From Mobula hypostoma (taxonomy: Eukaryota): 64,000 nucleotides of DNA. The first letter of the stretch is position 1, and the number at the start of each line of letters is the position of its first letter. Both the position numbers and the translations under genes were made by a program. This document shows positions 1 to 64,000 of the stretch, one piece after another. The stretch spans positions 31,868,001 to 31,932,000 of the forward strand of contig NC_086101.1 of assembly GCF_963921235.1 (NCBI RefSeq), read 5' to 3'. A model generated the notes under the pieces. That model was not told the DNA's origin. It searched no databases and saw only the letters and a program-made list of their open reading frames with translations.

Positions 1-388
1 ATACCGAAGAACATCTTTTTAAGGTGATTGCAGAAAGTGTCGGGGCGATGTCAGAGGGGAGCATGGAACACTGCTGTGGTCGTGATGGAGACTGGCACAT
101 TAAGGACAGTTCAGAGACTCTTAGTTAGTCACATGGATGAAAGAAAAATGGACAATTTGTGAGAGGGATGTGTTAGATTGACCGTGGACTGGTCTAAGAG
201 GTCAGCACAATTTTGTGGGCCAAAGGGCCAGTACTGTGCTATACCGTCCTGCTCCATGACCCTACAGAGAGAGGCCAAGACAACACGGATACTGTTATAA
301 TGGGAGAAGGAAACGTGGTGGGGAATGGTGGGGTGAAGATGGGTGACATTGGACGCCCATGTACCGCACAACCAGTGGTGTTTCTTAC

Positions 389-652
389 CGAGGAACAGGA
401 CGAGGGGCTCGGGGAGACCCCGGTGTTCCACCCGACAGGAGAACTTTGCTGTGTCCGTGGGCTCCACCCGCACCGTCCTGGTCAGCTGGTAGGTGTTGTC
501 GTGGTTGGGGAGGATCCCATGGAAATGGATCTCCTCCAGGATCCGGCCGTCCCGCAGAATAGTCACGTCGATGTACTGAGGGTAGAATCCAGTGGCCACA
601 CAGGAGAGCTGGCGGCCATCCTCGGAGGCGGTGAACGAGACTTCAGGGGGAT
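389..652 (-). CDS. MHC class I alpha3 (Ig-C1) exon, cassette B1
   Basis: 264 bp exon bounded by cag| and |GTAAG, phase 1-1. Encodes PPEVSFTASEDGRQLSCVATGFYP...KFSCRVEHRGLPEPLVLFL with both Ig-C1 cysteines. Confidence 0.95.
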
Positions 653-874
653 CTGGGGTGGGAGAGAAAGAGGAAGCATTGAGTGGAGGTAGGAAGGGGA
701 TGGGAAGAGGAGACTGCGTGGGGGGTGTTGCAGAGGAGGTGGCGGGGCTGGTGAAGGTGGGAAGGGGTGGGCAGAGGAGGCGGCAAGGGGTGGGCAGGGG
801 AGGGTGGAGATGGGGGTTGCAGACACTGACTTCCACTCCCTGGCACACACATTGACCCCACCCCACGCACTCAC

Positions 875-1147
875 TGGGTTCAAGGTGACTCCCCCCGGCC
901 TTGACATATTTCATCAGCCATTCGATGCAGGTGTGCTCCAGGTATCCCTTCCAACCCTGGTTCATGGCTGTGTCCCGGTCCCACTTGTTCTTAGTGATGA
1001 TACCCCAGGGCACAGGGGTCACCCACACCATCCGGTCCTTGTCGAAGAGGATGAAGTCTGACCCATCCCAGCCGTACTGCAGGAACCCGGCAGTGGTCCC
1101 GTCGTCACGGAGCTCACAGCCGGACATCCTCTGGAGAAAGTGGATCC
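875..1147 (-). CDS. MHC class I alpha2 exon, cassette B1
   Basis: 273 bp exon, ttccag|GG...A|GTGAGT. Encodes IHFLQRMSGCEL...WDGSDF...TKNKWD...YLEHTCIEWLMKY with C101/C164, T143, K146, W147, Y159 and Y171. Confidence 0.95.
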
Positions 1148-1639
1148 CTGGAACACATCATCCATTGGCGAGTTGTGGGGCTGTGGAAAACTTTCCATCC
1201 TGCAGATGTGGCTTTTGTTTCCACTCCCCCAGGCAGAACCAATATACACCCCACACGTTCCCCCACCGTTCACAATCCCCACTGTCACCGCTGAACAGAC
1301 CCCACCGTCACTTCTTCACCGCAACCCACCATTGACCCATCCCTACCATCACCTTCCATGTCACCCCTCACCTCCAACACGGTCCCCACCCACATCCTAC
1401 CATCACTCTCTCTCCCCACCACTGCATCTGACTCCTGCCCCGTCTCTACCATCACCCCAGCCCTCCCCACCCTGTATGATCTCTACTATCAGCCCCAAGA
1501 CAAAACCTACCATCAACCGTCACCCCCACACAATCACCATTGTCACCCCCGCCAGCCCCACAATACCTAACATCACCCCTGCCACCCCTTGCAAAATCAC
1601 TGACGACACCCACACCTACCCTCCCGCAGCCCCCTGTGC

Positions 1640-2180
1640 ATCCCCATGATCGTTAACGGCACCCCTGCACAACCACATGATCCCTAACGTCACCCCTGTA
1701 CACCCCCATGCTCACTGTCACCCCTGTACATCCCCATGATCCCTAACATCTCCCTTACCATCCCCAACAATCCCCAACACCCCGTCACCACAATTTCTAA
1801 TGTCATCCCTGCCATCCCTCCCACATACCCTAACATCACCCCTGCACCCCACAATCGCTAATGTTGCCCCTGCTAACAACCACCATCCCTCACTTCACAG
1901 TCCACAATCCCTAATGTCACCTCTACCACCCCCCCATGATCTCTAACGTCACCCCTGCTGTCCCCCACAATCCCCAACAACACCCCTCCAACCCCAAGAT
2001 CCCTAACATCACCCCTGCCATACCCAACAAAGCCCAACAACACCCCTGCCACCCAATCCCTAATGCCATCCCTGCCACCTTTCCCACGTGCCCTAACGTC
2101 ACTCCTGCCACCCCACAATCCCTAATGTCACCCCGGCTAACACCCACCATCCCTCACTTCACAGCCCACAATCGCTAATG
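1640..2180. repeat. C-rich degenerate minisatellite in intron 2 of cassette B1
   Basis: Recurrent ~27-28 bp motif of the type CCCCACAATCCCTAA(T/C)GTCACCCCTGC. Boundaries approximate. Confidence 0.75.
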
Positions 2181-2410
2181 TCACAGCCGGCACCCCCACC
2201 TCAGTCCATTGCATGACCCCCACCCCAATCACTACCATCATCTCCACCACCCCACAAACCCCACCGTCACCTTCCACACCCCTCCCCACCCCACCATCTC
2301 TACCATCAGCCCCCCCAACCACCGAAACCGTGCCTGCCATCACCCACCTAATCCCCACAACTGTGTGTTCCCCTCTGCCACCCCTCCCCGCAGCATGGTT
2401 CCCCACTCAC

Positions 2411-2671
2411 CACTCGTCTGGTTGGTCCGGTACATGAGGGTCTGGATTTCGGCCTGGGCCCACTGCTCATCGCCCTGAGAGATCCTTGTCTCCCGTTCCC
2501 AGTAGTCAGGTCCCTGAGTCTCCGCCATCCACTGCTGACGGGGAACCGACCGTCTCAACACACTGTCGTAGTAACTGATCAACAACTCATCCACATACCT
2601 GACGGTAATGAACTCAGGGACCCCCGACCCCGGGGTCACCGCCGTGGAGAAATAACGGAGAGAGTGAAAGC
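2411..2671 (-). CDS. MHC class I alpha1 exon, cassette B1
   Basis: 261 bp exon, ttccag|GC...G|GTGAGT. Encodes FHSLRYFSTAVTPGSGVPEFITVRYVD...GPDYWERET...YRTNQTS with Y7, Y59, R84 and the N86 sequon. Confidence 0.95.
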
Positions 2672-3678
2672 CTGGAACTGGATCTGAGAGTCAGAGAATA
2701 ACTTATATCTGAAACCAGGACCCTGAGGCCCAAGATGCCGGGCTTCACCCCCAACCCCCTGAGAGAATCAGAGTCCTAAAACCAGAGAATCAGGACTGTC
2801 CCCTCACCCCAAGGGGCATTTCAGCTGCACCTGAAGACAGTGAGAGTCCAAATCCCTGATCACATCTGCAGATCCCTGGCTGAGTTGCCTATATCCATGA
2901 GCTGTGGTGTCCCAACCCGGTGATGGAGCGGGGTTATGAAACAAGACACGTTCACCCGGACCAGACTGGGTTCAATCATCAGTGTGTCTCTCTGAGCTCA
3001 GGGTAAGTTGCTCTGTGAGGATAGGGATGTGCTCAGTGCAGGTGGGAAAACTCCCAATCGGGGTGAGGACTCGTACGTGCTCCCTCCCTGGTTTAGTTTC
3101 TCCCTGCTGTCAGTGGAGAGACCAGCTGAGAACTGAGGTCAGGCCGAAGGAACTAATTCCATACAGTCTGGCCCGCTGACTCTTGCACTGGGGGAAAGTA
3201 GAGCACAAAGTTACAGTTAGTCTATGAGATGATAAGAGGCACAGATAATGTGGACAACCAGCTTTTGCCTTAACCAGGAAGCAACGCCTAATACCGAAGA
3301 ACATCTTTTTAAGGTGATTGCAGAAAGTGTCGGGGCGATGTCAGAGGGGAGCATGGAACACTGCTGTGGTCGTGATGGAGACTGGCACATTAAGGACAGT
3401 TCAGAGACTCTTAGTTAGTCACATGGATGAAAGAAAAATGGACAATTTGTGAGAGGGATGTGTTAGATTGACCGTGGACTGGTCTAAGAGGTCAGCACAA
3501 TTTTGTGGGCCAAAGGGCCAGTACTGTGCTATACCGTCCTGCTCCATGACCCTACAGAGAGAGGCCAAGACAACACGGATACTGTTATAATGGGAGAAGG
3601 AAACGTGGTGGGGAATGGTGGGGTGAAGATGGGTGACATTGGACGCCCATGTACCGCACAACCAGTGGTGTTTCTTAC

Positions 3679-3942
3679 CGAGGAACAGGACGAGGGGCTC
3701 GGGGAGACCCCGGTGTTCCACCCGACAGGAGAACTTTGCTGTGTCCGTGGGCTCCACCCGCACCGTCCTGGTCAGCTGGTAGGTGTTGTCGTGGTTGGGG
3801 AGGATCCCATGGAAATGGATCTCCTCCAGGATCCGGCCGTCCCGCAGAATAGTCACGTCGATGTACTGAGGGTAGAATCCAGTAGCCACACAGGAGAGCT
3901 GGCGGCCGTCCTCGGAGGCGGTGAACGAGACTTCAGGGGGAT
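3679..3942 (-). CDS. MHC class I alpha3 exon, cassette B2
   Basis: 264 bp, intact splice sites; protein identical to the B1 alpha3. Confidence 0.95.
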
Positions 3943-4164
3943 CTGGGGTGGGAGAGAAAGAGGAAGCATTGAGTGGAGGTAGGAAGGGGATGGGAAGAGG
4001 AGAGTGCGTGGGGGGTGTTGCAGAGGAGGTGGCGGGGCTGGTGAAGGTGGGAAGGGGTGGGCAGAGGAGGCGGCAAGGGGTGGGCAGGGGAGGGTGGAGA
4101 TGGGGGTTGCAGACACTGACTTCCACTCCCTGGCACACACATTGACCCCACCCCATGCACTCAC

Positions 4165-4437
4165 TGGGTTTCAGGTGACTCCCCCCGGTCTTGACGTATT
4201 TCATCAGCCATTCGATGCAGGTGTGCTCCAGGTATCCCTTCCAACCCTGGTTCATGGCCGTGTCCCGGTCCCACTTGTTCTTAGTGATGATACCCCAGGG
4301 CACAGGGGTCACCCACACCATCCGGTCCTTGTGGAAGTGGATGAAGTCTGACCCGTCCCAGCCGTACTGCAGGAACCCGGCAGTGGTCCCGTCATTACGG
4401 AGCTCACAGCCGGACATCCTCTGGAGAAAGTGGATCC
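4165..4437 (-). CDS. MHC class I alpha2 exon, cassette B2
   Basis: 273 bp, intact splice sites, open frame; 5 aa differences from B1. Confidence 0.95.
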
Positions 4438-5089
4438 CTGGAACACATCATCCATTGGCGAGTTGTGGGGCTGTGGACAACTTTCCATCCTGCAGATGTG
4501 GCTTTTACTTCCACTCCCCCAGGCAGAATCAATATTCACCCCACACGTTCCCCCACCGTTCACAATCCCTACTGTCACCGCTGAACAGACCCCACCGTCA
4601 CTTCTTCACCGCAACCCACCATTCACCCATCCCTACCATCACCTTCCATGTCACAATGCACACCCTACCATAACTCTCTCTCCCCACCACTGCATCCGAC
4701 TCCTGCCCAGCCTCTACCATCACCCCACCCTTCCCCACCCTGTACGATCCCCACCTTCAGTCCCAAGACAAAACCTACCATCACATCCGTCTCTAAAATC
4801 CCCGTCACCCCACACAATCCCTGCCATCCCACCACCACAAATCCTTATGTCACGCCCACCAGCCCTACAATTCCCACCACACCCCACCCCATATGGTCCC
4901 TAACGTCACTCCCTCCCCCCTCACACCCGCACTCTCCCCCATCACCTCCCACCCCCCTGCATATTCCCTATCATCACTCCCTTACTCAAATATTCTTTAT
5001 TGTCAACCCCCTACCCCCACACTGGCCCTACTCTCACCCCCACACCCGCTCAAAACTTACCATCAACTGTCAGTCCCGCCAGCCCCACA

Positions 5090-6000
5090 ATCCCTAACAT
5101 CACCCCTGCCACCCCTTGCAAAATCACTGACGACACCCCCACCATCCCTCCAGCACTCTCTAACATCCCCCTGCACATTCCCATGATCACTAACGTTACC
5201 CCCGTACACCCCCATGATCACTAACATCACCCCTGTAGATTCCCATGCTCCCTAACGTCACCCCTGCACACCCATGATCACTAACGTCACCCCGTACATC
5301 CCTTTGATCACTAAGGTTACCCCTGTACACCTCCATGATCAATAACGTCACCCCTGTACACCCCCATGATCACTAACGTCACCCCTGTACATCCCCATGA
5401 TCACTGACGTCACCCCTGCACATCCCCATAATCACTAACATCACCCCGTACATCCCTTTGATTACTAAGGTCACCCCTGCCACCCCTCCTACATGTCCTA
5501 TCGTCACCACTACAACCCCACAATCCCTAATGTCACCCCTGTACACCCCCATAATCCCTAACGTCTTCCCTGTCATCCCCAACAATCCCCAACACCCCGC
5601 CACCACACTCTAATGTCATCCCTGCCATCCCTCCCACATACCCTAACATTGCACCCCACAATCCCTAATGTCACCCTGCTAACACCCACCATCCCTCACT
5701 TCACAGTCCACAGTCCCTAACGTCACCTCTACCACCCCCATGATCCCTAATGTCACCCTGCTATCACCCACAATCCCCAACAACACCCCTCTAACCCCAA
5801 GATCCCTAACATCACCCCTGCCATACCCAACAACGCCCACAACACCCCTACCACCCAACCCCTAAAGCCATCCCTGCCACCTTTCCCACGTGCCCTAACG
5901 TGATCCCTGCCACCCCACAATCCCTAATGTCACCCCTGCTAACACCCACCATCCCTCACTTCACAGCCCACAACCGCTAATGTCACAGCCGGCACCCCCA
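5090..6000. repeat. Expanded C-rich minisatellite in intron 2 of cassette B2
   Basis: Repeated GATCACTAACGTCACCCCTGTACA(C/T)CCCCAT-type units. Intron is 1773 bp versus 1263 bp in B1. Confidence 0.8.
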
Positions 6001-6210
6001 CCTCAGTCCATTACATGACCCCCACCCAATCACTACCATCACCTCCACCACCCCACAAACCCCACCGTCACCTTCCACACCCCTCCCCACCCCACTATCT
6101 CTACCATCAGCCCCTCCAACCACAACACCATGCCTGCCATCACCCCCCTAATCCCCACAACTGTGTGTTCCCCTCTGCCACCTCTCCCCGCAGCATGGTT
6201 CCCCACTCAC

Positions 6211-6471
6211 CACTCGTCTGGTTGGTCCGGTTCATGAGGGTCTGGATTTTGGCCTGGGCCCACTGCTCATCGCCCTGAGAGATCCTTGTCTCCCGTTCCC
6301 AGTAGTCAGGTCCCTGAGTCTCCGCCATCCACTGCTGACGGGGAACCGTCCGTCTCAACTCACTGTCGTAGTAACTGATCAACAACTCATCCACATACCT
6401 GACGGTAATGAACTCAGGGACCCCCGACCCCGGGGTCACCGCCGTGGAGAAATAACGGAGAGAGTGAAAGC
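6211..6471 (-). CDS. MHC class I alpha1 exon, cassette B2
   Basis: 261 bp, intact splice sites, open frame; 4 aa differences from B1. Confidence 0.95.
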
Positions 6472-7324
6472 CTGGAACCGGAGCAGAGAGTCAGAGAATA
6501 ACTTATACCTGAAAGCAGGACCCTGACTCCAAGATGCTGGGCTTCACCCCCAATCCCCTGAGAGAATCAGAGTCCTAAAACCAGAGAATCAGGACTGCCC
6601 CCTCACCCCAAGGGGCATTTCAGCTGCACCTGAAGACAGTGAGAGTCCAAATCCCTGATCACATCTGCAGATCCCTGGCTGAGCTGCCTATATCCATGAG
6701 CTGTGGTGTCCCAACCCGGTGATGGAGCGGGGTTATGAAACAAGACACGTTCACCCGGACCAGACTGGGTTCAATCATCTGTGTGTCTCTCTGAGGTCAG
6801 GGTAAGTGGCTCTGTGAGGATAGGGATGTGCTCAGTGCAGGTGGGAAAACTCCCAATCGGGGTGAGGACTTGTACGTGCTCCCTCCCTGGTTTAGTTTCT
6901 CCCTGCTGTCAGTGGAGAGACCAGCTGAGAACTTGCACCAAGTTCCCCACCAGTAGCAGCACTCTTCCAGCTCCTATAGAGTGCTTCTCACTTCACCTCT
7001 GACCCACAGTGATTCCTGGGTACTGAGAGGTATTCCTGGGATTACTGACAGGATGTCCAGAGGGTGGGGCTATTACACCTCCCACAAGAGGGTGACCTCT
7101 GTCCCATGTGCCGCTGTCTCTGGAAAACCACATTGAAAGCAGAGACAGGATCTAACTGTACGACACACTCTCCATTGATGGACAGGATGTCGCTCAGTCA
7201 ACAGAACCAGAGGCAACAGTGGGACAGGAGGAATTTGTGGGATCACTGGTGGAGGAAAGGAATAGGAAGGGTAGGAAAAGAAGGTGCGGCCATTCTATTA
7301 GATAACATTTAGCCTTTAGTGAAG

Positions 7325-7470
7325 GGATTGCACGGTAATGTAACAGTTAGCATAGCACCTTGTAGTGGCAAGGATCTGGGTTCAATTCCAGCTAAACTCT
7401 GCAAGGAGTTTGTACATTTTGCACATGAATGTGTGGATTTCATCTCGGAGCTCCAATTTCCTCTCACATG
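7325..7470 (+). mobile_element. Degenerate tRNA-derived SINE (shark HE1-like)
   Basis: Box A/B-like head (...GTTAGCATAGCACC...GGGTTCAATTCC) followed by the GGAGTTTG(T/C)ACATT body typical of elasmobranch SINEs. Confidence 0.55.
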
Positions 7471-7917
7471 CAGGCAACTATTTTCTCTGCACGTAGAAAA
7501 GACTGGGGATAAAAGAATTCGAGATGGGGACATTGGTCTGTCGCGTCTGCAGGATATGGGAGTATAGAGACATTTCCACACCTCATTAACTACTGTTGCG
7601 GGATGTGCGTCCAGCCACAGCTCATCGCTGGCCACACAGGGTTGCTGGACTCACTGTGGGTCACCTTGGATGCAGAGAATCTGGTAGAAGGTTCACCTAG
7701 TGATCTGGTCACGTTGCAGGCCCAGAATGAGAAGGTGGGTAACCACCAGGTAGGGCGGTAAGGACGGGTACGTGGTATCTGGAACACTCAGAGATCAATG
7801 TCCTCTCAACAAGTATACTATGTTGGATACTGATTTCCGAAAGAAACAACCACCAAGATTGATCTTTGAATGTTTCCTATCCATGTACCTATCAAAGTAC
7901 CTTTTAAATGTTGTTAA

Positions 7918-10900
7918 ATTACGAACAAGAGGAGACCTGCAGATGCTGGAAATCCGAGCAACACACACAAAATGCTGGAGGAACTCAGCAGGCCAGGCAG
8001 CATCTGTGGAAAAAGTACTTTGGACCTTTCGGGCCACAATCCTTCGGCAGGACTGGAGAAAAAAAGCTGAGGAGTAGATTTCATAGGTGGGGAGACGGGG
8101 GAGAGGAACACCAGGTGATAGGTGACACTTGGGTGGGAGGGATGAAGTAAAGACCTGGGAAGATGGTTGGTGAAAGAGACAGAAGCCCACCGAAGAAAGA
8201 AAAAGGGGGAAGGAACACCAGAGGGAGGTGATGGGTGGGCATGGAGATGAGGTAAGAGAGGGAAAAGGGGATGGGAGATGGTCGGGATGGGGTGCGGGGT
8301 GTTGGGGGACATTACCGGAAGTTTGAGAAATCGACGTTCATGCCATCAGGTTGGAGGCTAACCAACCTGTTCCTCTAACCTAAATATGGCCTCATCACGA
8401 CAGTGGAATTGAAATGGGTGGCCGCTGGGAGATCCCACTTGTTCTGGCAGACGGAGCGTAGATGCCTGGCAAAGCGGTCTCCCAACCTACATTGGGTCTC
8501 ACTGATATACAGGAGGCCACACCGGGAGCACCGGACACAGTATATGATCCCAACAGACTCACAGGTGAAGTGTTGCCTCATCTGGAAGGACTGTTTAGGG
8601 CCCTGAATGGTAGTGAGGGAGGAGGTGTAGGGGCAGGTGTAACACTTGTTCCGCTTGCAAGGATGCTCAATGGGATTCTCAATCGCCGGTTCTTTGACTT
8701 TCTCACGTCCTGCAAGGATCGGAAGATCTCCCGTCTACAGACCACCAAACCTATTGACTCCTATGCCGGCAGGCCCAGACGTCTCCAGACCGCGATCTCT
8801 GCTGCTGACCTCAACGGCTCTAACTATCCAGAGCAGATTCAAAACCCGGACTCCACCACCATGAGTGCAGGTTCCAATGACCTCAGACATCACCAAAGTG
8901 CCTATTGTGCAACCTGCAACTCCATCTCCGGCCTTGACCTCCATGCTGGGTCTTCAGGAGCTGCTGCTGGCACCCCCGTCTCCCCCTCCCCCACCGCCAT
9001 TCCTCAATCCCGTTTCTTTCAGATCCCACCGCCAGCTCTTGGGCTCTCGGAGACTCCCTCTTTTCTCCCTCCACCATCCTGAACACCCCAAACCTCCTTT
9101 CCCCTCAGACACTATCAACCCCCAACCACCTCTGATCCCAGCTCCCATCCGTGCTGGGTCTTTACCATTCCCTCCAACCTTCCCCTCTCTGAGGCAGAAT
9201 GTTCTGTCCTCAGTAAGGGCCTCAGCTTTGTCCCCCTGTGCCCATGACTCAGTGAGTTCCACATCCGCCACAACGCTAAGCTCTTCTTCCGCCATCCCCG
9301 TCTCCGAGCCTATTTCTTTGGCAGGGAATCTCCACCACGCACCAATGACCCCTTCTCCCATCTTCAACCATTCTCCTCTTCCTTGATGCCCCACCTTGGT
9401 CTTCTACCTGCTCTGGACCTTTTCATTGCCAACTGTTGACATGATATTAGCTGTCTAGACTTTAATACTCCTCTCTCCTATTCCAACCTAATTTCTTCCG
9501 AACGATCGGCTCTCCACTCCCTTCGCTCTAATCCTAACCTCACCATCAAACCCGCAGATAAGGGAGGCACTGTAGTAGTCTGGCGTACTGACCTCTACTT
9601 TGCTGAGGTCCAGCGCCAACTCTTAGACACCTCTTACTTACCCTCGAACAGAATCCCACTAAGGAACACCAGGCCATTGTCTCCCACACCATCACCAACC
9701 TTATTGACTCTGGGGATCTCCCATCCACCGCCACCAACTTCATAGTTCCTGCACCCCACACCTCCTGTTTCTACTTCTTACCCAAGATCCACAAACCTGT
9801 TTGTCCAGGTAGACCCATTGTTTCAGCTTGTACCTGCCCCACTGAACTCATATCTGCATACCTCGATTCTGTTTTATCCCCCCAGTTCAGTCCCTTCCCA
9901 CCTACATCCGTGACACCTCACATGCTCTTGATCTATTCAAGGATTTCAAGTTCCCCGCCCCCATCATCTTATTTTTACTATGGATGTCCAGTCCCTATAC
10001 ACCTCCATCCCCACCAGGAAGGCCTCGAACCTCTCTGTTTTTTCTGGACACCAGACCTAACCAGTTCCCCTACACCACCACTCTCCTCTACTTAGTGGAA
10101 CTTGTCCTCACTCTAAATAATTTCTCCTTTGGCTCCTTCCACTTCCCTCAAACAAAAGGTGTAGCCATGGGCACTTGCATGGGTCCCAGCTATGCCTGCC
10201 TTTTTTGTCGGCTACATGGAACATTCTATGTTCCAAGCCGACACCGGTGGCCGCCCCCCATTTTCCCTATGCAACATCGACGACTGCTTTGGTGCTGCTT
10301 CCTGCAGCCATGCAGAGTTCGCCAACTTCATCCACTTTGCCTCCAACTTCCACCTTGCCCTTAAATTCGTCTGGTCCATTTCCAACACCTCCCTTCCCTT
10401 TATCAATCTCTTTGTCTCTGTTTCTGGGAACAGCTTATCTACTGATGTCTATTACAAATCCATGGACTCTCACAGCCACCTAGCCTACACCCCATCCCAT
10501 GCTACTACTTGTAAAAATGCCATCCCCTTTTCTCAATTTACCCACCTGCACTGCATCTGCTCTCAGGATGATGCTTTTCATTCTAGAATGAAGGAGATGT
10601 CATCCTTTTTCAAAGAAAGGGGTTTCCATTCCTCCACCATCAATGCTGCCCTCAATGGCATCTCTTCCATTTCATGCACCTCTGCTCTTACTCCAACCTC
10701 CCTCCTCCGGCCACCCTACCTGGGATAGGGTTCCTGTTATCCTCACCTACCATCCCACCAGTCTCCGCATCCAGCACATAATTCTCCGAAACTTCCACCA
10801 CCTCCAACGGGATCGCACCACCAAGCACATTTTTCCCTCCCCCCCCCCCGACTTTCCACTTTCCGCAGGGATCGCTTCCTGCATGACTCCCTCGTCCATT

Positions 10901-11699
10901 CATCCCTCCCCACTGATCTCCCTCCTGGCACTTATCCTTGCAAGCCAAACAAGTGCTACACCTGCCCCTGTACCTCCTCCCTCACTACTATCCAGGGCCC
11001 TAAACAGTACTTCCAGGTGAGGCGACACTTCACCTGTGAGTCTGTTGAGGTCATTTGCTGTGTTCGGTGCTACCGGTGTGGCCTCCTGTATTTCGGTGAG
11101 ACACAACGTAGATTGGAAGACTGCTTTGCCGAACTTCTATGCTCCATCCGCTAGAACAAGCGGGATCTCCCAGTGGCCACCCATTTTAATTTCACCTCCC
11201 ATTCCTATTCCAATATGTCCCTCCATGGCCTCCTCCATTGTTGTGATGAGGCCACACTTAGGCTGGAGGAACAATACCTTGTATTCCGTTTGGGTAGCCT
11301 CCAACCTGATGGTATGAACGTCAATTTCTTGAACTTCCAGTAATGCCCCCAACCCCACTTCTCTATTTCCCATCTCCATTTCCCTCTCTCACCTCATCTC
11401 CATATCCACTCATCGCCTCCCTCTGGTGTCCTTCACCCTTTTTCTTTCTTCCATGTTCTTCTGTCTCTTTCACCAATCAACTTCACAGCTCTTTACTTCA
11501 TTCCCCCCCCCAACCCTCCAGATTTCATCTATCAGCTGGAGCTTCTCCCCACCGCGCACCCCCCCCACCTTTCAAATCTACCCCTGAGCTTTTTTTCCCT
11601 CCAGTCCCGCAGAAGTATTTCGGCCTGACACGTCAACTGTACTCTTTTCCATAGATGCTGCCTGGCCTGCTGAATTCTTCCAGCATTTTGTGTGTGCAG
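7918..11699 (+). mobile_element. Penelope-like retroelement (RT + GIY-YIG), degraded, with an inverted 3' arm at 7918-8663
   Basis: RT motifs QTKGVAMGTCMGPSYAC, (Y)IDD-like NIDD and KNAIPFSQF. GIY-YIG region HFTCES..I.CVRC..CGLLY.GET occurs on + (~11020-11150) and on - (8375-8581). A 17 bp direct repeat CTTTTAAATGTTGTTAA flanks it at 7901-7917 and 11700-11716. Confidence 0.9.
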
Positions 11700-11979
11700 C
11701 TTTTAAATGTTGTTAATGTACCTGACTCAACCACTTAATCTGGAACCTTCTCTGGCAAAGATGAACCACACATTAGGTGCAGAAGCTGCCCTTTGTTAAC
11801 TTATCTTCCCTTCACGTTAAACCTTTTCCCACAAGTCTTGATCACCCAACACTAGAAAAAAGATTGTGAGCATTCACCCTCAAGATGTTACCATAAGAAC
11901 AGAAGGCATAGAAGCACAATGAGCTATTCAGCCCACTGAGCAGGCACTGCCATCTTAACATTCAAGGTTTCAATGAGAT

Positions 11980-13300
11980 CCTTCCTCATTCTTCTAAATT
12001 CTGGCGAGCACAAGCCCAGAGCCATCAGTCACTCCACATACGATATTATTCCTGGAATCATTCTCATGAACCTCCTCTGAATCCTTTTCAATGTCAGCAC
12101 ACCCTGTCCTAAATAAGGGGCCCAGAACTGCTCACAACTCTCCAAGTGAGACCTCACCAGTGCATTAGAGAGCCTTAACTTTCTAAATATCCTTAGCATC
12201 CTTGCTTTTATATTCTAGTACTCTCGAAATGAATGCTAACATCGCATTTCCCTTCCACGAAATCCTGCACAAGAACTCCCGAATCCCTTTGCACCTCAGA
12301 CTTGTGAATTTTCTCTCCATTTAGAAAATATTCTATGCCTTTACTCCTTCTACCAAAATCCATGACCATACACTTCCCGACACTGCATTCCATCCGCTAC
12401 TTCTTTGCCCCTTCTCCTAATCTGTCTATGTGCTTCTGCCGACCCCTTGTTTCCTCACCACTACCTGTCCCTCCACCTATCTTTGTGTCATCCTCAACCT
12501 GCGCCATAAGCAATCAATTCCATCATGCACATTATTGACATACAAGGTAAAGAGAAGCGGTCCCAACACCAGCTCCTGCAGACAGCACTAGTCACCAGCA
12601 GCCAAACAGAAAAGGCTTCTATTATTACCACTTCTAGCTTCCTGCCAATCAGCCAATGCACGATTCATGCGATATCTTTCCTGTAATACCATGGTCCCTT
12701 GTTAAACAGCCTCATGTGAGGCACCTTGCCAATGGTCTTCTGAAAATTCATGTACACAGCATCCACCAATTCTCTATCCTGTTCATTACACACTTTGACA
12801 AGATCATCCCTCATTCTCCTAATCTCCAATGACAAAACACCCAAGCCACTCAACCACTCTCCATAACAGTCCTTCCAGCCCAAGGAACATGCTGATAACT
12901 CACTTCTGGTCCATTACAACTTAATGGCTTCTTTCCTGAAACAGACTGACCAAAACAGATCACAATACTCCAAATGAAACTGCTCCAATGTCCCAGAAAT
13001 AATAAATCAACTTCCATACTCAGTGCCTTGACTGATGAAGGTGATCCTGCCAAAACCCTTCTTTGCCACCCTATCTACCTGTGATGCCACTTTCAGAGAA
13101 CTTTGTAGTTGAAGACCTTGAACCTCTTCTACAACACTCCCAACTATTCACCTTGAAAGTCATGCCAGGATTTGATTTCCTAAATTACAGAACCTCATAC
13201 TTATCTGAACTAATTTGTCATTGCATGAACCATTTACACCACTGGCCAAGATCCCTCTGTAATTTTTGACAATCTTCTGCACAGGCTGTCTGTTTGGTTA
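11980..13300 (-). mobile_element. CR1 LINE ORF2 fragments
   Basis: Minus-strand remnants such as MECSVGKCMVMDFG, YFLNGEKI, VDAVYMNFQKTIGKVPH. Confidence 0.75.
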
Positions 13301-13429
13301 CCTTCTTCAATGCCTGTCTGTCTATTTATTTATTTAGAGGACAAGCCCTTCCAGCCTTTCAAGCCAAACTGCCAGCAACCCCCATTTAAATTTTAGCCTA
13401 GTCCTAATCACAGATCAATTGAAAATGAC

Positions 13430-13615
13430 CAATTAACCAACTAACTGGTACATCTTTGGACTGTAGGATGAAACTGGAGTACCTGGAGAAAACCCAGGCA
13501 TGCTCTGGGGAGGGAGTACAAACTCCTTGAGGAAGATGCTAGAACTGAAGCCTGAAATCTGATGCCCTGAGCTGTGATAATGTCACACTAACTGCTCCAC
13601 TACCGTGGCACCCAA
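13430..13615 (-). mobile_element. tRNA-derived SINE remnant
   Basis: Reverse complement of a SINE head and body (GGGTGCCACGGTAGTGGAGCAGTTAG..., AGGAGTTTGTAC). A paralogous copy lies at about 60100-60255. Confidence 0.55.
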
Positions 13616-13919
13616 CACGATGAGGGTCAGTGTGCAACATGCTAAGAAGCTGGGCTTCTAAAGGAAGAGGTCATGTAAGGTCTTTGAAGCACATGAAAGT
13701 GGCTAAGTCCATAGGGCCTGTTGGGATATACCCAGGTTATTGAGAGAGGCAAGAGATAAGATTGATAGGGCCTGATAATGATCTTTATGAACTGTGATCT
13801 TGAATAATTGTTCTTTTGTGGTAAAAGGGAAAGTCCTGGTAACTACAGGGCAGTAGTAGGGAAGCGACTGACAAAAACTAAATGAAAGGACAACACTCTG
13901 ACTCCTCCCACTGATCCAA

Positions 13920-14900
13920 TTATGTATTGATTTGGCTAGCTTACCCTGGATCCCATATGTTCTCACTTTCTGGACCTGTCCACCATGTAGGATGTCATCA
14001 AAAGCCTTTCTGGAGTCCATGTTGGCAACATCTACTGCCCATCCCTTGTCAATCCTCTTGGTCCCCTCTCCAAAGACTGCAGTCAGATTTGTGAGAAACA
14101 GTTTCACAGCCCTTGCCTTTCCAAATACAGGTTGATCCAGTTTCTCGGAATCCTATCTGGTACATTTTCCAGCACTAACGTTAGGTTCAACAGCCTGTAG
14201 TTCCCAGCTTGCCCATGCAATCTTTCTTACGTAAAAGGATAACATCAGGTATCTTCCAATCTTCTGGTACCATACCCTTGTCTATTGAAGAAACTGATCT
14301 CCCAGGGCCCTTACAATTTCTGCCTTCATTCTTATAATATCCTTGGGTACTCTCATTCAGACCCATGGATTTATCCATTTTTATGCACCTCAAGAACACC
14401 AACACCTCATTTGTAATATTGAAATGTTTCAGGATGTCTCTATAGTCTTTCCTGAGTTCCCCAGCTTGGGCCTGACCTTCTCCCCAGTTAAGTGGAGATA
14501 TGAAGTATTTATTTGAGACCTCTGGCTCCACATATATACAGCCACACTGATCCTTCAGGGACATCTGCTCTCCCCAATTAGCCCTTTGTTCTTGATATAC
14601 GGATAATTTTCGGATTATCCTTGACGGAGAAGGTAAAGAAGATCTCATTCTCCCTATGATGGAAATGCATAAGACGGTGGTCAGGCTACTGTGAACATGT
14701 CTGCTCAGCATACCATTGGAGGCTAAGAGGTGACCTGATATGTAAGATAAGAGCCATAGATAGGATAGAAAATCAAAATCCTTTTCATAGGGGTATGAAA
14801 ACTTGAGGTCGGAATTAAGGTGAGAGGCAGCAGCTTTACAGGAAATCTGTTGTATTTACACAGAGAGCGTTGGTATTTGAAATTCATTGCTAGTGGTGAG
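13920..14900 (-). mobile_element. CR1 LINE fragments
   Basis: RIDKGWAVDVANMDSRKAFDDILHG and KIPDVILLRKK on the minus strand; a CR1 3' piece in plus orientation at about 14750-14900. Confidence 0.6.
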
Positions 14901-14907
14901 TTTAAGA

Positions 14908-15611
14908 AGGCGCTGATGACTTGGCGACTTCGGGCTGGTGGATAACGAAACAAGGAAAACAACTAAATACTTTGTTAATCCCAATATTTCTGGCAAGTAA
15001 TAGCCTGTAACTTCCCTTTGGACTCGGAGGCAATTTGATGTGGCAGAACCGAGGCATTGGGCCCGTCACCGAGAGCGGGGAAGACCCGAAGTTCGATCTT
15101 TCGAAGTGCAAATGTCAGTTACCGGCCGAACTGAGGCGGCGCGGTCGGGGCACCAGGGCGGATTGGAGAGACTGGACTCGATCGTTTGAAAGGAGACAAG
15201 CACAGGGCCGAATCGGAAAGATTGGTTACAGTCCGAATCTTGGCGGCGCGGTCGCAGCACAGAACGTATCAAGGCGATTGAACCCTATATTCGATTTTGG
15301 CTCCCGGCAGGTTGAAGAGGTCAGGGTGAGGGGGGCCCGGGGCAAAGGAGGGGCCGGTTCATATCGCTGCTCCGTGACTCTGCTCTGCGCTGAACTACGG
15401 GACTCTGTTTGCGGACTTCATTTCAGAATGCTATGTGCTTGCAGCTATTGTTTGCACGAGGATTTTTCCCCCTCTGCACATTGGGTGTTTGGCAGTCTTT
15501 TTCAGATGGGTTCTTTTAGGTTTTTTTTGTTTCGTGGCTGCCTGTTAGGAGACGAACCGCAAGTATAATGTACACAAACTTTGATAATAAATGTACATTG
15601 ACAGAACTTTG
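14908..15611 (+). mobile_element. Unclassified non-autonomous retroelement-like insertion
   Basis: CpG-rich 5' part, a 3' end with AATAAA and a short tail; it interrupts a CR1 3' remnant. Confidence 0.35.
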
Positions 15612-16697
15612 AGGATGTGGTGCAGACTAATCCGAGCATTGCATTTAAGAGGCAATTGGACACTTGAGTAGGAAAAATCCGGCAAGGACGGTTCCAGGAC
15701 CGGCTGAGAAAGAAAGGAGGCACGGTGCTTGCGGCCTCATTCCGTAAAAACCCAGAGTGACAGAAACTCCGAAGATTTCATCCCTGGGCGAGGAAGGATC
15801 TTCGATTAGAAGACACCTGCTGGGCTGCACCTGGGGACAACTTGAAAGACTGGCTAGGATTCTAGCGATCTGCAGTCGGCGGCCCCTGCCCCAGTAGGGG
15901 AGATGGGATTCAGCTGGGCTTGAATGGGAAAGGTATAGGAGGGATGTTGTATATCTATGCACAACCCCCTCTGGTCAGTTGCACCTCAGTTCCACCATTT
16001 TACCCGCATTGTCTCTCCAACATCAGAAGCGGAAAACGCTGGAATTTCTGAACAGCTGAGCCAGCACCATATTTAATGTTTCAGGTCCAGAACTGGGAAA
16101 CTGAGAAAACGAGTGGGTGGGAGGGATTGGACAAGTACACTATCTCTGATACGGTGGTCAGCGCTGGCCGGTACATACACTCGTCTGATGATCAGATGCC
16201 TTCACAATGCCAAGGTGCTTCACTTACTGACACTCCTGTAACACATTTAACCTGCTTCGCACAGCCCAGTCCGAACCTCTCGCTGTCCTCTTGGGCCAAG
16301 CTGCGGAAATGCCCGCTGCACAGCTTTACCGCAGTCATGAACGTGTCGGGAGGAAGCAGTTCTCCAGCATGGGGACGGAGGACTGAACTGGCTCGTCCAT
16401 ACCGTGCTATAAACCAGACCTCTGCCCACCTCCATCCCAGGTCAGTGAAGGTGCCGAGGTTAACCCATACACCCCCCCCCCCCGCGCTTCCCTCCCTACT
16501 TCCCCTCCCGTATGCAGTCTCTGCGGGGTTTCCCACCACATCAACCTCCCACCCCCACCACCACACTGATACTCATTGTGCTCAGGCTGGGTGGCGTGGG
16601 ACCTTGACATCTTGACGAGGGACGATCACGCTGTGTCCATCCGCTCACTTACTGACCGGGGGCTGAATGTCCCGCTGACCATTGCCCCTTCACTCAC

Positions 16698-16749
16698 CTG
16701 CGGAGACCCCTCCACACAGGAGGGCCAGCAGTAGTAGACGCAACACCAT
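16698..16749 (-). CDS. MHC class I signal-peptide (leader) exon, probable exon 1 of gene B
   Basis: ATG...GCA G|GTGAGT, 52 bp, phase 1, encoding MVLRLLLLALLCGGVSA. In frame with alpha1 at 6471 (G+GC = Gly). Confidence 0.85.
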
Positions 16750-17148
16750 TCCTCCCTCTGTATCAGAACTGTTTCGAGTTCCCAAGTCCTCCACCCGTGC
16801 TCAGTCTGGTATCAATCGCACTCGGTTCATCGCTCCCTTCTGCGGACTGTGCGCGGTGTCCGAACTGCACGCTGATTGGTCCGCGGGATGCCATTCAGCA
16901 TTTGCCTCTGCTTAGTGTCATTGGACTCTGGGCAAGAGTGGTCACTGAAGTTTGAGTCGCTTGGAAATAAAGTTACCAATTTCTGCATCCATCCAATCAG
17001 AAAAATAGCTGTATGTGTGGACGACGGGTTGAATAGAGTTTGGGAAAAAAATCGACAGTGTAGGAACGGGAGGGAGAGACAGAGTCCTGCTGTTACAGCT
17101 CCCGGAGCAGACCCTGGGGGCCAAACTCCGGTGACACAGGAAGGAGGA
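16750..17148. promoter_or_regulatory. Putative bidirectional promoter between two divergent class I leaders
   Basis: CTGATTGG at 16872-16879 and CCAATCAG at 16993-17000 in mirror arrangement, plus ATTGG (~16920) and CCAAT (16976). CpG-rich. Confidence 0.55.
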
Positions 17149-17200
17149 ATGAAGCTACTTCTACTACTGTTTGCCCTCCTCTGTGGATGGGTCTCCACAG
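17149..17200 (+). CDS. Second MHC class I-type leader exon (orphan in this window)
   Basis: ATG...ACA G|GTGAGT, 52 bp, phase 1, encoding MKLLLLLFALLCGWVST. Clearly paralogous to the minus-strand leader, including GGAGGA just before the ATG. Confidence 0.8.
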
Positions 17201-17689
17201 GTGAGTGAAGACACTGAAGGAGATAGATAAGCTGGTAAATAAATTCGGCGCGAGAAGCATCCGTGGAAGAACAGAGATGGTCAGTGCCGTGGGATTGAGA
17301 GTGCAGAGGGGGGGAAGCCAGTCCAGAGAGGTGAACCAAGGGGCGAGACAGGGGATGGTAGGTGTTGGGTGGAACCAGGTGAGGGCCCAGCGAATGGACC
17401 GATGGAGTTCAGAGACAGACTCTGGTAGAACCAGAGGGGAGGGGTGATGAGCAGATGGATCCAGATGGCAGAGGAGATGGGGAGGGTAGGCCAAGGAAGG
17501 AGAATCTCAAGTAAATAGATGTATTTAAACCCTTTTTTTTTACTGAAGAGGCATAGGCATCTCTGATCACGGTGCGGTCGTGGTGTAGGAGGTTGGGGTA
17601 ACAAGTGGAATAGAGGGGCTGGGGGAGTGAACAAGGATAGAGAGAATACCAGAAATGGGAAGGGAAACACAGAGGGTACCGCTAACTGA

Positions 17690-18110
17690 AATCTGAAAGT
17701 AGAATGTACAGACCATCGGGTCGTGAAGGGTGAAAGGACAGGTAAATGGCGGGGACAGTACACACGATCCTACTAAATGGCTGCCCCTTGATCTCGCTGA
17801 TGTAAATCAGGCTGGAGTACCTGAAAACAGAGGAGGAGTTTGGAAGTGGTGAAGACGAATATAAATTCACCTAGAATGGGTGTTCAGGTCCCTAGATGGT
17901 GGCGGTAGAGAGGGTATGGGGACACCTGTGGTGCCTGTAGAGGGACGGGTTGAGTGGATCAGTGAGTCACGAAGGGAGTGGTCCCTACAGGAAGCCAAAA
18001 GTGAAGTATGAGGAGAAGGTGTGACGAGGTGGTATTCCACTGTAGCTGATGGAAATGACGAAGATGATATGCTGGATATGGAAGCTGATGTAGCACTGAT
18101 AGAGGGAGAT
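17690..18110 (-). mobile_element. Penelope-like element 3' fragment (degraded)
   Basis: Reverse-complement similarity to the RT C-terminal/GIY-YIG region of the 7918-11699 element. Confidence 0.5.
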
Positions 18111-19889
18111 AGTGATGGGTTCTTTGCTAAACCTTGTTTCCAATCTACTTAGGCTGGGTCATTCTTATGTCGAATTGACAATTTGAATTCCAGAGTTCCC
18201 TGTTGTCCCTTTGCATTTGTATTCAAACCCTTTATGATATTACGATCGCTGGTTACTGGATACTCCCGACTGATAGATGCAAAACTTGGTCAAACTCTTT
18301 CCCCAGAACCAAATCCAACAAAGAGGCTTCCTTAATCGGCCAGACACATCCCAGAGATCAGACACAATGAAATTTATTATCACTAACTTACCTGATGTGA
18401 AATTTGTTATTTTACAGCAACAGTGCAGTAAAAAAATGACAAAATTATTGTAACTTACAAAAAAACAAATAAACTCTGGGAAGGAAAGGAATAATGATAT
18501 TGTGTTCATTGAGCTTTCAGAAATCTGATGGCGGAGGGGAAGGAGCTGCTCCTGAATTAATGAGCGTGGGTCTTCAGGCTTTTGTGCTTCCACCTGATGT
18601 TAGTATGGAGAAGAGGGCATGTCCCAAACAGTGAAGTTACCAAATACCTATAGTCTGTAGCGCTTGCATGTATCCGCAATTTCCGAGTAATTGTCTTTCA
18701 ACGTGCTCCCGGACCATTTCAATCTGTAGAATATCCCAATGGTGAAACCTTCCGCATACTGTCTCCTAAATCTGTATAGATACATCATGTTCTTCATTGT
18801 GCCAGGACATTCTCTCTTCTCACAAGACATTCCTTCATTCCTGTTTTTCATATACAATCTGATCGCATTTGCTTAGAGTCGCTCCGTGGGTACGCGTTGT
18901 CCTCTTATGGTTTACCTTTTGTGTTTAATTGTTTGCCTTTGGCCTATATCTGGCAGGTGCCTCGTGTGGTATGATGGAGATAATTAATCTCTCTGCATTT
19001 ATCACCTGCATTCGATTAGAGAATTTAATTGGCGCGGTATTTTCAATGTGTTGTAGTGGTTAGCTTTGGGAATTTTGGTTCGTCTGGATACTGATGTTTT
19101 CTGATTGGGCCTGAATTCCTACGTGTTTCAGTGTGTATTTTAGAGGGGTGCATGCCAACCCCTCTTTGCTCTCTCGTTGTGGTTCCCTGTCAGGTGAAAC
19201 TCAGACCGAGTTCTTCTGTCCGCGCCTTGTGGCGCATCGCACCTTATCGTTTCTTCATCATTTGTCTGTTTTTTTTTTACAAGGCCGAGTTCCGAGCTCG
19301 ATTCTGAACCCAGCACGGATGAAAAGTGTGCGAACACCCGGCTGGTTTGGACCCGGGACAACTCGTCTCGACGTCCGGGTGAATGTCACGGCAACACCGG
19401 GCAGCTCTGTTCTGTGTATCCGCAGTGATTTCAGTTCGTCCAAATTCTGTACAGGTTACCTTGGCTCCAGTTAGTTTTTCTCCAGTTAATTTCCAGTAAT
19501 ATATCTTTAGTTTTTCTGAATTGCCGACGTCTCTGTGATCCCTGTACCTGAGTTCGCTGTGACGACCGAACCGAGACAAATGACCTCAGCAATGTAGGGC
19601 GTGCGATCAGATCTGGTAAAGCAGAGAGCCACGGTCAGTAGGCACGAGCAGCAGCTGTAGGAGATGGTCACGTTTTCGAGGAAAATATAAAAACCGAGGA
19701 ATCATGTATGCCACGACCCGGGGGAGAGTGCCAACAGCTCCCGAAATCTGTCTGCTCCGGAGCGATTTGACGGGATCCCGGGATGTGACGGGTTTGTCAC
19801 ATAGTCGTGTCGAACTGATGCCGCACAAGTTTCAGCATATCCTTTCTAAGATAAATGGGCCACACCATTACATCCGTGCTTTTATATTC

Positions 19890-21190
19890 TTGTTCTCTTC
19901 AAATGAATGCTAACATCGCACTCGTCTTCCTCACCACAGACGTAACCTGCAAATTAACCTTTTGGGAATCCTGCACAAGTCCCTTCGCGCCTCAGGGTTT
20001 ATTGTACTTTCATTCCATCTAGAAAATAGTCAACCCTGTAACTTCTTTTACCAAAGTTCTTGATCACACACTTCCCGACACAATATTCCATCAGCCATTT
20101 CTTTGCCCACTCTCGTAATCTGTCGAAGTCCTTCCGTAGCCCCTATACTTCGTCAAAACTACCTGCCCCTCCACCTATCTTCACATTATCTGCAAACTTT
20201 GCAACAAAGCCATCAATTCCATCATCCAAATCATTGACATAACGTAAAAATAATCGGCTCCCACACGGACCCCTGTGGAACACCGGCAGCCGACCAGTAA
20301 AGGCTCCCTTCATTCCCAGTCTGCCTCCTGCCAATCATCCATTGTTTTATCCACGCTAGAATCTTTGCTGTAATACCATGGGCTCGTAGCTTGTTAAGTA
20401 GCCTCATATGTTCTATCTCGTCAAATACCTTCTGAAAATCCAAGTACACAACAGCAACCGATTCTCCTTTCTCTATCCAGCCTGTTATTGAGTAAATTGA
20501 GCCGACTTCTGCCTATTTTATCATGTCCCTCCAAGAACCCTGAGACTTCATCCTTAATAATCGATTCCAACACCTTCCCCACTACTGAAGTCAGACGAAC
20601 TGACCTACAGTTTCATTTCTTGTGCCTCTCTCCATACTTGAAGAAGTGTAATGGCATTTGCAATTTTCCAGTCTTCCAGAGCCATTCCAGAATCTAGTGA
20701 TTTTTGAAAGAGCATTACTAATCCCTCCACAATCTCTTCACCCACCTCTCATGACCCTGGGGTGTACACCATCTGGTCCAGATGACTTATCTACCTCGGA
20801 CCTTTCGGCTTTCCAAGAACCTTCTCTCTAGTTATGGTAACTTCCCACGCCTCATGACCCCTGACACCTGGAACTAGCTTCTCCATCGTGAAGACTGATG
20901 CAAAATACTTACTCAGTTCGTCCCCATTACTACCTCTCCAGCATCGTTTTCCAGCGGTGTGATATCCTCTCTTGCCTCTCTTTAACACTTCAAGAATCTG
21001 AAGAAACTTTTGGTGTCCTATTTAATATTATTGGCTATCTTACTTTCATATTCCATCTTTACCTTTTAAGGTCTTTTTGGTTGTTTTCTGTTGGTTTTTA
21101 AAAACTTTCCAATCCTTTAACTCCCCACTATTTTTTGCTCTATTATATGCCCTCTCTGTGTCTTTCATGTTGGCCTTGATTTCTCTTGAG
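19890..21190 (-). mobile_element. CR1 LINE ORF2 fragments
   Basis: MYLDFQKVFDEIEHMRLLNKLRAHG and YVNDLDDGIDGFVAKFADNVKIGG. Confidence 0.85.
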
Positions 21191-21209
21191 AGACAGTCTT
21201 TCTTTTAAA

Positions 21210-22560
21210 AAAGAAAGTCTCTTTATTTCAAAGTTATCATTTTTTTACATTTCTGTGATTTGGATGAAGGGTTCTTCTTGTTTTTATTTTTGTTCTTGAC
21301 ATTGTGTGTTTCAGAATACTGGACACCAACCTCCTTTGAGCACTGCAAGCAGTCCAGCCTTCACCTCTCTTTGAATGAAAGGTTGGGAGGAGGTTCTTCA
21401 TCCTTGATTCATCTTGAGATTTTCTTTTTCTTCTTCTCCCACCATTTTCAGTAGATTCCTGTGTTTGATCAGATGTCTTTTGACTTGTTTGGGTGAGTAA
21501 TTTTGTGGTAAGCCCCTTAGGAATCCTTATAGCTGAGAATCTCTCTGCTTTGGCTTTATCCAAGAACTTTTTGTATTTCTCAATCTTTTCATCCAAATCC
21601 CGTAGTGTCTGTTTTGGCTTGTCCACACACTGGTGATTATTCTCCTGAAGTTTACTTCGTTCAGCACCAGTTGATTCTTTCCCATCACTATCTTCATTAC
21701 CTTGCTCTTCCTCTTCATCCAAAATGTCGTCTTCATCTTAAGAAATGTTCGCAGGTAGAAGGTCCGTCTCAGAAAATTCAGGCGCCACGTTGATTTCCCC
21801 AAAGTTTTGCCTTGCGTATGCAACTATTTGTAGTACTATTGGATTTTCAGCTTTTTCATGTTCTTCAACAATTGCTGTTTCTGATAACCCTTTCACATGA
21901 TCAGATTTGTTTGGGTCTTTTTCCACTTTTAACATAGTTAATGGCTGAGAGTCACCTTCAGCATCTGGTGGTTTAACATAAAAAGGTATTCGCCCTCTTT
22001 GCCAATCATTCAAAACCATTTTGGCCACAGTTTGTATGTCAGATTCTCCACCCTTCAAAAGCTTTCCTGTTCTGAATGCAAGCTTCTCTAAGAAATCAAC
22101 TGGATTGTTTCAAACGTTTCTGTATCCAGAATATGTACTTCTGAATTATAAGGTGTGATTCGGTCATTCAGAAGAGACATCAGAAGCTGGGTTTGTTTAA
22201 GAATTACCCTATAAGGGTCTTTCATAACACTGCCCATCTTTTGGAATTGCTGCAGAGATGACTGCTTTATGACTTGAGTGTTAGCAAGCCAGCTGATGTT
22301 TGGTTCCACTCGAGATGTGGTGCCAGATGTAACTGTTGACTGGAACTGCAGTGACTTGACAATCATCCCATGTTTGTTTCTTCGTTCCTTCTGGCTGTAC
22401 CTATTCAGACGTTAAATAGTTGCCCTATCCCTCTTGAGGCCTCCCCCATCTTTGGGCCAATCTGGGTTGGTGCGGGCGGTGGATGGGTTGGCTGAGCTGC
22501 GGCCCTGGTACTGAGCCTTCACCATCTTCGACACCCTGGGACGGGAACCGAGTCCCGCAT
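21210..22560 (-). pseudogene. GNL2: Processed pseudogene of nucleolar GTPase GNL2 (Nog2), internally deleted
   Basis: ATG at 22525 gives MVKAQYQGRSS.NPS..TNPD...RDRATI*RL.; also [67 protein letters not shown] and DEKIEKYKKFLDKAKA. No introns, with stops and frameshifts; AATAAA at 21227-21222. Confidence 0.92.
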
Positions 22561-23219
22561 GGCTGCTTCGCAATCACCCTGCGACGGCTCAGACACAGTT
22601 TTGTCATCTTTCCTTTGGAATACGTCGTCCTTTTTGGATGTCCATATCTGTTGCCTTCCAAATTGCCTCTAGAGATTCCAACCAATCACCAGCTGAATCC
22701 AATTATGATATAGACAATTGAGAGTTGTTGGCTGTTAAAATGTCCTTGGAAGAGTGGCATTGCTGGTTGGAATGGGCTGAGCATCTGTTTGTAGTTTGGA
22801 TGGATGATAAAAATTAAACTTGTATTGTGCCACCCGAACATAGGTCAGAGGACTTCAAATGGGGGAATACATCTGAAATAATAGCCTGCCCTGGGGTTTC
22901 ATGCACCTCAAAATTCATACAAACACGTGATTGATGGGATGGTATTGACAGGGATGTCAGTTCATTTCTCCAAGCCTGGAACTTTTCTGTCCATTATGGG
23001 CAATCTTTGCTCAGATTAAATGGTCACTCCAAGAGGATTTGTTGCCAGAAATGAGGCAACGAAGAGTGCTTTCAAAATCTTGGTAAGTCCTCTCAGTCTG
23101 ACCATTCATTTGTGGGTGGAAAAAATAAACTTGTTGGAGCTTTTATTCTTGTTTTCAATTTTGAATTTAAATTTGGCTTTAAGCCTCTTCTCATTCCCAA
23201 ACAGAAGGTGAAAGTTGGT

Positions 23220-23500
23220 GTCCCATCTGCTAAATAGTTTATCGAGCACTGTACACAGCTTCAAGCCAAGAGGCCTTTGGTCTTTGCTTTGGCGAGGCAA
23301 CAGTTTTGTGACAACAGGAAACAGTCAATCTTTCTGTGTGGGTCAGCAGGTTTGGCTTTTGACCCAAGAGCTCCCCCTTGAAACTGAATCGTGGAAGCTA
23401 GCGCTTCACTTCATTGGGCCTTTAGGATTGTTAAGGTCAATCCTCTAAGTTATAGATAACAGCTTCCCAGTTCTCTCCAAATCCATCCCACAATTCTCGT
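23220..23500 (+). mobile_element. Gypsy integrase C-terminal fragment
   Basis: QQVWLLTQELPLETESWKLALHFIGP resembles the KL.P.FIGPF motif. Confidence 0.55.
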
Positions 23501-23648
23501 CTCTAAACTTAAATCACTACTCTGTAGTCCTTCAGCTCCTACTCTTAAACCTCCCCTCCTCCTAGAATCGTAGACAGAGAACCTGTTTACACTGTCCACA
23601 GACTGCTGGATTCCCGGCAAGATAAAGGTCAGTTCCAGTACTTAGTCG

Positions 23649-23957
23649 TAAACACGAGGAATTCTGCAGATGCTGGAAATTCAAGCAACACACATCAAAG
23701 TTGCTGGTGAACGCAGCAGGCCAGGCAGCATCTCTAGGAAGAGGTACAGTCGACGTTTCGGACTGAGGCCCTTCGTCAGAACTAACGGAAGGAAGAGCTA
23801 GTAAGAGATTTGAGAGGGGGAGGGGGAGGGGGGATCTCTTACTAGCTCTTCCTTCCGTTAGTCCTGGCGAAGGTTCTCAGCCCGAAACGTCAACTGTACC
23901 TCTTCCTAGAGATGCTGCCTGGCCTGCTGCGTTCACCAGCAACTTTGATGTGTGCTG
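23649..23957. mobile_element. 309 bp fold-back Penelope-derived miniature element with hammerhead-like cores
   Basis: Inverted arms 23689-23809 and 23834-23954; 14 bp TSD CCAGTACTTAGTCG at 23635-23648 and 23958-23971. Confidence 0.85.
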
Positions 23958-24326
23958 CCAGTACTTAGTCGATTGGGTCGGGTATGGGCGGGAAGAAAGG
24001 AGTTTGGTTCCGGTCCATGGTATTTTGGATCCTGATCTGATTGCTAATTTTCATCGGGTTCACCCCGATTGCCAGGAGTTGCCTTCAGAAGGTGACGGGG
24101 GGAGGGGGCGGCGTGGATGGGATTGACACAGCCAGGGGTCATGTAAATGCCTTGTTTTGTTAGTTGATATGTGGTCTCTATTTGCTCAGCGTCACTTCGT
24201 GCGTTGTCCTTGGATTGTTTACCTTTTGTGTTTAATTGTTTGTCTTTGAACTAGCTCTGCCTTTTCACTGTTTGGCTGGTGTCCCATTTGGTATTATGGG
24301 GATTTTTAAACTCTTTGTATTTATTG

Positions 24327-25114
24327 TGTTACGTACCCTGTAACTGGGTTGCCAAACCAGCAGAAATGGACCACTTATTGGAGTCTGAATTACTAGGAAC
24401 TAATAAAGTTTTATTAAAGAAATAAATAACACAGTACTCTAATCGTAAGGATATAAATGCAACAGGTTAACAATGATAATACACACCTATACACAGAACT
24501 AGGGTAATAGGAATCAAACCAAGCTCTATCGCAGTCTAGGGGTAAAATGATCAGTCTTAAGTGACGCAGAGTTCAGTTCAGCTTAGTACAGTTCACAGTA
24601 ATCGCTGTTGTGCAGTTGGGGGGGGGGGAGATGCAATTTGGTTCAGGCAGACCTTTGATGTCTTCTATCCCACTGTGGTCACCAACTGTGACCCCTCCGT
24701 TCCGGATAAGATCGTTCTTCTGTGGCGAACCCGGCACCCAGGCAAGGGCGGACACACACACCAGGTTCCCACCAATCGTACCTTTACACCCTGTGAGTCT
24801 ATGGTCGGTTCCCGTGATCTGACCTCCAAACTCCCACCAACTTGTGGGGGCACACCGCTCTTTCCAGGGTCTTGTTGTCTCGTGGTGTCCCGTGCCTTAG
24901 CGAACCTGTTTTTTATCCCCCTGCTGGGGTATCGCCTGTCCATCAAACTTCAAACAGTTCAGGTTCAAAGCAACCGGTCTGTCAATATTCTGAATTGTGT
25001 TTCTTTTCTGTTAATCCCTCTCTCCTCTCTTATTAGCATTTTGAGCATTTTTCCATTGTCTCTCTTATCTCTCTCATTAGCATCAATCGTCCAATAGCTT
25101 GGTTTGGTGTCACA
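24327..25114 (-). mobile_element. Solo LTR
   Basis: TG...CA ends, 4 bp flanks ATTG/ATCG; reverse-complement homolog of 42874-43823. Confidence 0.8.
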
Positions 25115-25774
25115 ATCGCCAGTATTCGATGAGAGATAATTTAATTAGCACAACATTTCAATGTTTTGTATTGTAGTTGTTGGCTTTGAGAATTGTTGCT
25201 TTGTCTGGACATTTATGTTTTCGGTTTGAGCCTAAATTCCTCCGCGCCCCAGGGTATATTTCAGGAGGCCATACCAACCCCACTTGGTTCGGTCATTGTT
25301 CTTTGTCGGGTGAAAGTCTGACCAAGCTCTTCTCTGTATCAGTAGGCATTTGAGTTCATCGAGATTCTGTAGAAGTTATCTTGGCTCTTGTTAGTTTTCC
25401 TATATTGTTTTCTGTAAATTTTGTCTGAATGGACGATGTCTCTGTGATCCCTGCATGTTAGTTCGCTAGTGGCATTTACACCCACACTTACATCCATTCT
25501 CAACATCTCCTTCGGAAAGGAGGTCAGTGCATATAGTCCTGTCTACACCAGTGGTACTGAGGTCAAGAGGGTCGAAAGCTACAAGTTCCTAGACTATGCC
25601 TTAATTTCTTCTAACAAAGTGCTGTAAATGACCGTAAATTTCCCTACACTATATCCCATCTGTCATTTCTTTGCCCATTCCCCTAATCTGTCTACATCCT
25701 TCTGCAGACTCCCTGCTTCCGCAACAGTAAACACCCCTCCATTTATCTTTGTATCATCTGCAAACCTGACTCGC

Positions 25775-25890
25775 TCTTCCTTCAGTTAGTCCTGACGAAG
25801 GGTCTCGGCCTGAAAGATGGACTGCACCTCTTCCTACAGATGCTGCCTGGCCTGCTGCGTTCACCAGCAACTTTGATGTGTGTTGCACAA
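25775..25890 (+). mobile_element. Penelope-like 3' end with degenerate hammerhead-like core
   Basis: TAGTC CTGACGA AGGGTCTCGGCCT GAAA (25792-25815) followed by the GATGCTGCCTGGCCTGCTG tail. Confidence 0.6.
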
Positions 25891-25949
25891 AACCAGCATT
25901 GTTTTTCATCAAAGTCCAGTCATCTGGCCTCCCTCACCCTTGGGGCAGA

Positions 25950-28810
25950 GAATTCCATGACTCTTTCAGATCCTAAGAAATCTATTCCTTCTATGTTATC
26001 TATATTTTCTGAACTCAGTAGTTTTTCTGGGTATAAATTAAATTTACATAAAAGTGAGCTATTTCCTATTAATAATTACTGGGATCCAAATCACCAAGTA
26101 CCTTGTATTGCTAAATATTACTTTACCTACCTTGGTATTAAAATTACTAATTTTAAGGATCTCTATACATTTTTTCCCCATTAATTGGCTACACCAAACA
26201 AATACTTTCTAAATGGTCACCTATGACATTATCATTAAGTAGGTCGAATTAATACTATTAAAATGATAGTTTTACCGAAATTTTACCTATATTTCAGGCA
26301 GTTCTTTCCTTTGATCCTAAAAAGTTATTCGACAGAATAGATTCTATAATCTTAAATTTGGAACAATAAAAATCCCAGATTGATTAAACCCTTGCAGAAA
26401 TTAAAAAAGGATGGTGGTAAGGCTTTACCTAACTTTAGAATGTACTATTGGGCAATTATTATTCCATATTACTTTTTGGATTCACTATTCAGATATACAT
26501 GAAAGTCCTTCATGGTTGGATTTGGAGGAAAACTCGGTGAAAGGATTCTCTTTGGCCTCTTTACTAGGAGCTCCTCTTCCCTTTTTGTTTTCTAAGATTA
26601 GTAGACAAGATTTTAATCCCATTATTAAACATGCATTAAGAATTTGGTTTCAGTTTCGTAGATTTTTTGAGTTAAATAATTTTATTCTTTCTAGTAATAT
26701 CCATCTCAATTATTTTTTAAACCATCAATTTTGGATAAGGCCTTTTTAATTTGGAAACCCAAGGGAATAATAACTTCAGATTTGTTTTTAGGGGACTGTT
26801 TAATGTCTTTTTCTCAGTGGATAAATATGATTTATCTAATGTACACTTTTTTAGATATTTACAAATTAGGAATTTTTTTACGTGGTTTGTTGCCAAATTA
26901 CCCTTCTGCTTATCCACCTAATATGACAGATGCCCTCCTTCAGTTTAAACTATTTCAAAAAGAGTTGATAGCTATAATCTATAAATGGTTGTTGAACTTA
27001 TGAATGATATCTAATGATAAAATTAAATGTGCTTGGGAATCGGAATTTCAAGAGTCATTTTCAGATAATCAATGGAGTAAAATTTTTCATTTGGTTAACA
27101 ACTCATCTATTTGTGCCCGTCATTGCTTGATACAGTCAAGGTAGTGCACCGGGCCTATATGTCAAAGGATAAACTAGCGCTTATTTTCTCCAATATCAAT
27201 CCTATTTGAGACAGATGTAACACTGAGCTGGCCACTTTAACTCATGGATTGATCTTGTGTAAAGCTAGATAACTTTTGGAGAGATGTTTTTAAAACACTA
27301 TCAAAAGTTTTGGATCTGGATCTACAACCTAATTTGCTTATGGCAATTTTTGGGATTATCCCATTGGAAGCAGGAAATATTTGCTTTACTTTATCGTCGC
27401 CAAACAATTGATACTAGAGCATACAATCGTCAGTGATATTTGATTCCGTGCTTCCCGCTCCCTGGAGTACAAATCGATATTAAATAGTAAAAATTTAAAT
27501 TATAAATCATAAATAGAAAATAGAAAAGGGAAAGTAAGATAATGCAAAAAACCGAGAGACAGGTCCGGATATTTCGAGGGTACGGCCCAGATCTGGGTCA
27601 GGATCCATTCAGCAGTCTTATCACAGTTGGAAAGAAGCTGTTCCCAAATCTGGCCGTACGAGTCTTCAAGCTCCTAAACCTTCTCCTGGAGGGAAGCGGG
27701 ACAAAAAGTGTGTTGACTGGGTGGGTCGTGTCCTTGATTATCCTGGCAGCACTGCTCTGACAGCATGCGGTGTAAAGTGAGTCCAAGGACGGAAGATTGG
27801 TTTGTATGATGTGCTGGACTGTGTTCATGATCTTTTGCAGTTTCTTCCAGTCTTGGACAGGACAACTTCCACACTAGGTTGTGATGCACCCTGGAAGAAT
27901 GCTTTCTACGGTGCATCTATAAAAATTAGTGAGGGTTTTAGGGGACAGGCCAAATTTCTTTAGTTTTCTCAGGAAGTAAAGGCACTGGTGTGCCTTCTTA
28001 GCAGTGGACTCTGCTTGGTTGGACCAAGTCAGGTCATTTGTGATATTGACCCCGAGGAACTTAAAGCTTTTGACCTGTTCCACTTGCGCACCACCGATGT
28101 AAATTGGGTTGGGCGGTCCGCTACTCCTGAAGTCAACAACCAATTCCTTCGTCTTGCTGACATTGATGGATAGGTTATTGTCTTCACACCATGCCACCAG
28201 GTTCTTAATTTCCTCTCTGTACTTGTATATTCCTGTTTCCGCTCAATGTATGATGGCCTTTTCGACCTTACTGGCTAGGAGAGCCATTTTATTGAAGTGG
28301 AAGGATTCTAATCCACCTACGGTCTTTTATTGGTTTTCCTCCATGTCCTGTTTAAGTTTAGAGAAAATAAGAAGTTGAACATTTGATACATCCTTTAAAT
28401 TTGAGCAAATCTGGTGACCTTTTATCCAATATTTTCATTTAATTTGATTTATTACTCTTTCAATTTTTTTTCAAAGTTTTAGATTTGATCAGAAAGTCTT
28501 TTTTTTTTGTCCTATCCTCAAAATGGACTGCCAGTCACTTTTTTTTTGTTTTTTGTTTTTTTTAATATAGTATCGTGGGTTTTTTTCTTCAGTTAAAACT
28601 TAATGTTTTTTTTCTTTTTTTCATAAACTGATGAGAATTGCTGTGTTCAGTTTATAATTATATATTTTACACTAGTTTAACAAAATCTATGATTTTGACA
28701 ATGTCCATCTCAATCTTGGTTTGTATTGTTACTGATATATATATTAGATAATTCTTCTCGATTGTATTTATGCTCCTTTTAAACCAATAAAAAGATTAAT
28801 AATGAAAGAA
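25950..28810 (+). mobile_element. 5'-truncated L1-clade LINE (ORF2 3' half and 3' UTR), interrupted by a Rex/Babar copy
   Basis: FSELSSFSGYKLNLHKSELFP and YFTYLGIKIT; later W..PTVFYW-like segment; AT-rich 3' UTR with AATAAA near 28786. Confidence 0.75.
27395..28215 (-). mobile_element. Rex1/Babar-like LINE 3' fragment
   Basis: WCEDNNLSINVSKTKELVVDFR...FKFLGVNITNDLTWS...LYFLRKLKKF. Confidence 0.85.
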
Positions 28811-30650
28811 AGAGAATTCTATGACTCACCACTGTCAAAAAGCAAGAATGTTCTATGAGCCTCAGTGTAAAAGGACTGGCCCATTATCTTGTACCTATGT
28901 CCCCTTGTTTGTGTCTCTCACTGGCGGAAATGTTTCAACATCTACCCTGTTAACCCCCGTTACAATCTTATATGTTTGAATAAGCTCACCCCTCATTCTC
29001 ATAAGCTCCAGAGAATGCAGATATAAACTACCTAACCTCCTGGACAGGATGACCCTCCCACCCAGACAGTAGCCTGGTGAATCTCCTCTGAATTGTTCCC
29101 ATTTCTAATATATATATATATATATCAGTTCTTGCATTCTCAGGGTGCAAGCACATATTTGATCTCGTGGGTAAACTAGGACACTCCCTCTGTCCCATCC
29201 ACTGGCACAGAATATACCCTGTCATGTTCACTGGCACACAACGATCCCCTGTGTTCTTTTCACTGGCACAGGGCACTGCCAGGCTGTGTAACAGCTTTTC
29301 CTTGAGGCTGTGAGACAAATGAATGCCCTGCCAACCCCAGGGTCAAAGCCAAAGTATATTTATTATCAAAGCATCTATACAGAATATAACTTCTCCCACA
29401 GACAGCCATGAAACAAGAAACATCATGGAACCAGTTCAAAGGAAATGTCAAACACCCAACCTGCGGGGAAAAAAAGAACAAACTGTGCAAACAGGAAACT
29501 GCGAGCGAACAGCACACAGAATATCAACATCAATCCAAGAGAAGAGGAGAATTCAGCTTAGTTTAGTTTAGACCACAGAGCCAGTCTTTGCCAAAATGTC
29601 CCAGTCTGCAACAATCGCCCAGATCAAATCACCAAAAACAGCAAAAGACAGCAACCAGAATCCAGAAACATAGGCAACATGAACCTCAAAGTCCCCAGAA
29701 ACGAATCCATAGCCCACCAATCATTGCAATGTGGTTTGCAAGACTCCTGTAATTTCCTCTGACAGCACGTAGCGAAAAGGAGGGGAAGTCAGGTCAAATG
29801 TAGGCAGGTGGTGTCGAACATCTGCCCGACCTCCACTCTCGTCTTCGTCGACTTCAACCTCAATCGGAGAGAAGCAATTGAGTCGATCATAGGCTCGCAC
29901 ACCATCTCCAGGCCTCCCGGTCGTACACTCCACTCCAAATCTCGCTGAACTCCAGTGGGGAGACAGCAAAGCGCCAGCTTACTCAATCAACCCAAGGACA
30001 CACCAGAAAATGTAAACAACAGGTTCCAATCACTGACAGATTAGTACTAGAATCATATTTGAAAGGAGAAGTAAAAGAAGTAGTTTCATGAACTGTCTGT
30101 CCGTTGGTCACTGGCGTAATCTTGGAGAGGTCACAGAGAGGTCTGATCATTAAGACAGTTCTACTCTCACTGGACGCTCTGGCAGATCCGGGAGTGTCCT
30201 GCTGCCACTCCGGGGCTGAAGGAGTGTTGTGACAGCAGACCAACCTGACAATTCCCAGCCAGCTTGGAGTGGTGTGTCCCCGCGATTGCAGGGCTGTGCG
30301 TGTGGTGTTGTGTAGTTAATATCTCAGAAGTATGAGTAATCTTGTATTAAGCATTCTTGTTTCTTTAAATAATTAATTAGGGGTTATATGTATAAATACG
30401 CGAATTGTGCATATCTTCATGCTACCATGTGATAAGTGCGTGCCTTGCTTAAAGTAAGACAAAACAAAGTACACGCCTAATCTCCCAACTCTCCTGTTTT
30501 CCTTTCAATTGGTTTAATGTTTTGAATTTACGAAATATAACAATAGATACCGACCTGTTGAAGCTCACTGAGGAACAGCGAGTGAAAGAAACAGCACAGC
30601 ATGTGCAAAGGCAGTCCATTTAAAACAGGCAAAAAACACTGAAGGTGGGA

Positions 30651-31323
30651 GGAGAAGATGGCGACGTGACGCAGCTCACAGCGGCCACTCTGGTGGTGTT
30701 ATCTGTCAAGTAGGGTGCTGTGCACAATCCTGATTTGATGGAGACGGACGTGAGAGCATGGAGGAACATCTGGAGAAACTTCTGAAATGCCTGCTTCGCT
30801 GCTGCTACTGTGTGGTCCAGAATCTCCGAAGGGGAAGGCCTCAAGTCCTCGGCTTTGCTTGTTGCTTGGCGGCCGGGGCAGGGTCGAAGCGCTTGGCAGA
30901 GGATGGTGCTCAGTGCTCGGTGTCAGAGGGCTGGTCGGAGGCTCGAAGTTTTCAGACAGACTCAGGGTCCGCTGCGGTCGGGTGCTTCCAATGGTGCTGC
31001 ATCGGCAAGTTTGTGGCGCTTAGAGGTTCATGGCAGGGAGAGTTTCTCCCTTCTACCGTCTGCGTGAGATGATGAGGCTATCGGGACTTGAGACTTTTTT
31101 TTACCGTGCCCATGGTCTGCTCTTTATCAAATTACGGTATTGGTTTGCACTGTTGTAACTATATGTTATAATTATGTGGTTTTGTCAGTTTTAGTCTTGG
31201 TTTGTCCTGTGCTTCTGTGATATCACTCTGGAGGAACATTGTATCATTTTTTAATGCATGCATTTCTAAATGACAATAAATGAGGACTGAGTGTCCTTAT
31301 AATCTAATCTAATCTAATCTAAT
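30651..31323 (+). mobile_element. Non-autonomous LINE-derived repeat with (AATCT)n tail
   Basis: Starts AGAAGATGGCGAC and ends AATAAA...(TAATC)n. A second partial copy lies at about 41670-42170. Confidence 0.6.
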
Positions 31324-31369
31324 TCAGGGGTCAAGGTTTAAAGGCATACAGTTTGCTCCAACCAAACCA

Positions 31370-33395
31370 GCAGAAATGAGCTTTACTGATATTGTGAAAG
31401 TAATGCAGGGACATTTAGAACCAAAGCCATTATTGATTACAGAACCCTTTAGGTTTTATAAACAGAGTCAAAAGGAAGGAGAGTCCATTTCATCGTATGT
31501 GGCTGAACGGAAGTAGCTGGTACTTTGGTAATGGGTTTACGGATGCACTGACAGATCATAAAGTTTGTAGAGTGTTACAAGAAAGCATTCAAACTCGGCT
31601 CCTAACTGAAGCTTAACTTACATTAAAAAGAGCAGTTCTGGCATAAGCACTTGATGGGGGTGAGTTTGCCGGAGAAACTGTCAGCTGACATGAATCATGG
31701 AGTGAGATTAGCCTGTGTTATGTGAGTTACTGAGGAAGGAAATAGCCTATCACTTCCATCGGTTAACCCAGTAGCAGAGGGTGTCATTTCCTATTTTGCC
31801 ATGATTTGTACCAAAACCAAAGTAAAGTCCGGGTTGCAACCTCTGCCTGACTTGGATGCTGGTCTGTGCGAGGGGGTAAAACTGCCTTGCAAGTTATGCA
31901 GGCAATGGCGCCATGAGAGATATGCTGGTCCTCCTGCCCCTGCTGATATTTGTACAGATGATGTGCTCATTGATGATTTGGAAGGGGTCGTTGAGGCCTG
32001 GAAGGGGCCTGGGAAGGTTGAACGCTCCCATCTCGATGGCAAACAACCAGTGGAGCAGCAGAGAGTGTTTGCTGATTTTTCACAGTTGTTTCAGCAGAGA
32101 CCAGGGCTGACAAAGGTCCTAACACATTCCACTGGGATCAGGGCTCTCTACACCAACACTGCCACAGAGTGTCAGAGTGAACAGTGGGAGCCCTGAATAA
32201 TGAGAAATCGGACCATGCTGGAGCTGGGAGTCAGCGAGCCTTCAGACAGTGAGTGGAGCTGTCCTATTGTTACTGTCCCCGGGAAGGATGGCACCCGGAG
32301 GTTACGCATTGACTTCCGGAAGCTGAATGCCATTTGTTTATTTGAAGCTTATCCCATGTCCCGTATCGATGACCTACTAGAAAGGATTGAAGGGACAAAC
32401 TCCATCACTACACTGGACCTTAGTAAAGGCTACTGGCAGGTTCCCCTGGATGACTGAACAAAATCCCTCACTCCCTTCCGCACCCCCTGGGTCTGCTTCC
32501 ATTCACCGAGATGCCCCTTGGTCTTCATGGTTCCCCAGCAATGCTCTAGCAGCTGATGGACGGAGTCCTGCAAGGTTGTGAGGACTGCAATGTGGCCCAC
32601 CTGGATGATGTGGTTGTCTAAAGGCAAGTGGTCACTGCACTTCAACCATTTGTGATGGACCGCGGGGAATATTCATGCTGCTGGTCTCACCCTTGATCTA
32701 CGAAACTGTGAGTGAGCAAAAAGGGAAGCTAAATATCGAGGCTGCCAGTTGGGACATGGAAAGTTTCGAGACCAGGTGGACAAAGTGGAAATGATCTACA
32801 ACAGTCCTCTGCCTCACACCAAGGAGGAAGTGAGGCCCTTCCTGGGTCTGGTATGGCAGGTTCAATTGCTAATACACCACTCTGGCCACACCTCAAACTA
32901 ATCTTACTGGAAAGTTTATAAGCAACCCACTGACATGGATAAGTGAGTGCGAGAACACTTTTCAAACCCTTAAAGCTCGGAGCCCTGACTTTGACAAACA
33001 GGTCTTTGTCCAGCTGGATGCCCCAGGAGGAGGTATTGGAGCAGTGCTGACCCCGGGAGTACCTGGACAAGAGCGCCCTGTCCTTTACCTGAGCCGACAT
33101 CTCCTCCCAAGGGAAACCAAGCCTTCCACCATTGAAAAGGAGTGTCTGGCCATTAAGTTGGCCCTTGGCGGCCTCTGGTACCACCTCCTTGGCAGGGAGT
33201 TTGACCTTTAAAGAGACCTCAGAGTGTTGACATGGATTCAGAGTATGAAGGGCCATAATGCCAGAGTGAGACAGTGGTAGCTGGAGCTCCAACCCTTCAA
33301 ATTCTGTGTCCATCATAAAGCAGGAAAAGGAATCTTCCTGCAGCCTGTCTGTCTCAGGAGCCAAACATCATCGCTGAAGGAGAGGAGGGTGGTAA
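31370..33395 (+). mobile_element. Gypsy LTR-retrotransposon gag/pol remnants
   Basis: gag-like FRFYKQSQKEGESISSYVAE; RT WSCPIVTVPGKDG..RIDFRKLN...YPMSRIDDLLE...TLDLSKGYWQVP; RNase H-like remnants at about 33000-33300. Confidence 0.8.
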
Positions 33396-33996
33396 TGTGA
33401 CGGAGAGTGCTTGGTAAACGTGTTCCTTACACATCCACATTTTCACACAAACACATAAATGCGCACGTTGCCTTGTCATTCTGTTACCCTCCTGCCGAGT
33501 GTGTACACTTCAATGTCGTTTTTCCGGTATATCCTTAGAATTGGTTGTCTTTCTATTTAACAAGGAAGTGTGTATACATTATTTGTATAGTATATTTAAG
33601 ATAATTGGTTCTGTTTATTTTGTAATATGATTGTAACTACATTATGGGGTGCATCATATTCTAATTCATGTGTCGTTCATGTTGTTAACTTTGGGTAATT
33701 AAAGATGATATTTCCTCGTGCTTTAAAAATGGGGCAGTTCGCTCTCAGTGAGACAGAGATCAAGTTGCCACGATTTCACACTGGAAATAGTGTGGAGCTA
33801 TTTATTCTGTTTCTTGTAGATAGCTTTTTGTAAACATTGACAGTTTACTTGTATTCTTGTATTAGTGTATTCTTGTATTATTGACAGTTTTCTTGTGTAA
33901 AATTGATTTTTGACGCACTTAATAAACACCTTTCTGCTATGGTGCTAGGCGACTCCAGCCAGTTGTTTCTTCGGTCATAATCCACGAACCGTAACA
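33396..33996 (+). mobile_element. 3' LTR of the Gypsy element
   Basis: Polypurine tract AAGGAGAGGAGGGTGG directly before TG(33396); ends GTAACA(33996); internal AATAAA. Confidence 0.7.
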
Positions 33997-34200
33997 GCGG
34001 GGCAGCAGGCGGGAATATGGCAGCTCCTGCTCCCCAGTACACTTGATTGACAAGGTTAATCGCTGTGACGATTTTGTGAATAGAGTCTAATGTTGCAAAT
34101 TCCATTACATGACGAAAGCTGAAGAAAGCTTGAACCAGCCGTTGAATTGGTCTGCAGTGTTGATAGCTGTGACACTGTTCACATATTGAGACATTCTGGT

Positions 34201-34336
34201 CACGTGCTCAGTCTGGATGTCCAGGGAACTGGTGGCCTTGTCCAGGATCTGGATTCTGGGCTCTCGGAGCGGACCGCGGACGATGGCAATCCTCTGCTTC
34301 CGTCCCTCGGAGATCATGCACCTGATTCCTCTAATA
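34201..34336 (-). pseudogene. TAP2: TAP2-like ABC transporter relic, signature/Walker B exon
   Basis: ISEGRKQRIAIVRGPLREPRIQILDKATSSLDIQTEH after a ctttctgttgtcag acceptor. LSGGQ and the Walker B DE are decayed. End approximate. Confidence 0.75.
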
Positions 34337-34570
34337 CTGACAACAGAAAGACTTCAGGTTGCCACCAATAATGGACAGAGAGTCCTCACAGATAAACACA
34401 GACAAAATGCTGGAGGAACTCAACAGGTCAGGCAGCATCCATGAAAATTAATAAACAGATGACATTTTGGGCCAAGACCCTTCATCAAGTCTGTTACTAG
34501 TGTTACCAGAGTCACAAACATTCAGTATGTCCCATGTGACTGTGACAGGGGTGATTCTGTGTTCTGTTAC

Positions 34571-34729
34571 TGGATCATATCGGTGATCAATTCTATCGAA
34601 GAATGCCTGTGCATTGGCTCTCTCCACTGCCGCTGTGACGGCTGCTTGTGGGCAGTTCTATAGGTCGTAGCAGGTGTTGTACCTGATCGAGAACATGAAC
34701 AGCAGGAGCTCCTGTCCCACCAAGGACAC
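34571..34729 (-). pseudogene. TAP2: TAP2-like ABC transporter relic, Q-loop exon
   Basis: cag|VSLVGQELLLFMFSIRYNTCYDL*NCPQAAVTAAVERANAQAFFDRIDHRYDP, with an in-frame TAG at 34660-34658. Confidence 0.8.
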
Positions 34730-34959
34730 CTGCTTACAGTCTATCAGGGAGAGAATACTGTCAGTGTGTCAGGTAGAGAACACTGTAAGTGTGGCAGTGA
34801 GGGATGGTAAGTGTGTCGTGGCAGGTGTACTGTAAGTGTGTCAGGGTGAGAATATTGTAAGTGTGTCTGGGCAAGAATCTGTAAGTGTGTCAGATGTGGA
34901 AATGTATTTCACTTGTCGTAACAAAATGGCATTTTTCTCCAACAAAATGGAACAACCTT

Positions 34960-35560
34960 TTACTCAATGACAGCAAGACCAAGGAGCTGATTATTGACTT
35001 CAGGAGAAGGAAAACCGATCCATCATCCGCTCCTCATTGGAGGGTGAGAGGTGGAGAGGGTCAGCAACTTTCAATTGCTTGGTGTTATTATTTTGCAGGA
35101 CGGGTCTTGGGTCCCGGTTTTGGGTGTAAGTCCGGGGAATGAGCGGCAACCCCTCTGCCTCCTTATGATTTTGTGGAGACTCAGCGTGACACGTGAGACT
35201 TTGACCGGCTTCTGTGTATATGCGGTGGGGAGTATGTTGACTGGCTGCATCACAGCATCGTATGGAACCACTGATACCCTTCGGCAGAGAATCTGCAAGA
35301 AGTCCTTCACGGGTAAAGCCCTCCCACCAACTGAGCACGTGTCCATGAAACACTGTCACGGGAATGCTGCATCCATCATCGGGGACCCTATCACCCAGGG
35401 CGTATTCTTTTCCTGCTGCTGCCATCGGGAGGCGGGTACAGGGGCCTCAGGACTCATGCCACCAGGTTCAGGAGCAATTTCTGCCTCTCGGCCTTCAGAC
35501 TCTTGAACGGGGAGGCTTAACTTCTCTCAACTTCACCTGCCCCATCATTGAAATGATCCC
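34960..35560 (+). mobile_element. Rex1/Babar-like LINE 3' fragment
   Basis: LNDSKTKELIIDFRR, ERVSNFQLLGV, F..YAVGSMLTGCIT. Confidence 0.75.
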
Positions 35561-36049
35561 ACAACAAACGGACTCGCTTTCAAAGACTCTTCATCTCACA
35601 ATCTCAATATTTATTGCTTATTATTTATTTATTTATTTTAGTATTTGCAGTTTGTTGTCTGGTTGAATGTTCAAGTTGGGCAGTCTTTCATTGATTCTGT
35701 TATGGTTATTACTTTATTGATATTGAGTATGCCCACAAGGAAATGAATCTGGGGGTTGTATATGGTGACGTGTATGTACGTTGATAATAGATTTACTTTG
35801 ACCTTTGAACCAAAATGCTTTGCTAACTGTGTTTGTACAACATTATGCTGATGGACGTAGAGGACATGACAAATTGCAGAAAGACAAGCAGATATGGTTA
35901 CTGGAAGAATGCCAAGTCCACTGATTACGCAGACGATCAGAATGCACCCTGTCCCTGAACTGGCACGGGTAGATAACATTTGTGTACAAAAGAGTGACTA
36001 CGTTATTTGTTTTTTCGAAGCTACCGTCGTCTCCTGTGCGGTGACGGCT

Positions 36050-36790
36050 TCCCTTGCAGCAAATAAAATAAAAACGCTTACGATTGTGCTGCTTGAGTTA
36101 GGATTGTTTGTCTTCAGGTATTACAACCATGTGCTGAACAGAACTTGGATATTCCTCGGAGATCGTATATTTAGGTGCGATAGTGGAACAAGGGCTGGTG
36201 ACCCCTTGCTTCCGGGGAAACTTTAGCAGAGGAGTGATTACCAAAAGTAAGTTTGTTTTTTGCTGTTTGCCCTTTCACCTGAGGAATTACAGCTCACATT
36301 GAATGGTCTCCGTAAACAGCGCCACCACATGGTCAGAATTACAGGACTCTGGGTACAGAGACACTGTCTGAACTCGGAGGAGGTACAGGATGACACAACA
36401 TTGTCTCTACAACAGCTCCCAGCCACTCATGTGAGAGTGACAGTGATGAAACAAAAAGATTGACCCAATGCCAGGTGAAACTATTGCTAATCAATGTATT
36501 GACAAGCTAGTGGCAGATCAATCAACTAATGCTCAACTTTCTGCTGAAGGACAAGAAGTTATCAGATGACCCTGTGATTCTTAACAAAGAACAGCTGAAA
36601 GCATTTTAAACTTTAAAGGTGACATTGCGTACTGAATCTCATTAAATATCCCTGATACAGCTGGACAATTCACCTTGTATGTCAACAAGAAACACATATA
36701 GCTGTCCTAATTCAAGAACACGGAGACCGACAGCAACCTGTTGGATATGACTCTGCAAAGGATTTGATTCTATACACTAATGGGTTCTTG
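36050..36790 (+). mobile_element. Highly degraded retroviral/LTR pol remnant
   Basis: EIVYLG.IV, AF.TLK, PDTAGQFTLYV and AVLIQEHGDRQQPVGY resemble the RT connection region of fish class I ERVs. Confidence 0.45.
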
Positions 36791-39689
36791 ATGATTGAGA
36801 GAGGGACTCAGATGGCTGTTTCTGGACCCAAGGGTGTTGATCAGGTAACATGTCAGTGCAACTGGAAGTGCCAGGTCTCTCTCTGGGAAGCAGTGAAGGT
36901 AGATGAACGGAACTGCCAAATCCCAGTTCTCCCCATCGGCTGAACAGCACTCATTGGCTATGTGATTACTGGGCCTACTCCTGGCTGCTGGTAATGACCC
37001 CCAGAATGTGGGGAAGTGGAAAGAGTTGTGGCCCTGGGAGGGTTGCTGTTATCTTGCCCACCTAGTGCCCACCATGTGACACCTGGTGTCACCACCTCAC
37101 ACCCTCTGGTCCAGCAGCACCAGACGCCCATAACATGGACGAGAGATTCTGGATGATTGCCCTTCCAGGATGTGGGCTGCGAAATTGTTCTGGGAATTGA
37201 TTAATATGGAAAATGGATCTGGTGCTTTCCCGATGTATATGACGAATAAACTATTCTCTGGCTCCAGCTGGATACAGGTATCGATTTTAACTGATATTTT
37301 GATGACAAACTCTGCCATCTTCGTCAGGGGCAATGATGATGTCTAGTCCGGTGCTGTTTATAACCCTGTTGTCCATCCCTCCTGATTGGTTAGTCCTCAT
37401 CCAATCAGGTTTCTGCTGTCCCACTTTGTTTACAATTGAATTCCAGTTCTTACTTAGAGCCAAGTAAGACGAAATTCTCGCTTTAATTAAGAACTGGAAT
37501 TCGATTGTAAACATGCTGTTTTTGCAGAATGTGTTCTTTGAGGTGCAGAGTGGGGAGGTGCCGGCCCTGGTGGGAGACTTGGCTGGGGGCGGAAGACCAC
37601 CTGTGTGTCCCACCTGCCAGATGGGATTCCCATTGAGGAGTACAAGTATTACCACAGCAGGGTCTGAGGGGGCTGACACACCGGGCGGTGAGGGGGTGAT
37701 AACACAACAGCTGAGGGCAGGGGGAAGAGAGGTCACACACATGGTCGTTTGGGAGGAGGGGTCACACTCGAGGACAAAACTCTAAGGTGCAAAGGGACTT
37801 GAGAGTCCTCGTGCGGGAATCCCTAAAGGTTAATTTGCAGGTTAGGTGGGTAGTGAGGGAGGCAAATGCAATGTTAACATTTATTTTGAGAGGACTAGAA
37901 TATAAAAGGAAGGATGTAATGCTGATGCTTTATAAGGCACTGGGCTGGTCTTACCTGGAGTATTGTGAGCAGTTTGGGCCCTTATCTGAGAGAGATGTGC
38001 TGACATTGGAGAGGGTACAGAGGAGGTTCGATTGGAGATTGGGCTGAAAGGGAAATGGATCAGTCATGATGAAGTGGCAGAGCAGACAGACGATGGGCCG
38101 AATGGCCTAATTCTGTTCCTTTCTTATGGAATGACCCAGATTCAGGGTGAGGTGGTCCATCCCTCTCACTAAATACCCCGAAACATCGGGATTGTCAGAA
38201 ATCCCATCAGTATCTGTAATCCCCAAATAGGGGAAAAGGATGAGATCGCACTGGACAGGGTGCAGAGATCCATCATGGTGGTGTTTGTGATGGAGCAGTG
38301 TGGTTATAAAGGAGAGAATGGATAGATCCCTTCCCTTGGAATGGAGGATGCTGAGGGGAGACATGATAGAGGTACAAAATCATTACAGGCAAAGACAGGG
38401 TTGTCCATATTTGAAACCTGCCCATGGCAAATGTGTCTGAAACTAGAGAGACGGGGTTCAGGAAATGGTGGAGAGGTTTAGAGGGGACCTGAGGAAGAAT
38501 GTTCACACGGAGGGTGGGGAGATTGGAACCTGGAACACACTACTTGGGGGATGGTGGAGGGACGGACTCACAATGTTTAGGAAATACTTTGAGAAGCACT
38601 TGAATAACCAAGACAGAGAAGGTTATGGACCAGGTGACAGTGAATGGGAATAATGTGGATTGGTCATTAATGATTAGGACAGACATAGTGGTCTGGAGAG
38701 TCTGTTTCTATGCTTAAAGACCGTGTCAGTGTCCTGCAGAGTCGGGATATTGCACACTTTGATCAGAAACTCTGGCCCCAAAGTAAACAAAGAAAATCGT
38801 GAAGGTGTGAGGAGTGTGGTGTGTATAAAAGGTGGGAAGACGTGGTTACAAGGCCTGAGAGCAGAGAGACAGGGGGTAACATTATGGAACAGATGTAGAA
38901 CCCACACCAGTTATACATTCCACCTGGGGTGAAAATACAGGAGGAAAGGCAATTCAGTTACAGCCACAGGAGAAGCTACGGATAACGTTGGATCCATGGA
39001 GGAGTGGTGTAAGACTGCCAGGTAATGTGACAAACCTGACCCTCGGGCACATGTCAATCCCACCACACACACACTGTTCCAGAAGCAGAAACAGGGGATC
39101 TGAGTAATATTGAAGGGAGAATAACACTGGACTGTAGAAGCTTTGATAACACGGAACAGAAACAGGCTGAGTGAAGGAACCCCATGATTAGAAATAGGAC
39201 AACTTGTGAGATGAGTGAGGAATATTTCTTAACGTAATTTATCATTGTTTTTCTGTATTGCACAGTGCTAGTCAAAAAAAGTTCAAAATAAATGTATTAT
39301 CAAATACAACCCCGAGATTCATTTACTTGCCGGGATTCACAGTGAATCTAAAAAACACAACAGAGTCAATGAAAGACTGTATCAACAAGACAGACTAACA
39401 ACGAATGTGCAAAGGAACACAGGCTGAGAAAATACTAAACAAATAAACAATAAATATCAATCTGGTTTAATACCACTGTCGTGAAATTTGTTGTTCTGTG
39501 ACAGCAACATAATAATAATCACTGTAAATTACAGTGAATATATTTTTAAAAGGTAACAAACAAGTAGCCCAATCAGTGGCAGGAAGAGGCCACAGCGACG
39601 AGATTTCTCACGGGTCAGTGACGCTTGTTTAAAAGTACAGAAGGGACAAGCGGGGTGACCATTGTTGGGAGTAGGCCAGTGGTGAGAGT

Positions 39690-42600
39690 AGGAGTGTCAA
39701 GCTTTGGTTCAAATGAGGCTTCGGCTTTAAAGAGATTTTGGCCCTGGGTTAGATTTTGTTAAAGTTCCCTTTTGGTTTCTCTTACTGTACCTGGTGTAGT
39801 AAACGGCTGTTATATATTCTTCATGCTGGATGCTGGAGTCCAGGGAGACCCAGAGTCTCCCAGGGAACTACATCTGTGTGAAGAGCATCCGGCTGCAGCT
39901 TCTGGAAGACCGTGTTAGGGATCTGGAGCAGCAGCTGGATGACTTTCATCTTTTACAGGAGAGTGAGGAGATAATCGATCAGAGTTACAAGGAGGTAGTC
40001 ACCACTAATTTGCAGGAGGCAAGTAGCTGGGTGATCATCAGGATAAATGGAAATGTGAATGGGCAGTTAGCACAGAGCAGCCCTGTGGCCATTCCCCTCA
40101 ATAATTAGTATACTGCTTTGGATACTGTTGTGGGTGGGGGGTGACCTCCCAGGTGAATGCCATGCAGACTGGGTTACCAGCACTGAGCATAGGTCCATGG
40201 TACAGAGGGAAAGAGGGAGAAGAAGGGAGCGGTAGTGAAAGGGGACTCAGTAGTCAGAGAACAGGCAGGGGATTCTGTGGACGTGACTGGGACATCCGAA
40301 TGGTATGTTGCCTCCCAGGTGCCAGGGTCTGGGCTGTCTCGGATTACGTTCACAACCAATTGGACAGGGAATGAGTGCAGCCAGATGTCTTGGTACATAT
40401 TGGTACCAATGACATGGGAAGGAAAAGCAAAGAGGTCCTGAAGAGAGAATTTAGAGAGCTGGCAGAGAGCTGAGAAGCAGGATCTCCAGGGTAGTAATTT
40501 CTGGATTGCTGCCTGTGCCACCAGTGAGGGTAGAAACAGGATGATTTGGCAAATTAATGCGTGGCTGAGAATCTGGTGCAGGGGGCAGGGCTTTGGGTTC
40601 TTGGATCATTGGGATCTCTTCTGGAGGAGGTATGACCTGTTCAAAAGTTATGGGACACACCTGAACCATTGGGAACTGGAGTGAAAGGACTCAGGACAGG
40701 ACGGATGGTAAATAAGCAAAGATAGCTTGCAGTCAGACAGTCAGGAAGGGCAGGCAGATAATAGAACAAAATTGTAGCCAACAGGGCGAGTATCAGTACA
40801 TTCGGGATGCAAAATCAAAAAGGTTAGCAAATGTAGTACTCAAAGTGTTATATCTCAATGCACGGAGTATAAGAAATAAGGTGGATGATCTTGTTGCAAT
40901 ATTACAGATTGTCAGGTATGATGTTGTGGCCATCACTGAATCGTGGCTGAAGGATGGTTGTAGTTGGGAGCTGAATGTCCAAGGTTACACATTTTATCGG
41001 AGAGATAGGAAGGTTGGCAAAGGGGGTGATGTGGCTCTACTGGTAAAGAATGGTAACAGATCAGTAGAAAGATGTGACATAGGATTGGAAGATGTTGAAT
41101 CCTTGTTGGTTGAGTTGAGAAATTGCAAGGGCAAAAGGAACCTGTTAGCAGTTATACAGGCCTCCCAACTGTGACTGGGATGTGGACCACATATTACAAC
41201 AGGAAATAGAAAAGGCATGTCAAAAGGGCAATATTATGACAGTCATGGGAGATTTTAACATGTAGGTCGTTTGGGAAAATCAGGTTTGAAATGGATCTCA
41301 ACAGAGTGAAGGTGTTGAATGCCTATGAGCTGGCTTTTCAAAGAGCAGTTTGTTGTTGAGCCCACTGGGGAATCAGATACACTGGATTGGGTGTTATGTA
41401 ATGAACCGGAGGTGATTAGGGAGTTTAAGATAAAAGAACGCTTAGGAACCAGTGATCACAATATGACTGAGTCCAACTTGAAATTTGATAGGGAGAAAGT
41501 AAAGTCTGATGTAGCAGTATTTCAGTGGAATACAGGAATTTACAGTGGTATGAGAGAGGAGTTGGCCAAGGTAAATTGGAAGGAGATGCTGGCAGGAATG
41601 GTGTGAGTTTCTAGGAAAAATGAGGAAGGTGCAGGATCGATAATGAAGAAAATGAATTTCTTCAAAAATGAAGATGGGGACAGCCGTGAAAGCGCAGAGG
41701 AACATTTGGAACAACTTCTGAAATGCCTGCTTCGCTGCCACTGCTACTGTGTGATCGAGAATCTCTGGAGACGTAGGCCCCAAATCCTTAGCTTTGCGTG
41801 TTGCCGGGGCCGAGGTTCAAACGCTCGGCAGAGATGCTGCTCAGTGCTCGGTGTCAAATAGGTGGTCAGAGGCTCGGAGTTTTTCGGACGGACTCAGAGT
41901 TGAACTGTCGTCAGATGCTTCCGGGATGCTGCATCAGCAAGTTGGCGGCGCTGGGGGTTTACCGTCTGCGTGAGATGATGGGACTTTGAGAGATTCTGAG
42001 ACTTTTACTGTGCCATGGTCTGTTCTTATCAAATTATGGTATTGCTTTGCACCGTTGTAACTATATGTTATAATTATGTGGTTTTTGTTAGTTTTTAAGT
42101 CGGTTTGTCATGTGTTTTCTTAATGCATGCATTACTAAATGACAATAAAGGGACTGAGTGTCCTCATAACCATGCTCAAATAGCAAAATAGTACAACCGT
42201 GGCTGACAAGGGAAGTCAAAGCTAATGTAAAAGTAAAGGAGAGGGCATACAACAAAGCAAAAATTAGCAGGAAGACAGTGGATTGGGAAGCTTTTAAAAA
42301 CCTACAGACAGCAACGAAAAGAATCATAGGAGGGAAAAGATGAAATCTGAAAGCAAGCTGTCAAACAATAGCAAAGTGCATAGAAAAAGTTTTTTCAAGT
42401 ATGTAAAAAATGAAAGAGAGATGACAGTGGATGTAGGACCACTAGAAAATGAGGCTGGAGAAATAATAACAGGGGACAAGGAGATGGCAAGTGAACTAAA
42501 TGAATATTTTGCATCAGTCTTCACTGTGGAAGACACGGGCAGTGTGTCAGATGTTGAAGGGTGTGAGGGAAGTGAAGTGAGTGTAGTTACTGTTACAAGG

Positions 42601-44786
42601 GAGAAGGTGCTCAAAAAGCTGAAAGACCTAAGGGTACAGAAGTCACCTGGACCAGATGAACTGCACCTTACAGTTCTGAAAGAGGTAGTGGTAGAGATTG
42701 TGGAGGCATTAGTGATGATCTTTTAAAAATTGTTGGACTCTGGCATGGTGCCAGAGGACTGGAAAATTGCAAATGTCACTCCACTCTTTAAGAAAGGAGG
42801 AAGGCAGCAGAAAGGAAATTATAGACTAGTTAGCCTCACCTCAGTGGTTGTCAATTGTTAAGGACGAGGTTACTGTGACAACAGACCAAGTTATCAGAAG
42901 ATTGATGCCGATAAGAGAGATAAGTAAGAGGGTTACAAAGTACACATGGACTAAGATGTTAACTGTCCTGTGCTATCACCAGTGGGATCATCAGTTGATC
43001 TGCCACCTGTCTTCAGGAGAGAGAGATAAGTAAGACAATGGAGCAGCATTTGGAAATGTTAATGAAGAGACAAGAGAGATTAACGGAAAGAGACACCGGT
43101 CTGAGTATTGACAAACCGATTGCTTTGATCCTGAACTGTTTGAAGTTTGATGGACAGGCGATACCCCAGCAGGGGGATAAAAGGAACAGGTTCGCTAAGG
43201 CGAGCGACACACCACGACACCACGAGATGACGAGACCCTGGAAGCGGTGTGCCCCCCCCCACAAGTTGGTGGGAGTTTGGAGGGCTGGTCGCAGGACCAG
43301 CCATAGACGCATAGGGTGAGAAGGTACGATCGGCGGGTACCTGGTGTGCGTGTCCGCCCTTGCCTGGGTGTCAGGTTCACTGCAAAAGAACGATTGTATC
43401 CGGAACGGAGGGGTCACAGTCGGTGACCTCAGAAGACATTAAAAAGGGCTCGCGCAGAAAGCTAACTGCGAAGAACAAAGGTCGGTCTGAATCCTCTTTG
43501 CATATTCATTCTCTCTTCCCCCCCAAGGGCACGACGGCGATTATTGCGAACTGAACTAAACTGAACTGAACTGTGTCACTTGAGACTGATCATTTTACCC
43601 CTAGACTGCGATAGAGCTTGATTGATCCTATTATCCTAGTTCTGTGTATATGTGTGTTTTACCATTGCTAACCTGTTGCATTTATATCCTTACTATTAGA
43701 GTACTGTGTTACTTATTTCTTTAATAAAACTTCCAGTAGTTCCAGTCTAGTTCCAGTAATCCAGACTCCAACTAAGTGGTCCATTTCTGCTGGTTTGGCA
43801 ACCCAGTTACGGGGTACGTAACATAACGAAGTACTTGGTCACACAGGACAAGATAGGACAAAGTCAGCATGGTTTCCATAAGGGAAAATCTTGCCTGACG
43901 AACCTGTTGGAATTCTTTAAGATGACAAGTAGGATAGATAAAGGGGATGCAGTGGATGTTGTATGTTTGGACTTCCAGAAGGCCTTAGACAAGGTGCCTC
44001 ACACGAGGCTGCTTACCAAGTTAAGACCCCATGGTATTACAGGAAAGTTACTAACATGGTTAGAGCATTGGCTGATTGGTTGGATGCAGCAAGTGTGAAT
44101 GAAAGGATCCTTTTTCTGTTTGGCTGCCAGTGATGGCAGGGGTCGGTGTTGGGACCTCTTCTTTTTATGCTGTAAATAAATTAATTAGATGATGAAATAG
44201 ATGGCTTTGTTGCCACGTTTGCGGGTGATATGAAGATAGGTGGAGGGGCAGGTAGTGTTGAGGGAACAGGTAGGCTGCAGAAAGACTTAGACAGATTAGA
44301 AGAATGGACAGGAGAGTGGCAAATGAAATATAATGTTGGAAAAGGCATGGTCATGCACTTTGGTAATGGAAATAAATGTGCAGACTAGATTCTAAACAGG
44401 GAGAAAATCCAGAAAACTGAGGTGCCAATGGATTTGGGAGTCCTTGTGCAGAACACCCTAAAGGTTAACTTGCACATTGCATTGGTAGTGATGAAGGCAA
44501 ATGCAATGTTAGCATTCATTTCAAAAGGTCTAGAATATAAGAGCAGGGATGTGTTGCTGAGGCTTTATAAGGCTCTGGTGAGGCCTCACCCTGAGTATTG
44601 TGAACAGTTTTGGGCTCCTCATCCAAGATGTATTGGTATTGGAGAGGGTCCAGAGGAGGTTCACAAGGATGATTCTGGGAATAAAAGGGTTATCAAACGA
44701 GGAATATTTGATAGCTCTGGGTCTGTACTCACTGGAATTTAGGAGGTTGAGGGGGAACCTCATTGAAACCTTTCTAATGTTGAAAG
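39690..44786 (+). mobile_element. Near full-length degraded CR1 LINE (ORF1 esterase + ORF2); 3' end continues at 47884-48230
   Basis: ORF1 YICVK..LQLLEDRV and MVCCLPGARV; endonuclease LYLNARSIRNKVDDL...VVAITESW; RT VVCLDFQKALDKVPH. Interrupted by several insertions. Confidence 0.85.
42874..43823 (+). mobile_element. Solo LTR inserted in CR1 ORF2
   Basis: TGTGAC...GTAACA; flanks TTAC/TAAC; splits the CR1 codons KDEVT|KYL. Confidence 0.8.
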
Positions 44787-47700
44787 TGTTGCAATGTACG
44801 TGGCTGGAGCGGACCCAAGTGCAGGACACAGGCATGGAGACGGACTTGGACATGACTTGGACTTGGAGCCTGGACTTGGACTAGACTGGAGCTCAGAGCC
44901 TAGGCTTGGACTGGAACTGGAACACAGAGCCTTGACTTGGACTGGAACATGGAGCCTTGACCTGGACTGGGACTCGGAGCTTGACCTGGTCTGGGACTCG
45001 GACTCGACAAAACAAAACAACGACAGACCACTTGCATCCCAGCTAGGAGCAGCGGCAGAACGGCCGGCAACACGCAGGTGAACTGGGAAAATCAGGTTGG
45101 TACTGGACCCCAGGATAGGGAGTTTGTAGAGTGCCTACGGGATGCATTTTTGGAGCAGCTTGTACGAGAGCCGACCAGGGATAAGGCTATTCTGGATTTA
45201 GTGTTGTGCAATGAACAGGATTTGATAAGTGATCTTGAAGTAAACGAGCCATTAGGAGGTAGTGACCATAATATGATAAGTTTTTATCTGCAAGTTGAGA
45301 GGGATAAGGGCAGATCAGAAGTGTCAGTATTGCAGTTGAACAAAGGAGACTATGGAGCCATGAGGGAGGAGCTGGCCAAAGTTGACTGGTCGGATATCCT
45401 AGCAGAAAAGACAGTGGAACAGCAATGGCAGGGATTCTTGGGAATAATGCACAAGGTGCAAAATCAGTTCATCACCCGGAGAAGGAATGATTCAAAGGGG
45501 GGAAAGTGGCCACAGTGGTTGACAAAGGAAGTCAGAGATAGCATAGCATTAAAAAAGAAGTATAACAGAGCTAAGGTGAGTGGGAAGACGGATGATTGGG
45601 AAATTTTTAAGGAGCAACAGAACTTAACTAAAAAGGCAATACGGGGAGAAAAAATGAAGTATGAACGCAAGCTAGCTAGGAATATAAAGGAGAATAGCAA
45701 AAGTGTTTTTTAGGTATGTGAAGAGAAGGAAGATAGTTAAGAACAATGTTGGGCCCTTGAAGAATGAATTGGGAGAAATTGTTATGGGAAACAGAGAAAT
45801 GGCAGATGAATTTAATAAGTACTTTGGATCTGTATTCACTAGGGAAGACACAAGCAATCTCCCAGATGTATGGATGGGCCAAGGACATAGGGTAACAGAG
45901 GTACTGAAACAGATTGACATTAGGAAGGAAACGGTGATGAGTAGACTGATGGGACTGAAGGCTAACAAATCCCCAGGTCCAGATGGTCTGCATCCTAGGG
46001 TACTAAAGGAGGTGGCTCTGGAAATTGCAGATGCATTGGTGATCATTTTCCAATGTTCCTTAGATTCAGGATCAGTTCCTGAGGATTGGTGAATGGCTAA
46101 TGTTATCCCACTTTTTAAGAAAGGAGGGAGGGAGAAAACAGAGAACTATCGCCCTGTTAGCCTAACATCAGTAGTGGGGAAGATGCTAGAGTCCATTATT
46201 AAAGATGAAATAGTGGCATATCTTGATAGCAGTGACAGGATTGGGCCGAGCCAGCATGGATTTACCAAGGGCAAATCATGCTTGACTAATCTATTGGAGT
46301 TTTTCGAGGATGTAACCAGGAAGATAGACGCGGGAGATCCAGTGGATGTGGTGTACCTTGACTTTCAGAAGGCATTTGATAAGGTACCACATAGGAGATT
46401 GGTGGGTAAAATCAGAGCTCATGGCATTGGGGGGAGGATATTGACATGGATAGAAAACTGGTTGGCAGATAGAAAGCAAAGGGTAGCAGTGAATGGGTGT
46501 TTCTCGGAATGGCAGGTGGTGACTAGTGGGGTGCCACAGGGCTCGGTATTGGGACCACAGCTGTTTACGATTTACGTCAATGATTTAAAGGAAGGCATTG
46601 TGAATAACATCAGCAAGTTTGCTGATGATACTAAACTGGGTGGCAGTGTGACATGTGATGAGGATGTTAGGAGAATTCAAGGTGACTTGGATAGGCTGGG
46701 TGAGTGGGCAGAAACTTGGCAGATGGCGTTTAATGTGAATAAGTGTGAGGTTATTCACTTTGGGAGCAAGAACAGGAAGGCAGATTATTATCTGAACAGT
46801 GTGGAGATAGGTAAGGGAGAAATACAAAGAGATCTAGGAGTACTTGTTCATCAGTCTCTGAAGGTGAACGAGCAAGTGCAGCAGGCAGTGAAGAAGGCTA
46901 ATGGAATGTTGGCCTTTATTACGAAGGGAATTGAGTGCAAGATCAAGGAAATCCTTTTGCATTTGTACAGGGCCCTGGTGAGACCACACCTGGAGTATTG
47001 TGTGCAGTTTTGGTCTGCAGGGTTAAGGAAGGACATCCTGGCTGTGGAGGAGGTGCAGCGCAGGTTCACTAGGTTAATTCCTGGGATGTCTGGACTGTCT
47101 TATGCAGAGAGGTTAGAGTGACTGGGCTTGTACACGCTGGAATTAAGGAGATTGAGTGGGGGGGGGGATCTGATTGAGACATATAAGATTATTAAGGGAT
47201 TGGACAAGATAGAGGCAGGAAATATGTTCCAGATGCTGGGAGAGTCCAGTACCAGAGGGCATGCTTTAAGAATAAGGGGTAGGTCATTTAGGACAGAGTT
47301 GAGGAGGAACTTCTTCTCCCAGAGAGTTGTGGAGGTGTGGAACGCGCTGCCTCAGAAGGCAGTGGAGGCCAATTCTCTGGATGCTTTCAAGAAGGAGCTA
47401 GATAGGTATCTTATGGATAGGGGAATCAAGGGTTATGGGGACAAGGCAGGAACCGGGTATTGATAGTAGATGATCAGCCATGATCTCAGAATGGCGGTGC
47501 AGGCTCGAAGGGCTGAATGGTCTACTTCTGCACCTATTGTCTATTGTCTATTAACACTCAGCTGGACACGAGATAACAAAAAACAAACAACGACAGACCA
47601 CTCACATCCCAGCTTGGAGCCAGCAACACTCAGCTGGACACTAGACGACAAAAACAATGACAGTCCATTTGTAACTTGGCTGGAAGAGAGTCCCTTATTC

Positions 47701-47883
47701 TTGGCAGCTCAGAACGAGCATAGCCGCACTGCTGAGGTAATGAACCAGCAGCGAGTAGATGTAAGCTGGAATCTTTATGTTGCCGGTTCGAATGAGGATC
47801 AGGTGACTCGATCAAGGAGCCAGGCAAAACACAGGGAAAAGGAAATCAACCGAAATAAGGAGTTAGCGGACCTGACTGTAACA
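44787..47883 (-). mobile_element. LTR-like element (~0.6 kb net) with GGACTT/GACTGG tandem repeats, hosting a nested CR1
   Basis: TG...CA ends and an exact 5 bp TSD GAAAG (44782-44786, 47884-47888). Confidence 0.7.
45078..47552 (+). mobile_element. Young 5'-truncated CR1 LINE (ORF2)
   Basis: Long ORF2 pieces 45078-47463 with LDFQKAFDKVPH, GVPQGSVLGP and KFADDTK, broken by one frameshift and two TGA stops. (TATTGTC)n tail; flanks AACACGCAG/AACACTCAG. Confidence 0.95.
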
Positions 47884-48737
47884 GAAAGGCCAGACAGAGT
47901 AGATGTGGAAAAGATGTTTCCCATGGTGGGGGAGTCGTGGATAAGAGAGCACAGCCTCAGGATAGAGGGGTGTCCATTTTAACAGAGATGCAGAGAAATT
48001 TCTTTAGCCAGAGGGTGGTGAATTTGTGGAATTTATTACCACAGGTATCTGTAGAGACAAGGTAGTTGGATGCATTTAAGGCAGAGTTTGACAGGACACG
48101 GCATCAAAGGTTATGGGGAGAAGGCTGGGGAGTGGGACTGAGGAGTGGAAAAAAGGATCAGCCATGACTGAACGGTGGAGAAGACTCGATGGGCCAAATG
48201 GCCTAATTCTGTTCCCAAGTCTTATGAAAATCTGTTGGTTATCACCCCTGGGTCAAGAGCCTGAAGGTTGAGGGGTGACAACTGTTACTAAACCTGGTGG
48301 TGAGAGTCCTGAGGCTCCTGTACCTTCTTCCTGATGGCAGCAGCAGGAACAGAGCACGGTCTGGATGGAGCCACAAAACAACAAATTTCACAACATTGTC
48401 ACTGATATTAGACCTGATTCGGAATGATGGTGCAATTACATAAATCCTTGGCTTCCAACTTCGCAGAAGGTAACTGGGAGCATCTCGGAAACATAGTCAC
48501 CACTGTACCAGACCCCGTTTTACTGGTCCTTGCCAGATCTCTCCCTGGTCACTGTTGCTTCAACAGAAACCTCTCCTCATGTCTTCTCCCACACCCTCCC
48601 ACGAATGTAGATTCTCCTTAAATCCGTAATACACATCATTCCCACTTTGTCCAGAGTCCTAGTGGCTGCATCCTTCAAATCCCAATGTTCCCATCACCAC
48701 AAACACTGCCAGACAGGGAGATAGAGTAAACATCGAT

Positions 48738-49273
48738 TTTATTTGGATTCAGTATTAAAAAGCCTGGACAATGAAGCACAAATGAACCCTTCCTTCCCTC
48801 CCTCCCTCCCCACACCAGCATTAAATCATGTTTCCAGATCTCCCTGTAATCACTCCCACAGCCCATGGTTTAAGTCTCACTTTAACTTCAGCACCTGCCA
48901 CCCACTCCCCTCCCATCCCACAGGGGCCAGAACCACTCTCAGTTAACAGTCAAATTGACAGAATGAGCGAATCTGTTCACCCAACTGTGAGTCTCCAGAT
49001 GCTGACCAGGACTGAGCTGTGGGTCAGAGCTGTTCCGCACTAAACCCCTTCACTTCATCCCAGACACATTAAAGTGATTCAGCTTCCTTTGAAACGCACC
49101 ATTACAGTCGTCTCCTGCAGTGAATCAGCAAATTATTAGTATTCCCAAGTATGTTGGTCAAAGCATAAATCATAGTTTTCCCCGGAGAATATCTCGTTAA
49201 TCACCCAGAGTCCCAGGATTACACTCTGTTCCCATAGATTTCTTCATCCATATCCTGCTGGGAACTGAATTTC
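48738..49273 (-). other. Putative 3' UTR exon of class I gene A
   Basis: Strong polypyrimidine tract and cag acceptor ending at 49274; AATAAA at 48743-48738. No transcript evidence. Confidence 0.45.
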
Positions 49274-49369
49274 CTGCAGAGGGGGAGAGGGGCGAGGAGA
49301 GATGGTTATAGAGTGAGGCATCAGCAGTAAACCTCCCCAACACTGACAATGAAACCGACTAAAACCACC

Positions 49370-50285
49370 CCCTACCCTGTACCTCTACTTCCTGTATACC
49401 CATGACTATATCGTCACCCACAGCTCCAATCTGCTAATAAAATTTGCTGACAACACTACATTGATTGGCCTAATCTCAAACAATAGCGAGGTGCCTACAG
49501 AGAGGAAGTCATCACCCTGACACAGTGGTGTCAAGAAAACAACCTCTCCCTCAATGTCGCAAAAACAAAGGAGCAGGTTGTGGATTACAGGAGGAATGGA
49601 GACAGGCTAACCCCTATTGACATCAATGGATCTGGGGTTGAGATGGTGAACAGCTTCAAGTTCCTCAGCATCCACATCACCGAGGACCTCACGTGGTCTG
49701 TACACACCAGCTATGTGGTGAAGAAAGTACAATAGCACTTCTTTCACCTCAGATGGTTGAGGAAGTTTGGTGTGGCCCCCCAAATCCTAATAACTTTCTA
49801 CAGGGGCACAACTGAGAGCATCCTGACTGGCTGCATTGCTGCCTGGTATGGGAACTGTACCTCCCTTAATCGCAGGACTCTGCAGAGAGTGGTGCGGACA
49901 GCCCAGCGCATCTGTAGTTGTGAACTTCCATGATTCAGGACATTTACAAGGACAGGTGTGTAAAAAGGGCCTGTAGGATCATTGGGGACCCAGGCCACCC
50001 CAACCACAATCTATTCCAGCTGCTACCATCCGGGAAACGGTACCGCAGCATAAAAGCCAGGACCAACAGGCTCCGGGAAAGCTTTTTCCACCGGACCATC
50101 AGACTGATGAACTCATGCTGATTTGAATGTACTCTATATTACATTGACTGTTCTATTTACAGGTATTATAAATTATTTTTAAATTACTGTGATTGCACAT
50201 GGCACATTTAGATGGAGATGTAACGTAAAGATTTTTACTCATGTATGTGAGGGATGTAAGAAATAAAGTCAATTCAGTTCAATGT
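49370..50285 (+). mobile_element. Rex1/Babar-like LINE 3' fragment in the last intron of gene A
   Basis: KFADNTTLIGLI, WCQENNLSLNVAKTKE, FYRGTTESILTGCIAAWYG; AATAAA near 50263. Confidence 0.85.
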
Positions 50286-50714
50286 CCAGTGATTCCAATT
50301 CCCAATAAACAGTACAACAGAATCTATCCATTAAACCCATTCCCCACCACATCACAACCATAACACAACCCTCAAAGCCATCGCCCCCAACCACCACAAA
50401 TCACCCACAACACCCCATACCCCAAACTCTCCCGAGCCCTCTCCCACCCCCACCACATAACACTGGGCAACCCTGGGAAAGCAGCATTTCCAATGACAAA
50501 CCATGAAAACTGGGCACTGGATCCCTGGAATGGAACGGAGCAGGAGGCCATTCCCAGGGTGAGGTGCTGTGGGGACTGGTTACAGCCCATCCCACAGTTC
50601 TGGTTCCGGATCGGGGTTTCTCAGTGCCCAGACTGTGCTGTAATGACCAGCTCCAGCTCCAGTGACAAGAGCTGGGAAGCCCAGCATTGACCAGAGCCCA
50701 ACACAGTTCCTACC

Positions 50715-50761
50715 TCAGGCCATGGCAGAGGAGTTGGGAGAGGATTCTCCTTTGTCAGAAG
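50715..50761 (-). CDS. Class I gene A cytoplasmic exon 2 (to the stop codon)
   Basis: cag|CT TCT GAC...GCC TGA G|GTAGG encoding (T)SDKGESSPNSSAMA*. Confidence 0.85.
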
Positions 50762-51017
50762 CTGTGAATGGAAGGACAGGCAGGGAAACATTTACTACCA
50801 ATGCAGTGCAGACACGGAGAAACAAAGACAGCCACATGCACACAATACACCACTGCACAAACACAGGTATATACAGATAATCACACACACCGACAGAGAC
50901 ACTCACAAGGGTGTCATACACACACACACAGACACTGAACCCCTGTTCTGTTGATGAGACCCAGTGAACATGAACAATGTCACACAACCACCCAACTGTG
51001 ATTTACAGTGAACTTAC

Positions 51018-51044
51018 TTTTGGTGGGATTGTAGCCTTTGTTCC
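51018..51044 (-). CDS. Class I gene A cytoplasmic exon 1
   Basis: 27 bp, catcag|GG...A|GTAAG, encoding (G)NKGYNPTK with the conserved cytoplasmic Tyr. Confidence 0.85.
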
Positions 51045-52247
51045 CTGATGAAAAACAGCCTGCTGTAAAACACAGAGACAGTCTGTGAGAACAGTCCCAC
51101 ATCCCCAGCTTATAACCAGATAGATTCATCTCCTGCCCAGTGAGCTCTGAATTCCAATCAAACAGAACTTGAGGTACAAGTTGTGAAAGGAGACACATCC
51201 AACAGGATCAGTGTGGCCCCAACTCATTGCAAGGCCATGAGACAGAACAAAGCTGGTGTGTGACAGAGTGGTCAGTGGGAGATTTGGAGTGACCATTTAC
51301 CCTAATACTGACCCTGACCCTGGTCAGGTTCACCAGGTATGGATGCACACGGTAATGAAAGGCTCAGGTGGGGCAGGTAGGAGGAACTGATTTCCCGGAG
51401 CAGAGGAGTCCAAGATCAGAATCTGTCAGTGAGGAGCAAGAAACTGGAAGTGACCGGAGGAAGGAATGTTTCACCCAAACCCAGAGGGTGGCTGGAATCG
51501 AACACACTGTCTGCAGGAACGGTGAAGGCAGACTCTCATATCATTGAAGATAGACTGAGGCAGGTAAGTCAGAGAGGGCGAGAAAATAGGATCAGAGTAT
51601 ACAGGTACATGTGATCATTAATGGCATGTCAGGCCGAAGGATCTAATTCCATACAGTCAGACTCGATGACTCATGCACTGGGGAAAGTAGAAAACAAAGT
51701 TTCCATTCATCGATGAGATGATAAGAGGCTTAGATAAAGTGGACAGCCAACCTTTTTTTAACCAGGGAAGTAATGCCTAATACCAAAGAACATCCCTGTA
51801 AGGTGATAGAAGGGAAGTACAGGGGCGCAGATGTCAGAGGGGTGTGTGGAACACTGCTCGGGGTGGTGGTCGAAGCTGACACATTAAGGACGTTTAAGAG
51901 GCTCATGAATGAAAGAAAAATGGGGGGTTTGTGGGAGGGAATGGTTAGATTGACAGTGGAGTAGTTTAAGAGGGCAGCACAACTTTGTGGGCCAGAGGCT
52001 GGTACTGTGCTATACTGTTTTGTGCTCCATGACCCTGCACTTAGAGGCAGTGAGTGGTAGAGACAACATGGATACTGTCATACTGAGAGAAGGAAAAGTG
52101 ACGGGGAATGGGGGGTGAAGACAGGCAGCACTGGATGTGGGTACCCTTGGGTGTAGAAACGCAAGGGTACTGGGATGGGGTTCGCTGAGGAATACACCCT
52201 GCCCAAGCCCCCTTCCCCAGGGGAAGTCCAACTCCCTCCAGTCCTAC

Positions 52248-52349
52248 CTTTCTTTTTGTAGGCAACACCAATAGCGATGACCACCACCAGGATCACCAGG
52301 ACCACAACTATAGCGATGATCCAGATTGGGATGGAGTTGGGCTTCGGAT
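52248..52349 (-). CDS. Class I gene A transmembrane exon
   Basis: 102 bp, tag|AT...G|GTAGG, encoding PKPNSIPIWIIAIVVVLVILVVVIAIGVAYKKK. Confidence 0.92.
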
Positions 52350-52645
52350 CTATTGGTGATTCAGAGAAACAGTCACATCAGTGACAGAGACAGTGTTAAC
52401 CCCGATTCTCCTTCACCAACCCCACCCACACCCTCCCATCCCACCAACCACCCTGTCTCAGAAACACGGATTTCTCCCCCTGTCCTCTCCTGGGCCTGTG
52501 GTCAGCAGTGACCCCTCACTGTGCTCTTGGACCAGAGGTCAACAGTGACCCCTCACCATCACAGCTCCCAGCCCTGGGCCAGTGGTCAGCCAAGCCCCCT
52601 CCCTCTCACTGCCCATGTACCGCCCCACCAGTGAGTGTCTCTTAC

Positions 52646-52909
52646 CCGGGAAGGGCAGGGAGGGCTCGGGGAGACCCCGGTGTTCCACCCGACAGGAGAA
52701 CTTTGCTGTGTCCGTGGGCTCCACCCGCACCGTCCTGGTCAGCTGGTAGGTGTTGTCGTGATTGGGGAGGATCCCGTGGGAATGGATCTCCTCCAGGATC
52801 CGGCCGTCCTGCTGAATAGTCACATCAATGGACTGAGGGTAGAAGCCAGTGGCCACACAGGAGAGGTGGCGGCCGTCCTCAGAGGTGGTGAACGAGACTT
52901 CGGGGGGAT
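52646..52909 (-). CDS. Class I gene A alpha3 exon
   Basis: 264 bp, intact sites, PPEVSFTTSEDGRHLSCVATGFYP...FSCRVEHRGLPEP. Confidence 0.95.
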
Positions 52910-52939
52910 CTGGGGTGGGAGAGAAAGCAGTGAGTGGGG

Positions 52940-54030
52940 GCAGGAAGGGAGGAAGAGGAGATGGTGAAGGGGGTTGTAGGGGAGGGCAAAGGGGGAGAGG
53001 CAATGCAAGGGGGAGGTAACGGCAAGTGGGGAGGGGAATCAGCAGGGGAGGAGAGAGCAAGGGGGTGGAGAGGAAATGATGAGGGGGAGAGGAAACAGGA
53101 AGAGAGGAAGGGAAACCGTGAGGGGGGAAGAGGTTAAAGGCAAGGTGGAGAGGAGATGGCGAGTTGGGAGAGGAAATGGAGAGGGGCAGAGAGGGGACAG
53201 CGAGAAGGGGGAGAGGAGATGGTGGGTGGGGGAGAGGACATGAGGTGGGGTGAGGGGAATCTGCAATGGGGAAAGGGAGATGACGGAGGGAGGAGACGGT
53301 GGGGTGAGGGGAGAGGAGACAGGGATGAGGGGAGGTTGGTGAGTACGGGAGGGGAAATGGCGAGGGGATGAAGAGGAAGCAGTGAGGGGGCAGAGGGGCA
53401 AGGGGGAAAGCAGACAGCGGGGGGAATGGTGAGCAGGCGAGGAGGCAGCAAGGGGGGAGAGGAGACAGTGAGAAGGGGGGAAAGGAGACAGTGAGAAGGG
53501 AAGGGGAGAGGGTGAGGGGGCAGAGAGGAGACTGTGAAAGGGGAGAGGAGGAGGTGCGGGGCAGAGGGCGACGGGGAAGAGCAGACATGCGGGGGGTGAG
53601 GAGTCAGCGAAGGGGTGAAGAGGTGACGGTGAAAGTGGGAGAGGAGGGGGAGGGGGAGAAGGAAAGGGCAATTGGGGAGAGGAGACGGTGAGGGGGGAGA
53701 GGAAAGAGCGAGGAGTGGGAGAGGGAGGGGGTTGAGGGGGCAAGGGGGGAGGGGACAGGGAACACGGAGACGATTGGGGGGCAACCTGATGGGGAGCGAG
53801 GAGATAGAGGTTGAAGACACGGGAGGTGAAGAGACAGGGAAGAAAGGCACAGAGGTGAGGAGGCAAGGGATGAAGAGATGAGGTGAGGAGATTGAGGCGA
53901 GGAAATGAGGATGAATAGACAGAGGCCAAGGGGACGAGGGTGCAAAGAGACAAGGCGTGATCAGATGGGGAGCGTGGAGAGGAAGTGTGAGGGGACGTCA
54001 AAGGGAGGGGCGAGGAGATGGCGATGGGGT
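52940..54030. repeat. Purine-rich (G/A on +) low-complexity tract, intron 3 of gene A
   Basis: Long GGGGAGAGGAGA-type tract; intron is 1172 bp versus 222 bp in the B cassettes. Confidence 0.85.
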
Positions 54031-54081
54031 GGGGGGGGAGCTCTCCCAGACACACATTTCTCCACCACAACCCCCACTCAC

Positions 54082-54354
54082 TGGGTTTCAGGTGACTCTC
54101 CCCGGCCTTGACGTATCTCGTCAGCCATTCGATGCACTCCTGCTCCAGGTATCCCTTCCAATAGTGGTTCCTGGCCGTGTTCCGATCCCACTTGTCCTTG
54201 ATGATCTGACCCCAGGGCACAGGGGTCACCCACACCATCCGGTCCTTGTCGAAGGCGATGAAGTCTAACCCGTCCCAAGCGTACCGATTGAACCCGGTGG
54301 TGGTTCCGTCGTCACGGAGCTCACAGCCGTACATCTGCTGCCAAATGTGGATCC
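54082..54354 (-). CDS. Class I gene A alpha2 exon
   Basis: 273 bp; IHIWQQMYGCEL...YAWDGLDFIAFD...IIKDKWD...YLEQECIEWLTRY. Confidence 0.95.
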
Positions 54355-54439
54355 CTGCAACAAACTGTCTGTCAGGGGGAGGAGGATACAACTTCCCCAT
54401 CCTGTAAATCCTCACAGTCACCCCTACACAATCGTAAAC

Positions 54440-55830
54440 TCACCCCACCCATCAAACATTCCCCACCGTCACCCCCACTCATCCAACATTCCCCACCGTC
54501 ACCCCCCCACCCATTGAACATTCCCCACAGTCAACCCAACACATCGAACATTCCCCACCGTCACCACCCCCCCACCCATCGAACATTCCCCACCGTCATC
54601 CCCCACCCATCAAACATACCCCACCGTCACCCCCACACCCATCGAACATTCCCCACCGTCACTCCCACCCATCGAACATTCCCCACCGTCACCCCCCCAC
54701 CCATCGAACACTCCCCACTGTCACCCCCCAATCAAACATTCCCCACCGTCACCCCCCACCCATCGAACACTCCCCACCGTCACCCCCACCCATCAAACAT
54801 TCCCCACAGTCACCCCCCCACCCATCAAACATACCCCACCGTCATCCGCCCACCCATCGCATATTCCTCACAGTCACCCCCCGCCCATCGAACATTCCCC
54901 ATAGTCACCACCCCCACCCATCAAATATTCCCCACAATCACACCCCCACCCATCGAACATTCCCTACCGTCAACCCCCCCACCCATCGAACATTCCCCAT
55001 CGAACATTCCCCACCGTCACCCCCACCCATTGAACATTCCCCACAGTCACCCCCCACCCATCGAACATTCCCCACAGTCACCCCCACCCATCTAACATTC
55101 CCCAACGTCACCCCCCCACCCATCGAACATTCCCCAGCGTCACCCCCATCGAAAATTCCCCACCGTCACCCCCACCCATCGAACATTTACTACTGTAACC
55201 CCCCACCCATCGAACACTCCCCACCGTCAACCCCCACCCATCAAACATTCCCCACAGTCAACCCCCCCCACCCATGAACATTCCCCACCATCACCCCCCA
55301 TCAAACATTCCCCACCGTCACCCCCGCCCATCGAACATTCCCCACCGTCACCCCCCATCGAACATTCCCCACAGTCACCCCCACCCATCGAACATTCCCC
55401 ACCGTCATCCCCCACCCATCAAACATACCCCACTGTCATCCCCCCACCCATTGAATATTCCCCACCGTCAACCCACCGATCAAACATACCCTACCGTCAC
55501 CCCCACACCCATCGAACATTCCCCACCGTCATTCCCCCACCCATCGAACATTCCCCACTGTCACCCCCCACCCATCGAACATTCCCCACCATCACCCCCA
55601 CCCATCGAACATTCCCCACCGTCACCCCCACCCATCAAATATTCCCCACCGTCACCCCCACCCATCGAATTTTCCCCACCGTCATGCCCCACCCATCGAA
55701 CATTCCCCACTGTCACCCCCCCACCCATCGAACATTCCCCACCGTCACCCCCACCCATCGAACATTTACTACTAACCCCCAACACATCGAACACTCCCCA
55801 CCGTCACCCCCCATCAAACATTCCCCATCA
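54440..55830. repeat. ~27-28 bp minisatellite in intron 2 of gene A
   Basis: Dozens of CCCCCACCCATCGAACATTCCCCACCGTCA units. Confidence 0.92.
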
Positions 55831-56839
55831 TTCCTGGCTGATGTCCACGCACTTGCGCAGTCGTACCCTGATCGAACTGCTGAAGAAATATTGCATGGAC
55901 CCTACCCTCACGCCCACACAGTCCCTACTGTCACCCCCACATGGTCCCCACCATTGCTCCTACACCTACACCTATCAGACAGTTCCTACTGTCACTTCTA
56001 CCACACATCAGACAGTCCGTACACACCAGACCCACCACCCTCACACAATCCCCTCCATGACAATCTTACCACACCACGATCCCTACCATTACCTCCCCAA
56101 CCCATGGTCACAAGTAACCCCCTCCCCCCATCCCTAATATTACCCACCGACCCACACCCATCCCCGCCTCCACACTGCTTCGACTGTCACCTCCCTCCCT
56201 TCCCCCACATGGTGTCAGCGGTGACTCACACCCCACCCCCAGTACAGTCTCCACCACCACCCTCCTATTGCCTGGTCCCTACTATCACCCTGGGACTCCC
56301 ACTCCTGCACAGTTCTCATCATCATTCCCCACCCCACCCCCGTACGGTCCCATCCATCACCCCTTCCCCACCCACACATGGCCCTTCCCCCCACCCCTGC
56401 ATCATCATCCACCACCACATCCCTGGCCCCTACCATCACGCCCACACAATCCCTACCATCGCTCCCCCACCCGCACTGATCACCCACTGTAACACCCTTC
56501 CCCCACCCCCACCCAGTCCCCACCATCACCCCTCATCCGCCCTCACTCACATTCCTTTCCGTCACTCCTTGACCACCTCCACACAGGCCCTACCATCATC
56601 CCCTAGGTCCTCACTTCCGCAGGTCCCTATAGTCACCCCCACCCCCAAAGTCCCTGCTGTCACCCCCTCCCCCCACCCCTGCACAGTCCCGACTATCACC
56701 CCACCATTCCCACCCCCGTAAAATCCCCACAAGCCCCTCCCATCGCCCCTCACCCGAGTGGTCTTTCCGTCACTCCCTAACCCCCACACCCGTGCAGACC
56801 CTGCAGCCACTGCTTCCCCCAACATTGTTCACCACTCAC

Positions 56840-57100
56840 CCCCTGTCTGGTTGGTCTGGCTCATCACGGTCCGGATGTTGGCCTTGGAAACCTGCTCATT
56901 GCCCTGAAAGTGCCGTGTCTCCCGTTCCCAGTAGTCAGGTCCCTGACTCTCCGCCATCCACTGCTGACGGGGAACCGTCCGTCTCAACACACTGTCGTAG
57001 TAAACGATCTGCTCCTCGTCCACGTACCCAAGCACAGTAAACTCAGGGACCCCCGACCCTGGGGTCACTGCCATAGTGAAATAACGGAGAGAGTGAGAGC
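56840..57100 (-). CDS. Class I gene A alpha1 exon
   Basis: 261 bp; SHSLRYFTMAVTPGSGVPEFTVLGYVD...GPDYWERET...MSQTNQTG. Confidence 0.95.
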
Positions 57101-57899
57101 CTGAAATTGGAGCAGAGAGTCAGAGTGGCTGGGAGTCCAGGTTCCGAGGGGGAGCCATTTCTGAAACCAGCACCCTGAGACACTGGGGTCCAACCCCACC
57201 CCTCTGAGAGAATCAGGATCCCAAACCCGGTGAACCAGGACTGACTCCTCATCCCGAGGCATGGGAGCCCCACCTGAAGATAGTGGGGGTGAAATCCCTG
57301 ATCACATCCGCAGTTCCCCGAAGGAGCTGTGGTGTCCCGGACCGAGCGATGGAGCGGGATTATGGAACAGGACACATTCACCAGGACCAGACGGGGTTAA
57401 ATCATCAGTGTGTCTCTCTGAGGTCAGGGTAAGTGTCTCTGGGCGGATGGGGAGGTGCTCAGTGCAGGTGGGAACACTTCCAGTCACGGTCAGCAATAGT
57501 CTGTGCTCCCTCCCTGGTTTAGTTTCTCCCTGCTGTCAGTGGAGAGAGCAGCTGAGAACTTGCACCAAGTTCCCCACCAGTAGCAGCACTCTTCCAGCTC
57601 CTGTAGAGTGCTTCTCACTTCACCTCTGACCCACAGTGACTCCTGGGTACAGGGAGGTGCTCCTGGGATTACTGACAGGATGTCCAGAGGGTGGGGCTAT
57701 TACACCTCCCACAAGAGGGTGACCTCTGTCCCATGTGCCGCTGTCTCTGGAAAACCACGTTCAAAGCAGAGACAGGATCTAACTGTACGACACATTCTCC
57801 ATTGATGGACAGGACGTCGCTCAGTCGACAGAACCAGAGGCAACAGTGGGACAGGCAGTTATTGTACTCAATTGCTCCTTATACTCCCAAACAGCCTTT

Positions 57900-59060
57900 C
57901 ACTCCCAGAATCATTCTTATGACACTCCTCTGAACCCACCCCAATGTCTGCACGTACTTTCTTAAAAAAAGGAGCCCAGAACTGCTCACAATACTCCAAG
58001 TGAGGCTCACCAGTGTCTTATAAAGCCTCAACATTACATCCTTGCTTTTATATTCTAGTCCTCCACCTATCTTTGTATCATTCACAAACTTGACCGCAAA
58101 CCATCAATTCCAAATCAGTGACATACCATGTAAAGAGAAGCCATCCCAAAACTGACTCTTACAGAACATAACTAGTCACCAGCAGCCAAACAGAAAATGC
58201 TTCCTTCAGTCCTACACTTCGCCTCCTGCCAATCAGCCCTTGCTCTATCCACGCTCATATCTTTCCCGTAATACAATGTATCTTATTAATCAGCCGTTGT
58301 CAAAGGCTTTCTGAAAATCCAGGAGCACAACATCCACCAATTCTCATTTGTCTTTCCTACTTGTTATGCACCTCAACAAGATCACCCCTCATGCTCCTAA
58401 ACTCCAAGGTCAGTGCCAAGCTGCCCAGTCACTCTTCATAACCGTCCCTCCAGTTCAGGCAACATGCTCATAAATCACCTCTGCTATTTTACAGTTTAAT
58501 GGCATCTTTCCTGAAGCAGGATGACCAAAATAGATGACAATACTCCAAATGAATCCACATTAACGTTCTGCAAATAACGAATCAACTTCTACACTCAGTG
58601 CCTTGACTGATGAAGGCCTAACTGCCCAAACCTTTCTTCACCACCCTACCTACCTGTGATGCCACTGTCAGGGAATTATGTATTTTTACACCGAGGTACC
58701 TCTTCTAACTGGCTGGTGGTGTAGTGGCGTCAGCACCGATCCTGAGTTCGAATCCTGCTGGCTCCCAACCTGGGCAGCAGCTGTATTTGTGCGGAAGAAA
58801 GGCCTGGCAATCAGCTTCCATACCTTACTATGAAAACCTTACAGACAATTACACTATCTATAGGGTCGCAATGACTCGACGGCTCTCAACAACAACCTCT
58901 TCTAAAACACTCCAAACCATTCACCATGAAAGTCGTACCTGGATTTGACTTTCTAATTGCAAAACATAATACTCATCTGAATTAATTGAACCATTTGCCC
59001 TGTTGATCAAGATGCCACTGTAATTTTTGATAATCTTCTTCTGGAAGGGCCGTTCCAGCC
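57900..59060 (-). mobile_element. CR1 fragments in intron 1 of gene A
   Basis: GLEYKSKDVMLRLYKTLV etc.; paralogous to about 12000-13300. Confidence 0.7.
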
Positions 59061-59129
59061 CTCTGAGTTACACCACCGGCTACCCCTGATTTTAATCTGA
59101 GCCTAAACCTAATCATGGGGCAATTTACA

Positions 59130-60095
59130 ATGACCACTGGATGGACTCTATCAAGACACTTGACAAGGTCCTGCATGGCAGATTGGTCAAGAAGGTTCAG
59201 TCACTCAGCATTCAGGATGAGGTAGTGAAATGGATTAGACATTGGCTTTGTAGGAGAAAACTGAGAGTGGTAGTAGATGGTTACCTCTCTGACTAGAGGC
59301 CTGTGACTAGGGTGGTGTGTGCAGAGATCGGTGTTGTATCCATTGTTGTTTGTCATCATGTGGTTAATAATGTGGTTAATTGGATCAGCAAATCTGCAGA
59401 TGACACCAAGACTGGGCACTGAGGAGTGTGGTTGAACAAAAGGATCTGGGAATGCAGGTCCATAGTTCATTGAAAGTGGCATCACAAGTAGATCGGGTTG
59501 TAAAGAAAGCAAAGTATTGAGTATGGGAGATGAGATGTTATGTTGAAATTGTACAAGGCATTGGTGTAATTTAGAATACAGTTTTGGCCACCTACCTACA
59601 GGAAAGATGTAAATAGAATTGAAAGAAAAATTGTAAGGACGTTACTGGGTCTGGAGGATCTGAGTCAGAAAGAAAGATTGATTAGGTTAGGACTTCATTC
59701 CTTGCAATGTAGAAGATCGAAGGGAGGTTTGATAGAGGTATAGAGAATTATAAGCAGTATAGATAGGGTAAATGCAGGAAGGCTTTTCCCGCTGAGGTTG
59801 GTTGGGACTACAACCAGAGGTCATAGGTTAAGGGTGAAAGGTGAAAAGATTAAGGGGAACATGTGGGGAATTCTTCACTCAGTGGGCGATAAGAGTGTAG
59901 AATGAGCTGCCTGCAGGAGTGAGGCAATGCGAACTCAATGTCAATGTTTAACATGTTTTGGATTGGTACATGGATGGTAGGTGAATAGAGGGCTATTGTC
60001 CCAGTGCAGGTCAATGGGAATAGCAGTTGAAATGGTTCAGCATGGACTAGATGGGCTGAAAGGCCCATTTCTGAGCTGTACTTTTCTATGGCTCT
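59130..60095 (+). mobile_element. CR1 LINE 3' fragment
   Basis: TLDKVLHGRLVKKV, SKSADDTK and a CR1-type 3' UTR. Confidence 0.7.
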
Positions 60096-60589
60096 GTATC
60101 TTTGGACTGTAGGAAGAAACCGGAGCATCTGGAGAAGACCCACACAATCCTCGGAAAGAATGTACAAACTCCTTACAGAGGAGACCAGGATTGAACTCCA
60201 AATTCTGACACCCTGAGCTGTGATAATGCCACGCTAACCGCTACACTACTATGGCAGGCAGCGCCATAGATCAGTGTGCAACGTGTTGCGATACTGGGCA
60301 TTTCAATATAAAGAAAGAGCCAGTGATAAACCTAGGTTATAGAGAGAGGCAAGAGAAAAGATTGCTGGGGCCCAGACAAAAATATTTGTATCTCTACTAA
60401 GTACAGGTGTGCTTTTGAATAATTGTTCCTTTGTTCAAGAAGAGGAAGTCCTGGTAACTACGGGGCAGAGAGTCTCATATCAGAAGTAGGGAAGCGATTG
60501 GCAAAAAAAAACAAAAGGACTTATGTAAATTTAGAAAGTCAGAGTCTGATCAGAGAAATTCAATAGGGCTCTGTGGAAATCCTGCCTCA

Positions 60590-61750
60590 CTAACTTCAAC
60601 ATTTTGTGAGGTGGTTATGAAGGCAGGGTGGGAGATGTTGAGTATATGACCTGGATAAGACATTTGACAAGGATTTCATGTTGGTCTGGATCAGAAAAAG
60701 ATGGCAGATGAGATCAGGGAAACTGGCCATCTGGTTAGGTGATTGGAGGCAGAGGATGAAGGCTTGCTTTGCTGATTGGATGTCTGTGACCAGTGCTGTA
60801 CCATAGGGATCAGTGCCGTGACCTTCCTTGTTTACAATATACAATAATGACTTGTATGCAAATTGGAGATTTCATAAGTAACTTTGCAGATGACATGAAA
60901 ATTGGTGGTGTGGTTATGGAGAAGTTTGTCTAAGGCTGCAGAAGGATACACTGTAGATGTGATAGAAAGTTGTGCAGTGTGTTGAATGATGGAAGTTAAT
61001 TCCATCAAGTGTAAGGGTACGGGGTAGGACACATACAATAAATAGTAGGGCATTGGAAAATGTCAATTTGAGGCTCAAATCCATAGTTCCTTGAAAGTAG
61101 CAAGGTGGTGTAGAAGGCATATGCTATTCCAGTCCTCAACGGTCAGGGCACAGAATACAGGAGTTGGGAAATCATAGATTCATATAGCGCTGAAACACAT
61201 CCATATGGCTCAATTCAACCATGTCAGCAAAGGTTCCTCCCTGAGCTAATCCTTTTGACCGTGTTAGGCCCATATCCTACTAGCCTGTGACATGTACCTG
61301 CCAAAACATCTTTTAAACATTGTAAATATATCCTCCTCTACCACTTTCCCAAGTAGCTCATTCCATATACTCAACAGCCTCAGGTCCCCCTTATATCCTT
61401 CCCTCCTCATCTTTACCTACGTATGTCCTCCAACCCTTGGAAAAAGACTGTGACCATCCACTTTACCTTTGCCCCACATGATTTTATAAACATCCATAAA
61501 GTCACCCCTCTCTCTCCTTCACTCCATGGAAAATAGTCACAACCTCTCCAATCACTCCTTGTAACTCAAGTTCTCCAGTTCTGGTAACTGTATGTGAATC
61601 TTGTCTGCACCATTTCTAGGTTAATTGCATCCTTCCTATAGCTGGGTGACTAAACAATATTTCCAAATGCATTCTCATCAATGTCTTATACAGCTGTAAC
61701 ATAACATCTCAGCTCTTATACTCAGTAACATGACCAATGAAGGAAAATAT
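60590..61750. mobile_element. Old CR1 fragments in both orientations
   Basis: FADDMKIGG-like motif at about 60885-60905 (+); CR1 3'-end sequence in reverse at about 61190-61750. Confidence 0.55.
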
Positions 61751-62149
61751 GCCAAACTCTTTATTCACCTTTGCATAAGCAGTTCGCTAGCACTAACGGT
61801 AATAGAGACGCTTAGCGTGCTTTTGATGAAAAAGCGAGCCGGTAGTTAGATAGTGGTGAAGTTGTTGTAGGCCTAACAAGGTGGGACCAGGAGTCACTTT
61901 GTGGTGTATCTTACTGGTGGAGAAAGTGAAATTATCAGGGAATGCAAATCTAGAAAGTCCAAAGAAGGTGCAAGTACACATTAAGTGTTAGGCACTATCT
62001 GTACATCGGGAACAAAGTAGGAATAGTAGTATAAATAGTAGCTTACTTTTAAGACTATCAATAAATATAATCACTTAATCTTCATTATTTCTTTCCCCTA
62101 AAAGAATAAAAATGCAGCCTCTGCAATGTCAGTCTGGTCTTATGTTCGG

Positions 62150-63050
62150 ATTCATGGAAAATTACTCCCCTGGAGAGTTCATATGTAAGAAACATCAGTT
62201 AATTCAACAACTCTGGAACACACTGATTGAACTTGAGGAGGAGGTAGCTGACCTGTGATGTTGTAGGGAATTGGCAGACGTGCTCCAGATGTCCTTTAGG
62301 GAGATAGTGTACACCTGAAGAGAGCCATGGGTTGAGACTCCAGACCAGAAAGAACGAGACGGGTGGGTGACCGTGGGAAGGAAGTTCAGAGTAAGAATGC
62401 ACGGTGTCCAGGAGCATCAACTCCAGACTTGGAAGTGTCCAACCATTTTGAACATCTAGTGATGCTCCACGACAACCATGGAACCTCTGTGGTGGTAAGG
62501 TGGACAGACTGTCTCTAACCCTAAACCTAAACCCCGTAAAATGAAAGTAGTGGTAGTAGGGACTCAGTTATCGGGGAGGTGGGGGGTGGGTGTTATTGAG
62601 AATCAGGTGTGTACTGACAAGGGGTCCTGTACCAGAAGCACAAGTAGGAGACCTCCCTGGATGAGTAGATATGCGGCTGGCCGGAGCTGGGATGGATCCA
62701 ATCGTCATTGTCCACACCAGAACAAATGACACTGGTAAGGGCCGGCTGTCAGTTCTGCAAGACAAATTTAAAGAGTTAGGTGGGATGCTCATGGACAGAA
62801 CTGACCAAGTGGACTTCTCAAAAGTTCTGCTGTGCCACACGCCAGTCCAGCTAAGATGGAGGAGATTAGAAGATTTAACATGTGGCTCAAATCATGGTGT
62901 AGATTAGAAGACCATAGGCTTATGGGACATTGGGGCATCTTTTGAGGAAAATGAAACCTGCACCACTGGGACAGGTTGCACTTGAAGTGAAGGGGCACTA
63001 GAGTACGGGGCAGACGTATGCTTCGGTTAGTTGAGGACTGTTTAAACTAG
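62150..63050 (+). mobile_element. Degraded CR1 ORF1 (zinc finger/esterase) fragment
   Basis: FICKKH.L.QQL, MKVVVVGTQL, MDPIVIVHTRTND.GK. Confidence 0.55.
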
Positions 63051-63240
63051 AGAATGGGTTGGGGGTGGTGCGGACGGGGAACTTCAGACAGGCCAGGCTC
63101 AACTGTTTAAACACCTCAGTGGAGAATCACATATCAGGGCATAAGCCGATTATAGGCTTCAAAAATATAAACATGGGTCAGAATTGAATGAAAAATATCA
63201 GGTAATGGACGAAGGATGGCCTGTATAAATGCAATAAATA

Positions 63241-64000
63241 CAGTGCATGCAAAAGTTTGGGCACCCCAATCAATATTTATGTTACTGTGAATAGCTAAGT
63301 GAGCAAAAGATGACCTGATTTCCAAAAGGCATGAAGTTAAAGATGACACACTTCTTCAATATTTTAAGCAAGATTACTTTTTTATTTCTGTCTTCTACAG
63401 TTTCAAACTAACAAAAAGGGAAAAGGGCCCGAAGCAAAAGTTTGGGCACTCTGCATGGTCAGTACTTAGTAACACCCCCTTTGGCAAGTATCACAGCTTG
63501 TAAATGCTTTTGTAGCCAGCTAAGAGTCTTTCAATTCTTGTTTGGGGGATTTTCACCCATTCTTCCTTGAAAAAGGTTTCTAGTTCTGTGAGATTCTTGG
63601 GCCGTCTCGCATGCACTGCTCTTTTGAGGTCTATCCACAGATTTTTGATGATGTTTAGGTCGGGGGACTGTGAGGGCCATGGGAAAACCTTCAGCTTGCA
63701 CCTCTTGAGGTAGTCCGTTGTGGATTTTGAGGTGTGTTTAGGATCATTATCCTGTTGTAGAACCATCCTCTTTTCATCTTCAGCTCTTTTACAGACAGTG
63801 TTATGTTTGTTTCCAGAATTTGCTGGTATTTATTTGAATTAATTCTTCCCTCTACCAGTGAAATGTTCCCCATGCCACTAGCTGCAACACAAGCCTAAAG
63901 CATGTTTGATCCACCCCCGTGCTTAACAGTTTGAGAGGTATTCTTTTCATGAAATTCTGCACCCTTTTTTCTCCAAACATACCTTTGCTCATTGCAACCA
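63241..64000 (-). mobile_element. Tc1-family DNA transposon, 3' end (runs off the window)
   Basis: TA|CAGTGCATGCAAAAGTTTGGGCAC terminus; transposase LQQDNDPKHTSKST...WPSQSPDLNII.NLW. Confidence 0.92.

What the first reader, a model, noticed from the sequence alone, without database searches (positions are those of the whole stretch)
331..388. Transmembrane exon cleanly deleted in both B cassettes
Aligned to gene A, B1 follows A's intron 4 only to GCCCATGTAC (A 52611; B1 355, B2 3645). It then resumes in A's intron 5 at about 52136 (GGGTGAAGA..GG..CA.TGGA). About 474 bp of A (52137-52610), including the whole TM exon (52248-52349), is missing. Both cassettes share the junction, so the deletion predates the duplication. 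Read-through of the alpha3 donor (GKKHHWLCG...) gives no hydrophobic span. Inference: either a secreted class I, since alpha3 and the cytoplasmic exons are all phase 1 and could join in frame, or the step that allowed ectodomains to be chained without an internal TM.
Basis: partly seen in the sequence, partly recalled or inferred. Interest (0 to 1): 0.8.

Follow-up and report, generated by a model that had tools for sequence, protein, structure and literature searches.

The report
Ray MHC-I chain lacking membrane anchor
A devil-ray immune gene carries three copies of the peptide-presenting outer part of an MHC class I molecule in a row and has lost the exon for its membrane anchor, so it probably makes a secreted, three-headed version of a protein that normally sits on the cell surface.

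Summary
Compared with the neighbouring class I gene A, both B1 and B2 lack the same 474 bp (A 52137-52610). That stretch holds the whole transmembrane (TM) exon (52248-52349), and the junction is identical in both (B1 354/355, B2 3644/3645).

B1 and B2 are not separate genes. Joined to the leader exon at 16749-16698, their six exons translate exactly to residues 1-553 of NCBI's XP_062904366.1. This is Mobula hypostoma LOC134346730 isoform X1, 838 aa, named only "uncharacterized protein". The model reads signal peptide, three alpha1-alpha2-alpha3 units, then a 15-residue hydrophilic tail, with no TM segment.

The 3.29-kb unit has no leader, TM or cytoplasmic exon. All exons are phase 1-1. A 995-nt intron links one unit's alpha3 to the next unit's alpha1, whose acceptor has moved 12 nt upstream and adds a DPVP linker.

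NCBI predicts similar TM-less chains in M. birostris, Hypanus sabinus and Pristis pectinata. In Pristis the unit boundaries and the linker differ, and the terminal TM exon is inverted rather than deleted.

Soluble class I genes are known. I found no paper describing a tandem-ectodomain chain. Expression and secretion are untested here. First-stage notes of this scan had already flagged the chain on this same window.

The parts
16698..16749 (-). Leader exon of the chain gene (MVLRLLLLALLCGGVSA + G), donor G|GTGAGT
   Evidence: Its translation begins P0055.
6211..6471 (-). Unit 1 (B2) alpha1 exon, 261 nt, phase 1-1
4165..4437 (-). Unit 1 (B2) alpha2 exon, 273 nt
3679..3942 (-). Unit 1 (B2) alpha3 exon, 264 nt, donor TCG|GTAAGA
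3621..3678 (-). B2 copy of the finding. It holds 34 nt of intron 4 and then the deletion junction (3644/3645) joined to intron-5-like sequence.
3135..3137 (-). Joint between tandem units. A-intron-5-like sequence (equivalent to A 51628) abuts A-intron-1-like sequence (equivalent to A 57560), with no homology at the joint.
2411..2683 (-). Unit 2 (B1) alpha1 exon. An acceptor 12 nt upstream of the ancestral one (2671) adds the D-P-V-P linker.
   Evidence: The linker DPVPG is present in P0055.
875..1147 (-). Unit 2 (B1) alpha2 exon
389..652 (-). Unit 2 (B1) alpha3 exon
331..388 (-). The finding itself. It holds the retained 34 nt of intron 4 (388-355) and then the junction 355/354 to intron-5-like sequence. 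The 474 bp of A that include the TM exon are absent.
1..354 (-). Intron-5-like spacer that leads to unit 3, left of the window. It matches A 51780-52136 and is 100% identical to 3291-3644.
52137..52610 (-). The segment of gene A that is missing from B1 and B2. It includes the TM exon at 52248-52349.
50715..57100 (-). Comparator gene A, a conventional TM-anchored class I. Exons: alpha1 57100-56840, alpha2 54354-54082, alpha3 52909-52646, TM 52349-52248, cytoplasmic 51062-51018, last exon 50761-50715. Its leader lies off the window.
   Evidence: It is 90% identical to M. birostris P0008.

Best explanation
B1 and B2 are the first two of three tandem alpha1-alpha2-alpha3 units of a single gene, Mobula hypostoma LOC134346730.

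Inferred history: an ancestral class I gene like neighbour A lost 474 bp containing exon 5 (connecting peptide plus TM). A 3.29-kb segment running from intron 1 to intron 5 was then duplicated in tandem by non-homologous joining.

Shown: every class I exon here is phase 1-1. The alpha3 donor has no TM exon to pair with. The next acceptor is the following unit's alpha1, 995 nt downstream.

From the NCBI model: in the last unit, alpha3 splices to the final cytoplasmic exon.

The mRNA then encodes a signal peptide, three complete class I ectodomains joined by LVLFL-DPVP-G linkers, and a 15-residue hydrophilic tail. There is no TM segment and no hydrophobic C-terminus for a GPI anchor.

Inferred: the product is a secreted heavy chain able to carry up to three beta2-microglobulins and three peptides. 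Untested here: transcription, secretion, beta2m and peptide loading, and function.
For: The deletion and the shared junction are confirmed.

The window's exons chain into residues 1-553 of P0055 without a single mismatch. All acceptors and donors are canonical.

P0055 has three PF00129 and three PF07654 stretches. After the signal peptide its highest 19-residue hydropathy is 0.81, against 3.84 in the TM-bearing P0008.

The unit has no leader, TM or cytoplasmic exon.

Exons differ 2.2% between B1 and B2 with no indels. Introns differ 6.6% with 656 gap columns (Fisher p = 4e-7). dN/dS between B1 and B2 is 0.37 on 16 substitutions, and all nine amino-acid changes fall in alpha1/alpha2.

Every Mobula unit keeps Y7, Y59, R84, T143, K146, W147, Y159, Y171, both cysteine pairs and the N86 sequon (residue list from PMC8236899).

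The internal units have their own acceptor, which gives DPVP. M. birostris shows the same feature as DPVS.

TM-less chains are also predicted in M. birostris (836 aa), Hypanus sabinus (573 aa) and Pristis pectinata (573 aa).

Pristis DNA shows three intact units with canonical phase-1 splice sites. A 30-bp in-frame duplication lengthens the linker in the internal units only.

The gene span of 21.4 kb puts its end about 4.6 kb left of the window. That fits an A-like 3' end shortened by 474 bp.
Against: I saw no transcript or protein data. The chain rests on NCBI Gnomon models whose supporting evidence I could not inspect. Phase-1 symmetric exons make in-frame computational fusions easy. Long class I models elsewhere are plain read-through fusions that keep a TM segment and a second leader (Mustelus, Stegostoma, Scyliorhinus).

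The third unit and the 3' end lie outside the window, and their DNA could not be fetched.

dN/dS between B1 and B2 rests on 16 substitutions, and gene conversion confounds the exon-versus-intron contrast.

AlphaFold2 on a 9-row alignment failed (mean pLDDT 39.6), so there is no structural support for how the chain is arranged.
Confidence: 0.72

Rival explanations
1. B is a decaying array of partial class I duplicates, a pseudogene. The 838-aa protein is an annotation artefact made possible by phase-1 exons.
For: Internal units lack leader, TM and tail exons, as dead fragments would. Annotation pipelines do produce spurious multi-unit class I models. I saw no expression data.
Against: All nine ectodomain exons of the model are open. 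The six in the window have canonical splice sites. Exons are three times less diverged than introns and free of indels. Peptide-anchoring residues and cysteines are kept in every Mobula unit. The same TM-less multi-unit layout is intact in four species of three genera. Linker changes are confined to internal units.
Confidence: 0.12
2. The units are alternative cassettes. Transcripts mostly carry one unit (leader, one alpha1-3 set, tail) and give ordinary-sized secreted class I molecules. The multi-unit forms are minor.
For: Any exon combination is in frame. NCBI lists isoforms that skip single exons (P0007 lacks unit 1 alpha2; M. birostris X2-X5), so exon skipping is plausible.
Against: Every listed isoform still holds two or more units. 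The shifted acceptor and the lengthened linkers of internal units make sense only if alpha3 is spliced to the next alpha1.
Confidence: 0.12
3. The chain is still membrane-bound, through a TM exon downstream of unit 3 (left of the window) that the gene model skips.
For: The left flank could not be read. In Pristis, a TM exon is physically present in the terminal unit.
Against: That Pristis TM exon is inverted relative to the gene. All four species' models end alpha3 directly in the last cytoplasmic exon. The gene length fits an A-like 3' end minus 474 bp. First-stage note s1-143653 reports no intact TM exon there (unchecked).
Confidence: 0.04

Closest known systems
Soluble class I genes that lack a TM region at the gene level: Atlantic salmon Sasa-ULA and Sasa-ZBAb (PMC7853315, PMC2846915), and mouse Q10 with the rat liver/serum homologue (PMC2188359)
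   Same: A class I heavy-chain gene with an intact ectodomain whose TM region is missing or disabled, giving a water-soluble molecule.
   Different: Those genes have a single alpha1-alpha2-alpha3 ectodomain. This one chains three in one reading frame, and the TM loss is repeated in every unit.
Predicted batoid proteins: M. birostris XP_072115023.1 (836 aa), Hypanus sabinus LOC132394446 (573 aa), Pristis pectinata LOC127585898 (573 aa)
   Same: Leader, two or three class I ectodomains, no TM, and the same (A/T)-(S/T)-DKGESS... tail.
   Different: The linkers differ. Mobula has DPV(P/S) from an alpha1 acceptor shift. Pristis has DLPEPIPQ(L/V)H from a 30-bp duplication in alpha3. Hypanus isoform X1 uses a cytoplasmic-exon piece, AGNKGYNPTK. 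The Pristis units end inside intron 4, and its terminal TM exon is inverted, not deleted. Units cluster by species in the tree, so common origin versus convergence is open.
Neighbouring conventional class I gene A (window 50715-57100) and its M. birostris counterpart P0008
   Same: Same exon layout and phases. Flanking introns are 75-88% identical, and alpha3 differs by dN 0.058.
   Different: A keeps its TM and both cytoplasmic exons and has a single ectodomain. A has Q at position 84 and I at 143, where the chain units keep R84 and T143.
Read-through fusion models of adjacent class I genes (Mustelus asterias LOC144497682, Stegostoma LOC125467716, Scyliorhinus LOC119975565)
   Same: Long predicted proteins with two class I ectodomains.
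   Different: They contain a TM segment, a cytoplasmic tail, junk sequence and a second leader between the ectodomains. This marks them as two separate genes merged by the annotation, which is not the case here.

Membership tests
MHC class I heavy chain | alpha1-alpha2 peptide-binding superdomain (Pfam PF00129) | tested here: met
   P0055 scores 479.9 bits over three stretches. B1 and B2 exons are identical to P0055.
MHC class I heavy chain | Membrane-proximal C1-set Ig domain (alpha3, PF07654) | tested here: met
   Three C1-set stretches, 144 bits. The alpha3 of neighbouring gene A, used here as a proxy for B's, has nurse-shark class I 6LUP as its best PDB match, E 6e-21.
MHC class I heavy chain | Conserved disulphide cysteines (alpha2 pair, alpha3 pair) and the N86 glycosylation sequon | tested here: met
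   GCEL / TCIEW, LSCVATG / FSCRVEH and NQT are present in every unit.
MHC class I heavy chain | Type I membrane anchoring by a TM exon after alpha3 | tested here: not met
   The 474-bp deletion removes it in B1 and B2. There is no TM-like exon in 1-7300 and no TM segment in P0055.
Classical (peptide-presenting) class I | Residues that bind peptide termini: Y7, Y59, R/Y84, T143, K146, W147, Y159, Y171 (PMC8236899) | tested here: met
   All are present in the three M. hypostoma units, the M. birostris units and the Pristis units. The Hypanus units have H7.
Classical (peptide-presenting) class I | High allelic polymorphism and broad expression | not testable with these tools
   Only one haplotype was seen and there are no expression data.
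Classical (peptide-presenting) class I | Association with beta2-microglobulin and a bound peptide | not testable with these tools
   This needs biochemistry. The AlphaFold2 model was too poor to use.
Germline-encoded soluble class I (Q10 / Sasa-ULA type) | TM region absent or disabled in the gene while the ectodomain ORF stays intact and in frame with a terminal exon | tested here: met
   The tail ASDKGESSSNSSAMA comes from the alpha3-to-last-exon join.
Germline-encoded soluble class I (Q10 / Sasa-ULA type) | Protein demonstrably secreted into serum or another fluid | not testable with these tools
   No proteomic data were available.

The most novel reading that the evidence does not exclude
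Rays and sawfish make a secreted, multivalent MHC class I: two or three peptide-binding grooves of classical type on one polypeptide.

The architecture may have been reached at least twice by different rearrangements. In Mobula it involved a TM-exon deletion, an intron-1/intron-5 duplication joint and an acceptor-shift linker. In Pristis it involved a TM-exon inversion, a joint inside intron 4 and a 30-bp duplication linker.

Such a molecule would bind TCR/CD8 or NK-type receptors with built-in avidity and act as a soluble immune regulator. All four species that carry it bear live young (my own knowledge), so a role in mother-embryo tolerance is worth asking about. That last idea is pure speculation.
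Probability: 0.45. Interest if true: 0.88.

Novelty: new variant of a known kind. Interest (0 to 1): 0.74.

Why it matters
Class I molecules are textbook single-headed membrane proteins. Soluble forms are known only as single ectodomains, and multivalent forms only as laboratory reagents such as tetramers. A germline-encoded, secreted chain of three grooves that look able to bind peptide would be a natural class I multimer. If it is conserved in batoids, it opens new questions about what soluble peptide-MHC does in the oldest jawed-vertebrate immune systems.

The case also shows how one small deletion, combined with exons that are all phase 1, can turn a membrane receptor gene into a modular secreted array. 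That mechanism is directly testable with RNA-seq and plasma proteomics.

Finally, it flags proteins that databases currently label "uncharacterized" or misname (for example "hereditary hemochromatosis protein homolog") as a coherent family.

Tried and rejected
- **Fetching flanking DNA.** DNA left of the window, and the M. birostris and Hypanus loci, could not be fetched because the sample files are too large. P0007, P0058 and P0066 were not on record.
- **AlphaFold2.** The 838-aa chain on a 9-row alignment gave mean pLDDT 39.6 and pTM 0.21. This is unusable, so I ran no fold search.
- **Leader upstream of alpha1.** I tested whether an ORF just upstream of A's alpha1 (MRSQSWFTGFGILIL...) is the leader. 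I rejected it because the B copies carry GTG and a stop there. The real leader lies 10 kb upstream.
- **Palindrome model.** I asked whether the Mobula deletion could derive from a Pristis-like inverted allele by excision of a palindrome. The inverted-repeat search found only low-complexity G/C-rich arms. The intron-5-side breakpoints do fall within about 5 bp in A coordinates, but I left this as an observation only.
- **Positional orthology.** The tree groups units by species. Old duplication with concerted evolution therefore cannot be told apart from independent duplications.
- **Literature.** Eight searches and four papers read turned up nothing on tandem-ectodomain class I. The library is incomplete, so this is not proof that no such paper exists.

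Full report
**What the window holds**

The window has no N runs. It carries three sets of class I ectodomain exons, all on the minus strand: B1 (389-2683), B2 (3679-6471) and gene A (52646-57100).

A's alpha3 matches nurse-shark class I 6LUP best among solved structures, so the DNA comes from a cartilaginous fish.

Gene A is a complete conventional gene. Its exons are alpha1 57100-56840, alpha2 54354-54082, alpha3 52909-52646, TM 52349-52248, cytoplasmic 51062-51018 and last exon 50761-50715. All junctions are phase 1. The mature protein is 330 aa and 90% identical to M. birostris P0008. Its leader lies beyond the right edge of the window.

**Checking the observation**

BLASTN aligns window 1-339 with A 51780-52121 and 355-739 with A 52611-52985. 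B2 gives the same pattern.

MAFFT shows a single gap in both B copies, covering A 52137-52610. This is 474 bp: 261 bp of intron 4, the 102-bp TM exon and 111 bp of intron 5.

tblastn with a TM-plus-tail query finds those exons only in A. A hydropathy scan of all minus-strand frames in 1-7300 finds only minisatellite translations.

**What B1 and B2 are**

B1 and B2 form a 3290-bp tandem repeat. The unit matches A from 57560 (inside intron 1) to 51628 (inside intron 5), minus the deletion. The units meet at 3135-3137 with no homology at the joint.

A's cytoplasmic exons lie below 51628, so the unit does not contain them. The only leader exons in the window are a head-to-head pair at 16749-16698 (minus strand) and 17149-17201 (plus strand).

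A homologue search found NCBI models of 476-747 aa in rays, with scores that imply several ectodomains per protein. Their longest isoforms were recovered from the clusters.

The concatenation below translates with no mismatch to residues 1-553 of P0055:
- leader 16749-16698
- B2 alpha1, alpha2 and alpha3
- B1 alpha1 starting at 2683
- B1 alpha2 and alpha3

P0055 is XP_062904366.1, Mobula hypostoma LOC134346730 isoform X1, 838 aa. The window is therefore from M. hypostoma, and B2 and B1 are units 1 and 2 of that gene.

The model continues with a third unit and ends ...LVLFL/ASDKGESSSNSSAMA. That is alpha3 joined in frame to the last cytoplasmic exon.

Pfam finds three MHC_I and three C1-set stretches. 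After the signal peptide the highest 19-residue hydropathy is 0.81, against 3.84 for the TM of P0008. The C-terminus is hydrophilic, so a GPI signal is unlikely (inference).

The gene spans 21.4 kb. This puts its end about 4.6 kb left of the window, as expected for an A-like 3' end shortened by 474 bp.

**How it most likely works**

With exon 5 gone, the alpha3 donor (TCG|GTAAGA) has no TM acceptor to pair with. In units 1 and 2 the next acceptor is the alpha1 exon of the following unit, 995 nt away.

All exons are phase 1-1, so the chain stays in frame.

The internal alpha1 exon uses an acceptor 12 nt upstream of the ancestral one (ctctcag|ATCCAGTTCCAG|GC). B1 has this AG, while B2 and A do not. 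It adds D-P-V-P between units. M. birostris units 2 and 3 have DPVS at the same place.

**Signs of constraint**

- Between B1 and B2, exons differ 2.2% with no indels. Introns differ 6.6% with 656 gap columns (p = 4e-7).
- dN/dS is 0.37. All nine amino-acid differences are in alpha1/alpha2 and none are in alpha3.
- Every Mobula unit keeps Y7, Y59, R84, T143, K146, W147, Y159 and Y171, plus the cysteines and the N86 sequon (residue list from PMC8236899). Neighbour A has Q84 and I143 instead.
- Divergence along the unit runs from 0% (first 500 bp) to 11%. This shows ongoing gene conversion and weakens the argument that a shared junction means the deletion came first.
- Deletion-first is still the parsimonious order, because the unit spans both sides of the deletion.

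**Other species**

TM-less multi-unit models with the same tail exist in M. birostris (836 aa, three units), Hypanus sabinus (573 aa, two units) and Pristis pectinata (573 aa). Hypanus isoform X1 uses a cytoplasmic-exon piece, AGNKGYNPTK, as its linker.

Pristis DNA (L001) could be read, with these results:
- It holds three units. All nine ectodomain exons have canonical phase-1 splice sites.
- The alpha3 exons of the two internal units carry a 30-bp in-frame duplication that encodes DLPEPIPQ(L/V)H. The terminal unit lacks it.
- Internal units end inside intron 4, so they never included the TM region.
- The terminal unit holds a TM exon with intact splice signals, but it is inverted relative to the gene (L001 35704-35808).
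- The intron-5-side end of that inversion maps within about 5 bp of the Mobula deletion breakpoint in A coordinates. The sequence there is low-complexity, so I draw no conclusion from this.

In a tree, units group by species, and the Pristis units sit next to a Pristis TM-bearing class I. One old origin with concerted evolution cannot be separated from convergent origins.

**Controls and limits**

Long class I models in sharks (Mustelus, Stegostoma, Scyliorhinus) are ordinary read-through fusions. They carry a TM segment, a tail and a second leader between the ectodomains. This shows what an annotation artefact looks like, and the ray genes do not look like that.

An exhaustive profile search also found multi-unit class I models in teleosts and a lizard. 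In the one locus I read, Merluccius L002, three units lie about 7 kb apart. No convincing TM exon lies between them; the one hydrophobic ORF window, at 17326, does not look like one. I did not evaluate these further.

I saw no transcript or protein evidence, and I could not read the third unit. AlphaFold2 on the shallow alignment failed.

**Comparison with what is known**

Germline soluble class I genes are documented: Sasa-ULA and Sasa-ZBAb in salmon (PMC7853315), and Q10-type molecules in rodents (PMC2188359). The TM loss by itself is therefore a known kind of event.

I found no paper describing a tandem chain of complete ectodomains in eight searches. The proteins are labelled "uncharacterized" in NCBI.

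**Verdict**

This is a new variant of a known kind. It is of high interest to comparative immunology, pending expression data. First-stage notes of this scan (s1-141773, s1-142225) had already flagged the chain on this same window.

Noticed in passing
window 17149-17201 (+): A second class I leader exon (MKLLLLLFALLCGWVST + G, donor GTGAGT) sits head-to-head with the chain gene's leader, about 400 bp away. No class I ectodomain exon follows it on the plus strand anywhere in 17.2-64 kb, so it looks like an orphan leader.
   Followed up: partly
window 1-500 vs 3291-3790: B1 and B2 are 100% identical over the first 500 bp of the unit (spacer, junction, part of alpha3), yet differ by 7-11% in the middle of the unit. 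This looks like a recent gene-conversion tract.
   Followed up: partly
window 1529-2197, 5068-6000, 54409-55827: A large G/T-rich minisatellite fills intron 2 of B1, B2 and A, with different copy numbers. On the plus strand (antisense to these genes) it reads as long proline/histidine-rich ORFs, which are not genes.
   Followed up: no
window 21237-22366 (-): Several intron-less ORFs on the minus strand; the one at 22091-22366 matches the NGP1NT domain of nucleolar GTPase GNL2/NGP1 (E 4e-23), while the two downstream ORFs tested had no Pfam hit. This is probably a processed pseudogene fragment.
   Followed up: partly
window 45078-47121 (+) and 63491-63766 (-): A LINE reverse-transcriptase ORF (RVT_1, E 1.5e-31) and a fragment of a DDE_3 transposase. 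Much of the 17-51 kb stretch between the class I genes consists of repeated elements.
   Followed up: partly
L001 35704-35808 (Pristis pectinata): In the terminal unit of the sawfish chain gene, a TM exon with intact AG/GT signals and an open frame lies inverted relative to the gene. One end of the inversion maps within about 5 bp of the Mobula deletion breakpoint (A about 52133 against 52136/7).
   Followed up: partly
L001 18260-18289 and 24976-25005: A 30-bp in-frame tandem duplication at the end of alpha3 is present only in the two internal Pristis units. It lengthens the inter-unit linker (DLPEPIPQ(L/V)H).
   Followed up: yes
window gene A alpha1/alpha2 (57100-54082): The TM-anchored neighbour A and its M. 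birostris counterpart have Q at position 84 and I at position 143. The secreted chain units keep the classical R84 and T143. By these residues the chain looks more classical than the anchored gene.
   Followed up: partly
P0058, P0061, P0062, P0066, P0067, P0207; L002: Multi-ectodomain class I models without an internal TM also appear in teleosts (Salvelinus namaycush LOC120027542, Merluccius, Lota, Hoplias) and in a lizard (Hemicordylus, with a terminal TM). In the Merluccius locus, three units lie about 7 kb apart with no convincing TM exon between them (one hydrophobic ORF window at L002 17326). These could be real or could be annotation artefacts.
   Followed up: partly
window 1-339 / 3138-3629 / 51628-52121: The intron-5-like spacer contains a repeat-like stretch on the plus strand (...TGGGCCAAAGGGCCAGTACTGTGCTATAC...). 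It also matches elsewhere in the Pristis locus. It borders the duplication joint but shows no homology across it.
   Followed up: no

What the first reader, a model, noticed from the sequence alone, without database searches (positions are those of the whole stretch)
389..16749. Possible tandem-ectodomain MHC class I chain: leader-(alpha1-alpha2-alpha3)x2 or more
Seen in the sequence: two complete alpha1/alpha2/alpha3 cassettes lie head-to-tail. The duplicated unit contains no leader, TM or cytoplasmic exon. All six exons are open, phase 1-1, with canonical GT/AG sites. Splicing B2 alpha3 (donor after 3679) to B1 alpha1 (acceptor before 2671) across a 1007 bp intron gives ...PLVLFL-G-FHSLRYF... 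in frame. The only same-strand leader found upstream of either cassette is at 16749-16698. Established: a class I heavy chain normally has one ectodomain. Inference: this locus could encode a 17 aa leader plus at least 2 x 266 aa, a concatenated, multivalent peptide/beta2m-binding class I molecule. The window starts inside B1's downstream intron, so more units may lie to the left. Domain-duplicated shark nonclassical class I variants may already be reported, so the literature needs checking before calling this new.
Basis: partly seen in the sequence, partly recalled or inferred. Interest (0 to 1): 0.92.

Follow-up and report, generated by a model that had tools for sequence, protein, structure and literature searches.

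The report
Ray MHC-I chain with three ectodomains
A devil ray gene strings three complete peptide-binding MHC class I units onto one chain with no membrane anchor; its RNA is spliced that way and related rays carry the same kind of gene, so rays probably make a secreted, multivalent MHC class I protein that no paper we could find describes.

Summary
The window is from Mobula hypostoma. It holds two intact, head-to-tail alpha1-alpha2-alpha3 cassettes, B2 and B1, on the minus strand. A third cassette, B0, lies just left of the window.

RefSeq already models the gene as LOC134346730 isoform X1, 838 aa, labelled "uncharacterized protein". Its layout is leader, three cassettes, then a 15-residue tail.

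Contigs of a run coded as RNA carry the predicted alpha3-to-alpha1 splice at a depth like that of the ordinary exon joints. This adds a DPVP linker.

Every cassette has lost the transmembrane exon to one shared deletion. The chain ends in the old last cytoplasmic exon, so it should be secreted.

M. birostris has the same two DNA junctions and the same acceptor, which excludes an assembly artefact. Hypanus sabinus has two cassettes with the same TM deletion. Pristis pectinata has three cassettes and an inverted TM exon. Both have tandem TM-less versions with different linkers.

The cassettes are of the classical type: the best solved match is nurse shark class I, and all peptide-end-binding residues are kept. 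Protein, secretion and function are untested. No paper was found.

The scan noted the same gene in the overlapping neighbouring window of this genome (s1-142225), not on other DNA.

The parts
16698..16749 (-). Leader exon (MVLRLLLLALLCGGVSA + first base of Gly), start of the CDS of LOC134346730
   Evidence: Translation and GT donor. Only same-strand leader found by tblastn. Equals the N-terminus of P0267 and P0154.
6472..16697 (-). Intron 1, 10.2 kb, with LINE/RT fragments
   Evidence: RT-like ORFs at 13703-14711. The gene span in L001 is 6001-27427.
6211..6471 (-). Cassette 1 (B2) alpha1 exon, phase 1-1
   Evidence: RNA contig 6261-6359 with 0 mismatches at depth 10438, and joint 6210->4436.
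4165..4437 (-). Cassette 1 (B2) alpha2 exon
   Evidence: RNA joints 4436/6210 and 3942/4165.
3679..3942 (-). Cassette 1 (B2) alpha3 exon; its donor is spliced to the next alpha1
   Evidence: RNA joint 3679->2683 with GT..AG ends at depth 7241.
2684..3678 (-). Inter-cassette intron (995 nt). It carries the TM-exon deletion scar (about 3648/3647), a high-copy repeat (3403-3534) and the tandem-duplication DNA junction (3134/3138).
   Evidence: Alignment with gene C. Self-BLAST. DNA contig 3105-3438 with 0 mismatches in X4, and RNA depth of about 41 against 0 in the alpha1-alpha2 introns.
2411..2683 (-). Cassette 2 (B1) alpha1 exon, including a 12-nt 5' extension (2683-2672) that encodes the DPVP linker
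   Evidence: RNA joint. RefSeq proteins read ...LVLFLDPVPGFHSLRYF. The derived AG is present only in internal cassettes.
875..1147 (-). Cassette 2 (B1) alpha2 exon
   Evidence: RNA joint 1146/2410 in X2.
389..652 (-). Cassette 2 (B1) alpha3 exon
   Evidence: RNA contig 544-652 with 0 mismatches.
1..388 (-). Start of the second inter-cassette intron, with the same TM deletion at about 358/357. It continues left of the window to cassette 3 (B0) and the tail exon.
   Evidence: L001 22362-27427: B0 alpha1 at 23356, alpha2 at 25273, alpha3 at 25742-26008, last exon encoding ASDKGESSSNSSAMA-stop at 27381-27427.
51019..57101 (-). Gene C, the neighbouring single-ectodomain paralogue that keeps its TM exon. 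Used as comparator; not part of the tandem gene.
   Evidence: tblastn hits for alpha1 57101-56844, alpha2 54355-54083, alpha3 52910-52650. TM exon and GNKGYNPTK exon.

Best explanation
This is one gene, Mobula hypostoma LOC134346730. An internal segment holding exons alpha1, alpha2 and alpha3 has been tandemly duplicated, so the gene now carries three cassettes behind a single leader.

All class I exons are phase 1. Splicing each alpha3 donor to the next alpha1 acceptor therefore stays in frame. The product is an 838-aa chain: signal peptide, ectodomain 1, DPVP, ectodomain 2, DPVP, ectodomain 3, then a 15-residue tail.

The TM exon was deleted before the duplication, so the chain has no membrane anchor. 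It ends in the former last cytoplasmic exon.

Shown here:
- the exon structure and the DNA junctions;
- the in-frame alpha3-to-alpha1 splice in RNA contigs, at a depth like that of the constitutive joints;
- the alpha3-to-tail splice;
- the absence of any TM segment;
- conservation of the architecture in four ray species.

Inferred: the protein enters the ER and each cassette folds as a classical-type class I unit that binds beta2m and a peptide. The molecule is then secreted as a natural trivalent peptide-MHC-I. The three units differ only in alpha1/alpha2, so they would carry slightly different groove specificities. It could engage TCR/CD8 or NK-type receptors with high avidity, most plausibly as a soluble immune modulator.
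For: Exons, phases and splice sites.

Tandem units and junctions.

RNA (run X1):
- Joint 3679->2683 has GT..AG ends at depth 7241. The B2 alpha1-alpha2 joint has depth 7734.
- The loose end at 3679 equals the last exon of L001 (ASDKGESSSN...).
- The alpha1-alpha2 introns have depth 0, so this is RNA and not DNA carry-over.
- B1-type alpha1 depth is about twice B2-type (15800 against about 8400). This is expected if B1 and the near-identical B0 are both present with B2 in equal amounts.

RefSeq X1 (P0267, 838 aa) and X2 (P0154) match the window exons exactly.

Pfam finds 3 x MHC_I and 3 x C1-set.

The best solved relative is nurse shark class I, 6LUP, E 7e-101 over residues 1-265. Identical residues sit at the Tyr7, Tyr59, Arg84, Thr143, Lys146, Trp147, Tyr159 and Tyr171 equivalents and at the cysteines.

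The only hydrophobic 19-mer is the leader (2.07). The gene C TM scores 3.76.

M. birostris has the same two DNA junctions (97-98% over 100 bp) and the same derived acceptor, in internal cassettes only.

Hypanus shares the exact TM-deletion boundaries and has two cassettes. Pristis has three cassettes, and its TM exon is inverted.

All 11 cassettes in the four species are open. Between Mobula and Hypanus the alpha3 dN/dS is 0.4-0.56.
Against: - There is no protein-level evidence. Secretion, beta2m pairing and peptide loading are inferred.
- The RNA evidence is one run of short de Bruijn contigs (side 29), so it cannot show that one molecule carries all three cassettes.
- RefSeq lists exon-skipping isoforms (X2 here, X2-X5 in M. 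birostris), so splicing is heterogeneous.
- A second RNA run (X2) shows only B1-type alpha1/alpha2.
- Alpha1/alpha2 dN/dS between Mobula and Hypanus is about 0.9-1.9. That fits diversifying selection, but also relaxed constraint.
- Open frames could be partly maintained by gene conversion from the neighbouring classical gene.
- The AF2 model of the whole chain was too poor to judge geometry (pLDDT 46).
Confidence: 0.7

Rival explanations
1. Transcribed relic. The gene lost its TM exon and is decaying. Its strong class I promoter still drives abundant RNA, and the in-frame joins are a by-product of phase-1 exons. No stable or useful protein is made.
For: - TM exon deleted.
- Many exon-skipping isoforms.
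- Alpha1/alpha2 dN/dS near or above 1 between Mobula and Hypanus.
- No protein data.
Against: - The TM-less state predates the Mobula-Hypanus split: the deletion boundaries are identical.
- Even so, 11 cassettes of 798 nt in four species have no stop or frameshift.
- Alpha3 dN/dS is 0.4-0.56.
- Linker-making changes occur specifically at internal cassettes in three lineages.
- RNA depth is very high.
Confidence: 0.17
2. Cassette choice. The three cassettes are alternative exon sets. Most mature mRNAs carry only one ectodomain (the leader spliced to one cassette, then the tail), so the locus yields several soluble single-ectodomain variants rather than a multivalent chain.
For: - RefSeq isoforms that skip exons.
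- Run X2 shows only B1-type alpha1/alpha2.
- Short contigs cannot phase cassettes.
Against: - The alpha3->alpha1 joint depth (7241) is comparable to constitutive joints.
- No RefSeq isoform has fewer than two alpha3 domains.
- The derived upstream acceptor and the linkers would be pointless under cassette choice.
Confidence: 0.1
3. Assembly artefact: a false haplotype or collapsed-repeat duplication placed in tandem.
For: The units are 93-97% identical, and MHC regions are hard to assemble.
Against: - There are no gaps in the window.
- DNA contigs assembled independently from reads carry the junction k-mers (X4, 3105-3438, 0 mismatches).
- The same two junctions are present in a different species' assembly.
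- RNA is spliced across the junction intron.
Confidence: 0.01

Closest known systems
Elasmobranch classical MHC class I (UAA type; nurse shark structure PDB 6LUP, described in PMC8236899)
   Same: Each cassette aligns end to end with 6LUP (E 7e-101). It has the same exon-per-domain, phase-1 organisation, the same cysteines, the N-glycosylation site and all peptide-end-binding residues. The neighbouring gene C and Hypanus P0164 are the ordinary TM-bearing form with the same last exon.
   Different: There are three ectodomains per chain instead of one. There is no connecting peptide or TM exon and no GNKGYNPTK exon in the mRNA.
Secreted single-ectodomain class I molecules: mouse H2-Q10 and soluble HLA-G isoforms (from general knowledge), salmon Sasa-ULA (PMC2846915 abstract)
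   Same: A class I heavy chain with a signal peptide but no membrane anchor, so expected to be soluble.
   Different: Those have one ectodomain. Here there are three in tandem, and the TM loss is a genomic deletion shared by Mobula and Hypanus.
RefSeq gene models in other rays: M. birostris XP_072115023.1 (836 aa), Hypanus sabinus XP_059826596.1/XP_059826598.1 (573/563 aa), Pristis pectinata XP_051899585.1 (573 aa)
   Same: One leader, two or three classical-type cassettes, no TM, and the tail A[ST]DKGES...SSA.A.
   Different: The linkers differ. Mobula uses DPV[PS] from an upstream acceptor. Hypanus uses a direct join or an included GNKGYNPTK exon. Pristis uses a 30-nt extension of alpha3 (DLPEPIPQLH). 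Duplication breakpoints differ between genera. All are automatic, unnamed predictions.
Engineered peptide-MHC multimers (dimers, tetramers) used to stain T cells (general knowledge)
   Same: Several peptide-MHC-I units held together to gain avidity for low-affinity receptors.
   Different: Those are laboratory constructs joined through streptavidin or Fc. This would be a genetically encoded single chain.

Membership tests
MHC class I heavy chain | alpha1-alpha2 platform domain (Pfam PF00129) | tested here: met
   Three stretches, E 3.6e-145.
MHC class I heavy chain | Membrane-proximal C1-set Ig domain (alpha3) | tested here: met
   Three PF07654 stretches, E 1.5e-42.
MHC class I heavy chain | One exon per domain, all introns phase 1 | tested here: met
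   Exon ends and phases read directly from the sequence.
Classical (peptide-presenting) class I, elasmobranch UAA type | Conserved residues that bind the peptide termini (HLA numbering Tyr7, Tyr59, Tyr/Arg84, Thr143, Lys146, Trp147, Tyr159, Tyr171) and the two disulfides | tested here: met
   Residues are identical to nurse shark 6LUP at the aligned positions: Y7, Y57, R82, T139, K142, W143, Y156, Y168, C98/C161 in cassette numbering. The mapping to HLA numbers is from general knowledge.
Classical (peptide-presenting) class I, elasmobranch UAA type | Connecting peptide, transmembrane helix and cytoplasmic tail | tested here: not met
   The TM exon is deleted in all three cassettes. No hydrophobic segment follows the leader.
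Classical (peptide-presenting) class I, elasmobranch UAA type | One ectodomain per chain | tested here: not met
   Three cassettes are joined in the mRNA and the RefSeq model.
Classical (peptide-presenting) class I, elasmobranch UAA type | High allelic polymorphism and ubiquitous expression | not tested
   Only one genome and two coded RNA runs were seen.
Classical (peptide-presenting) class I, elasmobranch UAA type | Association with beta2-microglobulin and bound peptide | not testable with these tools
   Needs protein work. The single-chain AF2 model was uninformative.
Secreted class I (H2-Q10 / soluble HLA-G / salmon ULA kind) | Signal peptide present; no TM or GPI signal at the C-terminus | tested here: met
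   The leader scores 2.07 on a Kyte-Doolittle 19-mer. The tail ASDKGESSSNSSAMA is hydrophilic.
Secreted class I (H2-Q10 / soluble HLA-G / salmon ULA kind) | Protein found in body fluids | not testable with these tools
   No proteomic data were available.

The most novel reading that the evidence does not exclude
Rays make a genetically encoded, secreted, multivalent peptide-MHC class I, in effect a natural MHC trimer. It derives from the classical gene, has been kept since before the Mobula-Hypanus split, and has a parallel version in sawfish. Linkers evolved separately in each lineage, and the cassettes are kept similar by gene conversion while differing in the groove. It would act as a high-avidity soluble ligand for T-cell or NK-type receptors, for example in tolerance or immune modulation.
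Probability: 0.45. Interest if true: 0.92.

Novelty: new variant of a known kind. Interest (0 to 1): 0.8.

Why it matters
Every described class I heavy chain carries one peptide-binding ectodomain, and avidity comes from clustering on a membrane. A single secreted chain carrying two or three classical-type, groove-competent units would be a new molecular format for antigen presentation or immune regulation. It occurs in one of the oldest lineages with adaptive immunity.

It is directly testable: the gene is highly transcribed and its sequence is known in four species. It gives comparative immunologists a natural counterpart to laboratory MHC multimers.

The locus also shows how the all-phase-1 exon design of MHC genes allows whole ectodomains to be multiplied in frame. 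It documents concerted evolution inside a single gene.

Tried and rejected
1. The joint found uses 2683, though 20 joints were not displayed.
2. A whole-chain AF2 model from an 11-row alignment gave mean pLDDT 45.7 and pTM 0.27. It is too poor for any statement on inter-cassette geometry, so no fold search was run.
3. Eight literature searches found nothing on tandem or multi-ectodomain class I in rays, sharks or other vertebrates. Verissimo et al. 2023 has no occurrence of "tandem", "soluble", "secreted", "batoid" or "transmembrane" in its text. The library lacks most subscription-journal papers, so a description there cannot be excluded.
4. P0158 (Mustelus) and P0159 (Pristis LOC127585955) looked like tandem proteins. 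They have a TM helix and a new leader between units, so they are fused neighbouring genes and were not counted.
5. The look-up of encoding contigs on isoform X5 (P0001) found nothing, because only the longest isoform is indexed. This was solved through the cluster members.
6. The cassette tree cannot date the duplication, because cassettes cluster by species. The shared DNA junction was used instead.
7. No leader for gene C, and no class I exons for the plus-strand leader, were found in the window.
8. Contigs of organism B (X8) neither confirm nor exclude the junction: one piece starts exactly at 3135.


Full report
**What is in the window.** Reading 1-6600 on the minus strand shows two complete class I exon sets.
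- B2: alpha1 6471-6211, alpha2 4437-4165, alpha3 3942-3679.
- B1: alpha1 2671-2411, alpha2 1147-875, alpha3 652-389.

Each exon has an AG acceptor and a GT donor and is phase 1-1. Each cassette is 798 nt, or 266 codons.

Self-BLAST shows that 1-3134 equals 3291-6933, at 96% and 93% identity. A sharp DNA junction lies at 3134/3138. There, sequence homologous to the region downstream of alpha3 abuts sequence homologous to the region 463 bp upstream of alpha1.

The cassettes differ at 16 coding positions, 10 non-synonymous and 6 synonymous. All nine amino-acid changes lie in alpha1/alpha2.

A third class I gene, C, lies at 57101-51019 on the minus strand. It has one ectodomain, a TM exon and a GNKGYNPTK cytoplasmic exon. 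Compared with C, both B cassettes lack about 475 bp that include the TM exon.

The only same-strand leader is at 16749-16698. A paralogous leader faces it at 17149-17202.

**Identity of the gene.** A full-library protein search with the alpha2-intron-alpha3 ORF returned a 654-aa protein with five matched stretches. It is XP_072115027.1 of Mobula birostris.

Searching with that protein found Mobula hypostoma LOC134346730 isoform X2 (P0154). Its cluster mate is isoform X1 (P0267, 838 aa, XP_062904366.1).

P0267 contains the window's leader and the B2 and B1 cassettes residue for residue. It then has a third cassette and the tail ASDKGESSSNSSAMA.

The locus fetched for P0267 (L001) is 100% identical to window 1-22749; window position p corresponds to L001 position 22750-p. 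L001 shows cassette B0 just left of the window: alpha1 at 23356, alpha2 at 25273, alpha3 at 25742-26008.

Downstream of B0 lie the same TM deletion and a GDNGYNPTK exon with intact splice sites (27098-27130) that is skipped. The last exon is at 27381-27427.

Pfam sees three MHC_I and three C1-set domains. Apart from the leader there is no hydrophobic segment.

**RNA evidence.** Four runs were laid on 500-6499. In run X1, the exons have word depths in the thousands, while the long alpha1-alpha2 introns have depth 0. The material therefore behaves as RNA.

One contig joins 3679 to 2683, skipping 995 nt with GT..AG ends, at depth 7241. The B2 alpha1-alpha2 joint has depth 7734 and the B2 alpha2-alpha3 joint 2533.

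The acceptor is 12 nt upstream of the canonical alpha1 acceptor. The join reads ...LVLFL-D-P-V-P-G-FHSLRYF, exactly as in the RefSeq proteins.

A loose end at 3679 is the reverse complement of the start of the last exon in L001. Alpha3 is therefore also spliced straight to the tail, as expected for the last cassette.

The inter-cassette intron is present at depth of about 41, as expected for pre-mRNA.

B1-type alpha1 has about twice the depth of B2-type alpha1 (15800 against about 8400). This fits B1 plus the near-identical B0 being equimolar with B2, although word depth is a rough measure.

Limits of this evidence:
- The contigs are short, with 29 letters on the shorter side of the joint.
- They cannot phase cassettes.
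- Only one run carries this evidence.
- Run X2 shows only a B1-type alpha1-alpha2 joint, plus a paralogue with a TM exon.

**Not an artefact.** The window has no gaps. DNA contigs from reads of the same species cover the junction side with no mismatch (X4, 3105-3438).

The M. birostris locus (L004, for P0269, 836 aa) has both junctions at 97-98% identity over 100 bp and the same unit boundaries.

In both Mobula species the internal cassettes carry the derived ...ctcAG|ATCCAGTT... acceptor. The first cassette, gene C, Hypanus and Pristis keep the ancestral ...ctctgctccgg... form or close variants of it, without the upstream AG.

**Evolution.** The single-copy flank is 95.8% identical between the two Mobula species. 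Units within a species are 97-100% identical, and units between species are 94-95.5% identical. The protein tree groups cassettes by species.

Given the shared junction, this means concerted evolution. Alternatively, each species gained its third copy separately from a two-cassette ancestor.

Hypanus sabinus (L003) has two cassettes with exactly the same TM-deletion boundaries as Mobula. The anchorless gene therefore predates their split.

The Hypanus duplication unit is different. A 3.2-kb spacer keeps the GNKGYNPTK exon. One isoform uses that exon as a linker and another joins the cassettes directly.

Pristis pectinata (L002) has three genomic cassettes. The alpha3 exons of cassettes 1 and 2, but not 3, carry a 30-nt extension that supplies a DLPEPIPQ[LV]H linker. 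A TM-exon-like sequence lies inverted 420-530 bp downstream of the last alpha3.

So three lineages reach the same architecture with different joins and two different ways of losing the TM exon.

Between Mobula and Hypanus, dN/dS is about 0.9-1.9 in alpha1/alpha2 and 0.4-0.56 in alpha3. None of the 11 cassettes has a stop or frameshift.

**What kind of class I.** A cassette aligns over residues 1-265 with nurse shark class I, 6LUP (E 7e-101). Residues are identical at the positions that bind peptide termini, at the disulfide cysteines and at the N-glycosylation site.

The TM-bearing Hypanus paralogue P0164 ends in ...GNKGYNPTK-TSDKGESSSNSSATA. The tandem gene's tail is therefore simply the ordinary last cytoplasmic exon.

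**Interpretation.**
- Shown: the gene structure, the in-frame inter-cassette splice in RNA, the lack of a TM segment, and conservation across species.
- Inferred: secretion, folding with three beta2m, peptide loading and any receptor engagement.

The main rival is a well-transcribed relic. The long-kept open frames, the constraint on alpha3 and the lineage-specific linker changes at internal cassettes argue against it.

**Novelty.** The models are public in RefSeq but unnamed ("uncharacterized protein"; one Hypanus isoform is called "hereditary hemochromatosis protein homolog"). Eight full-text searches found no description of a multi-ectodomain class I.

The scan's own notes flagged the same gene from the overlapping neighbouring window (s1-142225), the TM deletion (s1-142226) and the tail exons (s1-143653). 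I checked each on the sequence.

Noticed in passing
window 17149-17202 (+): A second class I leader exon (MKLLLLLFALLCGWVSTG) lies head to head with the gene's leader, 399 bp away. No class I exons follow it on the plus strand anywhere in the window.
   Followed up: partly
window 51019-57101 (-): Gene C is a single-ectodomain, TM-bearing class I paralogue. It is 73% identical to B in alpha1 and alpha2 and 88% in alpha3. Its leader was not found up to position 64000, so its intron 1 exceeds 6.9 kb or its leader lies outside the window.
   Followed up: partly
window 3403-3534 (also 113-244): A short element inside the inter-cassette intron has DNA word depths of 12,000-45,000 in two species, with many loose ends at its borders. 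It is a very high-copy, SINE-like repeat.
   Followed up: no
window 1500-2330, 4600-6130, 54500-56700: The alpha1-alpha2 introns are built of G-rich minisatellite units (70-80% alike). They differ in length between cassettes (1263 against 1773 nt).
   Followed up: no
window 653-874 and 3943-4164: The 222-nt alpha2-alpha3 intron is open and in frame in both cassettes; it would add 74 proline-rich residues. One RNA contig (623-904, depth 16) spans it, so retention occurs at a very low level.
   Followed up: partly
L002 35704-35808 (Pristis pectinata): A TM-exon-like sequence (DRKSSSVPVTVIAVVLVTLVVV...) lies in inverted orientation 420-530 bp downstream of the last alpha3. This is a different route to an anchorless chain from the deletion seen in Mobula and Hypanus.
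   Followed up: partly
L002 18257-18295 and 24979-25011: In Pristis only the two alpha3 exons that are followed by another cassette carry a 30-nt extension. It looks like a tandem copy of the LPEPLILL codons and serves as the linker.
   Followed up: partly
L001 27098-27130 (left of the window): A GDNGYNPTK cytoplasmic exon with intact AG and GT sites is skipped both in the RefSeq models and in the RNA loose end. In Hypanus the equivalent exon between cassettes is optionally included.
   Followed up: partly
L004 about 23600 (M. birostris cassette 3 alpha3): A 6-nt deletion shortens the end of the last alpha3 (HRSLFLVLFL instead of HRSLSEPLVLFL).
   Followed up: no
proteins P0004, P0006, P0008, P0028, P0167, P0171, P0185, P0186 and others: Automatic gene models in salmonids, characiforms, lizards and birds also hold two or three class I ectodomains, with no TM between them or none at all. 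They could be fused neighbouring genes or real tandem chains. None was checked.
   Followed up: no
window 4100-6499, run X2: The second RNA run has no contigs on B2 alpha1/alpha2 but does have B1-type ones. It also has an alpha3 from a paralogue with a TM exon. Possible causes are low coverage, an isoform without cassette 1, or a haplotype with fewer cassettes.
   Followed up: no
window 45078-47121 (+), 13703-14711 (-): LINE reverse-transcriptase ORFs: 211 and 342 aa on the plus strand, and fragments inside intron 1.
   Followed up: no

What the first reader, a model, noticed from the sequence alone, without database searches (positions are those of the whole stretch)
16698..17206. Two paralogous class I leader exons head-to-head around a 399 bp mirror-symmetric promoter
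The minus leader (MVLRLLLLALLCGGVSA) and plus leader (MKLLLLLFALLCGWVST) are both 52 bp, phase 1, followed by GTGAGTG and preceded by GGAGGA. Between them CTGATTGG (16872) and CCAATCAG (16993) mean each direction meets an inverted CCAAT first and a direct CCAAT box 130-156 bp before its ATG. Established: inverted CCAAT (Y/enhancer B) and CCAAT boxes occur in class I promoters, and the familiar MHC bidirectional promoter is TAP1-PSMB9. Inference: a bidirectional class I/class I promoter produced by inverted duplication.
Basis: partly seen in the sequence, partly recalled or inferred. Interest (0 to 1): 0.75.

Follow-up and report, generated by a model that had tools for sequence, protein, structure and literature searches.

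The report
Orphan inverted copy of class I leader
A devil-ray MHC class I gene has a normal one-way promoter, and an inverted copy of about 80-90 bases of its signal-peptide exon sits just upstream with no gene attached, so this is a stray exon fragment and not a two-way class I promoter.

Summary
Two 52-nt, phase-1 leader ORFs (minus 16749-16698, plus 17149-17200) face away from each other across 399 bp. Each is preceded by GGAGGA and followed by GTGAGTG. CTGATTGG lies at 16872 and CCAATCAG at 16993.

The interpretation does not hold.
- **Minus leader is a used exon.** It is exon 1 of Mobula hypostoma LOC134346730. One cDNA contig joins it to the alpha1 exon and ends near 16804, the likely transcription start.
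- **The duplication is small.** Homology between the copies covers only about 79-92 nt. It takes in the coding part of exon 1 and not the promoter. The spacer has no mirror symmetry beyond chance.
- **The CCAAT pair is older than the copy.** The same two octamers, in the same order and orientation, lie 121-129 bp apart upstream of two sawfish class I genes. Those genes have one leader and no inverted copy. I read the pair as the Y box plus CCAAT box of a one-way class I promoter.
- **The plus copy is an insertion.** It sits between blocks that are collinear with sawfish.
- **Nothing uses it.** No class I exon lies on its strand for 47 kb, and no gene is called within 10 kb. Two contigs cross its donor unspliced.

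Most likely it is an orphan pseudo-exon. Interest is low.

The parts
16698..16749 (-). Coding part of exon 1 (signal peptide MVLRLLLLALLCGGVSA plus one base, phase 1) of Mobula hypostoma LOC134346730, the tandem-ectodomain class I gene. The GT donor is at 16697-16696.
   Evidence: Sequence. RefSeq proteins P0059 and P0144 begin with this leader joined to the alpha1 sequence. An X1 contig covers 16698-16804, and its 25-nt overhang matches the alpha1 exon start exactly.
16750..16807 (-). 5' UTR and probable transcription start. The contig ends at 16804 and runs into sequencing adapter. An Inr-like CCAGACT has its A at 16807. There is no TATA box.
   Evidence: loose end behind 16804 is Illumina adapter; sequence. 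The start site is an inference, not a mapped 5' end.
16872..16879 (-). Proximal CCAAT box. It reads CCAATCAG on the minus strand, about -70 from the inferred start and 130 bp before the ATG.
   Evidence: The block CGGACCAATCAGCG is invariant across Mobula and two sawfish class I genes.
16950..16992 (-). Conserved promoter block between the Y box and the CCAAT box, containing ACTTTATTTC and GACTCAAACT. It is T-rich and loosely IRF/ISRE-like. The binding factor is unknown.
   Evidence: Invariant columns in the three-way alignment.
16993..17000 (-). Distal inverted CCAAT. It reads CTGATTGG on the minus (coding) strand, which is the Y-box orientation, about -190 from the inferred start.
   Evidence: It is invariant in both sawfish promoters, 129 bp upstream of their CCAATCAG, against 121 bp here. 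The Y box is an inverted CCAAT bound by NF-Y (PMC7866136).
17001..17050 (-). X-box-like region upstream of the Y box. It is clear in sawfish (GGCAAC...TGATGACG) and only partly kept in Mobula (CAAACTC, CAAC, CAGCT).
   Evidence: The assignment as X1/X2 rests on remembered consensus and was not tested.
17134..17211 (+). Orphan inverted copy of the leader exon. The ATG is at 17149, the 52-nt ORF MKLLLLLFALLCGWVST ends at 17200, and the GT donor is at 17201. It is flanked by 15-16 nt of copied 5' UTR and 10 nt of copied intron. Read unspliced, the ORF stops after 19 codons.
   Evidence: X1 record 7 (17166-17362) and X3 record 18 (17000-17237) run unspliced across the donor. None of 142 fetched class I proteins carries this leader.
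17119..17227 (.). Interval specific to the Mobula side, lying between blocks collinear with the sawfish upstream region. It holds the leader copy, so I read it as the insertion or duplication interval.
   Evidence: window 17119-16651 matches L001 9616-10091, and window 17717-17227 matches L001 8986-9427. The sawfish interval 9427-9616 holds a simple repeat instead.
17227..18816 (-). Upstream non-coding region collinear with the region upstream of the sawfish orthologue, in five further blocks. No coding gene is detected.
   Evidence: E-values 5e-20 to 6e-5. No genes are called upstream.
6209..6471 (-). alpha1 exon whose first 25 nt follow the minus leader in the cDNA contig (acceptor CAG|GC at 6471). 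The identical start at 2646-2671 in the next module cannot be excluded as the partner.

Best explanation
The 399-bp spacer is the ordinary one-way promoter of the minus-strand class I gene LOC134346730. Read 5' to 3' on the minus strand, it has an X-like region, a Y box (CTGATTGG, an inverted CCAAT for NF-Y), a conserved T-rich block, a CCAAT box (CCAATCAG) about 70 bp before the start, and a TATA-less Inr-type start near 16804-16807. A 55-58-nt 5' UTR and the 52-nt leader follow, and the leader is spliced across a 10.2-kb intron to alpha1.

The plus 'leader' is a copy of about 79-92 nt of the coding end of exon 1. It was inserted in inverted orientation just upstream of this promoter, in the Mobula lineage, after that lineage split from sawfish. 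It brought no promoter and has no exons to splice to. It keeps an ATG, an open frame and a GT donor only because it is short and moderately diverged.

It is most likely a non-functional orphan pseudo-exon. At most it is carried passively in low-level unspliced transcription upstream of the promoter.

Shown: the anatomy, the splicing of the minus leader, the collinearity with sawfish, the conservation of the motif pair, and the absence of plus-strand class I exons. Inferred: the start site, the factor assignments (NF-Y, RFX/CREB) and the non-function of the copy.
For: (1) The X1 contig covers 16698-16804 at word depth about 1100. Its overhang beyond 16697 matches the alpha1 exon start at 6446-6470 and 2646-2670 exactly, and its other end runs into adapter.
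(2) RefSeq proteins P0059 and P0144 of M. hypostoma start with the minus leader.
(3) Arm homology covers only 79 nt, with weak extension to about -30. There is none in the spacer or in the intron flanks.
(4) Mobula and sawfish are collinear on both sides of the copy, and the sawfish orthologue has a single leader with no inverted copy in 10 kb.
(5) The Y-box plus CCAATCAG pair and intervening blocks are invariant in three promoters from two species. Both sawfish genes have a single leader and no inverted copy upstream, and one of them is an ordinary 343-aa gene.
(6) tblastn finds alpha1, alpha2 and alpha3 exons only on the minus strand, and none on the plus strand from 17201 to 64000.
(7) No protein gene is called in the 10 kb upstream of the orthologue in M. 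hypostoma, M. birostris, Hypanus sabinus or Pristis pectinata.
(8) Contigs at depth 2-3.5 bridge the plus donor unspliced, and one starts at 16961, upstream of the supposed plus CCAAT box.
(9) In a neutral simulation, 27-54% of copies with 5-10 substitutions keep the ATG, the frame and the GT.
Against: The plus copy still looks like a usable signal-peptide exon. It has a good Kozak context, a hydrophobic core, a strong GTGAGT donor and the phase 1 shared by class I exons. Leaders starting MKL exist in stingray class I genes, and T at position -1 occurs in one annotated shark gene.

The RNA evidence is weak. It comes from assembled contigs of three small runs from one study. The contigs carry no strand information, rare spliced forms would be dropped, and class I contigs may be filtered as human-like.

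Contigs do cover 16961-17766 in all three runs, so some transcription upstream of the promoter is possible.

Annotation was checked for only 10 kb. No DNA of the closest relatives (M. birostris, Hypanus, Hemitrygon) could be read.
Confidence: 0.8

Rival explanations
1. True bidirectional promoter. The plus leader is exon 1 of a second, unannotated gene (class I or other secreted protein) whose remaining exons lie beyond the window or were not recognised. The two NF-Y sites serve both directions.
For: The ATG, ORF, phase-1 end and strong donor are intact. A CCAATCAG lies 156 bp before the plus ATG. Low-depth contigs cover 16961-17766.
Against: There is no class I exon on the plus strand for 47 kb. 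No gene is called within 10 kb in four assemblies. Contigs cross the donor unspliced, and one begins upstream of the supposed CCAAT box. The motif pair exists without a second leader in sawfish. The copy lacks a promoter of its own. No fetched protein carries this leader.
Confidence: 0.06
2. The promoter fires weakly in both directions, as many vertebrate promoters do. It makes a short unspliced non-coding upstream antisense RNA that happens to contain the leader copy. This overlaps the best explanation and is not exclusive of it.
For: Unique contigs in three runs cluster at 16961-17766, directly upstream of the promoter, and unique coverage is sparse from 17767 to about 19800. An AATAAA lies at 17238. 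CpG observed/expected in the spacer is 0.70 against 0.44 further upstream.
Against: The contigs carry no strand, depth is 2-4, and the runs are only guessed to be RNA. The coverage could be genomic DNA carry-over or minus-strand read-through from upstream.
Confidence: 0.3
3. Relic of a once complete head-to-head class I gene pair. The plus gene's body was later deleted and only its leader survives.
For: MKL-type leaders exist in stingray paralogues. Codons 2 and 3 of the plus copy differ from the neighbour by two bases each. That could mean a different source paralogue.
Against: Sawfish collinearity resumes within about 15 bp on either side of the copy. The copy starts inside exon 1 and lacks the promoter and the start of the 5' UTR. 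It shares the Mobula-type intron start GTGAGTGAAG, not the sawfish type.
Confidence: 0.08
4. Assembly artefact, in the form of a spurious small palindrome.
For: None beyond the inverted layout.
Against: The arms are 85% identical, not about 100%. Contigs from other runs (X1, X3) and from the DNA runs X4-X7 carry the plus copy with 0-2 differences.
Confidence: 0.01

Closest known systems
MHC class I promoter with a W/SXY module (Y box is an inverted CCAAT bound by NF-Y) followed by a CCAAT box, as described for mammalian class I genes (PMC7866136, PMC4374748)
   Same: On the coding strand an inverted CCAAT (CTGATTGG) lies upstream of a direct CCAAT box and the start site. An X-like GCAAC...TGACG stretch lies about 15-20 bp upstream of the Y box in sawfish. 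The layout is shared by several class I genes.
   Different: The Y box and CCAAT box are 121-129 bp apart here. X1/X2 are poorly kept in Mobula. No S box, kappaB site or canonical ISRE was identified. Binding of NF-Y, RFX or NLRC5 is untested in any elasmobranch.
Isolated class I gene fragments and pseudo-exons in mammalian MHC regions, including the class I-derived 5' end of the lncRNA gene HCP5 (PMC6562477)
   Same: A partial copy of a class I gene's 5' end sits apart from any class I gene body.
   Different: This copy is only about 80-90 nt. It lies inverted within 350 bp of its probable source and brought no promoter. No stable transcript is shown.
TAP1-PSMB9 bidirectional promoter
   Same: It lies in the MHC, and two ATGs face away from each other across less than 1 kb.
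   Different: TAP1 and PSMB9 are two complete genes, both transcribed and spliced. Here only one side has a gene.

Membership tests
Bidirectional promoter (divergent gene pair) | Two complete genes head to head with starts less than about 1 kb apart | tested here: not met
   Only the minus side has a gene body. There are no plus-strand class I exons to 64000 and no called gene within 10 kb.
Bidirectional promoter (divergent gene pair) | Stable, processed transcripts in both directions | tested here: inconclusive
   The minus leader is spliced to alpha1. The plus side has only unspliced, strandless contigs at depth 2-4. No stranded reads or CAGE were available.
Bidirectional promoter (divergent gene pair) | Promoter symmetry produced by duplicating the promoter | tested here: not met
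   The spacer has no inverted self-similarity. Homology is limited to 79-92 nt of the exon. The motif pair is present in sawfish genes that have one leader and no inverted copy.
MHC class I SXY/CCAAT promoter | Y box (inverted CCAAT) on the coding strand upstream of the start | tested here: met
   CTGATTGG lies at 17000-16993 on the minus strand and is invariant in three promoters.
MHC class I SXY/CCAAT promoter | S, X1 and X2 boxes at fixed spacing upstream of Y (S-X 16 bp, X-Y 20-22 bp in NLRC5 targets, PMC4374748) | tested here: inconclusive
   Sawfish has GGCAAC..TGATGACG about 15-20 bp before Y. Mobula keeps only parts of it. No position matrix was available and the consensus was recalled from memory.
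MHC class I SXY/CCAAT promoter | Occupancy by NF-Y, RFX, CREB and NLRC5 | not testable with these tools
   This needs ChIP or reporter assays.
Class I leader (signal peptide) exon 1 | ATG, hydrophobic core, small residues at -3 and -1, phase-1 end and GT donor | tested here: met
   Both copies meet this. The leader consensus from 29 distinct elasmobranch leaders is ..LLCGGVSA. The plus copy departs from it at W(-4), T(-1) and F(-10).
Class I leader (signal peptide) exon 1 | Spliced to an alpha1 exon on the same strand | tested here: not met
   This row is for the plus copy, which fails: there is no alpha1 exon on its strand and contigs cross its donor unspliced. The minus copy meets the feature.
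Orphan exon fragment (pseudo-exon) | Partial copy without the rest of the gene, absent from the orthologous site of an outgroup | tested here: met

The most novel reading that the evidence does not exclude
The plus copy is not inert. One possibility is that it is a working first exon spliced to distant, unrecognised exons, which would make this a genuine two-way class I promoter. The other is that it acts in cis. Any minus-strand transcript starting upstream of 17211 would carry its reverse complement. That could pair with the real leader in a hairpin of about 71 bp covering the ATG and the 5' splice site (modelled RNA 17220-16680: -246.9 kcal/mol, z = -10.1). Such a hairpin would silence upstream-initiated transcripts.
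Probability: 0.06. Interest if true: 0.6.

Novelty: new member of a known kind. Interest (0 to 1): 0.2.

Why it matters
The finding removes a tempting but unsupported claim of a class I/class I bidirectional promoter.

There is a modest positive by-product. The promoter of a ray class I gene can be placed: a start near 16804-16807, a CCAAT box near -70 and a Y-type inverted CCAAT near -190. The same Y-to-CCAAT layout is conserved between devil ray and sawfish, in both tandem-ectodomain and ordinary class I genes. That gives a concrete starting point for asking whether the NF-Y/RFX/NLRC5 enhanceosome logic of mammalian class I genes already existed in cartilaginous fish.

The cDNA junction is also the first transcript-level evidence seen in this scan that the leader of the unusual tandem-ectodomain gene is expressed and spliced to an alpha1 exon.

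Tried and rejected
- **Leader copies elsewhere.** A search for further leader copies in the window by blastn-short and by six-frame patterns found only these two. The third class I gene body (52539-57095, minus) therefore has its leader outside the window.
- **Extended mirror symmetry.** A test of the spacer and of the intron flanks found none.
- **Plus-strand coding partners.** Pfam on ten ORFs between 15 and 33 kb gave only a GNL2-like NGP1NT piece on the minus strand and a weak reverse-transcriptase hit.
- **Closest relatives.** The look-up of encoding contigs returned annotation but no DNA for M. hypostoma, M. birostris and Hypanus sabinus because the files were too large. Isoforms P0002, P0060 and P0023 were not on record. 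Two look-ups failed as busy.
- **Antisense ORF search.** A protein search with the 170-aa antisense ORF spanning the copy, meant to catch ORFs called on other species' contigs, found nothing. This says little.
- **Second run search.** It listed only the same organism, so there is no information from congeners.
- **Decay of the signal peptide.** I considered and dropped this argument. T at -1 occurs in an annotated shark gene, so only W at -4 is unusual.
- **Intactness as a sign of selection.** I considered and dropped this too. Neutral simulation keeps the copy intact 27-54% of the time.
- **Canonical motifs.** I looked by eye for a TATA box, a kappaB site and a canonical ISRE and did not find them.

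Full report
**1. What is in the sequence**

- On the minus strand, an ATG at 16749 opens a 52-nt leader encoding MVLRLLLLALLCGGVSA plus one base. It ends at 16698 and is followed by GTGAGTG.
- On the plus strand, an ATG at 17149 opens a 52-nt leader encoding MKLLLLLFALLCGWVST plus one base. It ends at 17200 and is followed by GTGAGTG.
- Both are preceded by GGAGGA, and the two ATGs are 399 bp apart.
- CTGATTGG sits at 16872-16879 and CCAATCAG at 16993-17000.

The two leaders form an inverted repeat of 71 nt at 85%. A local alignment extends this to 79 nt, from 16 nt before the ATG to 10 nt into the intron. It scores 91 against 20.7 +/- 2.2 for shuffles. A looser alignment hints at weak similarity back to about -30.

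Nothing else is mirrored.
- The spacer aligned to its own reverse complement scores 16 against 15.8 +/- 3.3, and 144 of 300 shuffles reach that score.
- The intron-side flanks score 18 against 15.7 +/- 2.4.

'Mirror-symmetric promoter' therefore reduces to two octamers, which lie 74 and 47 bp from the midpoint.

**2. The minus leader is a working exon 1**

The window is from Mobula hypostoma. RefSeq proteins P0059 (isoform X2, 747 aa) and P0144 (isoform X1, 838 aa) of LOC134346730 begin with the minus leader followed by GFHSLRYFS. This is the tandem-ectodomain class I gene already noted by the scan.

All class I alpha1, alpha2 and alpha3 exons in the window lie on the minus strand. There are three modules, at 2669/1145/653, 6469/4435/3943 and 57095/54352/52910.

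Laying the contigs of three small runs gave one contig in X1 covering exactly 16698-16804, at word depth about 1100.
- Beyond 16697 it continues with 25 letters whose reverse complement is the first 25 nt of the alpha1 exon. The match is exact at 6446-6470 and at 2646-2670. The acceptor is CAG|GC, which restores a Gly codon with the last G of the leader. This contig therefore derives from spliced RNA.
- Its other end, at 16804, runs into Illumina adapter. That is what fragments ending at an mRNA 5' end produce. An Inr-like CCAGACT has its A at 16807, and there is no TATA box.

I infer a start at about 16804-16807 and a 5' UTR of 55-58 nt. This is an inference from one contig, not a mapped cap site.

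**3. The spacer is a conserved one-way class I promoter**

The sawfish (Pristis pectinata) orthologue was fetched as L001. Its gene occupies 10001-46217 and also has three modules. It has one leader at 10001-10052 and no inverted copy in the 10 kb upstream.

The Mobula minus strand and L001 are collinear for about 2 kb upstream of the leader:

| Window (minus strand) | L001 | Length, identity, E-value |
|---|---|---|
| 17119-16651 | 9616-10091 | 495 nt, 64%, 5e-44 |
| 17717-17227 | 8986-9427 | 507 nt, 59.8%, 5e-20 |

Four further blocks continue the collinearity out to window 18816.

A second sawfish gene, an ordinary 343-aa class I gene (L002), was aligned with these two. All three promoters share the following, in the same order on the coding strand:
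- CTGATTGGA
- ACTTTATTTC and GACTCAAACT
- CGGACCAATCAGCG
- several smaller blocks down to the ATG

The distance from CTGATTGG to CCAATCAG is 129 bp in both sawfish genes and 121 bp in Mobula.

The 'inverted CCAAT first, direct CCAAT second' arrangement is therefore a property of ray class I promoters whose genes have a single leader and no inverted copy. It is older than the Mobula leader copy. It fits the known design in which the Y box of the W/SXY module is an inverted CCAAT bound by NF-Y, and in which MHC-I promoters carry such a module (PMC7866136). S-X and X-Y spacings of 16 and 20-22 bp are reported for NLRC5 targets (PMC4374748).

Upstream of the Y box, both sawfish genes have GGCAAC..TGATGACG. 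To my recollection this resembles X1/X2. Mobula keeps only parts of it. I leave the X and S assignments open.

**4. The plus leader is an inserted fragment without a gene**

The only stretch of the Mobula upstream region that does not align collinearly with sawfish is 17119-17227. That stretch is where the leader copy sits, at 17134-17211. The matching sawfish interval, 9427-9616, holds a simple repeat. Separately, the copy matches the sawfish leader region only in reverse orientation (window 17207-17116 against L001 10056-9966).

The copy shares the Mobula-type intron start GTGAGTGAAG, where sawfish has GTGGGTG. It therefore arose on the Mobula side, after the split from the sawfish lineage. 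It starts inside exon 1, so it lacks the first 25 nt or so of the 5' UTR and the whole promoter.

Nothing was found for it to join.
- No class I exon lies on the plus strand between 17201 and 64000.
- ORFs there are transposon-like or unidentifiable.
- None of 142 fetched class I proteins has this leader.
- No protein gene is called in the 10 kb upstream of the orthologue in M. hypostoma, M. birostris, Hypanus sabinus or Pristis.

In the laid contigs, X1 record 7 (17166-17362) and X3 record 18 (17000-17237) each bridge the donor at 17200|17201 by at least 35 nt without splicing, at depth 2-3.5. X1 record 6 begins at 16961. If these contigs are plus-strand RNA, that places the supposed plus CCAAT box inside the transcript rather than upstream of its start.

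**5. How strong is the negative evidence**

The evidence has clear limits.
- The contigs have no strand and drop rare forms.
- They come from one study and are only guessed to be RNA.
- Class I contigs may be filtered as human-like. That probably explains why the leader contig appears in only one run.
- Low-depth unique coverage does cluster at 16961-17766 in all three runs. Weak unspliced transcription upstream of the promoter is possible, and I give it about 0.3.

The intact ATG, frame and donor of the copy are not evidence of selection. With 5-10 random substitutions on the 54 relevant bases, 54% to 27% of simulated copies stay intact.

The copy is also not visibly decayed as a signal peptide. 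Among 29 distinct elasmobranch leaders, only its W at -4 is unseen. T at -1 occurs once in an annotated shark gene.

Five of its seven changed codons are amino-acid changes. The copy is too short for that to mean much.

**6. Origin and age (inference)**

A small inverted duplication right next to its source fits a replication template switch. Codons 2 and 3 differ by two bases each, and MKL-type leaders exist in stingray paralogues. A fragment from another class I paralogue therefore cannot be excluded.

The arms differ by about 13-15%, while collinear non-coding sequence differs by 29-40% between Mobula and sawfish. From this I roughly estimate that the copy is about a quarter to a third as old as that split. 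If so, M. birostris should have it and more distant stingrays may not. I could not read their DNA.

**7. Verdict**

The feature is an ordinary class I promoter and exon 1, plus an orphan inverted leader fragment. It is a new instance of known kinds, and interest is low.

The most novel reading still open is that the copy is a real first exon, or that it pairs with the true leader in upstream-initiated transcripts. A modelled RNA containing both arms folds at -246.9 kcal/mol with z = -10.1, but no transcript spanning both arms was seen. I give this reading about 0.06.

Noticed in passing
window 16690-17050 (-); L001 9690-10062; L002 9680-10062: Ray class I promoters share a fixed layout: CTGATTGG, then ACTTTATTTC and GACTCAAACT, then CGGACCAATCAGCG 121-129 bp downstream of the first motif. 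It is conserved between devil ray and sawfish, and between a tandem-ectodomain gene and an ordinary 343-aa gene. It may be an elasmobranch SXY-type module.
   Followed up: partly
window 16698-16804 (-) joined to 6446-6471 or 2646-2671 (-): A cDNA contig in run X1 shows the leader of the tandem-ectodomain gene LOC134346730 spliced to an alpha1 exon across a 10.2-kb (or 14-kb) intron. It ends in adapter at 16804, the likely start site. This is transcript-level support for expression of that unusual gene.
   Followed up: partly
window 21237-22366 (-): Three nearly contiguous ORFs resemble nucleolar GTP-binding protein 2 (GNL2). One has an NGP1NT domain at E = 4e-23. They are separated by only 13-27 nt (stop codons included) and have no introns, which suggests a processed pseudogene.
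   Followed up: partly
window 52539-57095 (-): A third class I gene body (alpha1 57095, alpha2 54352, alpha3 52910; 73-90% identical to the other modules) has no leader exon in the window. Its intron between alpha1 and alpha2 holds a long tandem array (54409-55830) that reads as proline/histidine-rich ORFs.
   Followed up: no
window 129-1127 and 3419-4417 (-): The alpha2 exon, the intron and the alpha3 exon read through as one 332-aa ORF without a stop in both modules. The intron translates as a proline-rich linker.
   Followed up: no
window 6146-7228 vs 56775-57855; 12055-13891 vs 57908-60520: Intron 1 of LOC134346730 is collinear with the region upstream of the third gene's alpha1 exon. This suggests that gene's leader lies roughly 3 kb beyond 60520, near or past the window end.
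   Followed up: no
window 16680-17220 (-): An RNA containing both leader arms would fold into a long hairpin (-246.9 kcal/mol, z = -10.1) covering the ATG and the 5' splice site of exon 1. No transcript spanning both arms was seen.
   Followed up: partly
window 40845-47463 (+), 31801-32457 (+), 10192-10728 (+): Several reverse-transcriptase and LINE-like ORFs, including an intact-looking 342-aa reverse-transcriptase ORF at 46093-47121, fill the region between the class I genes.
   Followed up: no
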